A stretch of DNA of 63,191 bases, counting the filler, from Theionarchaea archaeon (GTDB taxonomy: Archaea > Methanobacteriota_B > Thermococci > Methanofastidiosales > SZ-28-30), in assembly GCA_018992565.1 (NCBI GenBank). It is 10 parts of 10 records of this genome, joined end to end, with 100 filler letters (N's around TTAATTAATTAA, not from the genome) between each part and the next. Parts side by side here need not be neighbours in the genome. Positions count along the whole stretch, not along the records: positions 38,029 to 51,407 come from JACVGW010000073.1; 9 more parts are not named here. One strand, given 5' to 3'. The stretch's first letter is position 1. The number at the start of each line of letters is the position of its first letter. This document shows, piece by piece, positions 1-63,191 of this stretch. The notes beneath the pieces are model-generated. The model was given only the letters and a program-made list of their open reading frames with translations, did not search any database and had not been told where the DNA came from. The position numbers and the translations under genes were made by a program.

Positions 1-101
1 GCATATTCCAGATCCCACAGTTTCTCCACCAGGAAGCGTTCAGCCCGTCTTCCCTTATTGTACATATGAACCTTTATATGCGGGTATTTTAAAAGGTTGG
101 T

Positions 102-1124
102 ATGCAGATTCTCTCTTATCATCCGGAACGGGGAACCATCAGCCTCCAGATAGAATCGCTGGAGGATTTATGGCACCTGGATCACATTTTGGAGGAGGGA
201 GACCTGCTGAAGGCCAGGACATACCGGCGAACTGACCAGCCTTCAGACATGCTGCGGCCACAGAGAGCTGAGAAAAAACCTGTAACCCTCATCATACGTA
301 TTGAGAAGGTAGAGTTCCACCCACATTCTAACTGGTTGAGAGCGACAGGCGTCATTGAAGGAGGGGAAGATGCTGGAAGTTATCATACCATTAACCTTGA
401 AGAAGGTTCCAGGTGTACTATTATCAAGCAATGGAGGCAGTACCACCTGGAGAGGCTGAAAGAAGCAGTCCAACAGAGCAAGACTCCCAGGATCCTGCTG
501 GTGGCCATGGATGATGAGCAGGCAGATTTTGGCGTTGTACGGCAGTATGGAATAGAAGAAGTAGCCACTGTGCACGCACGTATCCCTGGAAAGAGGGAAC
601 CTTCTCAGAGGAAAGCAGCCAAGAATCAGTACTTCAAGGAAATTTCTGCAAAGATTTCAGAATATGACCTTCCCACTATAGTAGCGGGACCTGGATTCAC
701 AAAAGAGGAATTCAGGAAGTTCTTGATGGACACGGGAGGCAAGCAGGTGGAAGTGGAGTCAGTGAGCACCACAGGAAAGACCGGCCTCTATGAGGTGGTG
801 AAACGAGGACTGGTGGAAAAAGTGTATCAAGATTCAAAAACTGCGCGGGATATCCAGCTGATTGAAGAGCTCTTCGCCAAGATTATTACAAATGATGCAG
901 TGTACGGGTTGGAAGATGTTAAGAAGGCAGTTGCCTACAGTGCGTGTCAAGACCTGCTCGTTGTGGACACAGTGCTGCGGACTAACCGGGAGGCTGAACA
1001 TCTGATGGAACAGGCCCGTCAGCGTGGAGGCAAGACCCACATTATCTCGTCTCAGCACGAAGGGGGAGAGAAACTGCTGCACCTGGGAGGCATCGCAGCT
1101 TTCTTACGGTTCAAGATAGAGTAA
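102..1124 (+). CDS. pelA: mRNA surveillance protein pelota (aPelota/Dom34, eRF1 family)
   Basis: 340 aa; ESLEDLWHL N-terminus, YHTINLE, VAGPGFTKEEF, and C-terminal HEGGEKLLHLGGIAAFLRF typical of pelota. Confidence 0.95.
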   Translation: MQILSYHPERGTISLQIESLEDLWHLDHILEEGDLLKARTYRRTDQPSDMLRPQRAEKKPVTLIIRIEKVEFHPHSNWLRATGVIEGGEDAGSYHTINLEEGSRCTIIKQWRQYHLERLKEAVQQSKTPRILLVAMDDEQADFGVVRQYGIEEVATVHARIPGKREPSQRKAAKNQYFKEISAKISEYDLPTIVAGPGFTKEEFRKFLMDTGGKQVEVESVSTTGKTGLYEVVKRGLVEKVYQDSKTARDIQLIEELFAKIITNDAVYGLEDVKKAVAYSACQDLLVVDTVLRTNREAEHLMEQARQRGGKTHIISSQHEGGEKLLHLGGIAAFLRFKIE

Positions 1125-1337
1125 CCTATGGAAAAATGCTGTACATGGCCGTATGGGTCTTCTCTTTTTCTGATTCTTCCCCTTTCTCTTTCTTGTGTAG
1201 TACTTCCGGTTCAGGGTTTGATTCTTCCTTTTGTGACATCCGGTCTCCAACTCCTGCCCAACACTACGATTCTCATCCGTGGTACCTGCTACCTTGTCCA
1301 CAATACTTAAATAATAGGGTTGGTCAAATTTATATAA

Positions 1338-2474
1338 ATGGAAAAAAATGATGATCTCAACCTTACTGAAATGAAACTCCTCGATTACATTGGTAAATGG
1401 CCAGAACTCACCAATAAAGAGCTGGCTCATCTCTTGAATCTGAAAAATTCGCCTTACGTATCCACTCTGAAGAGAATTCTGCACGACAAGGAATACTTCA
1501 TTGGGCCCTATTATCAGACAGATTATGGCAGGATTTTCAGGAATAGGGTGAGAAAAGCAATAGCTATCCTTCTTTTTGAACAATCATACAAATTTATGGT
1601 TTCTTTGCTCAGAAATATTGGCTGCTTCTCCTATATGTATCCCATCGAAGAGCGATTTTTCAAGAGAATCATGATCAGTATATTCGATAGTGATACTGAG
1701 GGTGTTAAGAAATTGTTTGACTTCCTCAAAGAGGAAGGCATAATCTTCCACTATGAATTATATGTTCAGGATCACCAGACATATGTGATCCCACCTGTAT
1801 TTCTCGGAGATTCTGAAGAGGCTTCCTTTGTCCCACCCCTGGAAAACCTCCTGGATGACGTAGATATCCCTGATCTTTCATTTGGTCACTTTGAAGACCT
1901 CCAGTTGTCTGTTCGAGAGCAGGAGCTTATCACCTGCTTCGAACAGGGAAACAATGTTCTCACCGATGTTATGGAACAGGAAAAAGGTCAGGGAAATTTC
2001 TATACATACGCAGAATGGAAGGAAGCCAAGACGCTCCTGACAGAGCGAAAGATACTGCAACCCGTGTACGATATCTTCCCCCTGTCCTACTGGAAGTGCT
2101 CTCATTTCTTTCTTCTGGTGCGTACCCCTGAGTGCTCTGTTACCAAGAGGATACTGCTCAATTTTGGAAAGAACTCCCGGCTGTATAAGAAGATCTTCTT
2201 ATGGACATCATATCAAACAGGGAGAATGTATGGAGTTATCTACTGCATTTCTCACCCCGAGTTTACCATAAAACTGCTGAACCAACTTGACAAGTACGAA
2301 CTCATTGAGGATGAGCAGCTTTTTGTGCTGCGAAAAACCATTTCTCTGTGGGGAGGGCAGAGCATCTCCATGGATCATTACGACCCTGAGCATCAGACTC
2401 TTTGCTTCCCCTATACTGACTACCTGGAAAGAATGGAACGTGTTCTGGAGGAACCTCAATGCCAGATATTGTAA
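1338..2474 (+). CDS. Uncharacterised HTH-containing protein, possibly Lrp/AsnC-like two-repeat regulator; paralog of 52542-53645
   Basis: 378 aa ORF; N-terminal wHTH-like segment (PELTNKELAHLL); shared blocks with the paralog (PDLSxG, RILxNFGKxxRLYK, CIxHP, YDxExQTLxxPY). Confidence 0.55.
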   Translation: MEKNDDLNLTEMKLLDYIGKWPELTNKELAHLLNLKNSPYVSTLKRILHDKEYFIGPYYQTDYGRIFRNRVRKAIAILLFEQSYKFMVSLLRNIGCFSYMYPIEERFFKRIMISIFDSDTEGVKKLFDFLKEEGIIFHYELYVQDHQTYVIPPVFLGDSEEASFVPPLENLLDDVDIPDLSFGHFEDLQLSVREQELITCFEQGNNVLTDVMEQEKGQGNFYTYAEWKEAKTLLTERKILQPVYDIFPLSYWKCSHFFLLVRTPECSVTKRILLNFGKNSRLYKKIFLWTSYQTGRMYGVIYCISHPEFTIKLLNQLDKYELIEDEQLFVLRKTISLWGGQSISMDHYDPEHQTLCFPYTDYLERMERVLEEPQCQIL

Positions 2475-3484
2475 CAAAGCATGGTACCATAAAGACACCT
2501 GCTCTCATCCCGGTGGTGGCAGCCTCCTATGGTATCTGGGACAAATGGATTGCGGGAGATTATACTGCACCATGGAACCTCTCCCAGGGAGTTATTCTGA
2601 GTCTCTATCATATTCTGAAATATCCGTACAGAGAACGTATCTCAAAGGAAGGGGTCCATGCTGTGCTGGGTACAGACAACCCTGTGTATATCGACAGCGG
2701 GGGGTTTCAGTACATGAAGAAAGGAGCAGAACTGGACCCGGTAGAGGTTTTGCGCTACCAGGAACGCATGGGATGTGATATTGGCATCACGTTTGACTTC
2801 CCAATCCTTCCGGATATGGAAGAACAGGAAAAGGAAGCCAGACTGGAACGTTCCATTGCCTCTGCCAACGTCATGCTTAAGGAAAAGAGAACTGACATGT
2901 GCCTGTATGGTGCCATCCATGGCTCGAATCCTCGAGAAATAACAGACTACATGCACCAACTGGACTCTGGATTCTCGGGATATGGCATTGGTTCTCTAGT
3001 CCCCAGAAAGAACCAGCTGACTCATCTGGTGGACATGATATACCAGGTACGCCAGCAAACTGAGAAGCCTGTGCACTGCTTTGGAATAACAGGGTTCCCA
3101 GCTCTGTTTGCTCTGTCCTACCTGGGAGTGGATACCTTTGACTCCTGGGCGTATGTGGTGGCTGCAGCATTCAAGGAGTTTGTGCATCCTGTAACCCTCT
3201 CACGAGTGAAGAATATCAAGCATGTAGATAGGCTTCCCCCCTGTGAGTGTGCCATCTGCCAGCAGTATTCACACGAGGACATGATCAGAGCTGACAGCGA
3301 TTCGGAAATCATCCTGGCACTGCACAACCTCAATATCTTTCTTTATGAAATGGAACAGATCCGAGAATCCTCTCGCGAGAACAACCTTGAGAGTTATATT
3401 GAAAAGAGGTCTCAGACTACTAATAAACGGGTGAGGCAAGCATTCAAAATTGCCCGGGAGAAGTCGTCACAACCCTCTTTCTAA
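2459..3484 (+). CDS. tRNA-guanine transglycosylase-family protein, catalytic domain only
   Basis: TKHGTIKTPA, DSGGFQ, HCFG, GVDTFDS and Zn site CECAIC...LHN; 341 aa, no C-terminal PUA region; overlaps upstream ORF by 16 nt. Confidence 0.85.
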   Translation: MPDIVTKHGTIKTPALIPVVAASYGIWDKWIAGDYTAPWNLSQGVILSLYHILKYPYRERISKEGVHAVLGTDNPVYIDSGGFQYMKKGAELDPVEVLRYQERMGCDIGITFDFPILPDMEEQEKEARLERSIASANVMLKEKRTDMCLYGAIHGSNPREITDYMHQLDSGFSGYGIGSLVPRKNQLTHLVDMIYQVRQQTEKPVHCFGITGFPALFALSYLGVDTFDSWAYVVAAAFKEFVHPVTLSRVKNIKHVDRLPPCECAICQQYSHEDMIRADSDSEIILALHNLNIFLYEMEQIRESSRENNLESYIEKRSQTTNKRVRQAFKIAREKSSQPSF

Positions 3485-3604
3485 TGTATCTGTTAAAAGC
3501 GATTCTCACTGATTGATGCTATTAATCCTTACTACAGAATTTTGATAACATTCGGTAACTTTGAAACCGAAACATTTATATACCATAAGGGGAGGAGGGA
3601 TACA

Positions 3605-3690
3605 AGGAGTGAAGTAGAGAGAAGGACTGGTCCCGAAGGGAGGTGAAAGATCGGTCACATTCCGTGACCTTTCTTTTTTTTCTTTGTTGA
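3605..3690 (+). ncRNA. Candidate small RNA (promoter, short non-coding unit, hairpin, U-tract)
   Basis: GAAACATTTATATA promoter at 3569-3582; GGTCAC-ATTCC-GTGACC hairpin followed by a T run; no usable start codon. Ends estimated. Confidence 0.35.
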
Positions 3691-3769
3691 TGTTCTTTTC
3701 AAGATCAGGAAGGTAGCGAGTCAAGGCCTAGGACGATAACTCTTTATAGTCTGTCAACGTTCTGCTATC

Positions 3770-4600
3770 ATGAAAGCATATGTGGAAATGGTCAGGCCTT
3801 CTAACTCCATTATGGCTGGATTTGCTGTCTTTCTTTCAGGAATGATTGCTGCGGGAAGACAGATACCTCCATTGGACGTTTTTCTGGCCGTTCTGGGCAC
3901 TATTGCTGCTTCATCTGGTGGAATGGTGATGAACGACTATTTTGACTATGATATTGACAGCATCAACAGACCTCAGAGACCCTTACCCAGGGGAGCAATC
4001 TCCAGGAAGAATGCCCTCATCTTTGCCGTCCTTCTGTTCATGTTGGCCTACCTTCTCATTGCTTTCACTAATTGGCTCTGTATTTTGATTGGATATCCTG
4101 CTATAGCATTAGTTTTCGTATATTCCTGGAAGCTGAAACGGAGGCCTCTCAGCGGGAATTTTGTGGTGGCCTTCCTGACGAGTCTGACATTAGTATATGG
4201 GGGAGCTGCTGCAGGGAAAGTCTTGCTTGTGAGTATGTTGGCAGTCTGCGCGTTTTTTGCCAATTTTTCCCGCGAGATTGCAAAAGACATCGAGGATATA
4301 AAAGGCGATCAGAGCCTGGGATCGAGAACACTTCCTATTCTATGGGGTGTTGAGAGATCAGCACAACTCTCCGCAGTATGCCTGGCACTGGGAATTGTGG
4401 CTACCTTCTTACCGTATTTTGCAGGGATTTTTGGCTGGTTATATCTGGCTTTGGTGGTACCTGTGGATGTCATCATGGTTTATGTTCTGTATCTACTGCT
4501 GAACATGAAGATAGACAGGATAACAGTCATACAAAAACTGGAGAAAGCAGGCATGTACAGTGTCCTTGTGATTTTCTTTATCTCAAAGATGGTTCAGTAG
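3770..4600 (+). CDS. Digeranylgeranylglyceryl-phosphate synthase (UbiA prenyltransferase family)
   Basis: NDYFDYDIDSINRPQRPLPRG and REIAKDIEDIKGD motifs; multiple TM helices. Confidence 0.9.
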   Translation: MKAYVEMVRPSNSIMAGFAVFLSGMIAAGRQIPPLDVFLAVLGTIAASSGGMVMNDYFDYDIDSINRPQRPLPRGAISRKNALIFAVLLFMLAYLLIAFTNWLCILIGYPAIALVFVYSWKLKRRPLSGNFVVAFLTSLTLVYGGAAAGKVLLVSMLAVCAFFANFSREIAKDIEDIKGDQSLGSRTLPILWGVERSAQLSAVCLALGIVATFLPYFAGIFGWLYLALVVPVDVIMVYVLYLLLNMKIDRITVIQKLEKAGMYSVLVIFFISKMVQ

Positions 4601-5007
4601 CCTCTCTGCAGCCTGGATGTCGGAAGAGGAAGTAATACTTCTCAAGAGGAAGACTATCAGTACCACCATGACGACTATCAGTGGAATTTCTATGATATTA
4701 TCACCTTCCTGCAAAGGTGTTTTAGTTTCCCCTATATAAAGATTATGATTATGGTCCGAGACAATCCGGTATTCATGTTCGGCTACTCTATGTGAAATGG
4801 ACAGGACATCCATTGGTAAAGAATGGAAGATGTCTGTATGCCTGTTTCCTGGCGCTTTCATCATGTCCGAGAAAGCAGTAGTCAGGGTAGCACATAGGGG
4901 TTCGTGAAGAAGAACAGTGGTTTGACATCAATGGTTGGTGACGTTCACCTGGAGTTCTATAGATGGGATGGATGGGTCTTGCGTTCTGGTGCGATTTTGA
5001 ATCGTTT

Positions 5008-5814
5008 CTAGTCTGGAGGTTCATCAAGGTCTCTCCCACAATGCGGGCATATCCTTCTTCCAAGAGAGTGTTTCTTCTGCAGTTCTTCAGCGAATCCAGA
5101 AGCCAGTATGCCTGCGGGCAGTGCAAACATCCCAATGCCCAGCAAAGCAATGACAGCTCCAAGGAATTTCCCCACTGGTGTGATGGGGTACACATCACCA
5201 TACCCCACAGTGGTTAATGTGGCAACTCCCCACCACATTGCTGCTGGGATGCTGGAAAAGGCTTCTGGCTGCGCATCATGTTCCACATAGTAGATGGTGC
5301 TCGATGCGAATACGAGCATCAGTGATATGACAAAGAACGTCACGACAATTTCCTCCTTCTTGGCCTTCAAGACATTTCCCAGAGTCAATAATGACTCAGA
5401 GTATCTTCCCATCTTGAACAGCCTGAACAGTCTGAACAATCTGAGAGCTCGCAGGAACCTGGGGTCCATGGGGAATACTACAGGCAGATAAAAGGGCAGT
5501 ATGGCCACCAAGTCAATTAAGGACATGGGCTTTGCCATGAACCGTAATCTGTCAGTAAGTGGATGCGCTCCTTTCTTGCTGGCAGTACACACCCACAATC
5601 GAAGTACGTATTCAACAGTAAATACAATGACAGAGAAAACCTCAAAGGCATAAAAGACACTCTCATACACTGCGAAGATGCTCTCCACCGTCTCCAGGAC
5701 AACTGCCAGCACGTTCAGAAAGATCAATGCCATGATAAATACATCGAAAAGTCTGCTCAAAGGATCGTTTTCTGATGCAACTTCCAGAATCTGGTACAGG
5801 CGGGTCTTTATCAT
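5008..5814 (-). CDS. Voltage-gated potassium channel / ion transporter
   Basis: TTVGYGD selectivity filter; S4 segment RALRLFRLFRLFK; C-terminal CPHCG; ATG start chosen from GGTGA RBS. Confidence 0.92.
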   Translation of the reverse strand: MIKTRLYQILEVASENDPLSRLFDVFIMALIFLNVLAVVLETVESIFAVYESVFYAFEVFSVIVFTVEYVLRLWVCTASKKGAHPLTDRLRFMAKPMSLIDLVAILPFYLPVVFPMDPRFLRALRLFRLFRLFKMGRYSESLLTLGNVLKAKKEEIVVTFFVISLMLVFASSTIYYVEHDAQPEAFSSIPAAMWWGVATLTTVGYGDVYPITPVGKFLGAVIALLGIGMFALPAGILASGFAEELQKKHSLGRRICPHCGRDLDEPPD

Positions 5815-6013
5815 GCAATCACCAATCAAAGATACGTGGTGTTGAGAGCTTGTTCTTTTAAACGTGACTCACGGTATTCATTTCACTGTCAGAATAAGAA
5901 TTCTCCCTTTTAAAAATTTAAAGATGGTATTCAAGAATAGCCGCCGCTCACCGAAATGTCTATGACGTACGTAATCGATTCAGTGTGACACGTAGCACAT
6001 CAGTACTGAGAGT

Positions 6014-6688
6014 GTGGAGAGAGGTGGTCGGATAACACTCAATTGGCTGGATTTTGTAATCGTGATAGGATACATTGGAGTCATTGTATTAGTTGTTGCT
6101 GGGTTGAAAAATCGATTTTTTCCCCGACCTGGCAAAGACCAAGAGCACCCTTTGTCAGTGGAAAAGGAGGATCTTGTGGGAGCCCAGAAGGGCATGCGCA
6201 GGATGGGCCCCCTGATGATCGTACTGGGGGTGCTATCGTATGTTCTGTTATGGTATCTTGGAACGAAACCTCCTATTGAATACGTTCACCTCTTGATTCT
6301 CATGGCAGCTTATATGGTCCTCAGTTCTTTTGACATTTCACCCAAACTGAGATATTACTTTATTTCCCCTCAGGCGGAGACTTTAGAGAAGGGTAAAGAG
6401 TCAAAACTTGATTTGAACATGGGCAGAAGCATATTGTATGTGAATGCAGCAGTCTTATTGGCCTTCTGTATTCTCTACGCCCAGCTGCGATCCGGCCCCT
6501 TCCATGGTATCTGGGGAATAATTGCGTGGGCTGGAACTCTCTTTTTCTCCTATACTCCAGTTCTCCTGGTCAGAGAGGAATACACGGGGAGGGGAGTCCT
6601 CAGAGAGAAGAGAATTTTTGCCTTCAGCATCTTTCTAAGCTGGATTCTTGTGTTCTTCTGGTTAGAGCTTGGATTAAATCTGCCATGA
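6014..6688 (+). CDS. Hypothetical multi-pass membrane protein
   Basis: 224 aa ORF with about 6 hydrophobic segments; start uncertain. Confidence 0.55.
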   Translation: MERGGRITLNWLDFVIVIGYIGVIVLVVAGLKNRFFPRPGKDQEHPLSVEKEDLVGAQKGMRRMGPLMIVLGVLSYVLLWYLGTKPPIEYVHLLILMAAYMVLSSFDISPKLRYYFISPQAETLEKGKESKLDLNMGRSILYVNAAVLLAFCILYAQLRSGPFHGIWGIIAWAGTLFFSYTPVLLVREEYTGRGVLREKRIFAFSIFLSWILVFFWLELGLNLP

Positions 6689-6749
6689 TGATAGATTGAG
6701 CCTGTTGAATATTTTGATGAAAAAAATAATTAAATAAAGAAAAAGTAGA

Positions 6750-8093
6750 CTAATTCCACCTCTTATTCAGGAATTCGGGAATGCCGGAGGAATCTCTGGG
6801 ACCCACGAGGACTTCCCATCCCGATATTTGTTCTAGTTCTCCAGATATTCGGGCTGCCATTCCGGGTATGATGATCTTCTTGTGGGATACCACATCCTTG
6901 ACCTGCGTCTTCTCAATGGCTTCTTTTGCTTTGTAGGCGTCCAGCTGACCACCGGCCACTGAAGCTTCAACACCCAGTCCTTCTGTATCAAAGACCAAAA
7001 GATATGCATTGAGGCCTGAGGATTCAATATCCGAGGCCACGGTATAGTAGGTCAGTGCGAAGTTGGTGGTTGCCAGGAGTGGTGATTCCTTTGTGGGAGT
7101 CCCGAACGTGCGCAATCCAGCATCCACTGACACGGGCCGCCTCGGGTCTGTATAGATATTCTGCCGCAGGGTAATTACCGGAAGAACTGCATACATGTCT
7201 GTAGTATGAAAGATCAAGAGGTCTGCGAACCTATCAATCATGAGAGCAGCTGACATCACTTCTTCCATGGGATTGGTGCATGCAGCAGGTATGCCAATTA
7301 TGGGACAGTTCATGGTGTCATCTTCATTCATTGAGACCCGCCTGATCTCCACGAATTCATTAACGGTGGCTGACAGGTTCTCAGGGTGAATCCCGGGATC
7401 TACTGCAATGTCTTTCAGTCCCATGCTCTGCAGGGCATGTACCACAGATTTAAGCTCAGACAGGTTATTGTCTGCAAAAGCCACCACAGGGCAGTCATAT
7501 TTCATTGCAAGCCCTCCAACCTGTTCCCAGGTGTCCTTGGTGGCCGCGTACAGAAGGGGATTGTCATCACATACACTCAGGGCTGCCTCTAGCGACTCAG
7601 GCAGAAAACTGCATACTATGAGTGCTTTGTCTGTTTTTGCTGCCACCTTCTGGACACATTCTGCAAAGACAGCTGGATCCTGAGATACATTCTTGATAGC
7701 CACTGCCTGGAGTGTCAGTTCCTGACCAATCCGCTCATGGCTGAAATTGGTAACATAGGCAACTCTTTCCAGGAGTTCATCATCTGTCATCCGGTCATCA
7801 ACATCAATGGCAATGGCGGTCTCGTTGAAGTAGGTCAGCTCATGCCGGTACAGGACATCTTCCCCGCCGATTTTCACTGGGGACTTCTTACCAAAGACAA
7901 CCTGGCGCACTGCAGGCGAGGTCATCTTTATCAGAGCCTCAAGATGTGACCCTTTCAGGTACGGGCAGTCTGTGAGCTTGACAGTCCGTTCAATGATCTG
8001 TGAAGCAAAGGCCATGCACGTCTTCTCCCCACATTCTCCACAGTTCGTCTTTGGCAGGTGGCGATAGAGATCCAGGGGACCCAGTCTCTTCAT
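6750..8093 (-). CDS. cdhE: ACDS complex subunit gamma (corrinoid Fe-S protein, large subunit)
   Basis: LPKTNCGECGEKTCMAFA Fe-S motif, TTNFALTYY, VGPRDSSGIP; start reassigned to MKRLGP, overlapping the cdhD stop. Confidence 0.95.
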   Translation of the reverse strand: MKRLGPLDLYRHLPKTNCGECGEKTCMAFASQIIERTVKLTDCPYLKGSHLEALIKMTSPAVRQVVFGKKSPVKIGGEDVLYRHELTYFNETAIAIDVDDRMTDDELLERVAYVTNFSHERIGQELTLQAVAIKNVSQDPAVFAECVQKVAAKTDKALIVCSFLPESLEAALSVCDDNPLLYAATKDTWEQVGGLAMKYDCPVVAFADNNLSELKSVVHALQSMGLKDIAVDPGIHPENLSATVNEFVEIRRVSMNEDDTMNCPIIGIPAACTNPMEEVMSAALMIDRFADLLIFHTTDMYAVLPVITLRQNIYTDPRRPVSVDAGLRTFGTPTKESPLLATTNFALTYYTVASDIESSGLNAYLLVFDTEGLGVEASVAGGQLDAYKAKEAIEKTQVKDVVSHKKIIIPGMAARISGELEQISGWEVLVGPRDSSGIPEFLNKRWN

Positions 8094-9247
8094 TGGCCCA
8101 CCCCCATCAACCAGGTTGAAGCAGGGCGCATGTCTGGATCCCCAGTGAGCTGGGAGATCATCTCTTTGAACAGGGCCACTGACGTGGGGCACATCATCAT
8201 GAACATGTCACACCCCGCCAGGGCAAGGCTCAGTGCTGAGACTGCTTCCCACAGAGGTCCTCGCTTCATGCGGTCACCCCAGGTTTCACCCTCTACAGGG
8301 GACTCTTTCATCCATGCTTCTCTGGCCCCCCATGCATTGGTTGTTCCCGACGCTATGGGGCACTGCAAGTCTTTGTCGCCCTTGAGAGCTGCCAGCCGCA
8401 TCCTCTCCATGATTGAAAAGGAATATTCCAGTCCATATCCCAGAGCTGCAGTGGTGGGGTCAATAAGCATATCCTCTTTCTGGACACCCATACCAAACAG
8501 GTGCCTGTTCAGTGTCTTCTGATCATTAATATCCAGCTGAGTCCAGGAGAGAACAACGTGACCATAATCCATAGCAGCCTTGGCCACTCGTTTGTAGTCC
8601 AGGTTCAAGCTGGCAGAGTTCAGCATCACCCTCTCTCCTTCTGCAGCTTCTGCAGCCTTTTCTAAAACCTCAGGATCTTTGTCAGGATTACCTGATCCAC
8701 CAATGATAATAGGCACCTTTACTGCCTGCAGCACCTCTTCTACCGTTTTTACTGCCTCTGAGACAGGGGTATCCTTAATGGTGGGATCAGTGGAAATGAG
8801 ATGGATGGTCACCATGTCTGCCCCATATTTGTCTACGCACAATTTTGCCCACTCTGCGGGGTCTTCCATTACCTCCTGGTAGTGGATTTTCACCGGTTTT
8901 GCCAGTCCTATGGGCATATCAAAAACATCAAAAGCTACCACTGGATTGTAGGGGTTTTCAGCCTCGAACCGATAGAAGGGCATGGTCTTCTCTCCGCCTA
9001 CAAAGACTGAGTGACTTCTAGTACCTCCGTCTTGTGAGGTATTTCCGAACCTGACCACAGATACTCCACCTGGAAATTCCTCCAGCGGTTTCTCAAAAGA
9101 CAAGTCTTTGTAACCCACCCGCACAGGAAGCTGTGGCCGAGGCACAGATGTCATCACCAGCTCAAGTTCCTCTGCCAGAATGTCCACATTTTCAAGTTCA
9201 AGTTCCTCTGCATCTCCCAGCACCTTCAGTAACCGTTCAATGTCCAT
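8090..9247 (-). CDS. cdhD: ACDS complex subunit delta (corrinoid Fe-S protein, small subunit)
   Basis: IGGSGNPDKDPEVLEKAAEAAEGE, DPTTAALGYGLEY, TNAWGAREAW; ATG at 9247 after GGGTGA. Confidence 0.95.
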   Translation of the reverse strand: MDIERLLKVLGDAEELELENVDILAEELELVMTSVPRPQLPVRVGYKDLSFEKPLEEFPGGVSVVRFGNTSQDGGTRSHSVFVGGEKTMPFYRFEAENPYNPVVAFDVFDMPIGLAKPVKIHYQEVMEDPAEWAKLCVDKYGADMVTIHLISTDPTIKDTPVSEAVKTVEEVLQAVKVPIIIGGSGNPDKDPEVLEKAAEAAEGERVMLNSASLNLDYKRVAKAAMDYGHVVLSWTQLDINDQKTLNRHLFGMGVQKEDMLIDPTTAALGYGLEYSFSIMERMRLAALKGDKDLQCPIASGTTNAWGAREAWMKESPVEGETWGDRMKRGPLWEAVSALSLALAGCDMFMMMCPTSVALFKEMISQLTGDPDMRPASTWLMGVGQ

Positions 9248-9251
9248 GGAT

Positions 9252-9350
9252 TCACCCACCCAGTTCTAGCCTGTCCACCAGAATATCAACATTTTCCAAT
9301 TCAATCTCTTTTGCATCTTCTAATATTTCTGATAATGTATCAATGTCCAT
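9252..9350 (-). CDS. 32-aa peptide homologous to the CdhD N-terminus (MDIDTLSEILEDAKEIELENVDILVDRLELGG)
   Basis: Not in ORF track; AGGTGA RBS 4 nt before the ATG; fills the cooC-cdhD gap; 19/30 identical to CdhD residues 1-30. Confidence 0.75.
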   Translation of the reverse strand: MDIDTLSEILEDAKEIELENVDILVDRLELGG

Positions 9351-9359
9351 TTCATCACC

Positions 9360-10082
9360 TTATGTCATCTTCTCCAACAAATGCTGTACCGATTCTGCTG
9401 CTGCTGAATGTTCCGGTAAGGGAACACCTTCATAACAAGCCTTCTCAATCTCAGGGTCATATGGAATACTCCCTAAATAGGTGAGACCAGTTTTCTCTGC
9501 TCTCTCGGGGTCAGAATTCTTCATCCTGTTCAGCACGATGTACATGTGATCAAATCGGGCTTTCAGCTCTTGAGCCAGTTCCCTGATTCGGACTGCAGTA
9601 TTAAAACTCTGTTGAGACCCGTCAGCTATGATTACCATGTCCTGAACGGAGATGGTGGTTCTCCTGGAGATGTGTTCCAGACCCGCTTCAGAATCAATGA
9701 CTATGTAGGCATAGTTCTCAGACAGCATGTCCATGATCCTGCGCAGCAGGTTATTGACCATACAGTAGCACTCAGGCCCCTCAGGCCGCCCCATGACAAG
9801 AAGGTCGAATCCTCTATTCTCGGAGAGAATTTCGTGGGTCTTTCCTTCCAACCACACGTCCTTCCCAACTTGAGGAGGGAGCTCAGACTTCTTCTTGAGA
9901 AGATCCTCCCTAATGTGACCTACTGTCCCGTACACTTCGGCACCCAGCACTTCGGGCAGATTAGAATCAGCATCCGCATCTACAGCCAGTACTGATCCTT
10001 TCTTCGTCAGTTCTCTGATGAGAAGGGCAGAAAAGACAGTTTTCCCTGTACCACCTTTCCCTGAAACTGCAAAGGCGTGCAT
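9360..10082 (-). CDS. cooC: CooC/AcsF-type nickel-insertion ATPase
   Basis: GKGGTGKT P-loop, DADADSNL, MGRPEGPECYC, DSEAGLEH; inside the cdh operon. Confidence 0.9.
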   Translation of the reverse strand: MHAFAVSGKGGTGKTVFSALLIRELTKKGSVLAVDADADSNLPEVLGAEVYGTVGHIREDLLKKKSELPPQVGKDVWLEGKTHEILSENRGFDLLVMGRPEGPECYCMVNNLLRRIMDMLSENYAYIVIDSEAGLEHISRRTTISVQDMVIIADGSQQSFNTAVRIRELAQELKARFDHMYIVLNRMKNSDPERAEKTGLTYLGSIPYDPEIEKACYEGVPLPEHSAAAESVQHLLEKMT

Positions 10083-10087
10083 TGGAT

Positions 10088-11446
10088 CTATTTCCTCCGG
10101 ATAATCATCTTATCTGCGTGGATTCGGGCATTCTTCAGAATAATCCTCACGCCACCCAGGCCTCCACCAGCACCCACGGGTATGACTTCCAGCTCTTCAG
10201 CTTCCATGACCTCTCCGGGCTCCTCCTTTTTTGCAGTCCAGAGCTTCACCACGGGGTGGTCATTATCCTGCAGGAACTGCTTCAACTCGTTAATGCTGGT
10301 TGTTATCTCTTCAGTGGCTATCTTGTCGTACAGGTTCTCAGGGATTGCATCTTTGACCTGTTCTTTGATACTCTGGGGCATCCATACAATGCGGTCCCAT
10401 CCTCCGTCTGTCTGGAAGAATTTGGGGGAGCGCATGTACTCTATGGCAATCCCCAGAAAGCCGTCCAGCTGCTTCCCTCCACCTGTCTGAGTGGCCAGGG
10501 TGACAAAGGGAACTCCAATGACTGTTTCTCCCTGGTAGTTCCTGTGTGCTATACCAATACCTTCAACTTCAGGGATAAAGAAGGCAATCGCTTCAAAACA
10601 TCCGCAGCTGGTATGGGGATACCCGAACATAGTATGCAGCCAGAACCGTTCATTCTCACCCAGAGACTTTTCTTTAACTACTTCATTGATGCCGGAATAT
10701 TCAAAGTTCTCCTTATCCAGCAGTTCTCCCTTCTCCACCCTGAAATTGGGCCCCTTGGGATCCACTCTGGCTGCTGCCCTACCATCAAACCAATTGATAG
10801 CACCACACAGAGAAATCCTGTCCGGAGTGATGACGCATACGTGAGTGGGAGCAAAGCTCTGACACAACACGCATCCATAGAATTCTTCTACGTCGTCATC
10901 TGACAGTGCTCTGGCCCTGGCATCCCGTGCTTCGTATATTTTCTTGGCTTCTTCCATGAAGGGTTTCACATCAGCTTCATCAGTCATGAAGGTAACCTGC
11001 ATCTTCTCAATGATGGGAAGTTCCGCTTTGAACAGCCGGGTGAGTGCTTCGCCCAGGTACCTGAACGAATCAAGCCCTTTTTGATAGGATTTCTTGGAAA
11101 GCCGGCACCAGATATCATATCGTTGATTGACATGCATGAATCCTTCCACGTAGTTCGAAAAGTCGTGAATTCTCCGTTCAATGACAGCTTCCAGATCAGG
11201 TTCCACCTGTTCACCTGCCACTTCCACCAGGATACCAAAAGGGTGCTGACTTCCTTCCTCCATGTCCTTAATATCCAGACCCTTGATGATGACTTTTCCA
11301 TCTTCGACTTCATCTACGCTCTTGCACCTCACCAGCTCTGCCTTGTTGGGCACCTTTATTCCGCCCAGTTCCACGTACATATCATCTCGTCTCACTCGTT
11401 CTCCTTCAAATACTACTCCGATTTCAACAGGACATTCTTTTTCCAT
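10088..11446 (-). CDS. cdhC: ACDS complex subunit beta (acetyl-CoA synthase)
   Basis: FYGCVLCQSFAPTHVC, SLCGA, PHTSCGCFE A-cluster motifs. Confidence 0.97.
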   Translation of the reverse strand: MEKECPVEIGVVFEGERVRRDDMYVELGGIKVPNKAELVRCKSVDEVEDGKVIIKGLDIKDMEEGSQHPFGILVEVAGEQVEPDLEAVIERRIHDFSNYVEGFMHVNQRYDIWCRLSKKSYQKGLDSFRYLGEALTRLFKAELPIIEKMQVTFMTDEADVKPFMEEAKKIYEARDARARALSDDDVEEFYGCVLCQSFAPTHVCVITPDRISLCGAINWFDGRAAARVDPKGPNFRVEKGELLDKENFEYSGINEVVKEKSLGENERFWLHTMFGYPHTSCGCFEAIAFFIPEVEGIGIAHRNYQGETVIGVPFVTLATQTGGGKQLDGFLGIAIEYMRSPKFFQTDGGWDRIVWMPQSIKEQVKDAIPENLYDKIATEEITTSINELKQFLQDNDHPVVKLWTAKKEEPGEVMEAEELEVIPVGAGGGLGGVRIILKNARIHADKMIIRRK

Positions 11447-11448
11447 TT

Positions 11449-11943
11449 CTACTCCTCCACAAACTTCACAAGATCAGTCAATGCTTCCTTCCACTTCTTT
11501 TCTGACAAATTGTCAAAGGAATAGGTAGCATTGGGCTGGTAAAATCGTGATACAGCAATCGTTTTACACGATGAAAAGTGCTTGAGGCAGGAAAGCATCT
11601 GAGACTCGAAGTAGTAGGGTGAACCCATGTAGATGGCCAGATCGTACGAACCTTTACCGTCCAGTCCCTTCCAGCTAGAAGCATCTCTCAACAGGTTGGT
11701 GATACTGACTTTGTTCATGACTACAGGGGAAGCACCTTTTTCCTTGAACTGCCTGACAGTATCTGGAGCTGCCACAATTGCACCATCTGCCAGGTTTATG
11801 GCCTGTTCTACTTCTTCTAACTGTGCTCCTGCAACAAGGATCCTCCTTTCAGCTTTCTTTATAATCTTTGCCGCCTGCTCTGGCGTCACTGCCATAGCCA
11901 TCTTTATTCCGGGTACGTTTCCGGGAAAATATGGTTTTGCCAT
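11449..11943 (-). CDS. cdhB: ACDS complex subunit epsilon
   Basis: WKGLDGKGSYDL, YQPNATYSF; position between cdhA and cdhC. Confidence 0.92.
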   Translation of the reverse strand: MAKPYFPGNVPGIKMAMAVTPEQAAKIIKKAERRILVAGAQLEEVEQAINLADGAIVAAPDTVRQFKEKGASPVVMNKVSITNLLRDASSWKGLDGKGSYDLAIYMGSPYYFESQMLSCLKHFSSCKTIAVSRFYQPNATYSFDNLSEKKWKEALTDLVKFVEE

Positions 11944-11944
11944 A

Positions 11945-14260
11945 TTACCGCCTCCTTACCAGTCGTTCCAGTAGCGTAGGGTCGGGGATTTGCTTTTCTT
12001 CCCAGTTATTCTCCTTGAGTATTCTGTCAATAGTATCTTTTTCAGTAATAGGGATATCTGATCTCGTTCTTACATACAGGTGAATGTCATCAGGGTACTC
12101 CCCGAAATACCTCTTGTGCAGATCAATGTAGTGGGCCAGCTTAATCTGCCGTCCCTTGGAGGTGTCATTCGGCCGTATACATAATTTGGCAGCAGTGACA
12201 ATAGCTTCTTCTTTCGACTCTGAAGCATAGATCAGATGTTCAGGTCCGGGCCCCACCTGTACTTTGGAGCCATCCCGTGCATTGTACACTATCCAGTCCT
12301 CAGGGATGTCTTTTCTTCCCAGGTACATCCTCCTGTACTTTGCACCCCGGGCCCCTACGATAACAGGAATACCCAGCCTGTTGACTCCTGTAGCAATGGA
12401 CGCAGCCTTCTGTGACATGGCACCCCAGGCGATACCAACAGCGCCCACTCTGTTCAGTATGTAATCTGCAATCTCTTCGTAGTTGGCTCTTAAATCTCTA
12501 TGTGCGAAAATGGAAGCAATCTTAATGGCAGCACCCGCAATGTGTGCATTGGACACACACGAACCCACATTTGCCAGGCATCCTGCATCAAATCGTCCCG
12601 GATACAGTTCGTACAGTCCTTTGCCTTCTTCATTTTTCCACATGGCCATATCCATAGCTGCACATCCTGTAGCTACCACAATATACCGCCGGTCCAGAAA
12701 GGTCTTGGCAATTTCCACCACTTCTTCCGGCCCTTCCTCGTAGTTGGGGCACCCCACCAGGGCGATTACACCGGGGATTTCGCCCATCACAATGGGCTGT
12801 CCAACGTTCCGGATCTCCGTATCCTGGATGGGACCTCTCCCCACCCTGATCTTGTATTTCTCATTCATTATTTTCTCTTTGGCTGCCTCAGTCATAACTC
12901 GAATAATATCAATGTTCTTGGAACATACCGGCAGACATCTTCCACACCCTATACATCTCATGAATATCTCTGAAAAGTAGGAGTAATTCCCTTCCTGTGC
13001 TTCTTTCATACCACGCGCTATATCAATGAAATTTTCACATGCCTTATTGCACTGCTTGCATTGAGAACAGGCGGAAGCTGCTTTCTTCACGTCAAACCGC
13101 TTTTTCTTTCTCTTTGGATGGAGCTTCATAGCTACTTCCACAGCTATCTCCCCTACCATTTCAGGTTCCAGAATGAGGGCACCGGGAAGCTTTCCTTCTA
13201 CCAGCAGGTCAATGGTTTCCTGCGCGGGTTCATGGGTTCTATCTGGCAATCCATAGCAGATCTTGTCTGTTGTGGCGATGACCACCGTACCTGTCTCCTG
13301 GGCCAATTCTAGGGTATCTGTCCTGATGCACTGCTCATCAACAGTAATAACATCAGCAACACCAGTCTTCAGGTACTTGATCTGATGAGAGATGTGACCT
13401 GCAATCTTTGCCCTGGATTCATACCGTGTCATATCCAGTGCAGTGCAGCACACACCAGCCACTTCCACAGAGTCATATAACCCTTTGATGTTGGTGTAGT
13501 CCATCACAGAAGTGGCAGAGAGGGCGTTGTGGCCAAAACACATGACCACAGGTTTGGTCCTGTCAATAACACCCAACCCGATTTCCACAAGAGGTGCTTC
13601 AGGATCTCCCTTTGGAAGATCATACCGCACGATCTGAGCGATATCTGCAACTTCCATGAACATCTGGTCGATCATGGAGGCATGGAGTGCTTTGGATTCA
13701 AAGTCTATGACATTTCCTTCCTGCCCAGTATGGGCAGCTGACAGCAAGTGCAGAATTTCTCGTTCTCCATAGTCCAGAACATCAAGAAAATCACTCATCC
13801 GCCGGGGCCTGATCCCCGTCACCAGCCTGGTAACTGGCGCTTCAACCTGCACGTTATCTCCCATGTCGATGTCCATGTCACCTACTGTCTCCAGGAAATG
13901 ATCCACCATGTGGCGTGCATGTGCGCCATGTGCTGTGGAACCAATCAAGCAGGCCAGCAAGATGATCCTGCCCTGCTGAGGTTCAATACCAAGGCCGCAG
14001 GCTCCCTTTTTCCCATCTGATAAATCACATTTTCCATATGTACATAAACAACAGCTATCACAAAAGGGCCCGTAAAAAGGTTTATACCGTTCCAGCAATC
14101 TAAAGTCCCATCCTCTCAAATCTGTTACTGAGGGCATGGGGGTGGGTCCCATTTTCTCATCCCATTCGTCGTCGATAATTTTCCCAATAGAAATCTCCAG
14201 TCCTTTGATGGTGGCAGTGGGCGTGTGAACCTCATCTGCTTTCATAGTAGCACGTTTCAT
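11945..14260 (-). CDS. cdhA: ACDS complex subunit alpha (CO dehydrogenase)
   Basis: CDSCCLCTYGKCDL, GVCCTA, two ferredoxin Cys motifs, NVGSCVSNAH; GGAGG RBS. Confidence 0.97.
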   Translation of the reverse strand: MKRATMKADEVHTPTATIKGLEISIGKIIDDEWDEKMGPTPMPSVTDLRGWDFRLLERYKPFYGPFCDSCCLCTYGKCDLSDGKKGACGLGIEPQQGRIILLACLIGSTAHGAHARHMVDHFLETVGDMDIDMGDNVQVEAPVTRLVTGIRPRRMSDFLDVLDYGEREILHLLSAAHTGQEGNVIDFESKALHASMIDQMFMEVADIAQIVRYDLPKGDPEAPLVEIGLGVIDRTKPVVMCFGHNALSATSVMDYTNIKGLYDSVEVAGVCCTALDMTRYESRAKIAGHISHQIKYLKTGVADVITVDEQCIRTDTLELAQETGTVVIATTDKICYGLPDRTHEPAQETIDLLVEGKLPGALILEPEMVGEIAVEVAMKLHPKRKKKRFDVKKAASACSQCKQCNKACENFIDIARGMKEAQEGNYSYFSEIFMRCIGCGRCLPVCSKNIDIIRVMTEAAKEKIMNEKYKIRVGRGPIQDTEIRNVGQPIVMGEIPGVIALVGCPNYEEGPEEVVEIAKTFLDRRYIVVATGCAAMDMAMWKNEEGKGLYELYPGRFDAGCLANVGSCVSNAHIAGAAIKIASIFAHRDLRANYEEIADYILNRVGAVGIAWGAMSQKAASIATGVNRLGIPVIVGARGAKYRRMYLGRKDIPEDWIVYNARDGSKVQVGPGPEHLIYASESKEEAIVTAAKLCIRPNDTSKGRQIKLAHYIDLHKRYFGEYPDDIHLYVRTRSDIPITEKDTIDRILKENNWEEKQIPDPTLLERLVRRR

Positions 14261-14362
14261 GTAAATCCTCCCTCTGACTTATAATTCAGAGATATTTGTC
14301 TGATTTATCCTCTAATGATTTCCATTTAAGGTTTTCCATTTATGTTTGTATATGTTTACGTA

Positions 14363-14462
14363 NNNNNNNNNNNNNNNNNNNNNNNNNNNNNNNNNNNNNN
14401 NNNNNNTTAATTAATTAANNNNNNNNNNNNNNNNNNNNNNNNNNNNNNNNNNNNNNNNNNNN
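14363..14462. other. Artificial contig linker (N44-TTAATTAATTAA-N44); same linker at 17849, 21121, 34716, 37929, 51408, 54546, 57661 and 60553
   Basis: Identical six-frame-stop linker in nine 100-nt gaps; flanking genes are truncated. Confidence 0.97.
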
Positions 14463-15215
14463 GGGTTCAGGAAGGTGGCAAAAGCATTGTATCCCAGACC
14501 TGTGGTGTTGCGTCTCAGTGATTTCAAAACCAGCGAATACCGGGACCTGAAAGGTGGTGACAAGTACGAACCTGAAGAACCCTCTGCGCTGCTGGGGTGG
14601 AGAGGTGCTTCCCGATATTATGACCCTGAATATGTTGAGGCCTTTAAACTGGAATTGAAGGCAGTCAAGAAGGTTAGAGAGGAGTTCAGGCTGCAGAATC
14701 TGTGGGTCATGATTCCCTTTTGTCGGACTGTGGAAGAGTGTAGAAAGGTTATCACTATCATGAAGGAACAGGGATTGGAAAAAGGTCCTGACTTCAAGAT
14801 ATGGTTAATGGCAGAAATACCTTCCAATATTGTGCTGGCAGACAAGTTCAGTGAGTATGTGGACGGGTTCTCAGTGGGATCTAATGATCTGACTATGTTG
14901 ATACTGGGTGCAGATAGGGATAATGACAGAGTCGCTGCGATCTTTGATGAGAGAGATCTGGCAGTAAGACGGGCGATCAAGCACCTGATCGAGGTAGCCC
15001 ATGAAAAGAGGAAGACTGTCTCCATTTGTGGACAGGCACCATCAGTATATCCTGATTTTACTGAGTTTCTGGTGAAGGCAGGAATTGACTCTGTCTCTGT
15101 GAATCCAGATGCTGTCAGATCTACCAAGCAACTGGTGGCCCGAGTTGAACAGAGGATTATTCTGGAGAAGGCAACAGGGAAAGGAATCGCTGAAGATGAG
15201 GATTTGGAGTGGTAA
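14463..15215 (+). CDS. ppsA: Phosphoenolpyruvate synthase, C-terminal part (5'-truncated)
   Basis: RLSDFKTSEY, LGWRGASRY, MAEIPSN, FSVGSNDLT, SICGQAPS. Confidence 0.93.
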   Translation, partial: GFRKVAKALYPRPVVLRLSDFKTSEYRDLKGGDKYEPEEPSALLGWRGASRYYDPEYVEAFKLELKAVKKVREEFRLQNLWVMIPFCRTVEECRKVITIMKEQGLEKGPDFKIWLMAEIPSNIVLADKFSEYVDGFSVGSNDLTMLILGADRDNDRVAAIFDERDLAVRRAIKHLIEVAHEKRKTVSICGQAPSVYPDFTEFLVKAGIDSVSVNPDAVRSTKQLVARVEQRIILEKATGKGIAEDEDLEW

Positions 15216-15500
15216 GTTCAATTCTCCTTTCATTTCATTTTTACTCTATGATTTTATAATATTGAGCAGAATTAAGACATAGAACTCAAGTGTGAACAAA
15301 AAGAAGACAGATTCAGCATCTTTACTGTCCGGAGTCTCGCTATTACTTTTCATTGCATTTGAGCATTGAGTTACACCAAGTTCCCGGGCGAAACCCTTAT
15401 ATACTACAAGAGAAAACAGCTGATAGGAATTACTGATAAGAACAAACGTTTTTTATCCAGTTCAATTCTGAAACCCAACCAATCTATTGGAGGTGATATA

Positions 15501-15827
15501 ATGAATCAAAACCTAGACAAGTACATAACCCATATCCAAGGAGAATACAAAGGGGAAATAATTCTATTTTCTCTGAGCAACTGCGCACGCTGCAACAAAG
15601 TCAAGAAAGCCCTGAATGAAATGGGCGTTGAGTATTACTACATAGATATCGACCGTGCTGATCACAAAGACAGGCCAAGACTCATGGAAACAGTAGAAAG
15701 ATGGAATCCTGCCTGTATTTTCCCCACAGTGGTCATTAACAAGACCATATGTATTACTGGCGATCCTGCCCGGATCACCGACACCCTGGAAGAATACTGC
15801 CTTCCAGCAGTAGAAACCAGGAATTAA
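15501..15827 (+). CDS. Glutaredoxin/NrdH-like redoxin
   Basis: CARC motif and cis-Pro region FPTVVI; perfect GGAGGTGA RBS before ATG 15501. Confidence 0.8.
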   Translation: MNQNLDKYITHIQGEYKGEIILFSLSNCARCNKVKKALNEMGVEYYYIDIDRADHKDRPRLMETVERWNPACIFPTVVINKTICITGDPARITDTLEEYCLPAVETRN

Positions 15828-15987
15828 CAAGAAAACAAGAGTGCATAAGCACTCTTTCAGTACCTTACTGCCTTTTTCTCCGACATTCTAACTCCTTCTG
15901 TCCAATCCTCATCAAAGATTGAATTCACATCTATTTCACACGTAACCAGAAAGGCTTAAATATTAAAGAATCGCATGTTCCCTCACT

Positions 15988-16731
15988 ATGCAAAAAGAAA
16001 TCATAATTGAAGATTTAACCAAGAAATTTGAAGATGTCACCGCAGTAGACCATCTCACCCTCACTGTCTCCAAAGGAGAGCTTTTCGGTCTTTTGGGTCC
16101 AAATGGGGCCGGGAAGACCACAACCATCAATGTACTCTGTGGCATTATCCCCCCTACCAGTGGGAAGGTGACGGTGGGTGGATATGATATCTCCACTCAG
16201 CCCCGAAAGGTCAAATCTATCATAGGGGTCTGTCCTCAGGACACAGCAGTCTACGACTACCTCACAGGTAGAGAAAACATAGAATTCTTTGGACAGCTCT
16301 ACAACCTCCCCCATGAAACCCTTTTGAGAAATTCCGCTGATCTCCTCCAGAAAATGGAATTGACTGATCATCAGAATAGAAGGGTCAACAAGTACTCGGG
16401 TGGCATGCGTCGGCGCATCAACCTTGCCATGGCCCTGGTCCACAACCCAGAAATTGCATTCCTTGATGAACCCACAGTGGCAATGGATCCTCAATCCCGG
16501 CATGCGGTGTGGGACTTCATACGGGAACTGAAAACCCAGCAGAAAACCATTATCCTCACCACTCACTACATGGAGGAGGCTGAAGAACTCTGCGACCGGG
16601 TGGGGATTATCGACTACGGAAAGCTCATTGCCCTGGGCAGCCCTGCAAACCTGAGGCAAAAACACAATGCAGAAGACCTTGAAGATGTTTTCATTCAGCT
16701 CACCGGAAGACGCATACGGGAGGGGGTATGA
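15988..16731 (+). CDS. ABC exporter ATP-binding protein (DrrA-like)
   Basis: GPNGAGKTT, YSGGM, FLDEPT, TTHYMEEA. Confidence 0.93.
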   Translation: MQKEIIIEDLTKKFEDVTAVDHLTLTVSKGELFGLLGPNGAGKTTTINVLCGIIPPTSGKVTVGGYDISTQPRKVKSIIGVCPQDTAVYDYLTGRENIEFFGQLYNLPHETLLRNSADLLQKMELTDHQNRRVNKYSGGMRRRINLAMALVHNPEIAFLDEPTVAMDPQSRHAVWDFIRELKTQQKTIILTTHYMEEAEELCDRVGIIDYGKLIALGSPANLRQKHNAEDLEDVFIQLTGRRIREGV

Positions 16732-17848
16732 TGAACAGTACGAGAATGTTTGCTTTCACGCGGAAGAACCTTAAGCTCATACTGAGAGAACCGGCAAGCT
16801 TGTTCCTTGTTGTACTGTTTCCTGTGGTCCTGACCCTGGTCTTTGGAATATCTTTTGGAGGGATTGGAGGAGAACAGTCAGCAGTCTATGACATTGGTGT
16901 AGTAACCCTGGATGCAGGGACATATCCTGTATGGGCATCATCCTTTGTAGGTGCTCTGGATTCCACGGATATTCTAACTGTCCGCACCTATGAAACCCTG
17001 GAGGCCGCCCAGAATGATCTAGTACAGGGTTCCATTAAAGCGGTACTCATTGTGCCTGAACAATTCGGAGAGAGCTGTGTCTCTTTTGCCCAATCCCCCG
17101 ATAACCCAGGTCCATGGGTTGAATCCACTGTTGATGTATACCTGGACAGTGGCTCCATGTTTGCCACCCAGGCAATCCCACCCATTATCCAGCAGGTTCT
17201 CATAACACTGATTGCAGGCGAACAGCCCACCATGCAGCTTCCTGTTCACCTGGGGATTCCCTCCCTCGTAGAAGCAGAGTCCCTTACCATGTTCGACTAC
17301 TTCACACCCGGGATTTTTGCCTTTGCTGTCATTTTCCTGACAATGATTGTGGCGCAGTCATTCACGGTGGACCGTGAAAAAGGTCTCCTGCGCAGGGTTA
17401 GCACAACTCCTGCCTCTCCCTTTGAGGTTATTCTGGGTCACACCCTGTCCAACATGGTTCTGGCAGTAGTCCAGGTTGCAGTTGTCTTTGGCATGGCCTT
17501 CCTGGTGGGATACTCTTCCCCTGCAGGACTCTCTGGGTTCCTCTTTGCCTTTGTCATTGTCATGGTATTTGCCTTGTGCTCTGTGGGGTTCGGACTGATT
17601 ACAGCCTCAATAGCCAAGACACCTGGAGCTGCTACAGGTATTTCCTTCGTGTTCATTGTGCCCCAGATGTTCCTGGGAACCTTCGTGTCAGTAGGATTGT
17701 CCTCTGTAGCACAGACTGCGGGGAAATTCGTTCCCAGTTACTACGTTACTGATGCTCTGACCTCCTTACTGCTGCGCGGGGCACCCGTGACCAGTCAGAC
17801 CGTGATAGTGGATCTTGTAGTGGTCACTGCGGTCAGCATCGTGGTCCT
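16728..17848 (+). CDS. ABC-2 type permease (3'-truncated)
   Basis: N-terminal TM, extracellular domain, DREKGLLRRV..TP motif, multiple TMs; coupled to the ATPase. Confidence 0.88.
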
Positions 17849-17948
17849 NNNNNNNNNNNNNNNNNNNNNNNNNNNNNNNNNNNNNNNNNNNNTTAATTAA
17901 TTAANNNNNNNNNNNNNNNNNNNNNNNNNNNNNNNNNNNNNNNNNNNN

Positions 17949-18047
17949 AATCCTCCCTCTGACTTATAATTCAGAGATATTTGTCTGATTTATCCTCTAA
18001 TGATTTCCATTTAAGGTTTTCCATTTATGTTTGTATATGTTTACGTA
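17949..18047. repeat. Exact 99-bp copy of 14264-14362 (contig-end overlap)
   Basis: Base-for-base identity, both copies at contig ends. Confidence 0.95.
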
Positions 18048-18184
18048 GGTAAATGTGAAAAGAAGGCTATTATTGAATTGAAGTCACGAGAAAGGGATTC
18101 TTCATGCACGGATACGTGTTGAAGACTGGAATTGGAGGTGAATGGAGACATATCTAAAGGGGATATGTGAGTATCTGAAATAAT

Positions 18185-18754
18185 TTACAGGTCCCTGCCA
18201 TCTTCTCGTATCAGGAGGCTCAAACATCCTGAAATTCCTCTTATTGCCTGAGACTCAGTGTCAGCTGTAGATATGATGAGAACATCGTGCTCTGACGGAG
18301 AGAACTCATGTATGAGGTATTCTTCGATAGAAGGGGGGAGAGGTGTCGTACCATGTGGAAAAGCAAACCCTCCATTCTTGTATAATAAGGTGGTGGCACC
18401 ACTGGCCCCGGAAATCAGGGCTGCATCCCTGATTTTGATGCCGTTCTTTATGTGGTAAGAGAAGTCTGATATCAAGGATGCTACACTGTAGTTTGAAAGG
18501 GTAATTTCTCCTACTGTCACAGGTCTTGGAAGGGTGAATTCAGGTGCATGGGAGAGGTAGTCCATGCCTTCCTGTGTGATGACTTGGCCCTGCCTGGTAG
18601 ATGTGATGAGATTTTCGGATTCGAGCTTGCGGAAGAGCGTGCGCACTGTTGCTTCCCCCAATCCGAGCATGGTAGAGAGGGCCTTTCTTCCTGTCTGCTG
18701 GTTCTGCAGGATTCTGAGGATTAAAAGGATGTCCCCCTCCGTGTAGGTTTGCAT
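18185..18754 (-). CDS. Winged-HTH protein, DUF4443-like, probable regulator
   Basis: GRKALSTMLGLGEATVRTL HTH; GIKIRDAALISGASGATTL C-terminal motif. Confidence 0.7.
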   Translation of the reverse strand: MQTYTEGDILLILRILQNQQTGRKALSTMLGLGEATVRTLFRKLESENLITSTRQGQVITQEGMDYLSHAPEFTLPRPVTVGEITLSNYSVASLISDFSYHIKNGIKIRDAALISGASGATTLLYKNGGFAFPHGTTPLPPSIEEYLIHEFSPSEHDVLIISTADTESQAIRGISGCLSLLIREDGRDL

Positions 18755-18875
18755 GGAATGTGTTACCAGTTGAATTATTTAAGGGTTATTGTGGTCGATG
18801 GGCCAGGCCAGGCAAGCTGGGATTAGGTCAGAGAGGAGATCAATAGAGTTTTAAGCAGGGAACATATGAGAACAT

Positions 18876-19283
18876 ATGCGGAATCACACTGTGATGCTGT
18901 TACTAGGGTTGTGTGTGGTAGCAGGCTGTCTGGCCCAGGGAGTTCTGGGGGTGTACTACGTCATGGTGGAAACTGAATCGTATGATGCCAATGAAGATGG
19001 GGAGCAGGACGGGATCATTGTGTTTATACTGTTCAAGGACAGAGAATTGGAACCTGTTGTATTTTATGAGGCAGAGGGCACAGCACATATCTGGGTGTAT
19101 CAGGAAGGGATGGTTGTGGGAGAGGAAGAAGTCTGGTTTGACTCATCTGAGATGGTGGGTAAGAGCGAAGGCGGAATTCCTGTCAGGACGTCAGGGAAGG
19201 GATTGGGGACTGTTACGGTAAAGGTTAGCATAGAGGGAAGAGGGGAATTTACTGCAGAGAAACGAGACGTGATAGTGGGATAG
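18876..19283 (+). CDS. Hypothetical secreted/lipoprotein-like protein
   Basis: Hydrophobic N-terminus ending VAGC (lipobox-like); beta-rich body; Dx[DN]xDG-like DANEDG. Confidence 0.6.
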   Translation: MRNHTVMLLLGLCVVAGCLAQGVLGVYYVMVETESYDANEDGEQDGIIVFILFKDRELEPVVFYEAEGTAHIWVYQEGMVVGEEEVWFDSSEMVGKSEGGIPVRTSGKGLGTVTVKVSIEGRGEFTAEKRDVIVG

Positions 19284-19318
19284 CAGCAAGTTATTATGGA
19301 TCGGCGACAAGAGAGAGT

Positions 19319-19555
19319 ATGCGTCCTCGTGAAGTTCTGAACATGTTGAAGTGGCATCCTGATTATGTATTTGAAGAATATACAGTGGTATATGTGCATA
19401 GAGGTGCACCCAATGATGAGAAATCTGTTTCCTGCAAAGATATCGAAGGGTTGGAACATTCTGATTTTCTGATTGAGGAAGGGACTCACATACCATATCA
19501 CCGGGTTTTGAGGATACTGGATAAGGAAGGAAAGATATTCTGGAAAAAGCCGTAG
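19319..19555 (+). CDS. UPF0248/DUF504 family protein
   Basis: REVLNMLKW, YVHRGAPND, HIPYHRV. Confidence 0.85.
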   Translation: MRPREVLNMLKWHPDYVFEEYTVVYVHRGAPNDEKSVSCKDIEGLEHSDFLIEEGTHIPYHRVLRILDKEGKIFWKKP

Positions 19556-19748
19556 GGAGATGAGAACGAGGAAGTAGAAAGCGGATGAAAAAGGTTATAA
19601 GATGATAGGGCAAGAGAGAGCATGGTGAAAGCTCCGTGTTGTAGAATGAGAATTCAGAGTGAAGCAGGGAGGTGTTCTTGATGGAAGGATTTTTCCATGA
19701 GAGAGTTGGGGCTGATTTTATTGAGTGGAAGTGTGAGGAGGTTGTGTT

Positions 19749-20414
19749 ATGAAAGGATTCTTGAGTATGTTCTTTATCGTGTTCTTGGGACTGTCTGTGA
19801 TGAATATTTCAGGACAGGAACTTGATATTATGTTTGTGGGCACTGTCGAATCTGTGAATCCAGTGCGTGTCAGTATTGATGAAGTCCTGGCCACTGCTGC
19901 AGAACGGGTGTGTGAAACGGTAGAAGTGGTAACAGCGGATGCTGTACCTGACGTTGCCCTGGGTGATACAGTACATGTTTTTGGAAGCTATGATCCTGTC
20001 AATTGTGTTGTTGCTGTTGAGAGTGGAGACCACTTCGTGTATAGACTGCCCAGAGGTGCGGAGCTGGAGCAGCTTCCGCAGTCTATTCAATTCATTGGTG
20101 AGATTGTAAGGACGTATGAGGCAAGAGGGGAGAAGTTTTGTGATATTTCGGCAAAGGAAGTTCTGGTGGTAACATATCAAGAGCAGGAGATGTGCAGTGT
20201 GGTGACGGTGAAGATTAGCCCTGTAGTGGGTGAAGTTGAGGAAGGGCTGCTACCGGGAGATGAGGTGAAGTTTTCTGGCACGTACGATGAGAAGTCGTGT
20301 AAGGGTTCTCTGGGCGGGCATGAGGACTATTTGAGGAAGAACAGGGGGACTGGTGGTGCGTGGTTGTTGGTTCTGGGAGGACTTGTTGGTTACGTGGTTT
20401 TGAGAAGGACGTGA
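19749..20414 (+). CDS. Secreted protein with two internal repeats (OB-fold-like) and a C-terminal membrane anchor
   Basis: Signal peptide; repeated GDxVxxxGxYD...C motif; C-terminal TM followed by RR. Confidence 0.6.
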   Translation: MKGFLSMFFIVFLGLSVMNISGQELDIMFVGTVESVNPVRVSIDEVLATAAERVCETVEVVTADAVPDVALGDTVHVFGSYDPVNCVVAVESGDHFVYRLPRGAELEQLPQSIQFIGEIVRTYEARGEKFCDISAKEVLVVTYQEQEMCSVVTVKISPVVGEVEEGLLPGDEVKFSGTYDEKSCKGSLGGHEDYLRKNRGTGGAWLLVLGGLVGYVVLRRT

Positions 20415-20499
20415 GGGGATTACAGATGATCTCCCGTCTTATCCCCCTGAAAAAGGAGAAAGAGTACTGAAGGAATCAGATGGATGCTATCAGACATTA

Positions 20500-21120
20500 T
20501 TATTCAGAACATCCCCGTTTCAAATATGGCTTGTCAGGATGTGCGATAATACCTTTTTCTGTTATGATTCCGGTAATGTACTTGTAGGGGGTCACGTCAA
20601 AAGCATAATTTATGACCTCTTTCTTGTCTAAATAGGCAGCTATGGGTAGTCCCTTCATATAAGTGGTCTCCCGATAATCCCTTTCTTCGATCTCGATGTC
20701 CTTCCCATTCTTTGTCTGAGGATCAATAGTAGACATCGGAGCCGCAACATAAAACGGAATTTCGTGCTCTTTTGCCAGAATGGACAGGGAATAAGTTCCA
20801 ATCTTGTTTGCAGTATCCCCATTAGCTGCAATCCTGTCAGCACCAACAATCACCATATCAATGCCCTCTCTTTTCATAATCCAGCCTGCAGAATCATCTG
20901 TAATCAATGTGACCGGAATTCCCTCCAGTTTGAGCTCCCAAGCAGTGATCCTTGCTCCTTGCAGCAAAGGACGCGTTTCATCTGCATAGATATGGATGTC
21001 AATTCCCTTTCTAAAAGCAGCCCTGAAAACCCCGAAAACAGTGCCATATCCGCAGGTAGCCAGAGAGCCTGCATGACAGTGAGTAAGAATTTTATATATA
21101 CTTCCATCTTTTGGCTTACT
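20500..21120 (-). CDS. mtnA: Methylthioribose-1-phosphate isomerase / eIF2B family (5'-truncated)
   Basis: Frame reads [58 protein letters not shown]. Confidence 0.88.
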
Positions 21121-21220
21121 NNNNNNNNNNNNNNNNNNNNNNNNNNNNNNNNNNNNNNNNNNNNTTAATTAATTAANNNNNNNNNNNNNNNNNNNNNNNN
21201 NNNNNNNNNNNNNNNNNNNN

Positions 21221-22246
21221 TCCCGCTGCAATACTCACCGGCTGTGCGAGAAAGCAGTAGAACCTGAACCCTTCCAGTGGCTTCATCAGTGTCTCCCAGG
21301 AGAGCTCAATGTGACCAACAAGCTGGAGAATAGTCTCATTCTGGGTTTCGAGAAACAGAGGAATAATCCATAATCCCAACAGGGCGAAATACTTATTACG
21401 TTTTACAGCCAGGTACACCATTCCAACAGTGCCCAGGAGTGCGGGAATGGCACCAAATTCGAAAAAGTGTTTCAGTGGAGTGTAATATCCTGATGAAGAG
21501 GTCAGCCCTTTGATCCACCACCAGTAGAGGTCTCTGGGATACCACCACCAGAAGGCCACCATCTGTGAGATTCCCACAAGGACAAGAAAAGCAATCAGAG
21601 GTCTCCTGGTGTTGTCGTTGGCAGCGAAGTAGATGAGAACCATGAGCAGAACCAAAATGAGAACAAAATAGGAAAGATGGAAGAGAAAGCCAATCCCCAG
21701 AATGATCCCCATGATAACCAGGGAGATAGTACCATATTCTCCTTTGGCATATTTGATGAACCACAAGACGTACAGTGGAATGAGCAGTAGCAGGAATGAC
21801 TGAGGGTCAGCTATCCCTGTCCAGTAGATGAAACTGGGAGTAGCTGCCAGGATAACAGTGGAATACACAGCAATGTGCTTATTATATAGATATCGAGCCA
21901 GGAAATAGATGGAGAGAGGTGAAAAAGCCTCAAGAAAGGGGATTACGCGGGTAACAACAGTCGGGATATCCAGGGCAGTAATCCTGGAAAGGACTGCCAG
22001 AAAGGTGACAGATAGTGGCGGATACCACATGGGAACAAACCCGTAGGAGAGGTACCTGATGTCTGGCTCTGGAAGCCGCCCATGGTCAAAAATGTACTGG
22101 GCCATGCAAATCCTGTACCATACGTCGCCCTGAAAAGCAGGTAAATGAGGATCTACCATTAATTTTGGAGCTAGTCTGATGGCCACACTAAAGATGTAGA
22201 TAGAAATGAGAAAATACACTTCCCAGCGCTTCAGGTTCCAAGCCAT
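21221..22246 (-). CDS. GT-C superfamily (PMT-like) membrane glycosyltransferase (3'-truncated)
   Basis: DVWY after first TM, WYPPL motif, many TM helices. Confidence 0.7.
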
Positions 22247-22529
22247 GTGCTTTCTACACGTCCTGCTATTAAATCTTTTCTATCTGAGTAGTTGGATGAA
22301 CCTCTTGCGCTTGTTGTTTGAGGAGGTCCTGGGCCATTCTTCCTTGGTGGCTCATGGGCTTTCTCTCTTATCGGTTTATCAGCTTGTGGTCTTGTGGGAT
22401 TGTACTTGGGAACAGGAAAAAGGCTAATGGCCATTTTGGGCAAACAGGCAGGAATGGATATGATTTCACAGGCATTTCGCCTTCCGAAAACCATTTAATA
22501 CCCCATCCTCATACTACTGTGGTGATTAT

Positions 22530-24344
22530 ATGCACGGATGGAATGGAAAGATCTTACGAGTGAACCTGAATAAGAAAACATCTGCAGTGCAGTCCTATGA
22601 TAAAGATTTTGCTCTCAATTATCTGGGAGGCCGAGGATTTGCAGCACGGATACTGTGGGACGAACTTCCTGCAGGTACTGATCCTCTTTCTCCTCAGAAC
22701 AAGCTGATCTTTGCCACAGGTCCCTTGACTGGACTACCTGTTGCCAGCAGTGGGAAGATTGTGGTAGCAGCCAAGAGCCCTTTAACCAATGGATATGGTG
22801 ATGGTAACCTGGGGTCACGGGCTGCAGTCACCCTGAGAAAAGCAGGGTATGAGGCTCTCGTGGTGGAAGGAAAAGCAGACTCTCCAGTATATGTCCTGGT
22901 TGAAGATGATTCTGTTGAAATCATGGATGCGAAAGACCTGTGGGGAAAAGGGACTTTCGATGCAGAAGACGATCTTACCGCAACCCATGGTAAAAGCGCA
23001 GGGGTCTTGCTTATCGGCCAGGCGGGAGAGAACCTGGTGAAATTCGCCCCTGTTATGTCCCAGAAAGGAAGAGCAGGAGGTCGTCCTGGAATGGGTGCAG
23101 TCATGGGTTCCAAGAACTTGAAAGCCGTGGTCATCAAAGGGACGAAAGACATACCTCTTGCAGATCCAGACAGCCTCAAAGAGCTTGGAAAAGACGCGTA
23201 CAAAGACATCAAAGGAAAGGAAAGCTACGACTTCTGGATACGGCAGGGCACTATGCAGGCTCTGGAATGGGCCAACGAAAGCAGCTGCCTCCCCAGTTAC
23301 AACTTCAGGGAAGGTGTCTTTGATGAAGCAAAGGGTATTGATGGATACAAAGTGGAAGAACTGAAGGTAGATAGACGGGGATGTCCAAACTGCAACATGC
23401 AATGCGGTAACGTCATCAAAGACGTGGAAGGTCAGGAAGCAGAACTGGATTACGAGAATGTTGGATTATTGGGATCTAATCTTGGAATTGGCAACCTGAA
23501 AGAAGTTGCCCTCCTGAACAGACTGGCAGATGACTGGGGAATTGACACAATATCTGCAGGGAACATCATCGGATTCGTCATGGAAGCTTCAGAGAGGAAA
23601 TTGATACCAGAGAACTACAAATGGGGCTCAGTAGATGATGCTCGCACCATCATGGAAGCTATAGCTTTCAGAAAAGGATTTGGGAATACGCTGGCTGAGG
23701 GCGTGAGGCATTCTGCAGCCACTATTGGAAAAGGCTGCGAGAAATGGGCTATTCAATGTAAGGGGTTGGAGTGCTCCGCATATGACTGTCATGCAGCACC
23801 TGGAATGGCTCTGGCCTTTGCAACCTCCAGCATAGGTGCCCATCACAAAGACGCATGGCTTATCTCCTGGGAGATAGCAACAGATAGATCTGGATATAAC
23901 AAGGAAAAAGTGGCAAAGCTCATCGAACTACAGCAGCTGAGAGGAGGAGTCTTCGAGAGTCTGGTGGCCTGCAGGCTGCCCTGGATCGAAGTTGGGTTCG
24001 CTCTTGATTGGTACCCCAAGTTTCTCAAGGCAGCTACTGGAGAGGATCTCTCTATGGACAACCTGAAGACAGCAGGTGACCGCATCTATGCCTTGATCAG
24101 GTGCTTCTGGAAGCGGGAAAATCCAGACTTTGGACGCTCATGGGATATTCCTCCCGAACGCTGGTTTACTGAACCTCTGACCAAGGGCCCAATGAAAGGA
24201 ACAAAGGTGGACCGCGAAGGATACACAAGGATGCAGAACTGGTACTACGAGATGAGAGGATGGGATAGCAATGGAATTCCCACCCGGAAGACACTGGAAG
24301 CACTGGGATTGGCCGATGTGGCTGGGGCCTTGCACATAGCATGA
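22530..24344 (+). CDS. aor: Tungsten aldehyde:ferredoxin oxidoreductase family enzyme
   Basis: GWNGKILRVNL, KSPLT, AGGRPGMGAVMGSKNLKAV, CPNCNMQC, YYEMRGWD. Confidence 0.93.
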   Translation: MHGWNGKILRVNLNKKTSAVQSYDKDFALNYLGGRGFAARILWDELPAGTDPLSPQNKLIFATGPLTGLPVASSGKIVVAAKSPLTNGYGDGNLGSRAAVTLRKAGYEALVVEGKADSPVYVLVEDDSVEIMDAKDLWGKGTFDAEDDLTATHGKSAGVLLIGQAGENLVKFAPVMSQKGRAGGRPGMGAVMGSKNLKAVVIKGTKDIPLADPDSLKELGKDAYKDIKGKESYDFWIRQGTMQALEWANESSCLPSYNFREGVFDEAKGIDGYKVEELKVDRRGCPNCNMQCGNVIKDVEGQEAELDYENVGLLGSNLGIGNLKEVALLNRLADDWGIDTISAGNIIGFVMEASERKLIPENYKWGSVDDARTIMEAIAFRKGFGNTLAEGVRHSAATIGKGCEKWAIQCKGLECSAYDCHAAPGMALAFATSSIGAHHKDAWLISWEIATDRSGYNKEKVAKLIELQQLRGGVFESLVACRLPWIEVGFALDWYPKFLKAATGEDLSMDNLKTAGDRIYALIRCFWKRENPDFGRSWDIPPERWFTEPLTKGPMKGTKVDREGYTRMQNWYYEMRGWDSNGIPTRKTLEALGLADVAGALHIA

Positions 24345-24556
24345 ACGTGAAGTTCTTGGGTTGGATCTCCTCGCTGGCAGGAAGAAGGGAAATGCAAGTT
24401 GACATAGACAATCCTGCTAAGTTAGGAGATATTTTACCCTTTTCTTTACAGGGGAGGAGTATTATAATTATCGTGAACAATGAACCCGGATCAGGAGAAA
24501 CGATGGTGAAGAATACAGACCAGGTTACACTCATGCCTGTTATTTCAGGGGGGTAA
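24341..24556 (+). CDS. MoaD/ThiS/SAMP ubiquitin-like sulfur carrier
   Basis: 71 aa ending PVISGG; translationally coupled to aor. Confidence 0.88.
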   Translation: MNVKFLGWISSLAGRREMQVDIDNPAKLGDILPFSLQGRSIIIIVNNEPGSGETMVKNTDQVTLMPVISGG

Positions 24557-24773
24557 TCTTCATCTTGGTAGTTTTGCACTCTGGTGAGCGTGGAGGCACT
24601 TGTGGGTATTGTGGAAAGGGAAATATCTACCATCTACTACCCCGTCTTGGGAAAGGGAGAACCCTCTTCACAGGAGAAATTATCTCTTAACCCATAATAC
24701 AAAACTCAATACTGGGGGATACCCTCAGGATTATAACAAAAATCTTTTTAAATGAGAAGCATCAACCAGTGAC

Positions 24774-25526
24774 ATGAAATGGTTACTTCCATTGCTTTAT
24801 TTCATTTTACTCCTTGGACCGATCAAGGTAGTAGTAGTCTCGAATTCCATTGACTATTCGCCAGAACTCATTGAGTATGTCAGTCAGGAATTCCAGACGA
24901 TATCCATTACTGCTGACCAGTTCTCAGATTATCAGGGTCACCAGTACTTCGTAATACTGGGAGGGCCAGATGCCCCTGAAGGTATTGGTGAGCTCGTGAG
25001 TACTATCTTGTCACTCCGCGAACAGGAGTACCTTCGAACTACAGAAGAATACAATCTTTTTGTTAGAGTGAAGGATGGAAAGACTTTTTTTGTGTTAGCA
25101 GGATCAGATCGAGAGCAGACCAGGCTTGCAGTGGACACTTTGAAGGATGACGTCTTGGACTATATACCCAAGCAACCCATCCAGTGGATGGATGACTACG
25201 ATGCTGCACTGGAGAAGGCCCAAGCGGAGAATAAGCTGATTTATATAGACTTCTATACAACTTGGTGCAGATACTGTACACAAATGGATGAAGAGACCTA
25301 TAATGATCTTCGCATTATCAAAATGCTCACTGAAGACTTCGTAGCAGTTAGATTAAACCGGGAAGATCCAGAGAATGAAGATATTGTCTCATTATACAGA
25401 ATTTTTGGTCAGCCAGTTGAAATTGTAGTCAATGCTCAAGGTGAAATTGTCTGGAGTCATCAAGGGTATCTGGATGCGCCTGAGCTGTATTACTACTTGA
25501 CTACTATCCTCTCTGAAATTCAGTGA
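24774..25526 (+). CDS. Secreted thioredoxin-family protein with an extra N-terminal domain
   Basis: Signal peptide; ILGGPDAP and LAGSDREQT N-domain; C-terminal DFYTTWCRYC thioredoxin fold. Confidence 0.8.
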   Translation: MKWLLPLLYFILLLGPIKVVVVSNSIDYSPELIEYVSQEFQTISITADQFSDYQGHQYFVILGGPDAPEGIGELVSTILSLREQEYLRTTEEYNLFVRVKDGKTFFVLAGSDREQTRLAVDTLKDDVLDYIPKQPIQWMDDYDAALEKAQAENKLIYIDFYTTWCRYCTQMDEETYNDLRIIKMLTEDFVAVRLNREDPENEDIVSLYRIFGQPVEIVVNAQGEIVWSHQGYLDAPELYYYLTTILSEIQ

Positions 25527-25622
25527 AGGCCTCAGAGCGTTCTGGATTCATCCCCCAGATTTCGAATACGTGAATTGAGCTTGAGTTACCTCCCGGCTTT
25601 CCATTGATTCATCAGATATTGT

Positions 25623-26750
25623 TCATATCCTGCCTTCCAGTTTTCTCATCAACTCTTTTACAAAGCGTGTTTTTGCCCGGATGGTGAACTCCTGGGTACT
25701 TGCATATGCTCTCTCAAGAACACAGAGGGTTTGAAGGAATTCCATGGACTCAGAGGTTTCGGAGTTACTATTCTGTACTCTGTCTGCCAGGTCTTCTACC
25801 TTTCTTCTGATAGTTGACGCATACGCAAATGCACGATCATAGTAATTCAGAAACAATTCCATGAGTGAGATAGCAGGTCTGTATATTCTTGTGCGAGAGC
25901 CCGGCAACTTTTCAATTTCAATAGTCTCTTCGTCCACTGCGAGAGACAATACCTGGGAAATGGTGCTCCTGGGAAGCTGGGTGGCTTCCTGTATCTCATC
26001 CTGTGTGGTAGCCTTTTCGATTATTACATCATGTACAACTACCAGGAGGTCTGCTATGCTTTGGGCATATAGGGGGTTGAGACCAGTCTTGATTCCCCTG
26101 AAGTACTCTCTCTTTAGTTCCATGTAGTGAAGGGGTGGCTTATCCTTTATGGGTTCATGTTCTGTTTCAGAAAGACCTTCTGACGTCATCACACGATGTA
26201 AGAAGCCAGTAATTTCACTAGAATTGAGATCTGATGAATCTGGGAAGTCAAGATCTTCGAATGAGCCAGATCTGAGAATCGTTCTAAATTTTCTGAGACT
26301 ATCCTTTCGAATAGAATGCATGAGCTCTAGATAAAGCCGCAATTCTTCAAGGTAGTTCAGCAGCCTGCAGTATGAGGGATGTTCTTTTTCCTTGATTTCT
26401 GCTTTCTTCTGAATGGTACCAATCATTTCCAGATCGATATCTGGCATATCTGTCCTCCTTTCCAGTATGTCCACAAGGAATTGTTCTGGACCTCCCTGGT
26501 ATGTGTAGTACTGTTTTCGGTCACCCATGATCTTCAGTGTCCGTACCGGCAATGTTAGCTGGAGTTTCTGCAGAGCAAGGGATACAGATGCCCTCGAGTA
26601 CTTCGTCAACTCCATGATTCTTTTCTGAGTTACAGGTTCACTTTCTACAAGGAGTGCTGTCAAGCACCCGAAGTACCCACGATGATATCTCTTCCTGTGA
26701 GCCTTTTCCATGTACTCGATCAATTCTCTCTTGAGGTCGTCTACTGCCAT
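25623..26750 (-). CDS. Tandem-duplicated GbsR/MarR-type wHTH regulator
   Basis: Two HTH repeats: TQKRIMELTKYSRASVSLAL..GDRKQYY and TQDEIQEATQLPRSTISQVL..GSRTRIY. Confidence 0.75.
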   Translation of the reverse strand: MAVDDLKRELIEYMEKAHRKRYHRGYFGCLTALLVESEPVTQKRIMELTKYSRASVSLALQKLQLTLPVRTLKIMGDRKQYYTYQGGPEQFLVDILERRTDMPDIDLEMIGTIQKKAEIKEKEHPSYCRLLNYLEELRLYLELMHSIRKDSLRKFRTILRSGSFEDLDFPDSSDLNSSEITGFLHRVMTSEGLSETEHEPIKDKPPLHYMELKREYFRGIKTGLNPLYAQSIADLLVVVHDVIIEKATTQDEIQEATQLPRSTISQVLSLAVDEETIEIEKLPGSRTRIYRPAISLMELFLNYYDRAFAYASTIRRKVEDLADRVQNSNSETSESMEFLQTLCVLERAYASTQEFTIRAKTRFVKELMRKLEGRI

Positions 26751-26808
26751 CTCTCATCACTGATTCCACTTTTTTCTGAACATACTACAACCATCATACA
26801 TGCTATTA

Positions 26809-26835
26809 TTTCGAAAGTTTTAAAAACTTTCGAAA
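26809..26835. promoter_or_regulatory. Perfect 27-bp inverted repeat over a TATA box (probable operator)
   Basis: TTTCGAAAGTTTT-A-AAAACTTTCGAAA between the divergent regulator and condensation-domain gene. Confidence 0.75.
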
Positions 26836-26848
26836 CATTGTTTCCTTC

Positions 26849-28252
26849 ATGACTGTAACGCATGGTGTAGAAGGAATCAAACCATTTCAACGCGAAGTGA
26901 CACCCCAGGAACGAAGGTTTATCATGGCTCCAATGTCTCACATTTCACTTGGACTCAGGGTGAAGGGGGAAGTATCAGAGGAGTCACTGAGGGCTGCAGT
27001 CGATAAGATGTTGGTCACCTACCCTCTGTTCGGTGTACGAATTGAGTGGGGCGATGAGATAACCCGGTCTACAACAGAAGGCGCTGCTCAAGTTCCTATA
27101 AAGGTATACAAGAGGGAATCAGAAAAGAGCTGGCTGGAAGCACTGAATAAGGAGCATTCAATCCCTGTCAGGCCTTCTGCCGGCCCTCTTACGCGTATGA
27201 TTCTTGTGAAAGGCCCCGAAATATCAGAGTTGTTTATCTTCTGCCATCATTCTATTTGTGATGGGCGATCTCTGGAGCTTGCTCTTCGAGAGATTCTCCT
27301 TTATCTCGAAAATCCTGATAGGGCCCCTCCTTCACCACCTGATGCGCCACCACAGACTCCAGAGATGTTTCCAGAGGGTGTTTCAAAGAGCAGGGTCAGG
27401 TCCTGGTTCATTGGTCAACTCAACAAGAAGTGGCTCAAAGAGAAGGTGTTGTTTGATGAAGAGGATTTACTGAATGTATGGGAGTCATTCTGGAAGAACT
27501 CCACCTATGGCGTTGAACTTGTCACTCTTGATAGAAATGAAACACAGACATTCGTGGAACTATGTAGAGTCAACGGGGTGACTGTCAATTCAGCACTGCT
27601 TGTTGCATTCGTCAAGGCACGATGGGAAGCTCTAGGGCCCTACAAAGGGAAGGTGAACGTCAGCACTGCAGTTGATACTCGCGATAGACTTCGTATTGAG
27701 ATTGGAGATGCTGTTGGTCTTTATGCAGGCGGAATATCTCTTACGTTCAAGTACAGAAGTGATCGTTCTTTCTGGGAGAATGTCCAAGAATACCATAAAG
27801 AGGTTAAGAGACAGCTGAAGGACAATAATGTCTTTGGTCCCATATATGACCAGATCGCATTAGACCCGACATTGCTGGATGCTTTGCTCTTTGCCATGAT
27901 CGGGGATCAGGTGGAACCTCATCAGAGTCGATACAACAAACTATCGGAATTCGCCAGGCATCAGAAAGGTCTCGTGGCAGAATATCTTGACAAGTTTTCC
28001 AGCAACATCCCAGATGTCATGAGCACAAACCTTGGTGTTTTGAACCTACCTGGTGAGATTGATGGGTTACAAATAGAAGGAGTGTTCTTTACACCCTCTT
28101 CTGGCTTGAAGATGGAGATTGTCCTGGGTGTCGCTACAGCTGGAGGGTGTCTCACAGTATCTCTGAACTACCATGATGCATATGTCGATGGTAAGAAGAT
28201 TAGGCGAGTTCGTGATAAGGCTGAAGAGATACTCAAAGGTCTACTGTCATGA
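26849..28252 (+). CDS. Stand-alone condensation-domain / PapA5-like acyltransferase
   Basis: HHxxxDG motif (HHSICDG); CRVNGVTVNSAL, AVDTR, STNLG C-terminal motifs. Confidence 0.8.
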   Translation: MTVTHGVEGIKPFQREVTPQERRFIMAPMSHISLGLRVKGEVSEESLRAAVDKMLVTYPLFGVRIEWGDEITRSTTEGAAQVPIKVYKRESEKSWLEALNKEHSIPVRPSAGPLTRMILVKGPEISELFIFCHHSICDGRSLELALREILLYLENPDRAPPSPPDAPPQTPEMFPEGVSKSRVRSWFIGQLNKKWLKEKVLFDEEDLLNVWESFWKNSTYGVELVTLDRNETQTFVELCRVNGVTVNSALLVAFVKARWEALGPYKGKVNVSTAVDTRDRLRIEIGDAVGLYAGGISLTFKYRSDRSFWENVQEYHKEVKRQLKDNNVFGPIYDQIALDPTLLDALLFAMIGDQVEPHQSRYNKLSEFARHQKGLVAEYLDKFSSNIPDVMSTNLGVLNLPGEIDGLQIEGVFFTPSSGLKMEIVLGVATAGGCLTVSLNYHDAYVDGKKIRRVRDKAEEILKGLLS

Positions 28253-28551
28253 GAGCCTGCATCGGTGCCAGAGCTTTGGTGAACTCTGCGATGGAATATG
28301 AAGACCATCACGAGGCAAACGAACAATAGACCGATTTTCAACGTTGTATATCGTTCTCACAGAGCTAGCGAGGGAAGCTCAGGTAGTTATTGCGCCAGAA
28401 TCTGAGAATGAATTGTGCAAGACCATTGTGTTTCAACTATGAATCTCGAAGTGTCAGCCTGCTGAAATCCAGAGAGAGTGCAAAACATGTCTGCATTCGG
28501 AAGTGACTCGTGACACAGAAAGGCTTAAGAAGGGTACTACCATCACAGCGT

Positions 28552-29508
28552 GTGGATGCTATTGCCTGTGAGCATGTGGATAGAATTTTTGAAAGCAAGA
28601 ATAGAACTGTGCAAGCCCTCAATGATGTGACTATTACTGTAAAGAAGGGAGAGCTTTTTGGGTTACTGGGTCCCAATGGAGCTGGTAAGACCACGCTTAT
28701 CAAGATCTTGACTACACTGCTCCTTCCCACATCAGGGAAAGCTCATGTGTACGGGTATGATGTTACTAGAGACGAGAACAAGATCAGACCTATCATCAAC
28801 ATGGTGTCAGGTGGAGAATATTCTGGCTACGGATTGTTAACTGTCAGGGAAAATCTATGGATGTTCTCTCAGTTCTATGGAATCCCTGGAAAGGAAGCTA
28901 ACCAAAGAATCAAGACTCTCATGGAACGGTTAGGGATTGCCAACATGGGAGACAGAAAAATCAGGACACTGTCAACGGGAGAGAGACAGCGAGTGAGCAT
29001 CATCAGAGCATTTATGACAGAACCCCAGGTAGTCTTTCTGGATGAACCCACTCTAGGGCTGGATGTGGAGACTGCTCGACTGATCCGGAGATTTATTCAG
29101 GAATGGCTGGAAAAAGATTCTGAAAGGACCGTCCTCCTGACCACTCACTACATGATGGAAGCAGATGAGCTCTGCAGCAGAATTGCCATTATCAATGAAG
29201 GAAAAATTGTGGCCCTGGACACACCCAGTGGCCTGAAGAATATGGTGAAAAAGGAAATCTCCTTGAATATAGAAATCTTCCCGGAAATCAAAGTGGACTG
29301 GCTCAATAATCTGGACGGTGTTATAGGATTTAACTCCAAGGATGCAGGAGGGAATCTCAGCCTGAGGGTGGTAGTTGAACACGATGCTGCAGTGGGAGAA
29401 GTTCTCGCAGGCATTAACCAACATGGGGGGAAAATCAGTTACCTCAACAAAGAGGAGCCCACCCTCGAAGACGTTTTCCTCAAATTAACCGGGAGAGGGC
29501 TGGAATGA
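28552..29508 (+). CDS. ABC exporter ATP-binding protein
   Basis: GPNGAGKTT, LSTGE, FLDEPTLGLD, EPTLEDVF; GTG start inferred from TATA spacing. Confidence 0.92.
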   Translation: MDAIACEHVDRIFESKNRTVQALNDVTITVKKGELFGLLGPNGAGKTTLIKILTTLLLPTSGKAHVYGYDVTRDENKIRPIINMVSGGEYSGYGLLTVRENLWMFSQFYGIPGKEANQRIKTLMERLGIANMGDRKIRTLSTGERQRVSIIRAFMTEPQVVFLDEPTLGLDVETARLIRRFIQEWLEKDSERTVLLTTHYMMEADELCSRIAIINEGKIVALDTPSGLKNMVKKEISLNIEIFPEIKVDWLNNLDGVIGFNSKDAGGNLSLRVVVEHDAAVGEVLAGINQHGGKISYLNKEEPTLEDVFLKLTGRGLE

Positions 29509-30317
29509 ATGTCATGCTCAATCTTCGAGCCCTTAAAGGGAGAGCATACCCCCGAATGATAGGTGCAGTACGAGAACCCTCCTGGATGTTCTGGGAAACC
29601 TTCCTGCCTATCCTGAGTATGGCAGCTTATGTGTATGTATACCGCAGCCTCGATGCTCCGAAGGAGTTCGAAGGATTTGTCATTCTGGGTGGAGTCATGA
29701 CCACATACTGGATGAATGTCCTGTGGGGAATGGCCTCTCAGTTGTACTGGGAGAAAGAGACTGCCAACCTTCAGTTGTACCTGGCAGCCCCCATGTCAAA
29801 AATGTCAATTCTGGCTGGCATGGCTCTGGGTGGCATGTTTTCCACAAGCGTTCGCTGCATCAGCATCATTGTTATGGGTGTAATCATCTTTAAGGTTGAC
29901 TTTGTTGTCACCAACGCAGGGTTACTCCTTGGGATATTTGGTGTCACTCTGGTTGCCTTATACGGAATGGGCATGGTATTTGCTTCTCTGTTCCTCATGT
30001 GGGGACGGGAGGCATGGCATCTCAATATGATCATGGAGGAACCAATTTACTTTCTCTCTGGCTACTCGTTCCCGGTGAAAGCTCTGGGGTCACTCTCACT
30101 CTTTGCCACTGTGATACCCTTTACTCTGGGGCTAGACGCCATGAGGCAGTTAACCTTCCCCAGTATGGCAACCCAGTGGGGGTTGGTGTCTCCTCATCTG
30201 GAGCTTGTGATACTGCTGGTCATGAGTATCATTCTGTTATATCTGGCCAGGGTGTCATTGGATCGCATGGAACGCATGGGCAGGTCAAAAGGAACCCTCA
30301 CCATGAGGTGGCAGTGA
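29505..30317 (+). CDS. ABC-2 type permease
   Basis: Six TMs; WEKETANL, FLSGYSFPV. Confidence 0.85.
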   Translation: MNVMLNLRALKGRAYPRMIGAVREPSWMFWETFLPILSMAAYVYVYRSLDAPKEFEGFVILGGVMTTYWMNVLWGMASQLYWEKETANLQLYLAAPMSKMSILAGMALGGMFSTSVRCISIIVMGVIIFKVDFVVTNAGLLLGIFGVTLVALYGMGMVFASLFLMWGREAWHLNMIMEEPIYFLSGYSFPVKALGSLSLFATVIPFTLGLDAMRQLTFPSMATQWGLVSPHLELVILLVMSIILLYLARVSLDRMERMGRSKGTLTMRWQ

Positions 30318-31132
30318 TGGCAGTAAGAAGCTCCATGTGGCTGGAATACCAGATTGAGGCAAACTGGACATCACCTGTAATATTTATATTATACAACACG
30401 TTAAAACCTGTGGGGGGCTCATTGCTCCTCCTTGCCATGTATTATGTGGTCACTGGCGGGTTTCTGGGAGGTGAAAGCCTCTATTTCTTGTATATTGGCA
30501 ATGCATTCTACATGCTTGTGGCTCAAACGTTATTTAATGTGGGCTGGATCATCCACGATGACAGAGAACACTATCAGACTATGAAATACATATACATATC
30601 CCCATTGTCCTACTTCATGTATTTGATGGGGAGAAGTGCCATGAGGTTTCTCCTGAGCTTACTGCCCTTATCTGTCTTGATCTTCCTGGGTGTTTTTCTG
30701 AAGATACCATATCACATTGAGGTTCTGCTGTTACTTGGCACCTTCTTTCTGGGATGGATATTTGTCATATCATCAGGGCTTCTCCTGTCAGGGATTAACA
30801 TGCTTACAGCCCGTCACGGGAATTCAGTAGGGCAGGCCTTCTCAGGGATATTCTACCTCTTTTCGGGCGTTGTTTTTCCCATAAATGTTCTCCCAGGATG
30901 GGCAAGCAAAGCAGCCTTGGGGATGCCTTCTACGTATTGGTTCTCACTGGTGAGAAGGAGTGTCCTGGGAAAGGAAGTTGACAGTATCATGAGTGGGTTT
31001 ACCACGGGAGAAGTTGCTGTCCGGTTGATTATCATCTCAGTACTATTCTTCGTGATTTCCTATCTTACGTTCAGACTGGCTGATTACCTTGCCAGGAAAA
31101 AGGGTATCCTGGACATGACAACTACTTACTAG
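30317..31132 (+). CDS. ABC-2 type permease
   Basis: Start reassigned to MAVRSS, overlapping upstream TGA; DDREHYQT, FSGVVFPINVLP. Confidence 0.85.
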   Translation: MAVRSSMWLEYQIEANWTSPVIFILYNTLKPVGGSLLLLAMYYVVTGGFLGGESLYFLYIGNAFYMLVAQTLFNVGWIIHDDREHYQTMKYIYISPLSYFMYLMGRSAMRFLLSLLPLSVLIFLGVFLKIPYHIEVLLLLGTFFLGWIFVISSGLLLSGINMLTARHGNSVGQAFSGIFYLFSGVVFPINVLPGWASKAALGMPSTYWFSLVRRSVLGKEVDSIMSGFTTGEVAVRLIIISVLFFVISYLTFRLADYLARKKGILDMTTTY

Positions 31133-31163
31133 GGAGTCCAGGATTCTGAAAATGTGATTGAAC

Positions 31164-32276
31164 TTACCCCACCAGTGATAGTAATACACCTGCAGCAATT
31201 GCTGAACCTATGACTCCAGCAACATTGGGCCCCATAGCATGCATCAACAGGTAATTCTTGGGATTTTCCTTCAGCCCTACTTTTTGCACCACTCGTGCAG
31301 CCATGGGCACTGCAGAAACTCCTGCAGCCCCAATTAATGGATTAACCTGTCCTTTGGTGAGAGAACACATGAGCTTGCCAAATAGTACACCTGTTGCAGT
31401 TCCAAAGCAGAATGCTAGTAATCCCAGAATAATGATCTTGATAGTCCCCATTGTCAAGAACTGAGATGCCGTCATGGTGGCTCCCACTGACAATCCCAGG
31501 AATATGGTGACCAGGTTAGTCAATTCATTCTCCGATGCTTTCCACAGTCTGTTGACCACTCCTGATTCCCTGAAAAGATTCCCTATCATGAGCATACCAA
31601 TCAAAGGGGTAGCTGAAGGTAGAAGTAATGCAGTCACTATGGTAATGGCAATGGGAAATATAATCTTTGTTCTCTTGCTGACAGGCCGCAATTGAACCAT
31701 CTCAATGCTGCGTTCCCTCTTTGTGGTGAGTGCCCGCATGATAGGAGGTTGGATGATGGGAACCAAAGCCATGTACGAATAGGCAGCAACTGCGACAGGT
31801 CCCAGAAGATGAGGGGCGAGCTTGCTGGTTAAGTAGATGGCAGTTGGCCCATCAGCTCCCCCAATAATCCCGATGGAAGAAGCTTCCTGCAAGTCAAACC
31901 CAAGATATAATGCACCCAGCAATGTACCGAAAATCCCAAACTGGGCAGCAGCTCCCAGCAAGAAAGTCTTGGGGTTTGCCAGCAAAGGACCAAAGTCAGT
32001 CAAAGCTCCTACTCCAAGGAAAATCAAAGGAGGGAATATGCCATATTTGACTCCCAGATAAAAGGAATAGAGCAGCCCACCCTCTTCCATCAATCCAGCC
32101 AGCGGAATATTGGTCAGAATAGCACCGAATCCGATTGGCAGGAGAAGCAATGGCTCATATTCCCTGCTAATGGCCAGATATATGAGAATGCAGCCCACAC
32201 CAATCATTATGACGTTTCCAAGCGTCAAGTTGCTGAACCCTGTCAGCTGAAGGAACTCGCGCACTACATCTTGCAT
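31164..32276 (-). CDS. mmdB: Na+-translocating decarboxylase beta subunit
   Basis: [39 protein letters not shown]. Confidence 0.93.
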
Positions 32277-32280
32277 TGAA

Positions 32281-32703
32281 TCACCCCTGAGAAATGACTG
32301 CCAGTGGATCCCCTGTGTTCACAGCCTGTCCTTCCTTCACCAGAATTTTCTTTACAGTACCTGTGATGGGGGAAGATATCCTGTTTTCCATTTTCATGGC
32401 CTCCAGTGTGAATAGAAGATCACCTGCTGAAACCTTCTTCCCTAGTGTGACATGGACTTTGAGAATTGTTCCCGGCATGGGTGATGGTACAGACCCTAGA
32501 GAGGAGGGTTTGGACACAGGTGTGGAGGGTGACGAAACAATTGCTTGTTCCTGAGAGCGTGACTCTTTCTCTCCCTTATTGTCTTCTTCCTGGATTGAAA
32601 CCTCATATGAGACACCATCCACAGTCACTGAATAGGAGGGACCTTCTCCTTCTATTTCCACTTCGTAGGGGTTTCCTTCAATTTCGATTCTGTATTTGGT
32701 CAT
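32281..32703 (-). CDS. mmdC: Biotin carboxyl carrier (gamma) subunit
   Basis: SPMPGTI and LEAMKMEN biotinylation motif; start MTKYRI. Confidence 0.9.
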
Positions 32704-32962
32704 AGTATAGTCTCCCTTGTTGTATCCACAGACTCTCTCTTGCTGCGTCAAAGTGAATGGAACCTTTTCTCTTTGTGTGGTAGGCTAGAGAGCAGGCTAT
32801 TGCAGCCCTTACATGTGGCTCTGGTTCGTCATGTGCAACTTGCTCTGGAGGCTCAACAGTCCTGAATATTCGTTCCAGTCCCCAGGCGATAACAGCCAAC
32901 AACCCTAGAGCCGAAAAGACAACTCCCATGCCCACAACTGTCAACATGTATCCTGATACCAT
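32678..32962 (-). CDS. mmdD: Decarboxylase membrane anchor subunit (OadG/MmdD family)
   Basis: TVVGMGVVFSAL TM, AAIACSL, W..QGR motif; operon position. Confidence 0.8.
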   Translation of the reverse strand: MVSGYMLTVVGMGVVFSALGLLAVIAWGLERIFRTVEPPEQVAHDEPEPHVRAAIACSLAYHTKRKGSIHFDAARESLWIQQGRLYYDQIQNRN

Positions 32963-32972
32963 GCACAATCAC

Positions 32973-34517
32973 CTATAACGGGATGTTCCCGTGCTTTTTC
33001 CTGGGCCTGTCTTCTCTCTTCCTGTGTAACATCTTCAGTGCCTGTATGAGATGGTATCTGGTCTTTCTGGGATCAATAACGGAATCTACGAACCCGTACC
33101 TGGCTGCTACATATGGATTTGCAGACCGTTCTCTGTATTGTCTGACTCTCTCTTCCCGTGCTTTCTCGGGATTCTTTGATTCACTGATCTCCCTCCTGTA
33201 TGCGATGTTGACAGCACCTTCAGGTCCCATAACAGCAATTTCTGCCTGTGGCCAAGCCAGTACCAGATCAGTTCCCAGCTTCTTACTACACATGCACACA
33301 TAGGCCCCCCCATATGCTTTCCTCACTATCAACGAAATCTTGGGAACACTGGCTTCCGCATAGGCATACAGCATCTTAGCACCATGACGGATGATTCCGC
33401 TATGCTCCTGGGAGACACCAGGTAGGAACCCAGGAACATCTACTATGGTTACCAGAGGAATGTTGAACGCATCACAGAATCGGATGAACCGAGCCCCCTT
33501 GTCGGACGCATCAATATCCAGACACCCGGCCAGGACGGAAGGTTGGTTAGCCACGATTCCCACTGCCTTCCCGTTGAGGCGAGCAAATCCCACCACAAGG
33601 TTCCCGGCGAATAATGCATGAACCTCCATAAACTCGCCATTGTCAACTACAGCATGGATGATGTCCTTAATATCGAAGATCTTCTGGGGATCCTCGGGGA
33701 CTACTGCCAACAGGGATTCATCTTCCCTGAAAGGAGAATCAGTAGCCTCTTTTTCTGGTGAGTCTTCCACATTATTCGAGGGCAGGTACTCCAGTAGTTC
33801 CCTCACCCGGGACAGGCACTCCTTTTCAGTTCTGAAAAAGAAGTGGGCAACACCACTGCGGGTGCTGTGGGCAGCTGCACCCCCAAGTTGTTCAGAAGTC
33901 ACTTCTTCACCTGTGACTGTTTTGGTCACATCTGGCCCGGTAATAAACATGTGAGAAACTGTGTCCACCATAAACACGAAATCAGTAATTCCAGGTGAAT
34001 AGACAGCTCCCCCTGCGCAGGGACCCAGAATAATCGAAATCTGGGGGATCACCCCTGAAGCCAGGGTATTGAGCTTGAAAATCTCGCCGTATCCTTCCAA
34101 AGAAGCCACACCCTCCTGGATGCGGGCTCCTCCTGAATCATTGATCTGTATGAAGGGTACTCCATTCTTAACAGCCAGCTCCTGGGCATAGACAATTCTT
34201 CTGGCATGCATTTCTCCTAAGGAACCTCCCATGACAGTAAAATCCTGGCTTGCAACATATACCAGTCGGCCATTAATGGTTCCACAGCCTGTTACCACGC
34301 CATCTCCCAGGAATTCTTCCTGATCTGCCACGAGATTGTAACATCCCTGGACAAGAAACATGTCGATTTCCTCGAAGCTTCCTTCGTCCAGCAGGAGCGA
34401 AATGCGCTCTCGTGCAGTCAGTTTTCCCTTCTGGTGTTGCTGCTCGATCTTTTCTCGTCCTCCACCGAGGCGAGATGCCTGCAGCTTATCCTGGAGTTCC
34501 TTCAGTTTTTTTTCCAT
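32973..34517 (-). CDS. mmdA: Acyl-CoA carboxyltransferase (methylmalonyl-CoA decarboxylase alpha)
   Basis: GKLTARERI, DSGGARIQEG, GPCAGGAVYSP, DVPGFLPG, KKHGNIPL. Confidence 0.9.
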   Translation of the reverse strand: MEKKLKELQDKLQASRLGGGREKIEQQHQKGKLTARERISLLLDEGSFEEIDMFLVQGCYNLVADQEEFLGDGVVTGCGTINGRLVYVASQDFTVMGGSLGEMHARRIVYAQELAVKNGVPFIQINDSGGARIQEGVASLEGYGEIFKLNTLASGVIPQISIILGPCAGGAVYSPGITDFVFMVDTVSHMFITGPDVTKTVTGEEVTSEQLGGAAAHSTRSGVAHFFFRTEKECLSRVRELLEYLPSNNVEDSPEKEATDSPFREDESLLAVVPEDPQKIFDIKDIIHAVVDNGEFMEVHALFAGNLVVGFARLNGKAVGIVANQPSVLAGCLDIDASDKGARFIRFCDAFNIPLVTIVDVPGFLPGVSQEHSGIIRHGAKMLYAYAEASVPKISLIVRKAYGGAYVCMCSKKLGTDLVLAWPQAEIAVMGPEGAVNIAYRREISESKNPEKAREERVRQYRERSANPYVAARYGFVDSVIDPRKTRYHLIQALKMLHRKREDRPRKKHGNIPL

Positions 34518-34903
34518 TAGAGTTCTTTTCACTAGAGCTTAAAATAACTTTCTCATGCAGTGAAGCATGAAAGCGTAAGATTCAAATAATGAACCTGACT
34601 ACCAGTAGTATGCATTTAGTAACTGCAGACGTCCTCGATGAGTATGGCCTCCCCCCCGATTTTTCTTTTATCATTGCTGACCCGGAGAACACCCGTTACG
34701 TGAGAGACCTGGCGCNNNNNNNNNNNNNNNNNNNNNNNNNNNNNNNNNNNNNNNNNNNNTTAATTAATTAANNNNNNNNNNNNNNNNNNNNNNNNNNNNN
34801 NNNNNNNNNNNNNNNTCCGCATTCACGCATGAGATCCAGGCGTTGCCCCCCTGTAGACCCCATAGGATTTTATGACTCCAATTGAACGAGTACCAGTGAT
34901 ATA

Positions 34904-36229
34904 ATGGACAGACGGCTCGTATTGATAAACCCAGTGAACCCGAAGAAACGTGGACTCACTATGAACGTGAGCTCCCGATTTCCCCCTCTGGGACTGGGAA
35001 TTGTTGCAGCACTCACGCCTTCAACCTGGGAAGTACATATCATTGATGAGAATTTTGAACCCTTCCAATATGTGGACGCGGACCTGGTAGGGTTGACAGC
35101 CTTCACTGCCTCAGCTACAAGAGCATACGAGATTGCAGGTATCTATCGTGAAAGAGGAACAAGGACAGTGCTGGGAGGAATTCATGCTTCCATGCGTCCT
35201 GAGGAAGCACTCCAGTATGTAGATACGATTGTTATTGGAGAAGCGGAGAGTGCGTGGGAGAGCGTCATCACTGACTTTGAAGCAGGCAACATGAAGAGGA
35301 TATACCAGGGAGAGAGACTTGATCCTGCTGAGATACCATTCCCTCGTCGCGAGCTCTTCCATCCAGGTTACACGTTTGGTTCGATCCAGACTGCCCGGGG
35401 ATGTCCCATGGATTGCGAATTTTGCTCTGTCACTGCTTTTAATGGGCGCACATACCGCCAGAGACCAGTAGAACGTGTACTGGATGAGCTGGAGACTATT
35501 TCACAAAAGAGAGTCTTCTTTGTGGACGATAATATTATCGGATATGGTAAAAAGGCTGAGAAACGAGCTCTTTCTCTCTTCAAGGGGATGATAGAAAGAG
35601 GAATTGAAAAAGACTGGTTCTGTCAAGCATCCATGAATGTTGGGGATAATCCAGACGTGTTGAAATATGCTGCTCTGAGTGGGTGTCGAATGGTCTTCTT
35701 GGGAGTGGAGGCAGAGTCTGCTGCTGTGCTCCACGAAGTGAATAAATCCTTGAACATACGGATGAAAGATTCATATGACGAAGTTTTCCGTCGCATCAAC
35801 AACTATGGGATTGCTGTTTTGGGAGCGTTCATCTACGGCATGGACTGTGATACTCCAGAGACGCTGCGTTATCGCACTGATTACATCCTCAAGAGTGGCG
35901 TAGATGTGATGCAGACAACCTATCTTACGCCACTTCCGGGGACTCGATTGTTTACCAGGCTACAGAATGAGAATCGCCTTCTCTACAACATGTTTCCTGA
36001 AGACTGGGATCATTACGATATGACTGAAGTCACCTTCATGCCGCAACTCATGACCCCTGAGGATCTGAAAAGTGCAATGGATGAATCTTCTTCCAGACTT
36101 TACAGCAAGACCTCCATATACCGGAAGTTCTTCAAGACCTGGCGCGCTACGAAGAGCTTCACTACTGCCATGTGGGCCTACACGTCAAACATGAACTACA
36201 GACATGTGGCGTGCACTATACCAGAATAG
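34904..36229 (+). CDS. Cobalamin-binding radical SAM protein
   Basis: PPLGL, VLGGIHAS, RGCPMDCEFC, FFVDDN, TPLPGT. Confidence 0.92.
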   Translation: MDRRLVLINPVNPKKRGLTMNVSSRFPPLGLGIVAALTPSTWEVHIIDENFEPFQYVDADLVGLTAFTASATRAYEIAGIYRERGTRTVLGGIHASMRPEEALQYVDTIVIGEAESAWESVITDFEAGNMKRIYQGERLDPAEIPFPRRELFHPGYTFGSIQTARGCPMDCEFCSVTAFNGRTYRQRPVERVLDELETISQKRVFFVDDNIIGYGKKAEKRALSLFKGMIERGIEKDWFCQASMNVGDNPDVLKYAALSGCRMVFLGVEAESAAVLHEVNKSLNIRMKDSYDEVFRRINNYGIAVLGAFIYGMDCDTPETLRYRTDYILKSGVDVMQTTYLTPLPGTRLFTRLQNENRLLYNMFPEDWDHYDMTEVTFMPQLMTPEDLKSAMDESSSRLYSKTSIYRKFFKTWRATKSFTTAMWAYTSNMNYRHVACTIPE

Positions 36230-36243
36230 GAACTCTCTGAATC

Positions 36244-36957
36244 TCAGGAAGTCTTCCTCCTCTCAATCAATTTGGCCACCAGAATACTGACCTCAAATAG
36301 AGCATACAGAGGTACCCCCACAAGAGTCTGTGATACCACAGTGGGATCAGGAGTGATAATACCTGCCACTACAAAGATGATCACTAACGCATATTTCCTT
36401 TTGGCAGCCAGGACCTCATGGGTAACCACTCCCAATTGAGTCAACACAGCAATAACCAGAGGAAACTGGAAAACTGCCCCAAAAATAAACAACATGGAGA
36501 AAACAAATGAGAGGGTATTGTCCAACCCAAAGAGAGGAGTCGACATTTTATACGAAAAAGAAAAGAAGAACCTCAGAGTCACGGGTAGTATGAGAAAATA
36601 GGCAAAACAAGCTCCTGCCAGGAACAGGAAAATAGTGGGTATCAACGCAGTGATAACCATTCTGCGTTCTTTCCCTGTGAGGCCTGGTGACACGAATGCC
36701 CACATCTCATAGATGATGAGAGGAGATGATATCACCACGCCACCATAGATGGATGCCTTAAACGTGACAAATACAGCTTCCATGGGGGAAAACGCATGCA
36801 AGGTAACAGTGATGAGGTCCTGCCTCAAGAGCTCTATCAGGCGAGGCATGAAAGGGAATAACCCAGCAGAAGAGACAACAACAGCAAGGATTATGATAAT
36901 GACTCTCTTTCGTAATTCTTCTAAATGATCAAAAAAGGATAGTTCTTTCTCAGCCAT
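36244..36957 (-). CDS. tatC: Twin-arginine translocase subunit TatC
   Basis: DHLEELRKR, FVSPGL...E, ITPDP. Confidence 0.95.
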   Translation of the reverse strand: MAEKELSFFDHLEELRKRVIIIILAVVVSSAGLFPFMPRLIELLRQDLITVTLHAFSPMEAVFVTFKASIYGGVVISSPLIIYEMWAFVSPGLTGKERRMVITALIPTIFLFLAGACFAYFLILPVTLRFFFSFSYKMSTPLFGLDNTLSFVFSMLFIFGAVFQFPLVIAVLTQLGVVTHEVLAAKRKYALVIIFVVAGIITPDPTVVSQTLVGVPLYALFEVSILVAKLIERRKTS

Positions 36958-36961
36958 TGTC

Positions 36962-37123
36962 TCAATCTTCGTCTGCTGGTTCTTCGATTTCCTTCATAGC
37001 TTTCTTGAATTCTCGCACTGATAGTCCCAGGGAACGGGCAAGTTCCGGGAGCTTGCTGGACCCAAACAGCAATAGCAGAATGATGAGAATTAAAACGATT
37101 TCCTGAGTTCCAAGTCCAAACAT
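36962..37123 (-). CDS. tatA: Twin-arginine translocase subunit TatA (53 aa)
   Basis: Not in ORF track; MFGLGTQEIVLILIILLLLFGSSKLPELARSLGLSVREFKKAM; AGGTGA RBS. Confidence 0.93.
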   Translation of the reverse strand: MFGLGTQEIVLILIILLLLFGSSKLPELARSLGLSVREFKKAMKEIEEPADED

Positions 37124-37295
37124 GTGATCACCTGTTGTAATTTTCTAGTGGAACCTTAAATAGTTTATGAGGGTGAGAGGATGAGATGTGCGAACTGGAA
37201 CGAGTATAACAGCGCATGTCCAAAAGCATGCAGGGAATGATGGAACTGAATTGAGGTCGAAAGGCTTAAATAGCCATCACTGGTAAGAGAATCAG

Positions 37296-37387
37296 GGACC
37301 CGTAGCCTAGCGGATATGGCGGCAGCCTTCTATTGTGCTACAGAAGACAGCTGCAGATCGGGGGTTCGAATCCCTCCGGGTCCGCCA
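37296..37387 (+). tRNA. tRNA-Arg(TCT) with 16-nt intron at 37/38 (37333-37348)
   Basis: Acceptor GGACCCG/CGGGTCC, anticodon stem GCAGC/GCTGC, TTCGAAT T-loop, encoded CCA; BHB helix CTTC/GAAG with two 3-nt bulges. Confidence 0.93.
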
Positions 37388-37388
37388 C

Positions 37389-37464
37389 AGCCGGGTAGGG
37401 TAGGGGACAATCCTGTGGGACTCTGGATCCTGCGACCGCGGTTCGAATCCGCGCCCGGCTACCA
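37389..37464 (+). tRNA. tRNA-Gln(CTG)
   Basis: Acceptor AGCCGGG/CCCGGCT (A1-U72), CT-CTG-GA loop, GGTTCGAATCC, encoded CCA. Confidence 0.93.
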
Positions 37465-37583
37465 TTCTCATGTGAATCCATTATCTGGATGCTGTGAGAT
37501 GGTTCACCTGACTTTTCAGAGTATCCTCCCAAAAAAAAAGAGGAAGAAGAGAGCCCCGTGTTTAAGAAGTCAAGGGAGGAGGG

Positions 37584-37688
37584 TTATGGGACTCTTGAGG
37601 ACTCAACTTCTTCCACGAACCGTTTGTTGCCAAAAAGAGTGAGCAGGAGTTTTCTCCTGCCCATATCTGTGGAAAGCTCCAAAGCCAT
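37584..37688 (-). CDS. Putative 34-aa small protein MALELSTDMGRRKLLLTLFGNKRFVEEVESSRVP
   Basis: TATA-like element upstream, AGGTG next to the start, poly-T downstream. Confidence 0.4.
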   Translation of the reverse strand: MALELSTDMGRRKLLLTLFGNKRFVEEVESSRVP

Positions 37689-37791
37689 CACCTGATTTCA
37701 GTATTTGCATAAATCATAAAAGGTTTAGGTGTGTTCAGAATCCGGCAGACTGAGACAAAAACGCTATATATACTCCACCATACCCTATATC

Positions 37792-37928
37792 ATGGACATA
37801 AAAGGAACTCTGGTTAATGTGTTCACAGGAGACATCTACCCTGTTCAGATGGAATTCTCCAGTAAGATTACTGCTGTGAGAGAAATCAATGAAGAATTGC
37901 CTGTGTACATTCTGCCAGGGTTCATAGA
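37792..37928 (+). CDS. ade: Adenine deaminase N-terminus (continues at 57761)
   Basis: [15 protein letters not shown]...YILPGFI; 37830-37928 identical to 57761-57859. Confidence 0.85.
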
Positions 37929-38295
37929 NNNNNNNNNNNNNNNNNNNNNNNNNNNNNNNNNNNNNNNNNNNNTTAATTAATTAANNNNNNNNNNNNNNNN
38001 NNNNNNNNNNNNNNNNNNNNNNNNNNNNTTTCTCAGATTTCTCCTGATCTTTTTCTTCCTTTTCGCTTCCTTTTTCACTGCGTGCCATGTATGGTAGAGG
38101 ATGTTGATGCATATAAAGGTTCTTTTGCGAACTTACGGTTTCCTTCATTTACCAGTTGCTGACAGCAAAAATCGAGGAGGATGAGACACAATCTCCTTCC
38201 TGAACCAATCACATGCTACCTCTACCCTCCCCCTCCTCGACTTTACAAATGAAAACCTTTATAATCTCACTCCAACACTGGTCACCGGTGACTCC

Positions 38296-39591
38296 ATGCG
38301 CTATATCCCAAATGTATCTGAACAGGAACTCATGCTCAACCAGATGAACATGACTATGGAGGATCTCTTCAAGGATATTCCTGACCATCTCAAAGGAGAG
38401 ATCCCACTTCAACCCCCCATGTCTGACCTGGAGGTCTCACGGAAAATTGAGGCCACAGTCCAGAAAAACAAGAACATGCTTTCATTCCTGGGATCAGGCT
38501 GCTACAACCATTATATACCTTCTCATATTAAAGAATTACTCTCCAGAAGTGAGTTTTATACTGCATATACACCATACCAGCCAGAAATATCCCAGGGAAT
38601 GCTGCAGGCTCTGTTTGAATACCAGAGCCTGATTTGTGATCTCACTGGCATGGACGTGTGCAATTCCTCCAACTATGATTGGGCAACGGCCCTGGCAGAA
38701 GCAGCCCTGCTCTGTGAGAGAAGTACAGGTTCGAAGAAATTTGTGGTACCTGATCTCCTATCCCCATTCAGAAAGAGGGTTTTGACCACACTGGCCCCTG
38801 ATCTGGAAGTAGTCACAGTATCCCATGATGAGAGGGGCCATATTGACCTGGAAGACCTCAAGGAAAAGGTCGCTCACGCAGGAGGTGTCTATGTTGAGCA
38901 GCCCTCCTTCTATGGGTTCCTGCATGAGAATTTGAGTTCAGTGGGTGACATAGTACATGATGCATCCGCCCTGTTTGCAGTTGGTGTTGATCCCATCAGT
39001 CTCGGCTGCATCAACCCAGAATCCTCAGCTGACATCATTATTGGGGATGGACAGGGACTGGGACTCCCCCAGAACTTCGGAGGGCCCCTGTTGGGAATAT
39101 TTGCCTGTAAGAAAGCACTACTGCGGAAGATGCCGGGACGGGTCATTGGCATGACAGAATCAGAATCAGGTGAGAGAGGATTTGTTATGACCTTACAGAC
39201 CCGGGAGCAGCATATCAGGAGAGAAAAAGCTACGTCCAATATCTGCACAAACCAGGCGTTGTGTGCAGTAGCAGCTGCCATGTACCTGGCCACCATGGGG
39301 AGGCAAGGCCTCAAAGAAGTGGCTGAACTCTGTATGAGAAACGCCAACTACACTATGCGTAAAATCAATGATATACCCGGATTTGAGTCACCGATTTTTA
39401 ATGCTCCCCATTTCAAAGAATTCACAGTCTGCCACCCCCAGTATAAGAACGTGCACACGCACCTGTTGCGAAATAACATCCAGGGAGGCTTCATGGTTAA
39501 TGATACTACAGCCATATACTGTGTCACAGAAATGCATTCAACCCATGATATAGATGCCCTGGTAACTGCTCTGGAGGGATTCCATGTATAG
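38296..39591 (+). CDS. gcvPA: Glycine dehydrogenase subunit 1
   Basis: FYTAYTPYQPEISQG, TREQHIRREKATSNICTNQAL. Confidence 0.96.
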   Translation: MRYIPNVSEQELMLNQMNMTMEDLFKDIPDHLKGEIPLQPPMSDLEVSRKIEATVQKNKNMLSFLGSGCYNHYIPSHIKELLSRSEFYTAYTPYQPEISQGMLQALFEYQSLICDLTGMDVCNSSNYDWATALAEAALLCERSTGSKKFVVPDLLSPFRKRVLTTLAPDLEVVTVSHDERGHIDLEDLKEKVAHAGGVYVEQPSFYGFLHENLSSVGDIVHDASALFAVGVDPISLGCINPESSADIIIGDGQGLGLPQNFGGPLLGIFACKKALLRKMPGRVIGMTESESGERGFVMTLQTREQHIRREKATSNICTNQALCAVAAAMYLATMGRQGLKEVAELCMRNANYTMRKINDIPGFESPIFNAPHFKEFTVCHPQYKNVHTHLLRNNIQGGFMVNDTTAIYCVTEMHSTHDIDALVTALEGFHV

Positions 39592-41017
39592 GCAGGCGAA
39601 ATTTTCTGAACCACTGCTGAGAGAGAAATCAGTCTCACAGAGAGTTGGTTACTCACTACCCGAGCCCTTGGGAGAGCCAGTTACTATCCCTCACTCTCTT
39701 GTGAGAAAGGAACTGCCGCTTCCCGAACTCTCTGAGGTGGACGTTGTACGCCACTTTACCAGGCTATCTGAAATGAATTTTGGAGTGGACACAGGTACCT
39801 ATCCTCTGGGGTCCTGCACCATGAAGTACAATCCCAAGATAACAGAAGAACTGTCCACACTCTTTTCAGGGTTCCACCCCCTTCAGGATGAATCTACCAT
39901 CCAGGGGTGCCTGGAAGTCCTGTATAACCTGCAGGAGTATCTCAAATTGATATCAGGAACAGCTGCTGTCACGTTACAGCCTGCAGCAGGAGCAGGAGGC
40001 GAGCTGACGGGTGCCCTCATCATTAAAGCATGCCAGAAAGGACGGACAGAAATGGTGGTCCCCGATTCTGCTCACGGGACAAACCCAGCCTCAGCCCACA
40101 TGGCAGGCTTTGATGTGGTGGAAATTCCCTCAAATGACCAGGGGACAGTGGACCTTGAAGCCTTGAAGAGTGCTGTCTCTGAAAAGACTGCAGGGTTGAT
40201 GCTTACCAACCCCAATACCCTGGGCATCTTTGAGAAGGACATCCTGCAGGTGGCTGATATTGTCCACGACGCAGGGGGACTGCTGTACTACGATGGTGCA
40301 AACCTCAATGCAATTGCCGGTATTTGTCGTCCTGGAGATATGGGATTTGATATTGTCCACTTCAATCTGCACAAGACCTTCTCAACTCCCCACGGAGGTG
40401 GAGGGCCTGGATCTGGCCCGGTAGGAGTGTGTGAAAAGCTCAAGAGCTATCTTCCTGTGCCTTTAATAGGCTTCAACGGGAAAGACTACTCCTTTGACTA
40501 TGATCTCCCCAACACTATAGGAAAGGTTCACGGGTTCTACGGCAATTTCCAGGTGGCAGTCAAGGCCTATATCTATGCTGTCATCATGGGGTCAGATATC
40601 AGGACAGCCTCCCAGATGGCTGTGTTGAACGCCAATTACCTGGCTGAAAACCTCAAGGATCACTATGAAATGCCATACCAGCCCTTGAGAAAGCACGAGA
40701 TAGTCCTGTCCTGCGAAAAGATCAAGAGAGAGACTGACTGCAGAGCGCTTGACATTGCAAAACGGCTGCTGGACTATGGGATACACGCCCCAACTATCTA
40801 CTTCCCTTTGATTGTCCACGAAGCATTGATGATCGAGCCCACAGAATCAGAATCAAAAGAAGACCTGGACACCTTCATCGAGGTCATGATAAAAATCAAG
40901 AATGAGTGCTATACCACTCCAGATATAGTGAAAGAAGCTCCTCACAACACTGCGGTAGGGCGGCTGGATGAGGTAAAAGCTGCACGAAATCCAGTTTTAG
41001 CCTGGAATCAGATCTAG
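39584..41017 (+). CDS. gcvPB: Glycine dehydrogenase subunit 2
   Basis: PLGSCTMKYNP, SAHGTNPASA, NLHKTFSTPHGGGGPG. Confidence 0.96.
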   Translation: MYRQAKFSEPLLREKSVSQRVGYSLPEPLGEPVTIPHSLVRKELPLPELSEVDVVRHFTRLSEMNFGVDTGTYPLGSCTMKYNPKITEELSTLFSGFHPLQDESTIQGCLEVLYNLQEYLKLISGTAAVTLQPAAGAGGELTGALIIKACQKGRTEMVVPDSAHGTNPASAHMAGFDVVEIPSNDQGTVDLEALKSAVSEKTAGLMLTNPNTLGIFEKDILQVADIVHDAGGLLYYDGANLNAIAGICRPGDMGFDIVHFNLHKTFSTPHGGGGPGSGPVGVCEKLKSYLPVPLIGFNGKDYSFDYDLPNTIGKVHGFYGNFQVAVKAYIYAVIMGSDIRTASQMAVLNANYLAENLKDHYEMPYQPLRKHEIVLSCEKIKRETDCRALDIAKRLLDYGIHAPTIYFPLIVHEALMIEPTESESKEDLDTFIEVMIKIKNECYTTPDIVKEAPHNTAVGRLDEVKAARNPVLAWNQI

Positions 41018-41199
41018 AACCCCAGAATATCCACACCTACAAGTCTCAGGACAATCTCAAGGACAACAAGCGCTGCTGCTGCAATGATAATGTAAAGAGG
41101 CTTCAATTTGAACCCTCTGGTATCTTCGTCGAAATAACGAATTAACCCTGCACCAGTGGGGGGGAGTGCACCGCCTTCTGCACGTTTTCTCTTTGGCAT
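41014..41199 (-). CDS. secG: Preprotein translocase subunit Sec61-beta (archaeal SecG)
   Basis: PPTGAGLIRYFDED followed by a single C-terminal TM. Confidence 0.9.
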   Translation of the reverse strand: MPKRKRAEGGALPPTGAGLIRYFDEDTRGFKLKPLYIIIAAAALVVLEIVLRLVGVDILGF

Positions 41200-41359
41200 A
41201 GAAACATGTGCGCCACACGATTTATAAACCTTTTGCATCGTTCCCTTTCTGTTCCTACTGGTAGTGAGTACCACATTGCATCAATTTTCAGCCTATTATT
41301 TATTGTTATTTGTGAGAATAACTTTTTTACCCAAAAATATTTATATCTATTAGAAATCG

Positions 41360-41372
41360 AAACATTTATATA
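41360..41372 (+). promoter_or_regulatory. BRE/TATA promoter of precursor peptide 1
   Basis: AAACATTTATATA, 34 nt before the ATG; identical copy at 41661-41673. Confidence 0.7.
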
Positions 41373-41406
41373 GATGAGACAGATGGGAAGAGAGAGGTGA
41401 GATTCA

Positions 41407-41496
41407 ATGAAATCATTTCAGCCTGAATTCCTGGTAGACAGCGAACAGGCCGTTATTGTCAAGAAATGGCCCATACCTTCAATAATCGTACCGTGA
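41407..41496 (+). CDS. Putative RiPP precursor 1 (MKSFQPEFLVDSEQAVIVKKWPIPSIIVP, 29 aa)
   Basis: GAGGTGA RBS 6 nt upstream, own promoter and terminator, paralog of 41705-41797, upstream of rSAM genes. Confidence 0.8.
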   Translation: MKSFQPEFLVDSEQAVIVKKWPIPSIIVP

Positions 41497-41512
41497 GTTC
41501 TCAGAAAGTGAA

Positions 41513-41545
41513 CAGGGTCGTACCCCTGCTTTCTTTCTTTTTTCC
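41513..41545 (+). terminator. Hairpin plus U-tract after precursor 1
   Basis: CAGGG-TCGTAC-CCCTG followed by CTTTCTTTCTTTTT. Confidence 0.6.
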
Positions 41546-41660
41546 GGGCTGCATATGTTGTCGATCATTATTCGCCCTCTCCGAATTCCTATTCCTAGCC
41601 CTGCTGCAGAGAGGAAAGATGTTCTTTTTACTCATATCTCTGACATTTGTTCAATTTACA

Positions 41661-41673
41661 AAACATTTATATA
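41661..41673 (+). promoter_or_regulatory. BRE/TATA promoter of precursor 2 and the rSAM operon
   Basis: AAACATTTATATA, 31 nt before the ATG. Confidence 0.7.
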
Positions 41674-41704
41674 CTCTCAGGACATACCGCAGTGAGGTGA
41701 GACC

Positions 41705-41797
41705 ATGAAAGATGTGTTTATGCCTGAATTCATGGCACTGAACATGCAGTCTACTACGGCTATGATCAAGCCACTACCTTCGTTGCCTGCATACTAA
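41705..41797 (+). CDS. Putative RiPP precursor 2 (MKDVFMPEFMALNMQSTTAMIKPLPSLPAY, 30 aa)
   Basis: GAGGTGA RBS 4 nt upstream; stop 12 nt before the rSAM start; paralog of precursor 1. Confidence 0.8.
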   Translation: MKDVFMPEFMALNMQSTTAMIKPLPSLPAY

Positions 41798-41809
41798 GGT
41801 GGATTGTAC

Positions 41810-42865
41810 ATGAGCGAAGCTATTGATTCTCAGGGTGTGCACCAGCATGCCCTGAGGTTTTTTGAAGAGAAAGTGACCTTCCTCTTTCATATTACTGACT
41901 GGTGTAACCTCAACTGCCAGCATTGTTTCATCAATGCTCATCATACCCCTGTCCATCAGTTTACTGTGGAAGAGGTTTCATCTATCATTCGGGACATGAA
42001 AAAGTTGAAGACAACCCGAATAGCGTTTTCAGGTGGAGAACCCACGCTGCACCCGGATCTTCCTGGTATTCTGGAGGTAGCAGTTGAGGAAGGATTTGCC
42101 CCTGATTTTGTATCTAATGGAACTCTCATCACGGAAGAACTGGCAGAAAAGGTTCAGAACCTGGTGAGGTGCGTCCTCATCAGTGTGGACGGTCCTGAGG
42201 AATACCATGATTCTTTTCGGGGAATGAGAGGTGCTTTCAAGAAGGCCATGGAAGGTATTAAAGCTCTGAAGAAGATGGATGTTCCTTTTGCCCTTCAATT
42301 TACCGTAACAAAAGAGAGCTTTCCGTACGTGGACTGGATTGCCCAGAAAGCTTCCGATATGGGAGCAGAGAGCCTGAAATTGGAGCCATTGTTTGCAGGG
42401 GGAAGAGCCCGTGAGATTGCATCCTCCTGTCTCAGCGAGAAGGAAATTGATGAACTGGCTGAAATCACCACGAAGCTGTACGGGAAGTACCTTGCCACTA
42501 CCAGTGTTTACATGGGCATCAACAGCAAGAAGGTACTGACAGAACACCCGTGCAATGCCTATGCCTGCTTCGGCTCTAAATGTCACAGGCATGCTGAGAA
42601 TGATCCCCGGGAGATCATCATTCTTCCTGATGGGAATATGGTGCCTGTGGACAGCTGTCTCCATCCTCGATTGTACATGGGGAATGTCAAGGAGACGTCT
42701 TTAATGGACGTGGTGCAGGCGTATTTTGACAGTCCTCAGCAGAATGCATTCCTTGCTCTCTGTAAGAAGGTCTTTGACCAGCAGGTGGTGTCCTACCCCT
42801 ATGAGGCTATCCCCTGGTCTCAAATGCTGGCTGCTGCAAGCTGGGAGGAAGAGTATGCCCAGTGA
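41810..42865 (+). CDS. Radical SAM enzyme with atypical SPASM/twitch-like C-terminus
   Basis: CNLNCQHC, FSGGEP, SVDG...HD..RG; C-terminal C-x4-C-x4-C and ILPDGNMVP, MGNV. Confidence 0.9.
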   Translation: MSEAIDSQGVHQHALRFFEEKVTFLFHITDWCNLNCQHCFINAHHTPVHQFTVEEVSSIIRDMKKLKTTRIAFSGGEPTLHPDLPGILEVAVEEGFAPDFVSNGTLITEELAEKVQNLVRCVLISVDGPEEYHDSFRGMRGAFKKAMEGIKALKKMDVPFALQFTVTKESFPYVDWIAQKASDMGAESLKLEPLFAGGRAREIASSCLSEKEIDELAEITTKLYGKYLATTSVYMGINSKKVLTEHPCNAYACFGSKCHRHAENDPREIIILPDGNMVPVDSCLHPRLYMGNVKETSLMDVVQAYFDSPQQNAFLALCKKVFDQQVVSYPYEAIPWSQMLAAASWEEEYAQ

Positions 42866-44394
42866 GAAGGAGTTCCTGGTGAGTTCTGGCTCTCTCGTCA
42901 TCAAGAAACAGAAGGGAGGGAGCTACCTGGTAAAGGACTTGAAGCAGAGAATTCAGGGGAAAGGGAATGAGGATTTGAAGGAGTTACTTGTCATGTGCGA
43001 TGGTACCAGGACGGAGGATGACGTGGTACGGGAACTGTGCAGGCTCTACAGTGAACCTGAAAAAGAGGTGGGCAAGAAGGCGTCAAAGTCAATTGCCTTT
43101 CTGCGTGATTTACATTTCCTGGGGAGTTCTCATGAGCCGCTTCACACGCCTGTTATCGTCAGGGACAGTGACATGGAGTGGCCTGTTGACGTTGCATACC
43201 TGGAGGTCACCAATGCCTGTAATTTGAAGTGCGTGCACTGCTACAAGGAAGCAGGTCTACCACGTGGTGAGGAACTGGGTACAGAAGACTGGGTCTCTCT
43301 CATTGATGAACTGGCCTCTCTGGGTGTGGTGAGTATTGCTGTTACTGGAGGGGAGCCTCTGCTGNNNNNNNNNNNNNNNNNNNNNNNNNNNNNNNNNNNN
43401 NNNNNNNNNNNNNNNNNNNNNNNNNNNNNNNNNNNNNNNNNNNNNNNNNNNNNNNNNNNNNNNNGGTGAGGAACTGGGTACAGAAGACTGGGTCTCTCTC
43501 ATTGATGAACTGGCCTCTCTGGGTGTGGTGAGTATTGCTGTTACTGGAGGGGAGCCTCTGCTGCGCGAAGATATCTTTGATATTCTGGAATGTATTGTGG
43601 ACAATGTTATTGGATTGAATTTATTCACCAATGGTACCCTCCTGACTGAAGATACTGTTTCACGGCTAAAGGATCTGAACCCTGAAAAAGTCATGGTAAG
43701 TGTTGATGGCATGAAGGAAACTCACCAGAAGATCAGGGGTGAGAATACCTATGACAGGACACTCAAGGGTATTACCCGGCTGATCAACGACGGGATACCA
43801 GTTCGCTCCAACACAGTGGTGCACAGCGAGAATGTAGGAGAGCTTTCTGACATTATCCAGGTGCTGGTGGATTTAGGGGTAAGAGAGATGGTCTTTGACC
43901 AGTTCATGGAAGCAGGGAGAGGCAGAGAACACGGAAATCTCATTCCTGCTCTGGAAATGGGTGAAAAGGTATCACAACAGTGTCGGGCTTTTGAGGAAAA
44001 GACGCCTCAGCGTATAGAGCTTAAATTCACCTCAGAAATGCAGAATACAGAATCATCCTACTCCTTCTGTGGAGTGGGAACATCTATGCTCACGGTGACT
44101 GCATATGGCGATGTGGTACTGTGCCCTGTGCTGAGCAGTCCTGAGCATACTGCTGGAAATCTGAAAGACGAATCACTGGAGTCTTTATGGATGAACAGCC
44201 CGGTCTTTGACCCCTTCAGGCAATGCACGCCGGAGAATATGGTGTGCGGAACCTGTCCACACGTCACGGAATGCAGAGGGGGATGCAAGGCCCGTGTGCT
44301 GCACTATTATAACAAGGTATGCATGCCAGACCCCTGGATGTGTGCCACCCGAGGACAGCCGTGGCCAGAACAGCCAGTACCCCAATCAACATGA
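42855..44394 (+). CDS. RRE(PqqD)-radical SAM-SPASM peptide maturase; about 446 aa after collapsing the artefactual gap
   Basis: N-terminal LVMCDGTRTEDDVVREL PqqD-like domain; CNLKCVHC; TGGEP; SPASM CGVG..GDVVLC..CGTC..ECRGGC; 43266-43364 duplicated at 43465-43563 across 100 N. Confidence 0.88.
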
Positions 44395-44443
44395 AGGCGT
44401 GTTGGGATCAGGTACTCATTGTCTTACAAGATGGGCTACAGGG

Positions 44444-45769
44444 TTACCTGTGCTGTGAACTGTACTCTACCATGTGTGCCAGAGCGCGGACTGCTCTCTG
44501 AACGCTTCTGTAACAGGGGAATTTCTGACCTTCCAGCTTCTTGAGTGCGGAAAATCCCAGTTCTCTGTCTCCTTCTACTGCAATGAGCACTGGTTTTTTT
44601 CCGTAGAACTCTTCCATGTCCGGCCATTCAAGAGGGAATCCTTTCATGCATCCCACAGCCAGGATCACAGCATCTACGCCCTCATCCTCAATGAGTGACT
44701 TCACAATGGTGGAAAAGGCCTTATCTGCTCCAGCTGACTCGATGGAAGGCCATAGATCCACGGGGTTCCTGAGGGTATGCCAGGCAGGTGTTATCCTGTG
44801 CAGGGGAACCAAGGTTTTTTCTGCAAGATGAGCCATTTCAAGTCCATGTTCCACAATACTGTCAGCCCCCATGACACAGCCTGCCCCTGTATAGTGAACG
44901 AGAGCTGTTCTTTTCCCCCTGGGTAGGGGCTGGAACGCGAATGCTTTGGCAGCTTCCACCAGTTCTTCCAGGTCGGCAGCTCTGATTATGCCTGCCTGTT
45001 TGCACATGGCAGAGAATAACTGGTCATTTCCCGATAGAGAAGCAGTATGAGAAATGGCAGCTCTTGATCCTTCTCCTGTCACTCCAGATTTTACCACCAG
45101 AACAGGTTTCTTCCGGGCTGCCTTCTTGGCCATTTCGTAGAATTCCCGTGCTTTTTTTAATCCTTCTATGTAGAAACAAATGATAGACGTCTTTTCGTCC
45201 TGAGCCAAGTACTCCATGACCTCAGAATCTTCTACATCCATCTTATTGCCCAGGCCCACGACCTTGGAAATGCCGAAGTGCTCTTCTGACAGCAAAGTCT
45301 CCAGCAGGACTCCCAGGAAGAGCCCAGTCTGGGCGACAAAAGCCACATCACCTGGAGGTATGTCCTCGATGGGCACAAATGATGTGCAAAACCTGCTCTC
45401 ACTTGAGGTGATACCTGTGGTATTGGGGCCTATAATGCGGATGTGTGCCTTCTGGGCTATGGCCAGAACCTCGTCATGGAGGCGGTTTCCTTCTTCATTT
45501 CCTTCAGAAAACCCTGAAGAGATAATGACTGCATGCGTTACCTTTTTAGATTGAATGTCTCTCATGATCTCAGGTATAGCTGTAGAAGGAGTGGCAACCA
45601 CTGCCACATCCACAACTTCGGGAATGGATGAGACTGTAGGGTAACATTTCATTTCAAAAACAGTATCTGCCTTGGGGTTTACAGGGTATATCCTGCCTTT
45701 GTATCCCAGGTTGAGCAAGTTCAGCAGTATGACATTCCCAGCCTTCCCAAAGGTTCTGGAAGCACCCAC
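44444..45769 (-). CDS. ADP-forming acyl-CoA synthetase alpha-type, CoA-binding protein (5' end in gap)
   Basis: VGAS...KAGN, YPVNP, IIGPNT, GLGNKMDV, AAISHTASL, NPVDL. Confidence 0.88.
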   Translation of the reverse strand: MGASRTFGKAGNVILLNLLNLGYKGRIYPVNPKADTVFEMKCYPTVSSIPEVVDVAVVATPSTAIPEIMRDIQSKKVTHAVIISSGFSEGNEEGNRLHDEVLAIAQKAHIRIIGPNTTGITSSESRFCTSFVPIEDIPPGDVAFVAQTGLFLGVLLETLLSEEHFGISKVVGLGNKMDVEDSEVMEYLAQDEKTSIICFYIEGLKKAREFYEMAKKAARKKPVLVVKSGVTGEGSRAAISHTASLSGNDQLFSAMCKQAGIIRAADLEELVEAAKAFAFQPLPRGKRTALVHYTGAGCVMGADSIVEHGLEMAHLAEKTLVPLHRITPAWHTLRNPVDLWPSIESAGADKAFSTIVKSLIEDEGVDAVILAVGCMKGFPLEWPDMEEFYGKKPVLIAVEGDRELGFSALKKLEGQKFPCYRSVQRAVRALAHMVEYSSQHR

Positions 45770-45869
45770 NNNNNNNNNNNNNNNNNNNNNNNNNNNNNNN
45801 NNNNNNNNNNNNNNNNNNNNNNNNNNNNNNNNNNNNNNNNNNNNNNNNNNNNNNNNNNNNNNNNNNNNN

Positions 45870-46474
45870 GCTGTCACACCCATCTGTTCTAGTGCCTGAA
45901 TTTCTGTCACCACCGTACCCAGTACAGGGAACAGCCCGACTGCCATCCCCATGGAGGATTCCACCCGGGTGAATCCGGTGAATGTCTTGGCTTTCCGCAC
46001 TGAAAATGGAACCAGTTTCTCCAGCCCCACAGGAATAACAAAGTGAATTCCTTTGGCATAGACTGCACCAATGACACTCCCTATAGTCCCGCCAACAGGA
46101 CTTCCCAGCAGGATCCCTGCTTCAAACTCGGGGTCAACAGCATTTGCTCCCTTGATAAATACATCGTGAGATCCCATGTCTTTAATTATATCTTTTGAGG
46201 CTATTTCTTGAGGAACACCTTGTATGTAGGCAATTTCTGGAAGTCTATTCTCTTCTGGAACCAGACATAGTCGTTCAGGTTCAATGCACCCAATGCAGTA
46301 CTCCTCTTTCTTGATTGGGCCTGAGAGCTCATCCACAATATACGAGGTGGTAGTTCCTCTGGTAATGCATACGATACCTTCTTGTAATGCGTGCTTTACG
46401 TGGGGAAGCTGGACCACAGCCTTGGCAATCAGTCGTCTGGCTTCCCAGGGGGTTAAAATGATCTGAGAGAGCAT
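45870..46474 (-). CDS. Conserved hypothetical protein (3' end in gap)
   Basis: LTPWEARRLIAKAV, GTTT, DVFIKGANAVD, GGTIG, IPVGLEKLVP look like a conserved fold. Confidence 0.65.
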
Positions 46475-46532
46475 AGTTGTGGGTAATTGGAAAGGCTTTT
46501 AAACTTTTACCTGAACAAAGGGTATGCGAACT

Positions 46533-46670
46533 ATGGGAGAAATCATGGACAAAATTGATACAATGCAGAAGGAACGTATGCCCCACTGGCTGCAGAAGAA
46601 AGAACTGCAACACGATGTGATTGAGAAAGATTTGAAGGAGTTCGCCCGCTGGCTTCTGGAAGAAGACTGA
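46533..46670 (+). CDS. Putative 45-aa small protein
   Basis: MGEIMDKIDTMQKERMPHWLQKKELQHDVIEKDLKEFARWLLEED; TTTTAAA about 30 nt upstream; helical composition. Confidence 0.5.
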   Translation: MGEIMDKIDTMQKERMPHWLQKKELQHDVIEKDLKEFARWLLEED

Positions 46671-46802
46671 GAGTCAACCTGAACATGGGTTCTGCAACGA
46701 GATTCCTCACGACCTGAAACGTCACACGAAGGTCTCCTACGAGAATACAGTCATCTGGATCCTGGACCACCCCTGCCAAGAACCTCAAAAAAAGGAGAAA
46801 AA

Positions 46803-48092
46803 TTAGGGGTAGTACCTCCGCGGCGTTCTGGGAAAGGGTATAACGTCTCTGATGTGTTCCAGGTTGAGCATCCACTTGAGCAATCGTTCTGTTCCCAGCC
46901 CAAATCCTGAATGAGGAACACTCCCGTATTTCCTCAAGTCGATGTACCACTCGTAGGCAGCAGGGTCCATATCCTGTTCTTCCATCCGTTGCACCAGTTC
47001 ATCGTAGTCATGTATTCTCTGAGAACCTCCTATCAACTCTGAGTGACCCTCTGGTGCCAGTAGATCATCGTTCAGCACGTATTCATCGTTCTGGGGATCG
47101 AGTTTCATGTAGAATGGCTTTGCTGTTCTGGGCCATCTCCATACGAACAACGGTTTGTCCAATCCTTCAGTGAGTGCGTATTCATCCTCAGTTCCCAGGT
47201 CATCTCCCCATTCTTTCTCTATGCCAGCGTCTGCCAGCTTCTCCAGTGCTTTATCATAGGTCAACCGGTAGAAAGGAGGGCTCACGTTCTTCAGGTACCC
47301 AGGGTCTCTCCCCAGTTCCTTCACCAGGGCCCCCTGCTGATCAGCCATCCTCTGGCATACATAGCTTACCATGTTCTCCTGGAATTTCATGTTGTCCTCG
47401 TTATCATAGTAGGCAGCTTCCTGTTCCAGGTGCCAGTATTCTGTCACATGTTTCGGAGTTCTGGATTTCTCTGCTCTGAATGAGGGGGTGAAGGCATACA
47501 CCTTTTCCAGCGAGAGGATCAACACCTCAAGGTAGAGCTGGGCAGACTGGGACAGGTACACAGTATCCCCGTAGTAGTCCAGGCCAAACAGGGTAGAACC
47601 ACCTTCACATCCAGCGACTGTCAGAATGGGGGGGTAAACTTCCCAGAACCTGTCGTCGTTGAAGAATTCCCTCAAATATTCAAGAAGGTAATGTCGCGCC
47701 TTCATAATATTGGTCAACCTGATACTCCTCAGGTGCAAATGTCTGTAGTCCAGGAGGACTTCAAGTCCTGTATCCTCTTGAAGGGGGAATTCTTGAGAGG
47801 GGCTCAAGCTATTGAAGTTGCTCACCCGGACTTCTATGCCAGCAGGAGCTCTCCTGTCCTCAACCACCACTCCCTTCACTGTGACGACAGATTCCAGAGT
47901 GACGGCAGAGGCATTATTGAAGGGTTCCTCTCCACACTGGTCTTTCTTAATTGATGCCTGGACTATTCCTGTGGAGTCTCTGAGCACCAGAAACAGCAGA
48001 CTACCATGAGTCCTCTTCCGGTGCACCCAGGCGGTTAACTCCACTGCTTGTCCAATCTTGTTCCTCAGATCTTGGATGTACAACTTTTTCAT
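46803..48092 (-). CDS. asnS: Asparagine--tRNA ligase
   Basis: LRDSTG, LSQSAQLYLE, FRAEKSRT, WYIDLRKYGSVPHSGFGLG. Confidence 0.9.
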   Translation of the reverse strand: MKKLYIQDLRNKIGQAVELTAWVHRKRTHGSLLFLVLRDSTGIVQASIKKDQCGEEPFNNASAVTLESVVTVKGVVVEDRRAPAGIEVRVSNFNSLSPSQEFPLQEDTGLEVLLDYRHLHLRSIRLTNIMKARHYLLEYLREFFNDDRFWEVYPPILTVAGCEGGSTLFGLDYYGDTVYLSQSAQLYLEVLILSLEKVYAFTPSFRAEKSRTPKHVTEYWHLEQEAAYYDNEDNMKFQENMVSYVCQRMADQQGALVKELGRDPGYLKNVSPPFYRLTYDKALEKLADAGIEKEWGDDLGTEDEYALTEGLDKPLFVWRWPRTAKPFYMKLDPQNDEYVLNDDLLAPEGHSELIGGSQRIHDYDELVQRMEEQDMDPAAYEWYIDLRKYGSVPHSGFGLGTERLLKWMLNLEHIRDVIPFPRTPRRYYP

Positions 48093-48327
48093 AGCTCTCA
48101 CCTATTTTTTGACCACCTATTCTTCCGTCCGTAATAAAGGTTTTGGGTTCTTCTGGTTAACCCAGGCGGAGCAGGGTCTTTTCTTGGGTTATCTCCTGCA
48201 AGATCGGAACATTACTGGTGCACTTCCAGGAGTACAGGTGTTCTCCTGCGAAAAATCCAACCGAAAGTCCTTCATTTTGGTAGCATTTAAATATCACCGA
48301 ATCATAAGGAATCACAGGTGACGGCAC

Positions 48328-48912
48328 GTGAATATGTATGTGAGTATGGCAATCACAGCTATCGCAGCGGTAGGACTCCTGCTATGGACACTGCAATATA
48401 TCAGGAAGAGAGAGTCTCTCCGTTTTACTGATGACCTTGGTGCTTCTTATATTGTGAAAACGAAAGATACGAGAAAAGGATTTGAAGTCTATGAGAAAAT
48501 GAGGAAAAGGCAGCCCTCCAGGGGAATGATAATATCACGTACCTTCCCCGACAAGATTCGCCAGAAGTACAGGATGGACGAGGATGTTTTCTTGTGGCTG
48601 AGCCGTGAGAAGACAGAAGGCAGTATTGATCCTTCTGACCTGGAAAAGCTGGAGTTTTTTGTTCAAGAGTTTGTCTCTCACAATGAAAAGGCGGTTATCC
48701 TGCTGGATGGTGTAGAGTATATCGTCCTGCAGAATTCATTCGAGAGTACACTCAAATTCCTTCAGTCATTGAATGATCGGATTATCCTCAGCAGGGCAAT
48801 CCTTATCATACCGCTAAACCCTGCAGTCCTTGACAAGAAGCAGCTCTCTCTGCTTGAGAGAGAACTGGAAATACTGCAGGTGGACTATCGGTTGAACAAA
48901 TTCTTCGAGTAA
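48328..48912 (+). CDS. DUF835-domain protein with N-terminal TM
   Basis: ISRTFP, LWLS, IDPSDL, VILLDGVEY...NSFESTLKFL. Confidence 0.85.
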   Translation: MNMYVSMAITAIAAVGLLLWTLQYIRKRESLRFTDDLGASYIVKTKDTRKGFEVYEKMRKRQPSRGMIISRTFPDKIRQKYRMDEDVFLWLSREKTEGSIDPSDLEKLEFFVQEFVSHNEKAVILLDGVEYIVLQNSFESTLKFLQSLNDRIILSRAILIIPLNPAVLDKKQLSLLERELEILQVDYRLNKFFE

Positions 48913-49028
48913 TCCCTGCAGTGGTGGAGTGGGTTGAAGTATCAGGATATGCAGACTCTGATAAAAAAGGAAAGGAAATTCTTCGGGCAGGGTGCCTTAA
49001 CCCCAAGAATTAAAAAGGACTCCTTCAT

Positions 49029-50153
49029 ATGACAACCATGAGCTATCGCATAATTCTCCTGCCAGGTGACGGTGTGGGTCGTGAAGTCGTCAGGGAAGGG
49101 AAGAAAGTCCTGGACGCAGTTTCTGATCGTTACGGAATTTCTTTTGATTGTGCTTCATATTCCTGTGGCGGCCAGTACTATCTTGAGACTGGAAGAGAGT
49201 GGCCCGATGAGGCCTTTGAGGAGTGCAGGAAGGCAGATGCCATTTTGCTGGGGGCCATAGGGTGGCCCGGTGCAACGCTTCCTGATGGAAACCTTGCTGG
49301 AGCTGGCGTTGTTTTTGGACTGCGATTTGGACTTGATCTGTATGCTAATGTGAGGCCAACGAAGCTCTATCCTGGCGTCAGACACAGGATCTGTAATGAG
49401 TTTACTCAGGTGTGGAAGCCCGAGAGCGTCGATTTTGTCGTTGTCAGGGAAAACACTGAGGGCTGCTACACACCTACCCGGGGATTCCTCAGGAGAGGTG
49501 GAATAACAGAGCTGGCAGTGGATTCCAGAGTTATCACCAGAAAGGGCTGTGAAAGAGTAATCCGGTTTGCATTTAACCTGTGTATGAAACGAAGGGGAGC
49601 ACCGAAAGATGGAAAGCGGCGCGTGACCTGCGTGGACAAGAGCAATGTCATGAATGGGTGCCAGCTTTTCAGGCAGGTTTTTAATGAGATTGCCTCCGAT
49701 TACCCTGTTGAGAAGGATTATTCGTACATTGATGCTTTTACTCAGTGGATCATTCGAAACCCAGAATTCTATGATGTTGCTGTCACCTCCAATATGCTGG
49801 GCGATATTGCAACCGACCTGGCATCAGTATTGCAGGGAGGAATGGGAATGGCAGCCTCGGCCAACATTGGGGACACTCATGCCATGTTTGAGCCTGTTCA
49901 CGGGTCTGCTCCCAAGTACACGGGGCAGAACAAGGCAAACCCCATAGCAAGCATTCTTTCAGTCCAGATGATGCTTTCATATCTGGCAGAGAAGAAGACC
50001 GATAGCAGGTTGAAGGAAGCTTCAGAGGCTGTGGAGAACGCTGTGGGCTCTCTTTTGAAGAGAGGGAACACACTCACCTATGACCTGGGAGGAGAAGCCA
50101 CATGCTCCCAGGTGGGAGACGCAGTGGTTGAGAGTATCAATCATATTCCCTAG
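49029..50153 (+). CDS. Isocitrate/isopropylmalate/tartrate dehydrogenase family
   Basis: LPGDGVGREV, VRENTEG, VDKSNV, FEPVHGSAP. Confidence 0.92.
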   Translation: MTTMSYRIILLPGDGVGREVVREGKKVLDAVSDRYGISFDCASYSCGGQYYLETGREWPDEAFEECRKADAILLGAIGWPGATLPDGNLAGAGVVFGLRFGLDLYANVRPTKLYPGVRHRICNEFTQVWKPESVDFVVVRENTEGCYTPTRGFLRRGGITELAVDSRVITRKGCERVIRFAFNLCMKRRGAPKDGKRRVTCVDKSNVMNGCQLFRQVFNEIASDYPVEKDYSYIDAFTQWIIRNPEFYDVAVTSNMLGDIATDLASVLQGGMGMAASANIGDTHAMFEPVHGSAPKYTGQNKANPIASILSVQMMLSYLAEKKTDSRLKEASEAVENAVGSLLKRGNTLTYDLGGEATCSQVGDAVVESINHIP

Positions 50154-50311
50154 GTTTGATGAGCGAGGACAGCCTGCTGAACTGCCCCTGACGTATACGT
50201 GTTAGAATGGATCCAGTCATATAGAACCTCATGGAGTACCTCAATTCATGGGTGGTCTCTGACTACTGAGACATCACAATCTTTTTCAGATCTTAGTTCC
50301 TATATTCAATC

Positions 50312-51178
50312 ATGAAAGTCATTCTGGGGATAGTACTCATATTCCTGGTCCTGATGGTCACAGATGATTACACAGAACAGAGACAGGACATGGTGGAAAG
50401 GCAGATCCTGTCCAGGGGGATTACTGATGCTGAGACTATTAGCGCTATGATGAAGGTTCCACGTCATCTCTTTGTGCCAGATGATATGAGGAGCCAGGCT
50501 TATTTTGACTATCCTCTCCCTATTGGATATGGACAAACCATATCCCAGCCTTATATTGTCGCTTTAATGACCTCCTCTCTGCAGCTTGAAGGAAATGAGA
50601 CTGTCCTTGAGATTGGAACTGGCTCGGGTTACCAGGCTGCAGTGCTGGCAGAAATTGTCCACCACGTTTACACTATTGAAATAGTACCAGAATTGGCCCA
50701 GAGAGCTGAAGCTGTCCTGAAGGATCTGGAATACAGTAACGTCACTGTCAGGAATGCAGATGGATACTTCGGCTGGGAAGAAAACGGCCCGTATGATGCC
50801 GTAATGATCACTGCTGCTGTGGATCACATACCTCCTCCTCTGGTCAGCCAGCTCAGAGAGGACGGGAGACTCATCCTCCCTCTGGGCAACCCCCTCTACT
50901 ATCAGGCCCTTACCCTTGTGGAGAAACGAAATGGAGAGCTCTTTACTAGGCATGTCTGCGATGTGCAATTTGTCCCGCTGACTGGATTTGCCCAGGGACA
51001 ACACGTGGAAGAGGATCTCGATACCACAGGAGAGAAAGCAGAAGAAGAGAACGCTGATGAGAAGGAAAGAGCTGAACCAGGTGGATATACGCTCTGCAGC
51101 CCTGCAGTGGTGCTACTGGTGCTTGCGGGAGCAGTCATCATACTCTGGGCATTCAGTTCAAGAACCCTCAGCAAATAG
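50312..51178 (+). CDS. pcm: Protein-L-isoaspartate O-methyltransferase with N-terminal signal/anchor and C-terminal TM
   Basis: [31 protein letters not shown]; hydrophobic termini. Confidence 0.9.
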
Positions 51179-51233
51179 AAGCAGGCGCCAGGTAATTCTT
51201 CTGAAGTTGAATTCATGAAGTCAAACCACCTGC

Positions 51234-51325
51234 AAAAAAAGAAACGGGGGTCGCAATAGAGGTCTCCCTCCACCTTCCGGCACGACCCCAATACGGATGA
51301 GAGACTGAGGTACTGTCTTGGGCAC
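51234..51325 (-). ncRNA. Candidate small RNA
   Basis: Minus-strand CGAAAAC-TATATAAA promoter (51345-51359); GGGGTCG/CGACCCC stem with inner GAGG-GAGA-CCTC; U-tract. Ends estimated. Confidence 0.4.
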
Positions 51326-51507
51326 CCTTCCATGAATGTTTCCCTTTATATAGTTTTCGCTTGAAATCGATGTGAACTTACACATTTTACTTGCTATGCA
51401 TCTTTGGNNNNNNNNNNNNNNNNNNNNNNNNNNNNNNNNNNNNNNNNNNNNTTAATTAATTAANNNNNNNNNNNNNNNNNNNNNNNNNNNNNNNNNNNNN
51501 NNNNNNN

Positions 51508-52173
51508 CCGGTACAGGTTGTAGATACTCTCTCCCCTGGGCTGGACTACGCAAATGCTGCAAGCGTTCTCCCAGACATCATAACCAATAACCTTGACGGC
51601 ACCACAACTCTGACCTGGAACAACGTCGGCCCCTTAAACCCAGCAGATTATAGAATCATTACCTTTGCTGCCATCTTCAATGGTCTGGAATCCACAGCTC
51701 GTAACACAGTGGTTGCTACTGGAGAGCCTCCCGACCTGCCACCAGTCTCAGATGAGGGATCTGCAACTGTCAATGTGTCCACCCCTAACACACCATATCA
51801 GCCGAGTCTGTCTTACCAGCCTCTGGCACGCTATCTCAAAGACAATTGCTTCGAGGAGTTCAGGGATCTCATTGAACGGATAAGGAGCAGTGAGCCCACA
51901 TTAGAAGTCAATCCAAGAATTCCCTGCTGTCAGACCCTGGAAGATCTGGTGAAGCATTTAACGAGCCTGGTGTTGGATAAAGAATTGGACAAAGAGTACC
52001 CCGAGAAATGGCAGAGAGTCCAGGAACTGCTGCCTTTCGTGAGCGAATGCTGTGAAAATTCTGAGCAGTACTACAATGAGCAGAACTACGTCGCATCAAT
52101 TCACTGGAGTTATCAAAGGAATAAGGCATACAGAGAACTCATAGAAATCCTGCTGGAGATACTTGGGTTCTGA
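51508..52173 (+). CDS. C-terminal part of a probable surface protein (DUF11-like beta domain plus helical Cys-containing tail)
   Basis: Open frame from the gap: VVDTLSPGLDY..TLTWNNVGPL..ITF; T-rich terminator follows. Confidence 0.55.
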   Translation, partial: PVQVVDTLSPGLDYANAASVLPDIITNNLDGTTTLTWNNVGPLNPADYRIITFAAIFNGLESTARNTVVATGEPPDLPPVSDEGSATVNVSTPNTPYQPSLSYQPLARYLKDNCFEEFRDLIERIRSSEPTLEVNPRIPCCQTLEDLVKHLTSLVLDKELDKEYPEKWQRVQELLPFVSECCENSEQYYNEQNYVASIHWSYQRNKAYRELIEILLEILGF

Positions 52174-52541
52174 TTCCTTTTTTTCCTTTTCTTCATTCTT
52201 TTTTTTCGTTCTCTTGTTTTCAGAGCGTATGCAAAGCGAGGTGCTCACATGGTATAGTCTTCCATATCTTCTCTTCAAGAATGGTTAATGAACCAGTCCT
52301 GTGACAGTCTTTGACTACAAAACACAGTGAATCCTGATTCCCCTTTATTGTGAGAGGAGAGACACCAGGAGAGGTACCTACCAGAAGCCTGTACATGCTA
52401 TCTCTGCAGACTATTCTGGAGCGGAGGAGAAGCGATTGAAGTGGAGCACGATTCTGACTAGAAAAGGAAGCAAAAACCAGGGCTCCGCACATGATCACTA
52501 CAGGCAAAAGGAATTTATAACCATCCGAGATGATAACTAAT

Positions 52542-53645
52542 ATGGACCACATGCACCATTTCAACAAGAATGAAAAGAGCCTTCTCGCTGTCTTAGGCAA
52601 GAACCCAGAAATACCTTTAAAAGAGTTGGTTAATTACACAACATATAAACGGGCAAACTCCATAGTGAGAAAGATCGTCCATTTGAAGGAAAAAAGAGTA
52701 ATTTTTGGACCAAAATATTACATCGATCCTGGTAAATTGTGTAAGAATCCTCTCCACAGCATAATATGTGTTGTTGAGCTGGAAAAGCCTTATAACACGG
52801 TTATATCTTTCTTGAAATTGATCGAACCCTTGATCTCTGTGTATCCTATCCTGACATCTCACAAGGAAATCGTTCATGTAGCATTCCTCTCTTCTCATGA
52901 TTCCATGGTGGAGTCACTTCTCCAGTTGCTCAAAGAGAACAATATTATTGCTGGGTTCACCATCCGAATCCGGAACAAGAAAACATGTATTGAGAACCCT
53001 GATTTTTCGGGGGAGAGTGTTCCATCCCTTGACGGCCTGCTGGACTCATGCGAATTCCCCGATCTCTCTCTTGGGACATACACTACTGCATGGAATGAAT
53101 GTGATATTGCTGTATTGAATCAGGTGATAAGAGAGCGTGAAACTCCCAAATTGATTGATATTCTGAGAGAGGAACGAAAGAGGGGGAGTCCCTGGACATA
53201 TGAACAGATAAAATACTCCCATGCGAAGCTACGTGCTACTCATTTGATGACAAAGACCTTTTTCATATCCCCGTTTCCTATTGATCAATGTTCTGATTTC
53301 TATTTACATTTCAAGGCCACCAGCATGGAATACACCCAGAGGATACTGTACAACTTCGGCAAGGGAGGGAGACTCTACAAGGAATATACGCTCTGTGGCG
53401 AATGGGGAAGAATAGGATGCATCTGTCACCCCCGGCTGGCACTGGGATTGATGTATACGCTGGATGGAATTGACGAAATCACTCACAAGGAATTGTATCA
53501 CTTTCGCTCTTTCAACCATGTTATTGAACACCCAGGAGGAGATGCTGTGCTGAAGTACTACGATGTTGAAAGCCAGACGCTCCACTACCCGTACGACACA
53601 TTCCGGGAGAATATCAAGGAGAAAATTGATGAACTGAAAGAATAG
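52542..53645 (+). CDS. Uncharacterised HTH-containing protein, paralog of 1338-2474
   Basis: Co-linear similarity over the full length with 1338-2474; start inferred from TATA at 52514. Confidence 0.6.
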   Translation: MDHMHHFNKNEKSLLAVLGKNPEIPLKELVNYTTYKRANSIVRKIVHLKEKRVIFGPKYYIDPGKLCKNPLHSIICVVELEKPYNTVISFLKLIEPLISVYPILTSHKEIVHVAFLSSHDSMVESLLQLLKENNIIAGFTIRIRNKKTCIENPDFSGESVPSLDGLLDSCEFPDLSLGTYTTAWNECDIAVLNQVIRERETPKLIDILREERKRGSPWTYEQIKYSHAKLRATHLMTKTFFISPFPIDQCSDFYLHFKATSMEYTQRILYNFGKGGRLYKEYTLCGEWGRIGCICHPRLALGLMYTLDGIDEITHKELYHFRSFNHVIEHPGGDAVLKYYDVESQTLHYPYDTFRENIKEKIDELKE

Positions 53646-53698
53646 TAAGCGGGCTAGAACGCTCAGGACTTTACCCTACCTCATGGTGTATTCTCTCT

Positions 53699-54373
53699 TC
53701 ACTCTCGTAATTGCAGCTTGCTCTTCTTGGAAACCCTGTCATGGAGGAACTTGAGGCACCCAGCGACACTCACACCAGTGATGCTACAGGCTACTGCCAG
53801 AGTACCTGCCACTCCAACCTCATTCAAGGAACCTGATACCATGAACACAAGAAAGGAAGCAAGAGGGCCAAGGACTTCATCCCCAACAGAAGGGGAAGCA
53901 GGGCTTTCTACAGGAGTGAGGCTCCTCGTGGGGCTGGGACTGTCAACGGGAGCACTTGTTGGGACAGGAGTATCAGTTGAAAAGGGGTTGTTGGTTGAAA
54001 CGGGAGTATCCTCTGGAATGGGGGTATTGCTCGGTTGTGGGCTTTCTGTAGTGCCTGGGCTCTCAGGCGGGGCAGGAGGATCGGGATCAGGACTGTCAGT
54101 TTGGGAGGGAGGATGAGTTGGATGTGGTGGATGAGTTGGATGTGGTGGATGAGTTGGATGTGGTGGATGAGTTGGATGTGGTGGATGAGTTGGATGTGAA
54201 GGCTTGCCACCCCATTCAAGCTGCAACTTCGCCATAATACACTCCCATGAAAATACATTCTCCTCCTCTGCTTCTTGCCCGTCCTGTTCCAGAAGAAGAG
54301 TAACAGCAAGGACGCTGGCCCCAACATACACAGCAACCAGAATCCCACACAGCAATTCCTTTTTTGAGACCAT
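53699..54373 (-). CDS. Membrane-anchored His/Pro/Ser/Thr-rich protein
   Basis: N-terminal TM, (HPTHPP)x5, PST linker, hydrophobic C-terminus; GGAGG before MVSKK. Confidence 0.65.
   Translation of the reverse strand: MVSKKELLCGILVAVYVGASVLAVTLLLEQDGQEAEEENVFSWECIMAKLQLEWGGKPSHPTHPPHPTHPPHPTHPPHPTHPPHPTHPPSQTDSPDPDPPAPPESPGTTESPQPSNTPIPEDTPVSTNNPFSTDTPVPTSAPVDSPSPTRSLTPVESPASPSVGDEVLGPLASFLVFMVSGSLNEVGVAGTLAVACSITGVSVAGCLKFLHDRVSKKSKLQLRE
54111..54198. repeat. 18-bp tandem repeat GGATGAGTTGGATGTGGT, about 4.9 copies (coding)
   Basis: Identical units start at 54111, 54129, 54147, 54165 and 54183 (partial). Confidence 0.95.
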
Positions 54374-54645
54374 GCCTACTTCCTCCCATATCTCATGAAC
54401 TTCCCTGCCCTTCCCTGTTTGGCAGATGTTCCCGAGGTTCTTGCTTCTCACCACTCTGAGAGTGACTATTTTCTGTTATAGTGCAACTCAGATAGAGAAG
54501 GATGTGATATATGGATTAAGAACATATAAGGTTTTCTATCCAATANNNNNNNNNNNNNNNNNNNNNNNNNNNNNNNNNNNNNNNNNNNNTTAATTAATTA
54601 ANNNNNNNNNNNNNNNNNNNNNNNNNNNNNNNNNNNNNNNNNNNN

Positions 54646-55082
54646 ATCTGTGAAAACTCACCATATACGAGAGCATTGGTGGGGCAGGCAACGACACATG
54701 CAGGTCCTCCCATATTCCTGCATAGATCACACTTCACCATAATCTGTCCACGAGCATCGGGTTGAATAACTCCAATAGGACAGGCCACACTGCATGATCT
54801 GCACCCTATGCACAGTCCATCATCAATGACTACGATGCCATCCTCGCCTTTCTCAATAGCATCCACCGGGCAGGCTTCCACGCAGGGAGGAACCTCGCAG
54901 TGACGGCAGCTCATCACAACAGTCTGTGTGTCACCGCCTTTCAAGAAAATGCGAGTCCTGGGGAGAAGAGGTGCAGTAAGAGCCTGGTACACCGTGTCTG
55001 CATGAGACCATGCCATGGCACATGCTACTTCACAGTTGTGGCATGCCACACATCGCTCTGAATCATAATAAAGTGCTTTCAT
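54646..55082 (-). CDS. 4Fe-4S multicluster protein (CooF/HydN/DmsB-like), 3'-truncated
   Basis: CVACHNCEVAC, CRHCEVPPCVEACP, CIGCRSCSVACP, KCDLC..PACVVACP. Confidence 0.9.
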
Positions 55083-55353
55083 TCGGGAGCCCCTTCTGAT
55101 AGTACCTTTTAAATTTTACGCATGAAACATCTCCTGTTAGCCTCCCTGTTCTTCTTCTTATGAGGCAATGACTCTCTTGCGACAGACATTCAGGGTATGA
55201 AGTAGATATTTCCTATCACATCTTTTTCTACAAACCCTTGAAGTGACTCAGTGGTCAGAATGCTTTCCTCTCCATGGCTGATACATAAAGTCCATGAAAG
55301 TTCCAGAAAAACAAAAAAAAGAAAAATTCACAATTATTTTCGGCTGCACAAGA

Positions 55354-55437
55354 TCATGGCGCCATGGCGAGAGCACCCGCGCCAGCGGTGGAAGCCACAC
55401 AGGTAGAATCTGTGTAGTCCTCAACTCGGGGTTCCAT
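55354..55437 (-). CDS. 27-aa peptide MEPRVEDYTDSTCVASTAGAGALAMAP
   Basis: Perfect GGAGGTGA RBS 5 nt before the ATG; long U-tract downstream; structured leader upstream. Confidence 0.65.
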   Translation of the reverse strand: MEPRVEDYTDSTCVASTAGAGALAMAP

Positions 55438-55696
55438 TGGGTTCACCTCCTGCTCTTCTGTGCACCTGCCACGTACTGGAACCTCACAAGTCTTCTTGGG
55501 CTTAGATGTCTGGTTATCAGATAGCTGCAGTCGGCGTGAAATCACCCTTTTCATCGCATACACTCTCAGCTATCCATTTATTTCCTGGTCCCGGAACAGG
55601 TGACCTCTCTTCCAACCAGGGAAAAGTTTTTATGCTCATCTCCACCATATAATAACGCTAAGAGTTATTGATTAACAACGACGACCGAGGCGCACC

Positions 55697-56497
55697 ATGA
55701 GCAAACAACTACTTATCCACAAAGGTAAAGAAATGATGGCTGAGACAGGAGCAAGAGCTATGCTCGTGTATGTGGAATCAGATTCAGACCTCGAATTAGC
55801 CCCTGAGAACACCATTTTTGTGTATGATAACAAGAAATTCAGTGAGATCGATGAAACCGGAGTTCTCATCCCATTGAACCTGACTCCTGAAGAGAGAATG
55901 AACCTCGCCATAGCTGGAGCCATGGAAAAGGGGCTGCTTCACAAGAATGACAAAGTAGTATATGTGAATAATGACAGTATATCCATAAAGACAGTAAGAG
56001 AGCGAATGGATAAAGGTATTTACAAGATCCTGTTTACTGCACCGAACATTGATCCTGACGTGGTGAAAGAGGTCCTGGAAATTGCTGTAGAACTGGGGAA
56101 AAAAGGAAGGGAGGGAAAACCTGTGGGAAGCACGTTCATTATTGGAGATTCAGGAGAAGTCATGAACAGGTCAACCCAGATTACGTACAACCCTTTCCAG
56201 GGAAGCATGGTCAACATTCAGGACGACGTGGTGCGCAGTATGATAAAGGAGTATTCGAGGTTGGATGGAGCTTTCGTCATCAGTGGTAAGGGAAAGATAA
56301 TTGCTGCAGCACGATTTCTTGAATGCGGAAAAGAAGGAATTAAGATGCCTAAAGGATTGGGTGCCCGTCACATGGCTGCTGCATGGATGACCAAGAAAAC
56401 GGATAGTATTGGCGTGGTCCTCTCAGAATCAGACAATATGATTCGCATTTTCTGGGACGGTGAGATGATTGAAGAGCTCGATCCTGAGAAACTGTAG
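55697..56497 (+). CDS. dacZ: Diadenylate cyclase (DisA_N/DacZ type)
   Basis: GREGKPVG, LDGAFVI, GLGARHMAAA. Confidence 0.88.
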   Translation: MSKQLLIHKGKEMMAETGARAMLVYVESDSDLELAPENTIFVYDNKKFSEIDETGVLIPLNLTPEERMNLAIAGAMEKGLLHKNDKVVYVNNDSISIKTVRERMDKGIYKILFTAPNIDPDVVKEVLEIAVELGKKGREGKPVGSTFIIGDSGEVMNRSTQITYNPFQGSMVNIQDDVVRSMIKEYSRLDGAFVISGKGKIIAAARFLECGKEGIKMPKGLGARHMAAAWMTKKTDSIGVVLSESDNMIRIFWDGEMIEELDPEKL

Positions 56498-56500
56498 GAG

Positions 56501-57328
56501 GTGATTCTGATATCATTTGTTCAGGAATGGCTTGCACAGGTGATTGATCAACTGGAAGAACTGATCCCTCGATTGGTGAAATTCCTGGGGATTCTCATAG
56601 TCGCCTATGTTATCGGGAGGATTCTGGCCTGGTTAGTAGCCACAATACTCCGTAAGCTTGAGTTTGAACGGCTGACCAGGAAATCAGAAGCCGAGAGGAT
56701 TGCCCGGCGATTCGGCATGTCGTTGATTGGATTGATTGGACTCGTTGTCAAGTGGACCATCTACCTGATCGGACTGCAGATAGCTGTAGAAGCTGCAGGC
56801 CTGGAGATTCTGAATCGGTTGATGCGGGGAATTGTCAGTTATATGCCCAACTTGATTCTGGCTCTGGCGATCTTCATTGTAGGAATACTGATAGCTGAGA
56901 AAGTGGGCAACTTCGTGCAGGGTCTGGCTGAAGATGAGAAGGTCCCCCGATTCTGGATTCTGGGAAACCTAGTGCGCTATACGATATACCTGGTAGTGAT
57001 GATTATGGCCCTGTCCCAGCTGAAAATATCCACTGACGTCCTGATCATTGTCACAGGTTCCATCTTTGTTACCATTGGGTTAACAGTGGTTATCAGTCTG
57101 AGAGACATTGGACCCAACGTTGCTGCAGGGATTCATTTGCTGTACGAGAAAACACTGAATATTGGAGACACGGTCAAGGTCGGCGAATACGAGGGAATCA
57201 TTGAAGATATCGGCATTGTGAAATCCATCATAAAGAATGAAGAGGGAGAATTTGTGGTCATTCCTAATTCGCGGCTAATGAGAAGCACTATTATAAAACG
57301 GTTATCTTCTGGCGAGACACTGGAATAG
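56501..57328 (+). CDS. mscS: Small-conductance mechanosensitive channel family protein
   Basis: TM-helix repeats; NVAAGI, IGDTVKVGEYEG, VVIPNS. Confidence 0.85.
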   Translation: MILISFVQEWLAQVIDQLEELIPRLVKFLGILIVAYVIGRILAWLVATILRKLEFERLTRKSEAERIARRFGMSLIGLIGLVVKWTIYLIGLQIAVEAAGLEILNRLMRGIVSYMPNLILALAIFIVGILIAEKVGNFVQGLAEDEKVPRFWILGNLVRYTIYLVVMIMALSQLKISTDVLIIVTGSIFVTIGLTVVISLRDIGPNVAAGIHLLYEKTLNIGDTVKVGEYEGIIEDIGIVKSIIKNEEGEFVVIPNSRLMRSTIIKRLSSGETLE

Positions 57329-57760
57329 ACAAGTGCTTCTCCCCTTGTTCTGGATGAAAGGGATGAGTTCTGCACGACGTATTGAGATACATCTGTATTG
57401 ATTTTGTCATTCTACCTCTTTGGTGCTCTACTGGCATGGTATCACCTCCATCAAGATTGGTTAGTCTATTAGTCGTTCTGAGGGGGATTTAGTAATTAGT
57501 ACTGACTTAGTATGGATAAGTGCTCCTTCCTGCTCAGTAATAAAATATAATTCAGTATATAGACCAAAAAGTTTGTAATTGAGTATAGCAGGGAATGTTT
57601 TTTCCATCCGTTGTTCTCCGTGCTAATTCTAGTTTCGTTTCTCATTATCTATTGGTTTGCNNNNNNNNNNNNNNNNNNNNNNNNNNNNNNNNNNNNNNNN
57701 NNNNTTAATTAATTAANNNNNNNNNNNNNNNNNNNNNNNNNNNNNNNNNNNNNNNNNNNN

Positions 57761-59330
57761 AGACATCTACCCTGTTCAGATGGAATTCTCCAGTAAGATT
57801 ACTGCTGTGAGAGAAATCAATGAAGAATTGCCTGTGTACATTCTGCCAGGGTTCATAGACTCTCACATCCACATTGAGAGCTCTATGTTATGTCCTTCTC
57901 GGTTTGCAGAGGCCGTGGTCCCCAGAGGGACCACCTGTACCATTTCTGATCCTCACGAAATTGCCAACGTCATGGGCGTGAAAGGCATAGCTTACATGAT
58001 GGAAGACACCTCAGTACTCAAAGTGTACTATACTGCCCCCTCCTGTGTCCCTGCTACTCCTCACGAGACTGCTGGATCTGTTCTCACCGCACAGGATATC
58101 AGAGAATTATTTGCCACATACGGGTTGATTGCTCTTGGGGAAGTCATGAATTTCCCGGGAGTTGTCCGAGGAGATAAGGAAGTCCTTGAGAAACTTGAAA
58201 TAGCAGCCCAGTATGAGAAACCTATAGATGGCCATGCACCGGGGTTGTCAGGTGAATCCCTTCAGAGATATGTGTACTACGGGATCTCTACAGATCACGA
58301 ATGTACCACGCATGAGGAGGCTGAGGAAAAACAGAAGATGGGAATGAAGATCATGATTCGGGAGGGGACTGCCTCCAAGAATCTCAAAGACCTATTGGGT
58401 CTCAGGTTTGAATCCTGTTTTCTGGTATCGGATGATCTCCATCCTGAAGATCTCGTGAAAGGACATATTGATAGCCTGTTAGAAAAGGCAGTTTCCTACG
58501 GCATTGATCCAGTGGATGCAGTGAAAATGGTAACCATTAATCCAGCCTGTCACTACAATTTGAATGCAGGTGCTCTTTCACCAGGAAGAGACGCTGACAT
58601 CGTTATCGTTGACAATTTGAAGACATTTTCCGTGAAAAAAGTATTTATCAATGGGGAGCTTGTGGCACAGGATGGGAACCCTCTGTTTTCAGTTAATCCC
58701 GCCCCATTGCAGACCACATTGAGGGTGCAGAAGAAGATTCCTGAAGATTTTGCTATCCCGTGTGAAGGAGATGATTCTGTTACGGTCAGGGTCATCAGAA
58801 TAATAGAAGACCAGCTATACACTGCTGCAGAAAAGTGTGTAGTACCCTGTTCAGAGGGGGAAATTCTCCCGGATGTAGCCCAGGATATACTCAAATTGGT
58901 GGTGGTGGAGCGGTACGGGCACAACAGGATAGGAAAAGGGCTTGTCAAAGGATTTAGACTGAAAAGAGGAGCTCTTGCTACAAGTGTTGCTCATGATTCT
59001 CACAATATCATTGCAGCAGGGGTTTCTGACACTGCTCTTGCCCAGGCAGTGAATGCAGTTATTGAATGTGGGGGTGGCATTGCAGCCTGTGACACTGCAT
59101 GCAGGAAGCTGGAATTGCCAATAGCAGGGCTCATGTCTCAAGAACCTTTGAACACGGTGGCCAGAGCCCATACGACAGTGCGAGACTATGCAGGTGATCT
59201 GGGGTGTGTATTAGAGAATCCATTCATGCAGCTGTCATTCCTTGCTTTACTGGTTATCCCTGAGCTGAAGCTCTCTGACAAGGGGCTCTTTGATGTGAAC
59301 ACTTTTTCTTTTGTTGATGTGATTATATGA
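57761..59330 (+). CDS. ade: Adenine deaminase (true start at 37792 on the overlapping contig)
   Basis: PGFIDSHIHIESS, DPHEIANV, DGHAP, TDHEC, SVAHDSHN. Confidence 0.95.
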
Positions 59331-60382
59331 TGGAATTCACTGAAGGAAAAGCAGTTATCAACGTTCCCGAATTTGAAAAAATCACCTCCAGAACTGAAGT
59401 ATTTTACAATCCTCACATGGCATACGATCGCGAGCTGTCTCTCGCTATATTCAAGGCCTCGCAGAAGGAAGAGGTTTGTGATGCTTTTTCCGGGTCAGGG
59501 ATACGGGCGATCCTGTATGCCCTGGAAGGAGCTCATGTCACTGCCAACGATACGAATCCGTGCGCTATTACCTGTATAAAGGAGAATGCAGAATTGAATA
59601 ACGTCTCATTGACCATATGCAATGAGGACGCCAACCTCCTGTTGAGGAGAGGAACCTATGACGTTGTTGATGTAGACCCTTTTGGGTCTCCTGCCTACTA
59701 TCTGGATTCAGTAGTCAAGGGGCTGGGCTATGATTCTTACCTTTTTGTCACCGCCACAGATATACGGGCTCTCTGTGGTTTCTCGAAAAAAGCTGCTCTC
59801 CGGAAGTATGGCGTTAAAACTGTGAAGACTCCCTTTTCCAAAGAATTGGGAGTGAGAGTGCTGGTCACTGCAATTCTCAGGGAGGGGGCCAAGTACGGGA
59901 TAGGGTTTGAGGTTTTGTTTTCCTACTGGAAAAGGCATTATATCAGGGTGTTCTTGCACGCTCAGCACAGTAAGACAGCTGCTTTCACCTGTATGGACCA
60001 GGTGAATCCTGTTTACGTGTGTTTATGCGGCTGGTTTTCTACTCGTACAACAGAATGCTGCCCGTATTGTGGAAGAGAGACTCAGGCAATCACTTCTGTA
60101 TACCTGGGACCAATTAAGTGTACTCCCTTTCTGAGTACTATCTCAGGACATGATCTTGTCGATCGAGGAAAGAAGGAGCTTGATACTCCATTTTACTATG
60201 ATACTCATTATCTCGCTTCCTTTCACGGGGTTCAGCCACCGAAGGTGAAGGACCTCATTGAAGCCCTTGCGAAGAGAGGTCATGCAGCTTCCAGTACCAT
60301 TTTTTGTTCTACTGCGGTGAAAAGTGATGCGCCTTTTGGTGAGGTTGTGAAGACGTGTCGTGACCTGCAGACTACACCATGA
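59327..60382 (+). CDS. trm1: tRNA (guanine-26-N2,N2)-dimethyltransferase
   Basis: VFYNPHM, SGSGIRAILY, VDVDPFGSP, VTATD, HYIRVF. Confidence 0.92.
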   Translation: MMEFTEGKAVINVPEFEKITSRTEVFYNPHMAYDRELSLAIFKASQKEEVCDAFSGSGIRAILYALEGAHVTANDTNPCAITCIKENAELNNVSLTICNEDANLLLRRGTYDVVDVDPFGSPAYYLDSVVKGLGYDSYLFVTATDIRALCGFSKKAALRKYGVKTVKTPFSKELGVRVLVTAILREGAKYGIGFEVLFSYWKRHYIRVFLHAQHSKTAAFTCMDQVNPVYVCLCGWFSTRTTECCPYCGRETQAITSVYLGPIKCTPFLSTISGHDLVDRGKKELDTPFYYDTHYLASFHGVQPPKVKDLIEALAKRGHAASSTIFCSTAVKSDAPFGEVVKTCRDLQTTP

Positions 60383-60473
60383 AGCTCTCATCTCCTGAAT
60401 ACCACAAGAATCACATCTGAACATAACCACACGACTCAACAAGGTTTATATTTACCCTTGGCAATTGTCATGC

Positions 60474-60552
60474 ATGGACATTTCCCAGATTCTCCAGAAC
60501 GGGGAAACTTCCAATATTGAGTTCAAATCCACGCTTACAAGTGAGCATCTGG
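60474..60552 (+). CDS. AlbA_2/Schlafen-like domain protein, N-terminal fragment
   Basis: MDISQILQNGETSNIEFKS matches the GE..xEFK signature; truncated by gap. Confidence 0.6.
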
Positions 60553-60652
60553 NNNNNNNNNNNNNNNNNNNNNNNNNNNNNNNNNNNNNNNNNNNNTTAA
60601 TTAATTAANNNNNNNNNNNNNNNNNNNNNNNNNNNNNNNNNNNNNNNNNNNN

Positions 60653-61084
60653 CAGGGTGACGTAGAACTTCGGTTTCCCACTGTGACTTTCAGTGAGCGT
60701 ATTATGTTCCCCCAGGAGAGTGTTGAGTTCTTTTACAGCCCAGGTCATACGAGAGACTCAGCCTCCTGTTTTGATCATGTGGATCATACACTATTTGTTG
60801 GAGACAACCTTGAATCTCCCATTCCGTACCTGTTTTACTCTGGATTGGACACATATGTGCACACACTGGAAATGTATCAACACTCGAGGGCTTCTCAATT
60901 TGTTCCAGGACACGGCGAACCATGTGATTACACTCTGCTGCAGGAAAACCAGGAGTATATCAGAGCTTTTATGGAGAAGGCTGCTGGAAAATATGAAGAA
61001 GGACCATATGCACCCATCCACAAGATGAATGTGGAAGTACAGGAAGAAATGAAAAAGAATAACCTCATTGATCCTGTAATATGA
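60653..61084 (+). CDS. MBL-fold hydrolase, C-terminal part
   Basis: SPGHT, LFVGD, VPGHG. Confidence 0.8.
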   Translation, partial: QGDVELRFPTVTFSERIMFPQESVEFFYSPGHTRDSASCFDHVDHTLFVGDNLESPIPYLFYSGLDTYVHTLEMYQHSRASQFVPGHGEPCDYTLLQENQEYIRAFMEKAAGKYEEGPYAPIHKMNVEVQEEMKKNNLIDPVI

Positions 61085-61175
61085 AAGAGATACCTGAATA
61101 TTCTGGGAAAACTGATAAACGTTGTCGCCCAAAGGGAATACCAGAACAAAATAATCCATAAGCGGAGGAATACCC

Positions 61176-62162
61176 ATGAGTATTTTGATGAGTGAAGTTG
61201 CTCCCCTCATGAAAGGAGCACGAAAGATTGTGAAAGCGTGTGCACGGATAACTCCCGAAGAGAGAGTGCTGGTTATCACGGACACAGGGAGAGACCTGGC
61301 AGTAGCATATGCACTTATGGAAGCTGCTATGGAAGTTGGGAGTGAGGTCACGGTTGCCACGATGAAAGAACGAGATGTCCCTGGAGAAGAACCCCCTCCA
61401 CAAGTGCGTGAAGCTATGCTGGGATCTGACGTTATCCTTCAGGCTACATCAACGATAATGGCCTTCACACAGGCAAAAGCTGATGCCTGTAAGAAGGGTG
61501 CACGGTTTGCTGCAATGACTGGAATGATGCCTGAAATTCTCACATCGCCCGCCCTGACAGATACCGATTTTGAAAAAGAACAGGTGACTATTGAGAAAAT
61601 GAGTAAGCTGGTCAATTCTGCGAAAAAAGCGAGGATAACGACTTCTGGAGGTACAGATCTTGTCATGAGCCTGGAAGGAAGAACTGCAGACGCATGTACC
61701 TCCATTCTCGATGTTCCGGGATGTTCATCAGGAATGCCTGATCTTGAGGTGTACATTGCACCTGTTGAAGATTCTGTTAATGGTGTAGCGATCATTGATG
61801 CAACTATCTCTTCTTCTGGACTGGTTACATCTCCTGTAAAACTGACCATCAAGAATGGCATTGTACAGAAGATAGAAGGTGGAAAAGACGCAGAAGCCCT
61901 CCGGGACATACTTGAAAGACAGAAGAATCCCCATGTGTACCAGATAGCAGAACTGGGAATTGGACTGAACCCCAATGCACATCTACGAGGTGCCATCATT
62001 GAGGATGAAGGAGTCCTGGGGACTGTTCACATTGCCGTGGGTGATAACACTCTGTTTGGAGGAACGAACAAAGCCCCCATCCATATTGATATGGTAATGA
62101 AAGACCCAACATTGGAACTGGACGGAACCGTCGTGCTCAAAGGTAGGAAGCTATCCTTCTGA
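61176..62162 (+). CDS. Aminopeptidase (M29/AmpT-like)
   Basis: EVYIAP, IAELGIGLNP, EDE..GTVHIAVGDN, IHIDMV. Confidence 0.85.
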   Translation: MSILMSEVAPLMKGARKIVKACARITPEERVLVITDTGRDLAVAYALMEAAMEVGSEVTVATMKERDVPGEEPPPQVREAMLGSDVILQATSTIMAFTQAKADACKKGARFAAMTGMMPEILTSPALTDTDFEKEQVTIEKMSKLVNSAKKARITTSGGTDLVMSLEGRTADACTSILDVPGCSSGMPDLEVYIAPVEDSVNGVAIIDATISSSGLVTSPVKLTIKNGIVQKIEGGKDAEALRDILERQKNPHVYQIAELGIGLNPNAHLRGAIIEDEGVLGTVHIAVGDNTLFGGTNKAPIHIDMVMKDPTLELDGTVVLKGRKLSF

Positions 62163-62376
62163 CCGTTCTTCCAGGGAGAGATCTAAAGAGAGTGACTAAG
62201 GAAGCAGGGACGTTCAGGAAAGGCCATGAATGTGCCACGTTGTAAGTAAGTGTATCTGGATCAGGAGAGTCTATGGTAATCTGATCTAATCAGGATGACT
62301 ATCTTGTGAGCTCTTCCATCAGGGAGTTCGATTTTCATCTCCAGATTTTCTGATACGGAAATTCTGACATGATGGC

Positions 62377-63027
62377 TTAATCCCCTCTGTAGTCAGCGAT
62401 GATCTTTCTAATCATGCGTTCCTCCTCTGCGAACTCCTTTTCTAATGCTTCCCAGAATCTCCCAGCTTTCTTGAGATTCTCATCGGCAAACCTCTTCCCT
62501 GCGTCCGTGCACAATTGTCTTGGAGGGACGATTCTTTCTTTGGGGAATTCTACCATCTCCCTAACACCCATGTGTGCTTCTCCCATAAAGTGATGAAATG
62601 CCCTGGCAACACCAATATGACCCGCCGAGCAGCTGAAATCCACATCGTAACAGATTTTCGCCTCCAATGTCTCAGGCTCTTCCACCCCTCTGGGGCCGTT
62701 CGTCCTCACACAGTGCACCACAGCTTCAATTTCCTTCTCTGTGAATCCTGCGTCCCGCAGATAGAAAGGTGCAACTTCTGCTCCTTTCAGGTAGTGTTCT
62801 CCCCCATTGCGAGGATATAGTCGTCCAATATCGTGGAGCAGGATGCCCGCTATTACGATTTTCATATTTGCCTCTTCCTCTTCTCCCAGCATGATGGCTT
62901 TACCCAGGTCTCTCTGTGCGTGGGTCCAGTTGTGATGAACAGGATTTTTGGTCTGATATTCCTGCTTCACATGCTCATACAACGATTTCAATTCTGGAAA
63001 TTTCGAGAAGTACTCGACAAGGTTCAT
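62377..63027 (-). CDS. HD-domain phosphohydrolase
   Basis: HNWTH..R, LLHDIGR, PETLEAKICYD; GGAGGT RBS before MNLVE. Confidence 0.85.
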   Translation of the reverse strand: MNLVEYFSKFPELKSLYEHVKQEYQTKNPVHHNWTHAQRDLGKAIMLGEEEEANMKIVIAGILLHDIGRLYPRNGGEHYLKGAEVAPFYLRDAGFTEKEIEAVVHCVRTNGPRGVEEPETLEAKICYDVDFSCSAGHIGVARAFHHFMGEAHMGVREMVEFPKERIVPPRQLCTDAGKRFADENLKKAGRFWEALEKEFAEEERMIRKIIADYRGD

Positions 63028-63191
63028 GCGTATACCTCCTTTCAAACCAGTCACACCAACTCTACTCATCTAGAGTGACTTACTGGTTCTTGTGACATGT
63101 TTTGGAATGGTATTCTTTCAAATATCCTTTCTTCTTGGCCTTTTACGTTTAAAATAGTGTTGCCAGAATATTTCGGGGAAATCAATAACCG

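Follow-up and report, generated by a model that had tools for sequence, protein, structure and literature searches.

A stretch of Theionarchaea DNA carries two short peptide genes and two radical SAM enzyme genes that probably form a self-contained, four-gene peptide-modification (RiPP-type) cassette, in which the peptides would be the substrates and the region of an invariant serine would be modified. The cassette is a well-delimited, undescribed radical-SAM RiPP-like family built on a known architecture. New peptide chemistry comes mainly from radical SAM/SPASM enzymes, whose characterised cases are almost all bacterial and mostly rely on Cys or aromatic side chains. The available part of a 2024 survey of archaeal RiPPs describes radical SAM clusters as widely predicted and attempts at their activation as having failed (bioRxiv 10.1101/2024.10.07.616454). 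The present cassette is small (two 30-aa peptides and two enzymes) and sharply delimited; its leader motif is clear, the contact with the RRE has been modelled, and a single residue of the core is invariant. It thus lends itself to practical tests of new C-H functionalisation chemistry on Ser, Pro or aliphatic residues, and of how a radical SAM partner lacking an RRE finds its substrate.

Organisation of the locus

The locus belongs to an uncultured Theionarchaea archaeon from sediment (assembly GCA_018992565.1, record JACVGW010000073.1). The window, by which we mean the whole stretch of 63,191 nt that was analysed, consists of ten joined parts, and this record spans positions 38,029-51,407; all positions given here follow the numbering of the joined stretch, and all genes and signals of the cassette lie on the plus strand. 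Precursor peptide A (41407-41496, 29 aa), an ORF with orthologs in the related genomes G001 and G002, has a leader with the motif F-x-P-E-F and a core end of the W-P-I-P-S-I-I-V-P type. Its gene is preceded by a BRE/TATA-like promoter box read from the sequence (41360-41372, the 13-mer AAACATTTATATA) and by a Shine-Dalgarno-like GAGGTGA (41394-41400) that is invariant in a three-genome DNA alignment. It is followed by a T-rich stretch (41530-41546, with a T run at 41538-41543) that is kept in G001 and may be an archaeal terminator. Precursor peptide B (41705-41797, 30 aa), identified as an ORF, by its orthologs and by a profile, has the same leader motif and a core of the P-L-P-S-L-P-A-Y type. 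It has a second copy of the 13-mer at 41661-41673 and a GAGGTGA at 41694-41700, seen in the sequence and in the three-genome alignment. The genome (2.8 Mb) contains 13 exact copies of the 13-mer, and the box is therefore its common strong promoter consensus. Among the family peptide genes, 13 of 17 have a BRE/TATA-like box 37-42 nt before the ATG and 14 of 17 have a Shine-Dalgarno-like site at -9 to -13.

Directly downstream lies rSAM1 (41810-42865), a radical SAM protein of 351 aa with a CX3CX2C motif and one four-Cys set, recognised by Pfam and its conserved cysteines. The last 14 nt of rSAM1 are shared with the start of rSAM2 (42852-44394), an RRE-radical SAM-SPASM protein recognised by Pfam, homologs and fold. 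A run of 100 N (43365-43464) interrupts the rSAM2 gene, and the 99 nt before it (43266-43364) recur identically after it (43465-43563). Given that an intact 446-aa rSAM2 of the window is on record (P0041) and that, in contigs of two public runs (X9 and X20), position 43364 is followed directly by the sequence that begins at 43564, the gap is an assembly artefact and not biological, and rSAM2 comprises 446 aa once 43365-43563 is left out. Housekeeping genes (glycine cleavage P subunits, Sec61-beta and an acyl-CoA synthetase-like gene) surround the cassette in the window and in G001. The two ORFs, their shared promoter and GAGGTGA sites, the radical SAM gene and the overlapping RRE-radical SAM-SPASM gene had all been pointed out in a preliminary description of this DNA, and each was located as described there; the interruption of rSAM2 is an addition to that description.

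The precursor peptides

Peptides A and B align without gaps over their last 26 residues (F-x-P-E-F, five residues, Q, seven residues, P-[IL]-P-S-[IL], three residues, stop), exactly as had been claimed; the pairwise BLASTP E-value is 3e-5. The whole genome yields 103,389 stop-to-stop segments of 15 aa or longer, among which a peptide-family profile matches only ORFs A (E = 3.5e-13) and B (4e-15); the next best segment has an E-value of 3.6. Both ORFs are absent from the automatic annotation. Comparison of six ortholog pairs (21-30 codons each) gave pN/pS values of 0.09/0.85 (peptide A and its G001 ortholog), 0.24/0.51, 0.24/0.59, 0.14/0.31, 0.20/0.83 (peptide B and its G002 ortholog) and 0.24/0.86. 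Thus, pN is much smaller than pS in five of the six comparisons, with changes mostly at third positions, a codon pattern that shows purifying selection on both short ORFs. Reading frame, start and stop are kept in relatives down to 45-48% enzyme identity, where the surrounding spacer is unalignable; in G002 the Shine-Dalgarno and TATA boxes are conserved and the spacer is scrambled. Only twelve clusters of the peptide family occur among 1.84 billion representative proteins, having been called independently as proteins in public data. Peptide ORFs A and B are confirmed as real and conserved.

The core of the family contains a single invariant Ser in the motif P-x-P-S-[I/L], followed by a Pro 0-2 residues on; Ser-x-Pro is present in many cores, and the C-termini beyond the Ser vary in length and sequence. 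The window peptides contain no Cys, and the 17-sequence family alignment has neither a conserved Cys column nor a conserved aromatic column in the core: Trp occurs in A-type cores only, and a terminal Tyr in some B-type cores only. These features bear out the earlier statements that sactionine and ranthionine chemistry is excluded by the lack of Cys and that the Trp and Tyr residues of the two cores are not aligned. Neither Pfam nor NCBIfam has a model that names the peptides, and neither rSAM1 nor rSAM2 reaches the cut-off of any model there that would name its family; the family had not been recognised in the preliminary description, and no curated family claims its peptides or enzymes. G002 contains additional, orphan precursor copies away from any radical SAM gene, which fits a multi-copy precursor family.

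rSAM2 and its RRE domain

rSAM2 has the generic features of its class: an adjacent precursor gene on the same strand, a PqqD-like RRE and the CX3CX2C and SPASM cysteine sets. It matches the Pfam Radical_SAM model, and its SPASM match (37.7 bits) is above the cut-off of 21.5. Ten cysteines are invariant in 35 homologs (C122/C126/C129, C339, C357, C398, C401, C407, C411 and C430). The N-terminal PqqD/RRE match that had been claimed is weak for the window protein alone (E = 0.0043; 17.8 bits, under the cut-off of 23.4), but is found in 24 of the 35 family members at E ≤ 0.01 (PF05402; best E-value, 2.5e-7). It is also borne out by the AF2 model, in which strands 14-18, 24-28 and 33-37 and helices 39-47, 54-64 and 69-85 have the layout of a winged helix. 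Among solved structures, the closest to rSAM2 are those of the peptide maturases SkfB, SuiB, CteB, PqqE and TigE; on SkfB and SuiB, both of which carry an RRE, rSAM2 can be superposed over its entire chain starting at residue 8-12.

The idea that F-x-P-E-F is the RRE-binding leader motif is supported by co-folding. The RRE and peptide B gave a score of 0.69 (runs 0.70, 0.69 and 0.68) versus 0.01 for the best control (controls 0.00-0.01), with the caveat that the co-fold used custom alignments and riding ligands, which lie outside the tool's calibration, and that likeness to solved RRE-leader complexes can give a pass. Of 157 solved complexes, 116 reached the co-fold mark, as did two of 215 mismatched pairs. 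At least 69% of the contacts are common to the runs, and the partner has a pLDDT of 49 or more. The modelled interface involves RRE residues 26, 33-38, 40-44 and 61-86 and peptide residues 1-14, with peptide residues 5-11, which contain F-x-P-E-F, predicted to lie closest to the RRE. Asn38 of rSAM2, a contact residue in the model, is invariant in the 35 homologs. We know of no role for RRE domains of the PqqD/RRE family beyond the binding of peptide leaders.

rSAM1

rSAM1 matches the Pfam Radical_SAM model (E = 1.2e-22), and its SPASM match of 17.8 bits is under the cut-off of 21.5. The cysteines C32/C36/C39 and C248/C253/C258/C318 are invariant in 23 homologs, from which the C-terminus of rSAM1 is assigned as a single-cluster, twitch-like domain rather than a full SPASM domain. 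There is no RRE. The AF2 model has a pLDDT of 91.5, and its best fold matches are SkfB, SuiB and anSME. In sequence comparisons, the highest scores of the core are with tetrapyrrole-modifying enzymes (AhbD, AhbC and NirJ), a likeness that we read as generic for SPASM/twitch enzymes and as giving no peptide-specific signal.

The cassette in related loci

The preliminary description had proposed to look for short ORFs upstream of orthologous radical SAM pairs. One or two peptides of the same family lie directly upstream of rSAM1, on the same strand, in all 15 loci with upstream DNA (the window, three genome loci and 11 metagenome loci, some of them near-duplicates; L039 and L044 begin inside rSAM1 and were left out of this count). 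Among 997 small ORFs, a profile made from the two window peptides alone recovers 12 of the 14 other loci at E ≤ 0.0063; L042 and L043 score 0.17 with this profile, and the L040 peptide was found by position and motif only. rSAM2 follows rSAM1 in 14 of the 16 loci with downstream DNA. The other two loci (L034 and L035) have rSAM1 and a peptide, with rSAM2 absent within 2.7-3 kb, which suggests that the RRE is not the sole means of recognition and that rSAM2 is dispensable for part of the system. The flanking genes vary between loci, and the unit therefore consists of the peptide(s), rSAM1 and rSAM2. As had been noted for the window, no protease or exporter belongs to the cluster: none is conserved with the cassette among the flanking proteins of the related loci.

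Among the reference genomes of the phylum, three of 133 contain the system, all from one Theionarchaea genus, and there are a few distant metagenomic relatives. A search with one radical SAM protein returned 65 radical-SAM-like matches in the present genome and 2-9 in other genera of the order; the cassette adds to the signs that this genus is unusually rich in such systems.

Proposed mechanism

The two paralogous precursor genes, each with its own strong archaeal promoter and Shine-Dalgarno site, would yield peptides of ~30 aa composed of an N-terminal leader of ~14 residues (M-K-x-x-F-x-P-E-F...) and a Pro-rich C-terminal core around the invariant Ser. The leader would be bound by the winged-helix RRE at the N-terminus of rSAM2, with F-x-P-E-F packing as an additional strand alongside the RRE's last strand and third helix. 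Leader binding would hold the core in the radical SAM/SPASM barrel, where the 5'-deoxyadenosyl radical would abstract hydrogen from a residue of the core, the invariant Ser or an immediate neighbour being the likeliest site. A second modification may be added by rSAM1, which has one auxiliary cluster and no RRE and would recognise the core directly or else the rSAM2-bound peptide; the order and the nature of the two reactions can only be proposed.

Thioether formation of the sactipeptide or ranthipeptide type is ruled out as the conserved reaction because Cys is absent from the window peptides and unconserved in the family. Streptide or cyclophane (triceptide) formation is likewise ruled out, as the core has no conserved aromatic residue (Trp, Tyr, Phe or His). 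Of the remaining chemistries, we tentatively put forward an oxidation or crosslink from the Cβ or Cα atom of the Ser, by analogy with the logic of AtsB or TqqB. A fainter possibility is that either rSAM1 or rSAM2 epimerises the adjacent Ile/Leu or other residues of the core; some other reaction altogether is about as likely, and a C-C link involving Pro or aliphatic carbons seems unlikely. The cassette might define a new RiPP class, the first family of radical-SAM-made peptide natural products defined from Archaea, in which two radical SAM enzymes carry out chemistry centred on the invariant Ser of a Pro-rich core that has no Cys and does not depend on aromatic residues; we consider this conceivable but somewhat doubtful. 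Candidate reactions in such a class include oxidation of the Ser Cβ to an aldehyde followed by cyclisation (for example, onto a Lys conserved six residues upstream), an aliphatic ether and a Ser/Pro C-C link; to our knowledge, there is no described radical-SAM RiPP precedent for these reactions on a P-x-P-S-[I/L] motif. As a side idea drawn from the orphan copies in G002, an M28 aminopeptidase might cut the leader back as far as the conserved mid-peptide Gln, with a glutamine cyclotransferase then capping that residue as pyroglutamate.

Alternative explanations

A peptide system of this build could instead provide the scaffold for a small, redox-active intracellular cofactor, in the manner of PQQ (PqqA/D/E) or mycofactocin (MftA/B/C). 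The top NCBIfam scores of rSAM2 are indeed for MftC (134.6 bits) and PqqE (122 bits), PqqE is among its closest solved structures, the cassette lacks a conserved protease or exporter, and the neighbourhood in the window and G001 is of the housekeeping kind. Yet both scores are far under the curated cut-offs (265 and 381), and the ends that we take to define MftA and PqqA are missing from these peptides, whose sequences after the Ser vary in length and composition from one family member to the next. Moreover, there are several divergent paralogs per genome, orphan copies included; the distribution is narrow (three of 133 genomes, one genus); and the neighbourhoods shift between loci, with no conserved partner oxidoreductase. 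Given the score gap, the variable C-termini, the paralogs, the narrow spread and the shifting neighbours, a specialised metabolite fits better, and we regard a cofactor as improbable.

More improbable still is that the short ORFs are conserved small proteins or regulatory uORFs, the enzymes acting on another peptide, a protein or a small molecule. The resemblance of the rSAM1 core to AhbC, AhbD and NirJ and the orphan peptide copies distant from radical SAM genes would suit such a role. Against it stand the same-strand adjacency of peptide and rSAM1 in 15 of 15 loci while other neighbours change, the presence of an RRE, whose known role is leader binding, and the predicted specificity of the co-fold for the leader motif (controls 0.00-0.01). 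In addition, an ORF with its own promoter and Shine-Dalgarno site is ill-suited to be an attenuator uORF. That the ORFs are chance frames in conserved non-coding (promoter or regulatory) DNA is scarcely credible. They are very short and were missed by automatic annotation, but the dominance of third-position changes, pN far below pS in five of six comparisons, the retention of frame, start and stop beside an unalignable spacer and the twelve independently called protein clusters run counter to this idea, which the conservation pattern refutes. We therefore retain a RiPP-type modification cassette as the preferred reading.

Comparison with known systems

SkfB (6efn), SuiB (5v1q/5v1s/5v1t), CteB (5wgg/5why) and TigE (8vpo) share with rSAM2 the three-part build of RRE, CX3CX2C barrel and SPASM domain with C-x2-C-x5-C-x3-C, as well as a short precursor gene directly upstream. 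The profile E-values of rSAM2 are 3e-38 for SkfB, 2e-35 for CteB and 3e-29 for SuiB, and the superpositions, which include the RRE, have VIA Z-scores of 31.9 for SkfB (r.m.s. deviation of 4.6 over 369 aligned residues) and 29.2 for SuiB (4.4 over 389), despite sequence identities of only 15-23% to the four enzymes. Their substrates supply Cys (SkfA, CteA), Lys/Trp (SuiA) or Val repeats (TigB), none of which is conserved in the present core, and only in the present cassette is a second, RRE-less radical SAM enzyme an obligatory neighbour. EpeE, representing the epimerases (YydG/EpeE; PoyD-type), is a mid-rank fold match (Foldseek ranks 34-50 for both enzymes; VIA Z-scores of 19.4-19.8 for rSAM2).

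MftC (TIGR03962) and PqqE (TIGR02109) act on Cys-free peptides via C-C bond formation, and their minimal cassettes have no exporter. They are the top curated families for rSAM2, which is an equivalog of neither (134.6 versus 265 bits and 122.1 versus 381.35 bits, respectively). The RRE is a separate protein in the mycofactocin (MftB) and PQQ (PqqD) systems, whereas here it is fused to the enzyme; the precursor termini are unrelated, and no homologs of MftD/E/F or PqqB/C were found among the ORFs at 38-48 kb of the window or the flanking proteins of the related loci.

AtsB and anSME (4k36-4k39; TIGR03942) are the only well-studied radical SAM/SPASM enzymes with a Ser side chain as their target. 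Both rSAM2 and rSAM1 superpose on anSME (Foldseek E = 1e-15 and 2e-13, respectively), but neither is an equivalog (TIGR03942, 68.7 and 69.8 bits, respectively, versus a cut-off of 349.45). The sulfatase target motif is (C/S)-x-(P/A)-x-R; Ser-x-Pro is common in the present cores, but the Arg is absent. anSME acts on a folded sulfatase, whereas the present substrate would be a peptide of 30 aa whose leader is recognised by an RRE. The available text of PMC10114670 describes abstraction of the Ser Cβ hydrogen by AtsB/anSME, with oxidation of the Ser to formylglycine, and the linking of a Thr hydroxyl to a neighbouring Cα atom by TqqB in a Cys-free peptide. TqqB, a radical SAM/SPASM enzyme of the rotapeptide type that forms an aliphatic ether, would be one precedent for Ser-centred core chemistry, the likeness being at the level of the reaction; its core motif and streptococcal quorum-sensing context are unrelated to the present cassette, and there was no TqqB model among the NCBIfam matches of the two enzymes.

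An archaeal system for comparison is CrpC of methanogens, an RRE-radical SAM-SPASM enzyme that, in the accessible part of its description, has a modelled canonical RRE-leader contact and installs thioethers in a Cys-rich protein (PMC13692751). It is the only characterised archaeal radical SAM-SPASM enzyme acting on a ribosomal product that our literature search found in the text available. The present cassette differs from the CrpC system in its 30-aa, Cys-free putative substrates and in having a second radical SAM enzyme.

Layout of the cassette

Two short ORFs on the plus strand encode the candidate precursor peptides A (41407-41496, 29 aa) and B (41705-41797, 30 aa). They are followed on the same strand by two radical SAM enzyme genes, rSAM1 (41810-42865, 351 aa; Pfam Radical_SAM, E = 1.2e-22) and rSAM2 (42852-44394). 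The stop codon of B lies 13 nt ahead of rSAM1, and rSAM2 begins 14 nt inside rSAM1. The ORF coordinates of the preliminary description and the gapless alignment of the last 26 residues of A and B (pairwise BLASTP E = 3e-5) were reproduced exactly, and the downstream radical SAM gene and overlapping RRE-radical SAM-SPASM gene that it had named are present. The shared promoter box and GAGGTGA site that it had assigned to each ORF were located at both: the same BRE/TATA-like 13-mer occurs at 41360-41372 (A) and 41661-41673 (B), and the SD site at 41394-41400 and 41694-41700, 4-6 nt ahead of the ATG. Since there are 13 copies of the 13-mer in the 2.8-Mb genome, it is a consensus for strong promoters that the organism uses commonly, and no private signal. 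A T-rich stretch (41530-41546) lies downstream of ORF A.

The cassette is bounded upstream by a minus-strand ORF of 86 aa for Sec61-beta (41014-41274; PF03911, E = 7e-13), which is preceded by glycine-cleavage P subunits; the Sec61-beta ORF and the end of a P-subunit gene overlap by 4 nt on opposite strands. Downstream, the cassette is followed by a minus-strand CoA-ligase-like gene.

Within rSAM2, a run of 100 N (43365-43464) is flanked by a 99-nt perfect duplicate. This gap is an assembly artefact, because an intact 446-aa version of the protein is on record (P0041, one residue different) and contigs of two public sequencing runs go from 43364 to the letters at 43564. A further plain 100-N gap within the CoA-ligase-like gene (45770-45869) may be an artefact of the same kind; the duplicated overlap was confirmed at the 43365 gap only. 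The nine joins between parts each consist of 44 N, 12 bases and 44 N (14363-14462, 17849-17948, 21121-21220, 34716-34815, 37929-38028, 51408-51507, 54546-54645, 57661-57760 and 60553-60652).

Evidence that A and B are genes

Two congeners of the source genome (G000), designated G001 and G002, share this gene arrangement, including both peptides and their order. In a three-way DNA alignment the SD sites, the TATA boxes and both ORFs are kept, and the spacer between the ORFs is scrambled in G002. Differences within the ORFs fall mostly at third codon positions, with pN/pS values of 0.09/0.85 (A, G000-G001), 0.20/0.83 (B, G000-G002) and 0.24/0.86 (B, G001-G002); the other three ortholog pairs give 0.24/0.51, 0.24/0.59 and 0.14/0.31, each comparison comprising only 21-30 codons. 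When the family profile was run against the 103,389 stop-to-stop segments of G000, only A and B matched (E = 4e-15 and 3.5e-13; next 3.6), and a strict combined motif scan of the genome likewise added none to this pair. We conclude that the finding is real.

Distribution and conserved unit

In a collection of 5.8 billion proteins, the rSAM1 homologs form 36 clusters at 47-100% identity, the next matches being at 33-35%; where they carry labels, these name only Theionarchaea or Methanobacteriota archaeon radical SAM proteins. We found three true loci in species-representative genomes and 13 family loci on metagenome contigs. Two candidates were placed outside the family: an unrelated Clostridium radical SAM gene at 31% identity (L031), and a locus at 32% identity that has no rSAM2 match (L045).

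The preliminary description had proposed a search for upstream peptides beside orthologous enzyme pairs. Such peptides were found at every one of the 15 loci with DNA upstream of rSAM1, as one or two family ORFs on the same strand; two loci that begin inside rSAM1 were left out of this count. A profile seeded from the two window peptides alone recovered most of the other loci from 997 small ORFs, at E values of 1e-18 to 6e-3. Matches are weaker at the most distant loci: at L042 and L043, where the enzymes are 45% identical, the peptide profile score is 0.17, and the peptide at L040 was recognised by position and motif only. rSAM2 follows rSAM1 in 14 of the 16 loci with downstream DNA; at L034 and L035 there is no rSAM2 within 2.7-3 kb. 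The flanking genes vary from locus to locus (CoA ligase, BcrAD/HGD-D, RNase HII, TPR, NFACT, thioredoxin, arginase, DUF166, alpha/beta hydrolase, ABC ATPase), and thus the conserved unit consists of the peptide(s), rSAM1 and rSAM2. No protease or exporter is conserved with the cassette among the flanking genes of the related loci.

The peptide family is rare and narrow. Its profile matches 3 of 34 reference genomes of the order, all from one genus, and the rSAM1 profile matches 3 of 133 reference genomes of the phylum. In a representative library of 1.84 billion proteins, 14 match the peptide profile at E <= 1e-3, and 12 of these belong to the family, either as peptides 30-47 aa in length or at the end of longer ORFs that were miscalled. 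The other two are not members: P0170 has the sequence of a repeat protein, and P0160 (1083 aa, 18 matched stretches) was so judged from the match table alone.

Distant versions of the cassette occur at L030, L040 and L042/L043, with enzymes at 38-48% identity, and one of these loci is labelled Methanobacteriota archaeon. Their peptides start differently, lacking M-K and having Tyr/Phe-x-Pro; they have no SD-like site, and a TATA-like box is either farther upstream or was not matched. The system therefore exists beyond one Theionarchaea genus. More distant rSAM2 relatives (P0067-P0088) are 27-43% identical.

The rSAM1 search also returned 65 radical SAM/SPASM-like matches in the 2.8-Mb source genome and 42-43 in its two congeners, whereas the other 38 relatives, from other genera of the order, have 2-9 each; radical SAM/SPASM enzymes have expanded at the level of the genus. 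Many of the matches in the source genome are paired or tripled on one contig (e.g. C110, C119, C13, C30).

Anatomy of the peptides

In an alignment of 17 peptides, the invariant features are the start Met, the Pro of the F-x-P-E-F motif, one Ser, and a Pro either directly after Ser-[I/L] or two residues on. Most of the peptides also start with M-K and have an aromatic residue two positions ahead of the leader Pro, a Gln in mid-peptide and, ahead of the Ser, P-x-P and a Lys at a distance of six residues. Beyond the Ser, the tail is 3 to about 19 residues long. The window peptides contain no Cys, as had been remarked earlier in setting aside sactionine and ranthionine chemistry, and in their relatives it is sporadic. 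Trp is restricted to A-type cores, and a terminal Tyr to some B-type cores. With neither a conserved Cys nor a conserved aromatic residue, any conserved chemistry must be independent of such partners, and the Ser region appears to be the best candidate for the modified site.

The two enzymes

rSAM2 scores above the cut-offs for both Radical_SAM and SPASM, and the CX3CX2C set and a seven-Cys SPASM set are invariant in 35 homologs. Its N-terminal 105 residues form a PqqD-like RRE domain. This assignment, made in the preliminary description, holds for the family, in that PF05402 matches 24 of 35 members at E <= 0.01 (best 2.5e-7), and for the fold, but the window protein alone falls below the cut-off (E = 0.0043). 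The AF2 model (pLDDT 89) has strands at 14-18, 24-28 and 33-37, followed by three helices. The whole model can be superimposed onto the RRE-bearing enzymes SkfB (Z 31.9, r.m.s. deviation 4.6, 369 residues aligned, model residues 12-423) and SuiB (Z 29.2, r.m.s. deviation 4.4, 389 aligned, residues 8-439). In sequence profile searches, SkfB, PqqE, CteB and SuiB rank top among solved structures.

rSAM1 has no RRE. In addition to the CX3CX2C motif it contains four invariant cysteines (Cys248, Cys253, Cys258 and Cys318), which are enough for one auxiliary cluster of the twitch-like kind; its SPASM match is sub-threshold (17.8 bits vs 21.5). The rSAM1 model (pLDDT 91.5) is closest to SkfB, SuiB and anSME.

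No NCBIfam model reaches its cut-off with rSAM2, the best scores being MftC (134.6 of 265), StsB (132.2 of 625) and PqqE (122.1 of 381); membership of the mycofactocin and PQQ families was rejected on the MftC and PqqE values. For rSAM1 the NCBIfam models AhbD, AhbC and NirJ score best, none coming near its cut-off. We also considered and rejected anSME membership of either enzyme, sactipeptide or ranthipeptide membership (no conserved Cys in the peptides) and streptide or cyclophane membership (no conserved aromatic residue in the core).

Predicted leader binding

Full-length rSAM2 (35-sequence alignment) was co-folded with peptide B (17-sequence alignment), three 4Fe-4S clusters and SAM. The runs scored 0.70, 0.69 and 0.68, and three controls 0.00, 0.01 and 0.00; at least 69% of contacts were common to the runs, with a partner pLDDT of at least 49. 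Among solved complexes 116 of 157 reach the same mark, and among mismatched pairs 2 of 215, rates that apply only roughly to a run with its own alignments and ligands. The confident interface pairs RRE residues 26, 33-38, 40-41, 43-44 and 61-86 with peptide residues 1-14; contact residue Asn38 is invariant in the rSAM2 family. The nearest contacts involve peptide residues 5-11, the F-x-P-E-F motif, and this modelled proximity is in line with the earlier proposal that the motif is what the RRE recognises. The modelled contact is of the canonical RRE mode, the leader being added as a strand against the last strand and third helix. The co-fold supports the predicted binding of the leader by the RRE; its score may in part stem from likeness, since structures of comparable complexes exist for other RREs.

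Orphan copies and unusual relatives

G002 contains two extra A-type precursor copies away from any radical SAM gene (L052:1495-1617 and L046:247-390, both on the minus strand). One copy precedes an M28-family peptidase by 85 nt, and the other follows a glutamine cyclotransferase (PF05096, E = 1e-98) at a distance of ~230 nt, each on the same strand as its neighbour. Together with the conserved mid-peptide Gln, these two cases from one genome suggest leader trimming and pyroglutamate capping at that Gln. Of 41 related genomes, only G000 and G002 have a PF05096 match. A profile scan detected no family peptide beside the cyclotransferase gene of G000, so the link seen in G002 is not general.

L034 (2738-4017) and L035 each contain a family peptide and rSAM1 without rSAM2, and the leader motif of their peptides ends in Leu, not Phe. 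L034 has another family peptide 2 kb beyond the first (6014-7016), with a MatE-family efflux gene ~470 nt downstream of it. L034 also encodes, on the minus strand, two paralogous 221-aa proteins (4071-4733 and 5054-5716) in which a conserved C-terminal domain is accompanied by long linkers of His-Pro / Lys-Pro-Lys repeats; the first of these proteins, the only one scanned, has no Pfam match. At L038, a family peptide (2686-2811, plus strand) lacks P-x-P-S and has gained a Cys-containing tail, and a third, divergent radical SAM/SPASM gene is on the opposite strand (880-2187). This branch of the family may be switching to thioether chemistry.

Proposed mechanism and alternatives

We consider it likely that the cassette is a genuine radical SAM-modified peptide system; the interpretation in the preliminary description held wherever computation could test it. 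The precursors would be transcribed from their own strong promoters, the A transcript perhaps ending at the T-run and that of B reading on into rSAM1-rSAM2. The RRE of rSAM2 would then grip the leader and the Pro-rich core be threaded into the barrel, where reductive cleavage of SAM would yield a 5'-deoxyadenosyl radical that takes a hydrogen from the P-x-P-S-[I/L] stretch, with the electron being taken up by the SPASM clusters. rSAM1 would add a second change. The 14-nt overlap of the enzyme genes suggests coupled synthesis, and perhaps a complex; from the rSAM1-only loci we predict that rSAM1 can also work without the RRE enzyme.

A cofactor made by the logic of PQQ or mycofactocin would fit the MftC and PqqE scores of rSAM2 and the lack of a conserved protease or exporter, but such a product is at odds with several divergent precursor paralogs and orphan copies, variable peptide C-termini, a narrow distribution and the absence of conserved partner enzymes, and we regard it as unlikely. 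That the peptides are not substrates of rSAM1 and rSAM2 seems very improbable to us, and that A and B are chance ORFs scarcely credible.

Within the preferred reading, a radical SAM-modified peptide, no single chemistry on the core deserves more than a tentative assignment. Two precedents for chemistry on a hydroxyl residue are given in passages of one article (PMC10114670): AtsB abstracts a hydrogen from Ser C-beta and oxidises the residue to an aldehyde, and TqqB forms a Thr-O to C-alpha ether. Epimerisation of the Ile/Leu neighbouring the Ser is equally possible.

Relation to known systems

According to a passage of a 2024 preprint, archaeal radical SAM clusters are widely predicted, and its authors could not activate them (bioRxiv 10.1101/2024.10.07.616454). 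An archaeal RRE-radical SAM-SPASM enzyme is described in part of a 2026 article as making thioethers in a Cys-rich protein (PMC13692751). Searches of the literature on Theionarchaea radical SAM enzymes, on archaeal RiPPs, and on radical SAM, RiPP, serine and formylglycine combined turned up no account of the present cassette family; supplementary cluster tables might carry an automatic label. There is no Pfam or NCBIfam model for the peptides, and none claims rSAM1 or rSAM2. Finding new radical SAM-RiPP families by genome mining is in itself no longer a surprise; what this one offers is a clean, compact and testable archaeal peptide family. The overall architecture is already known from other systems; new are the precursor family, its obligatory pairing with an RRE-less twitch-type radical SAM enzyme, and a Cys-free, aromatic-independent Ser/Pro core.
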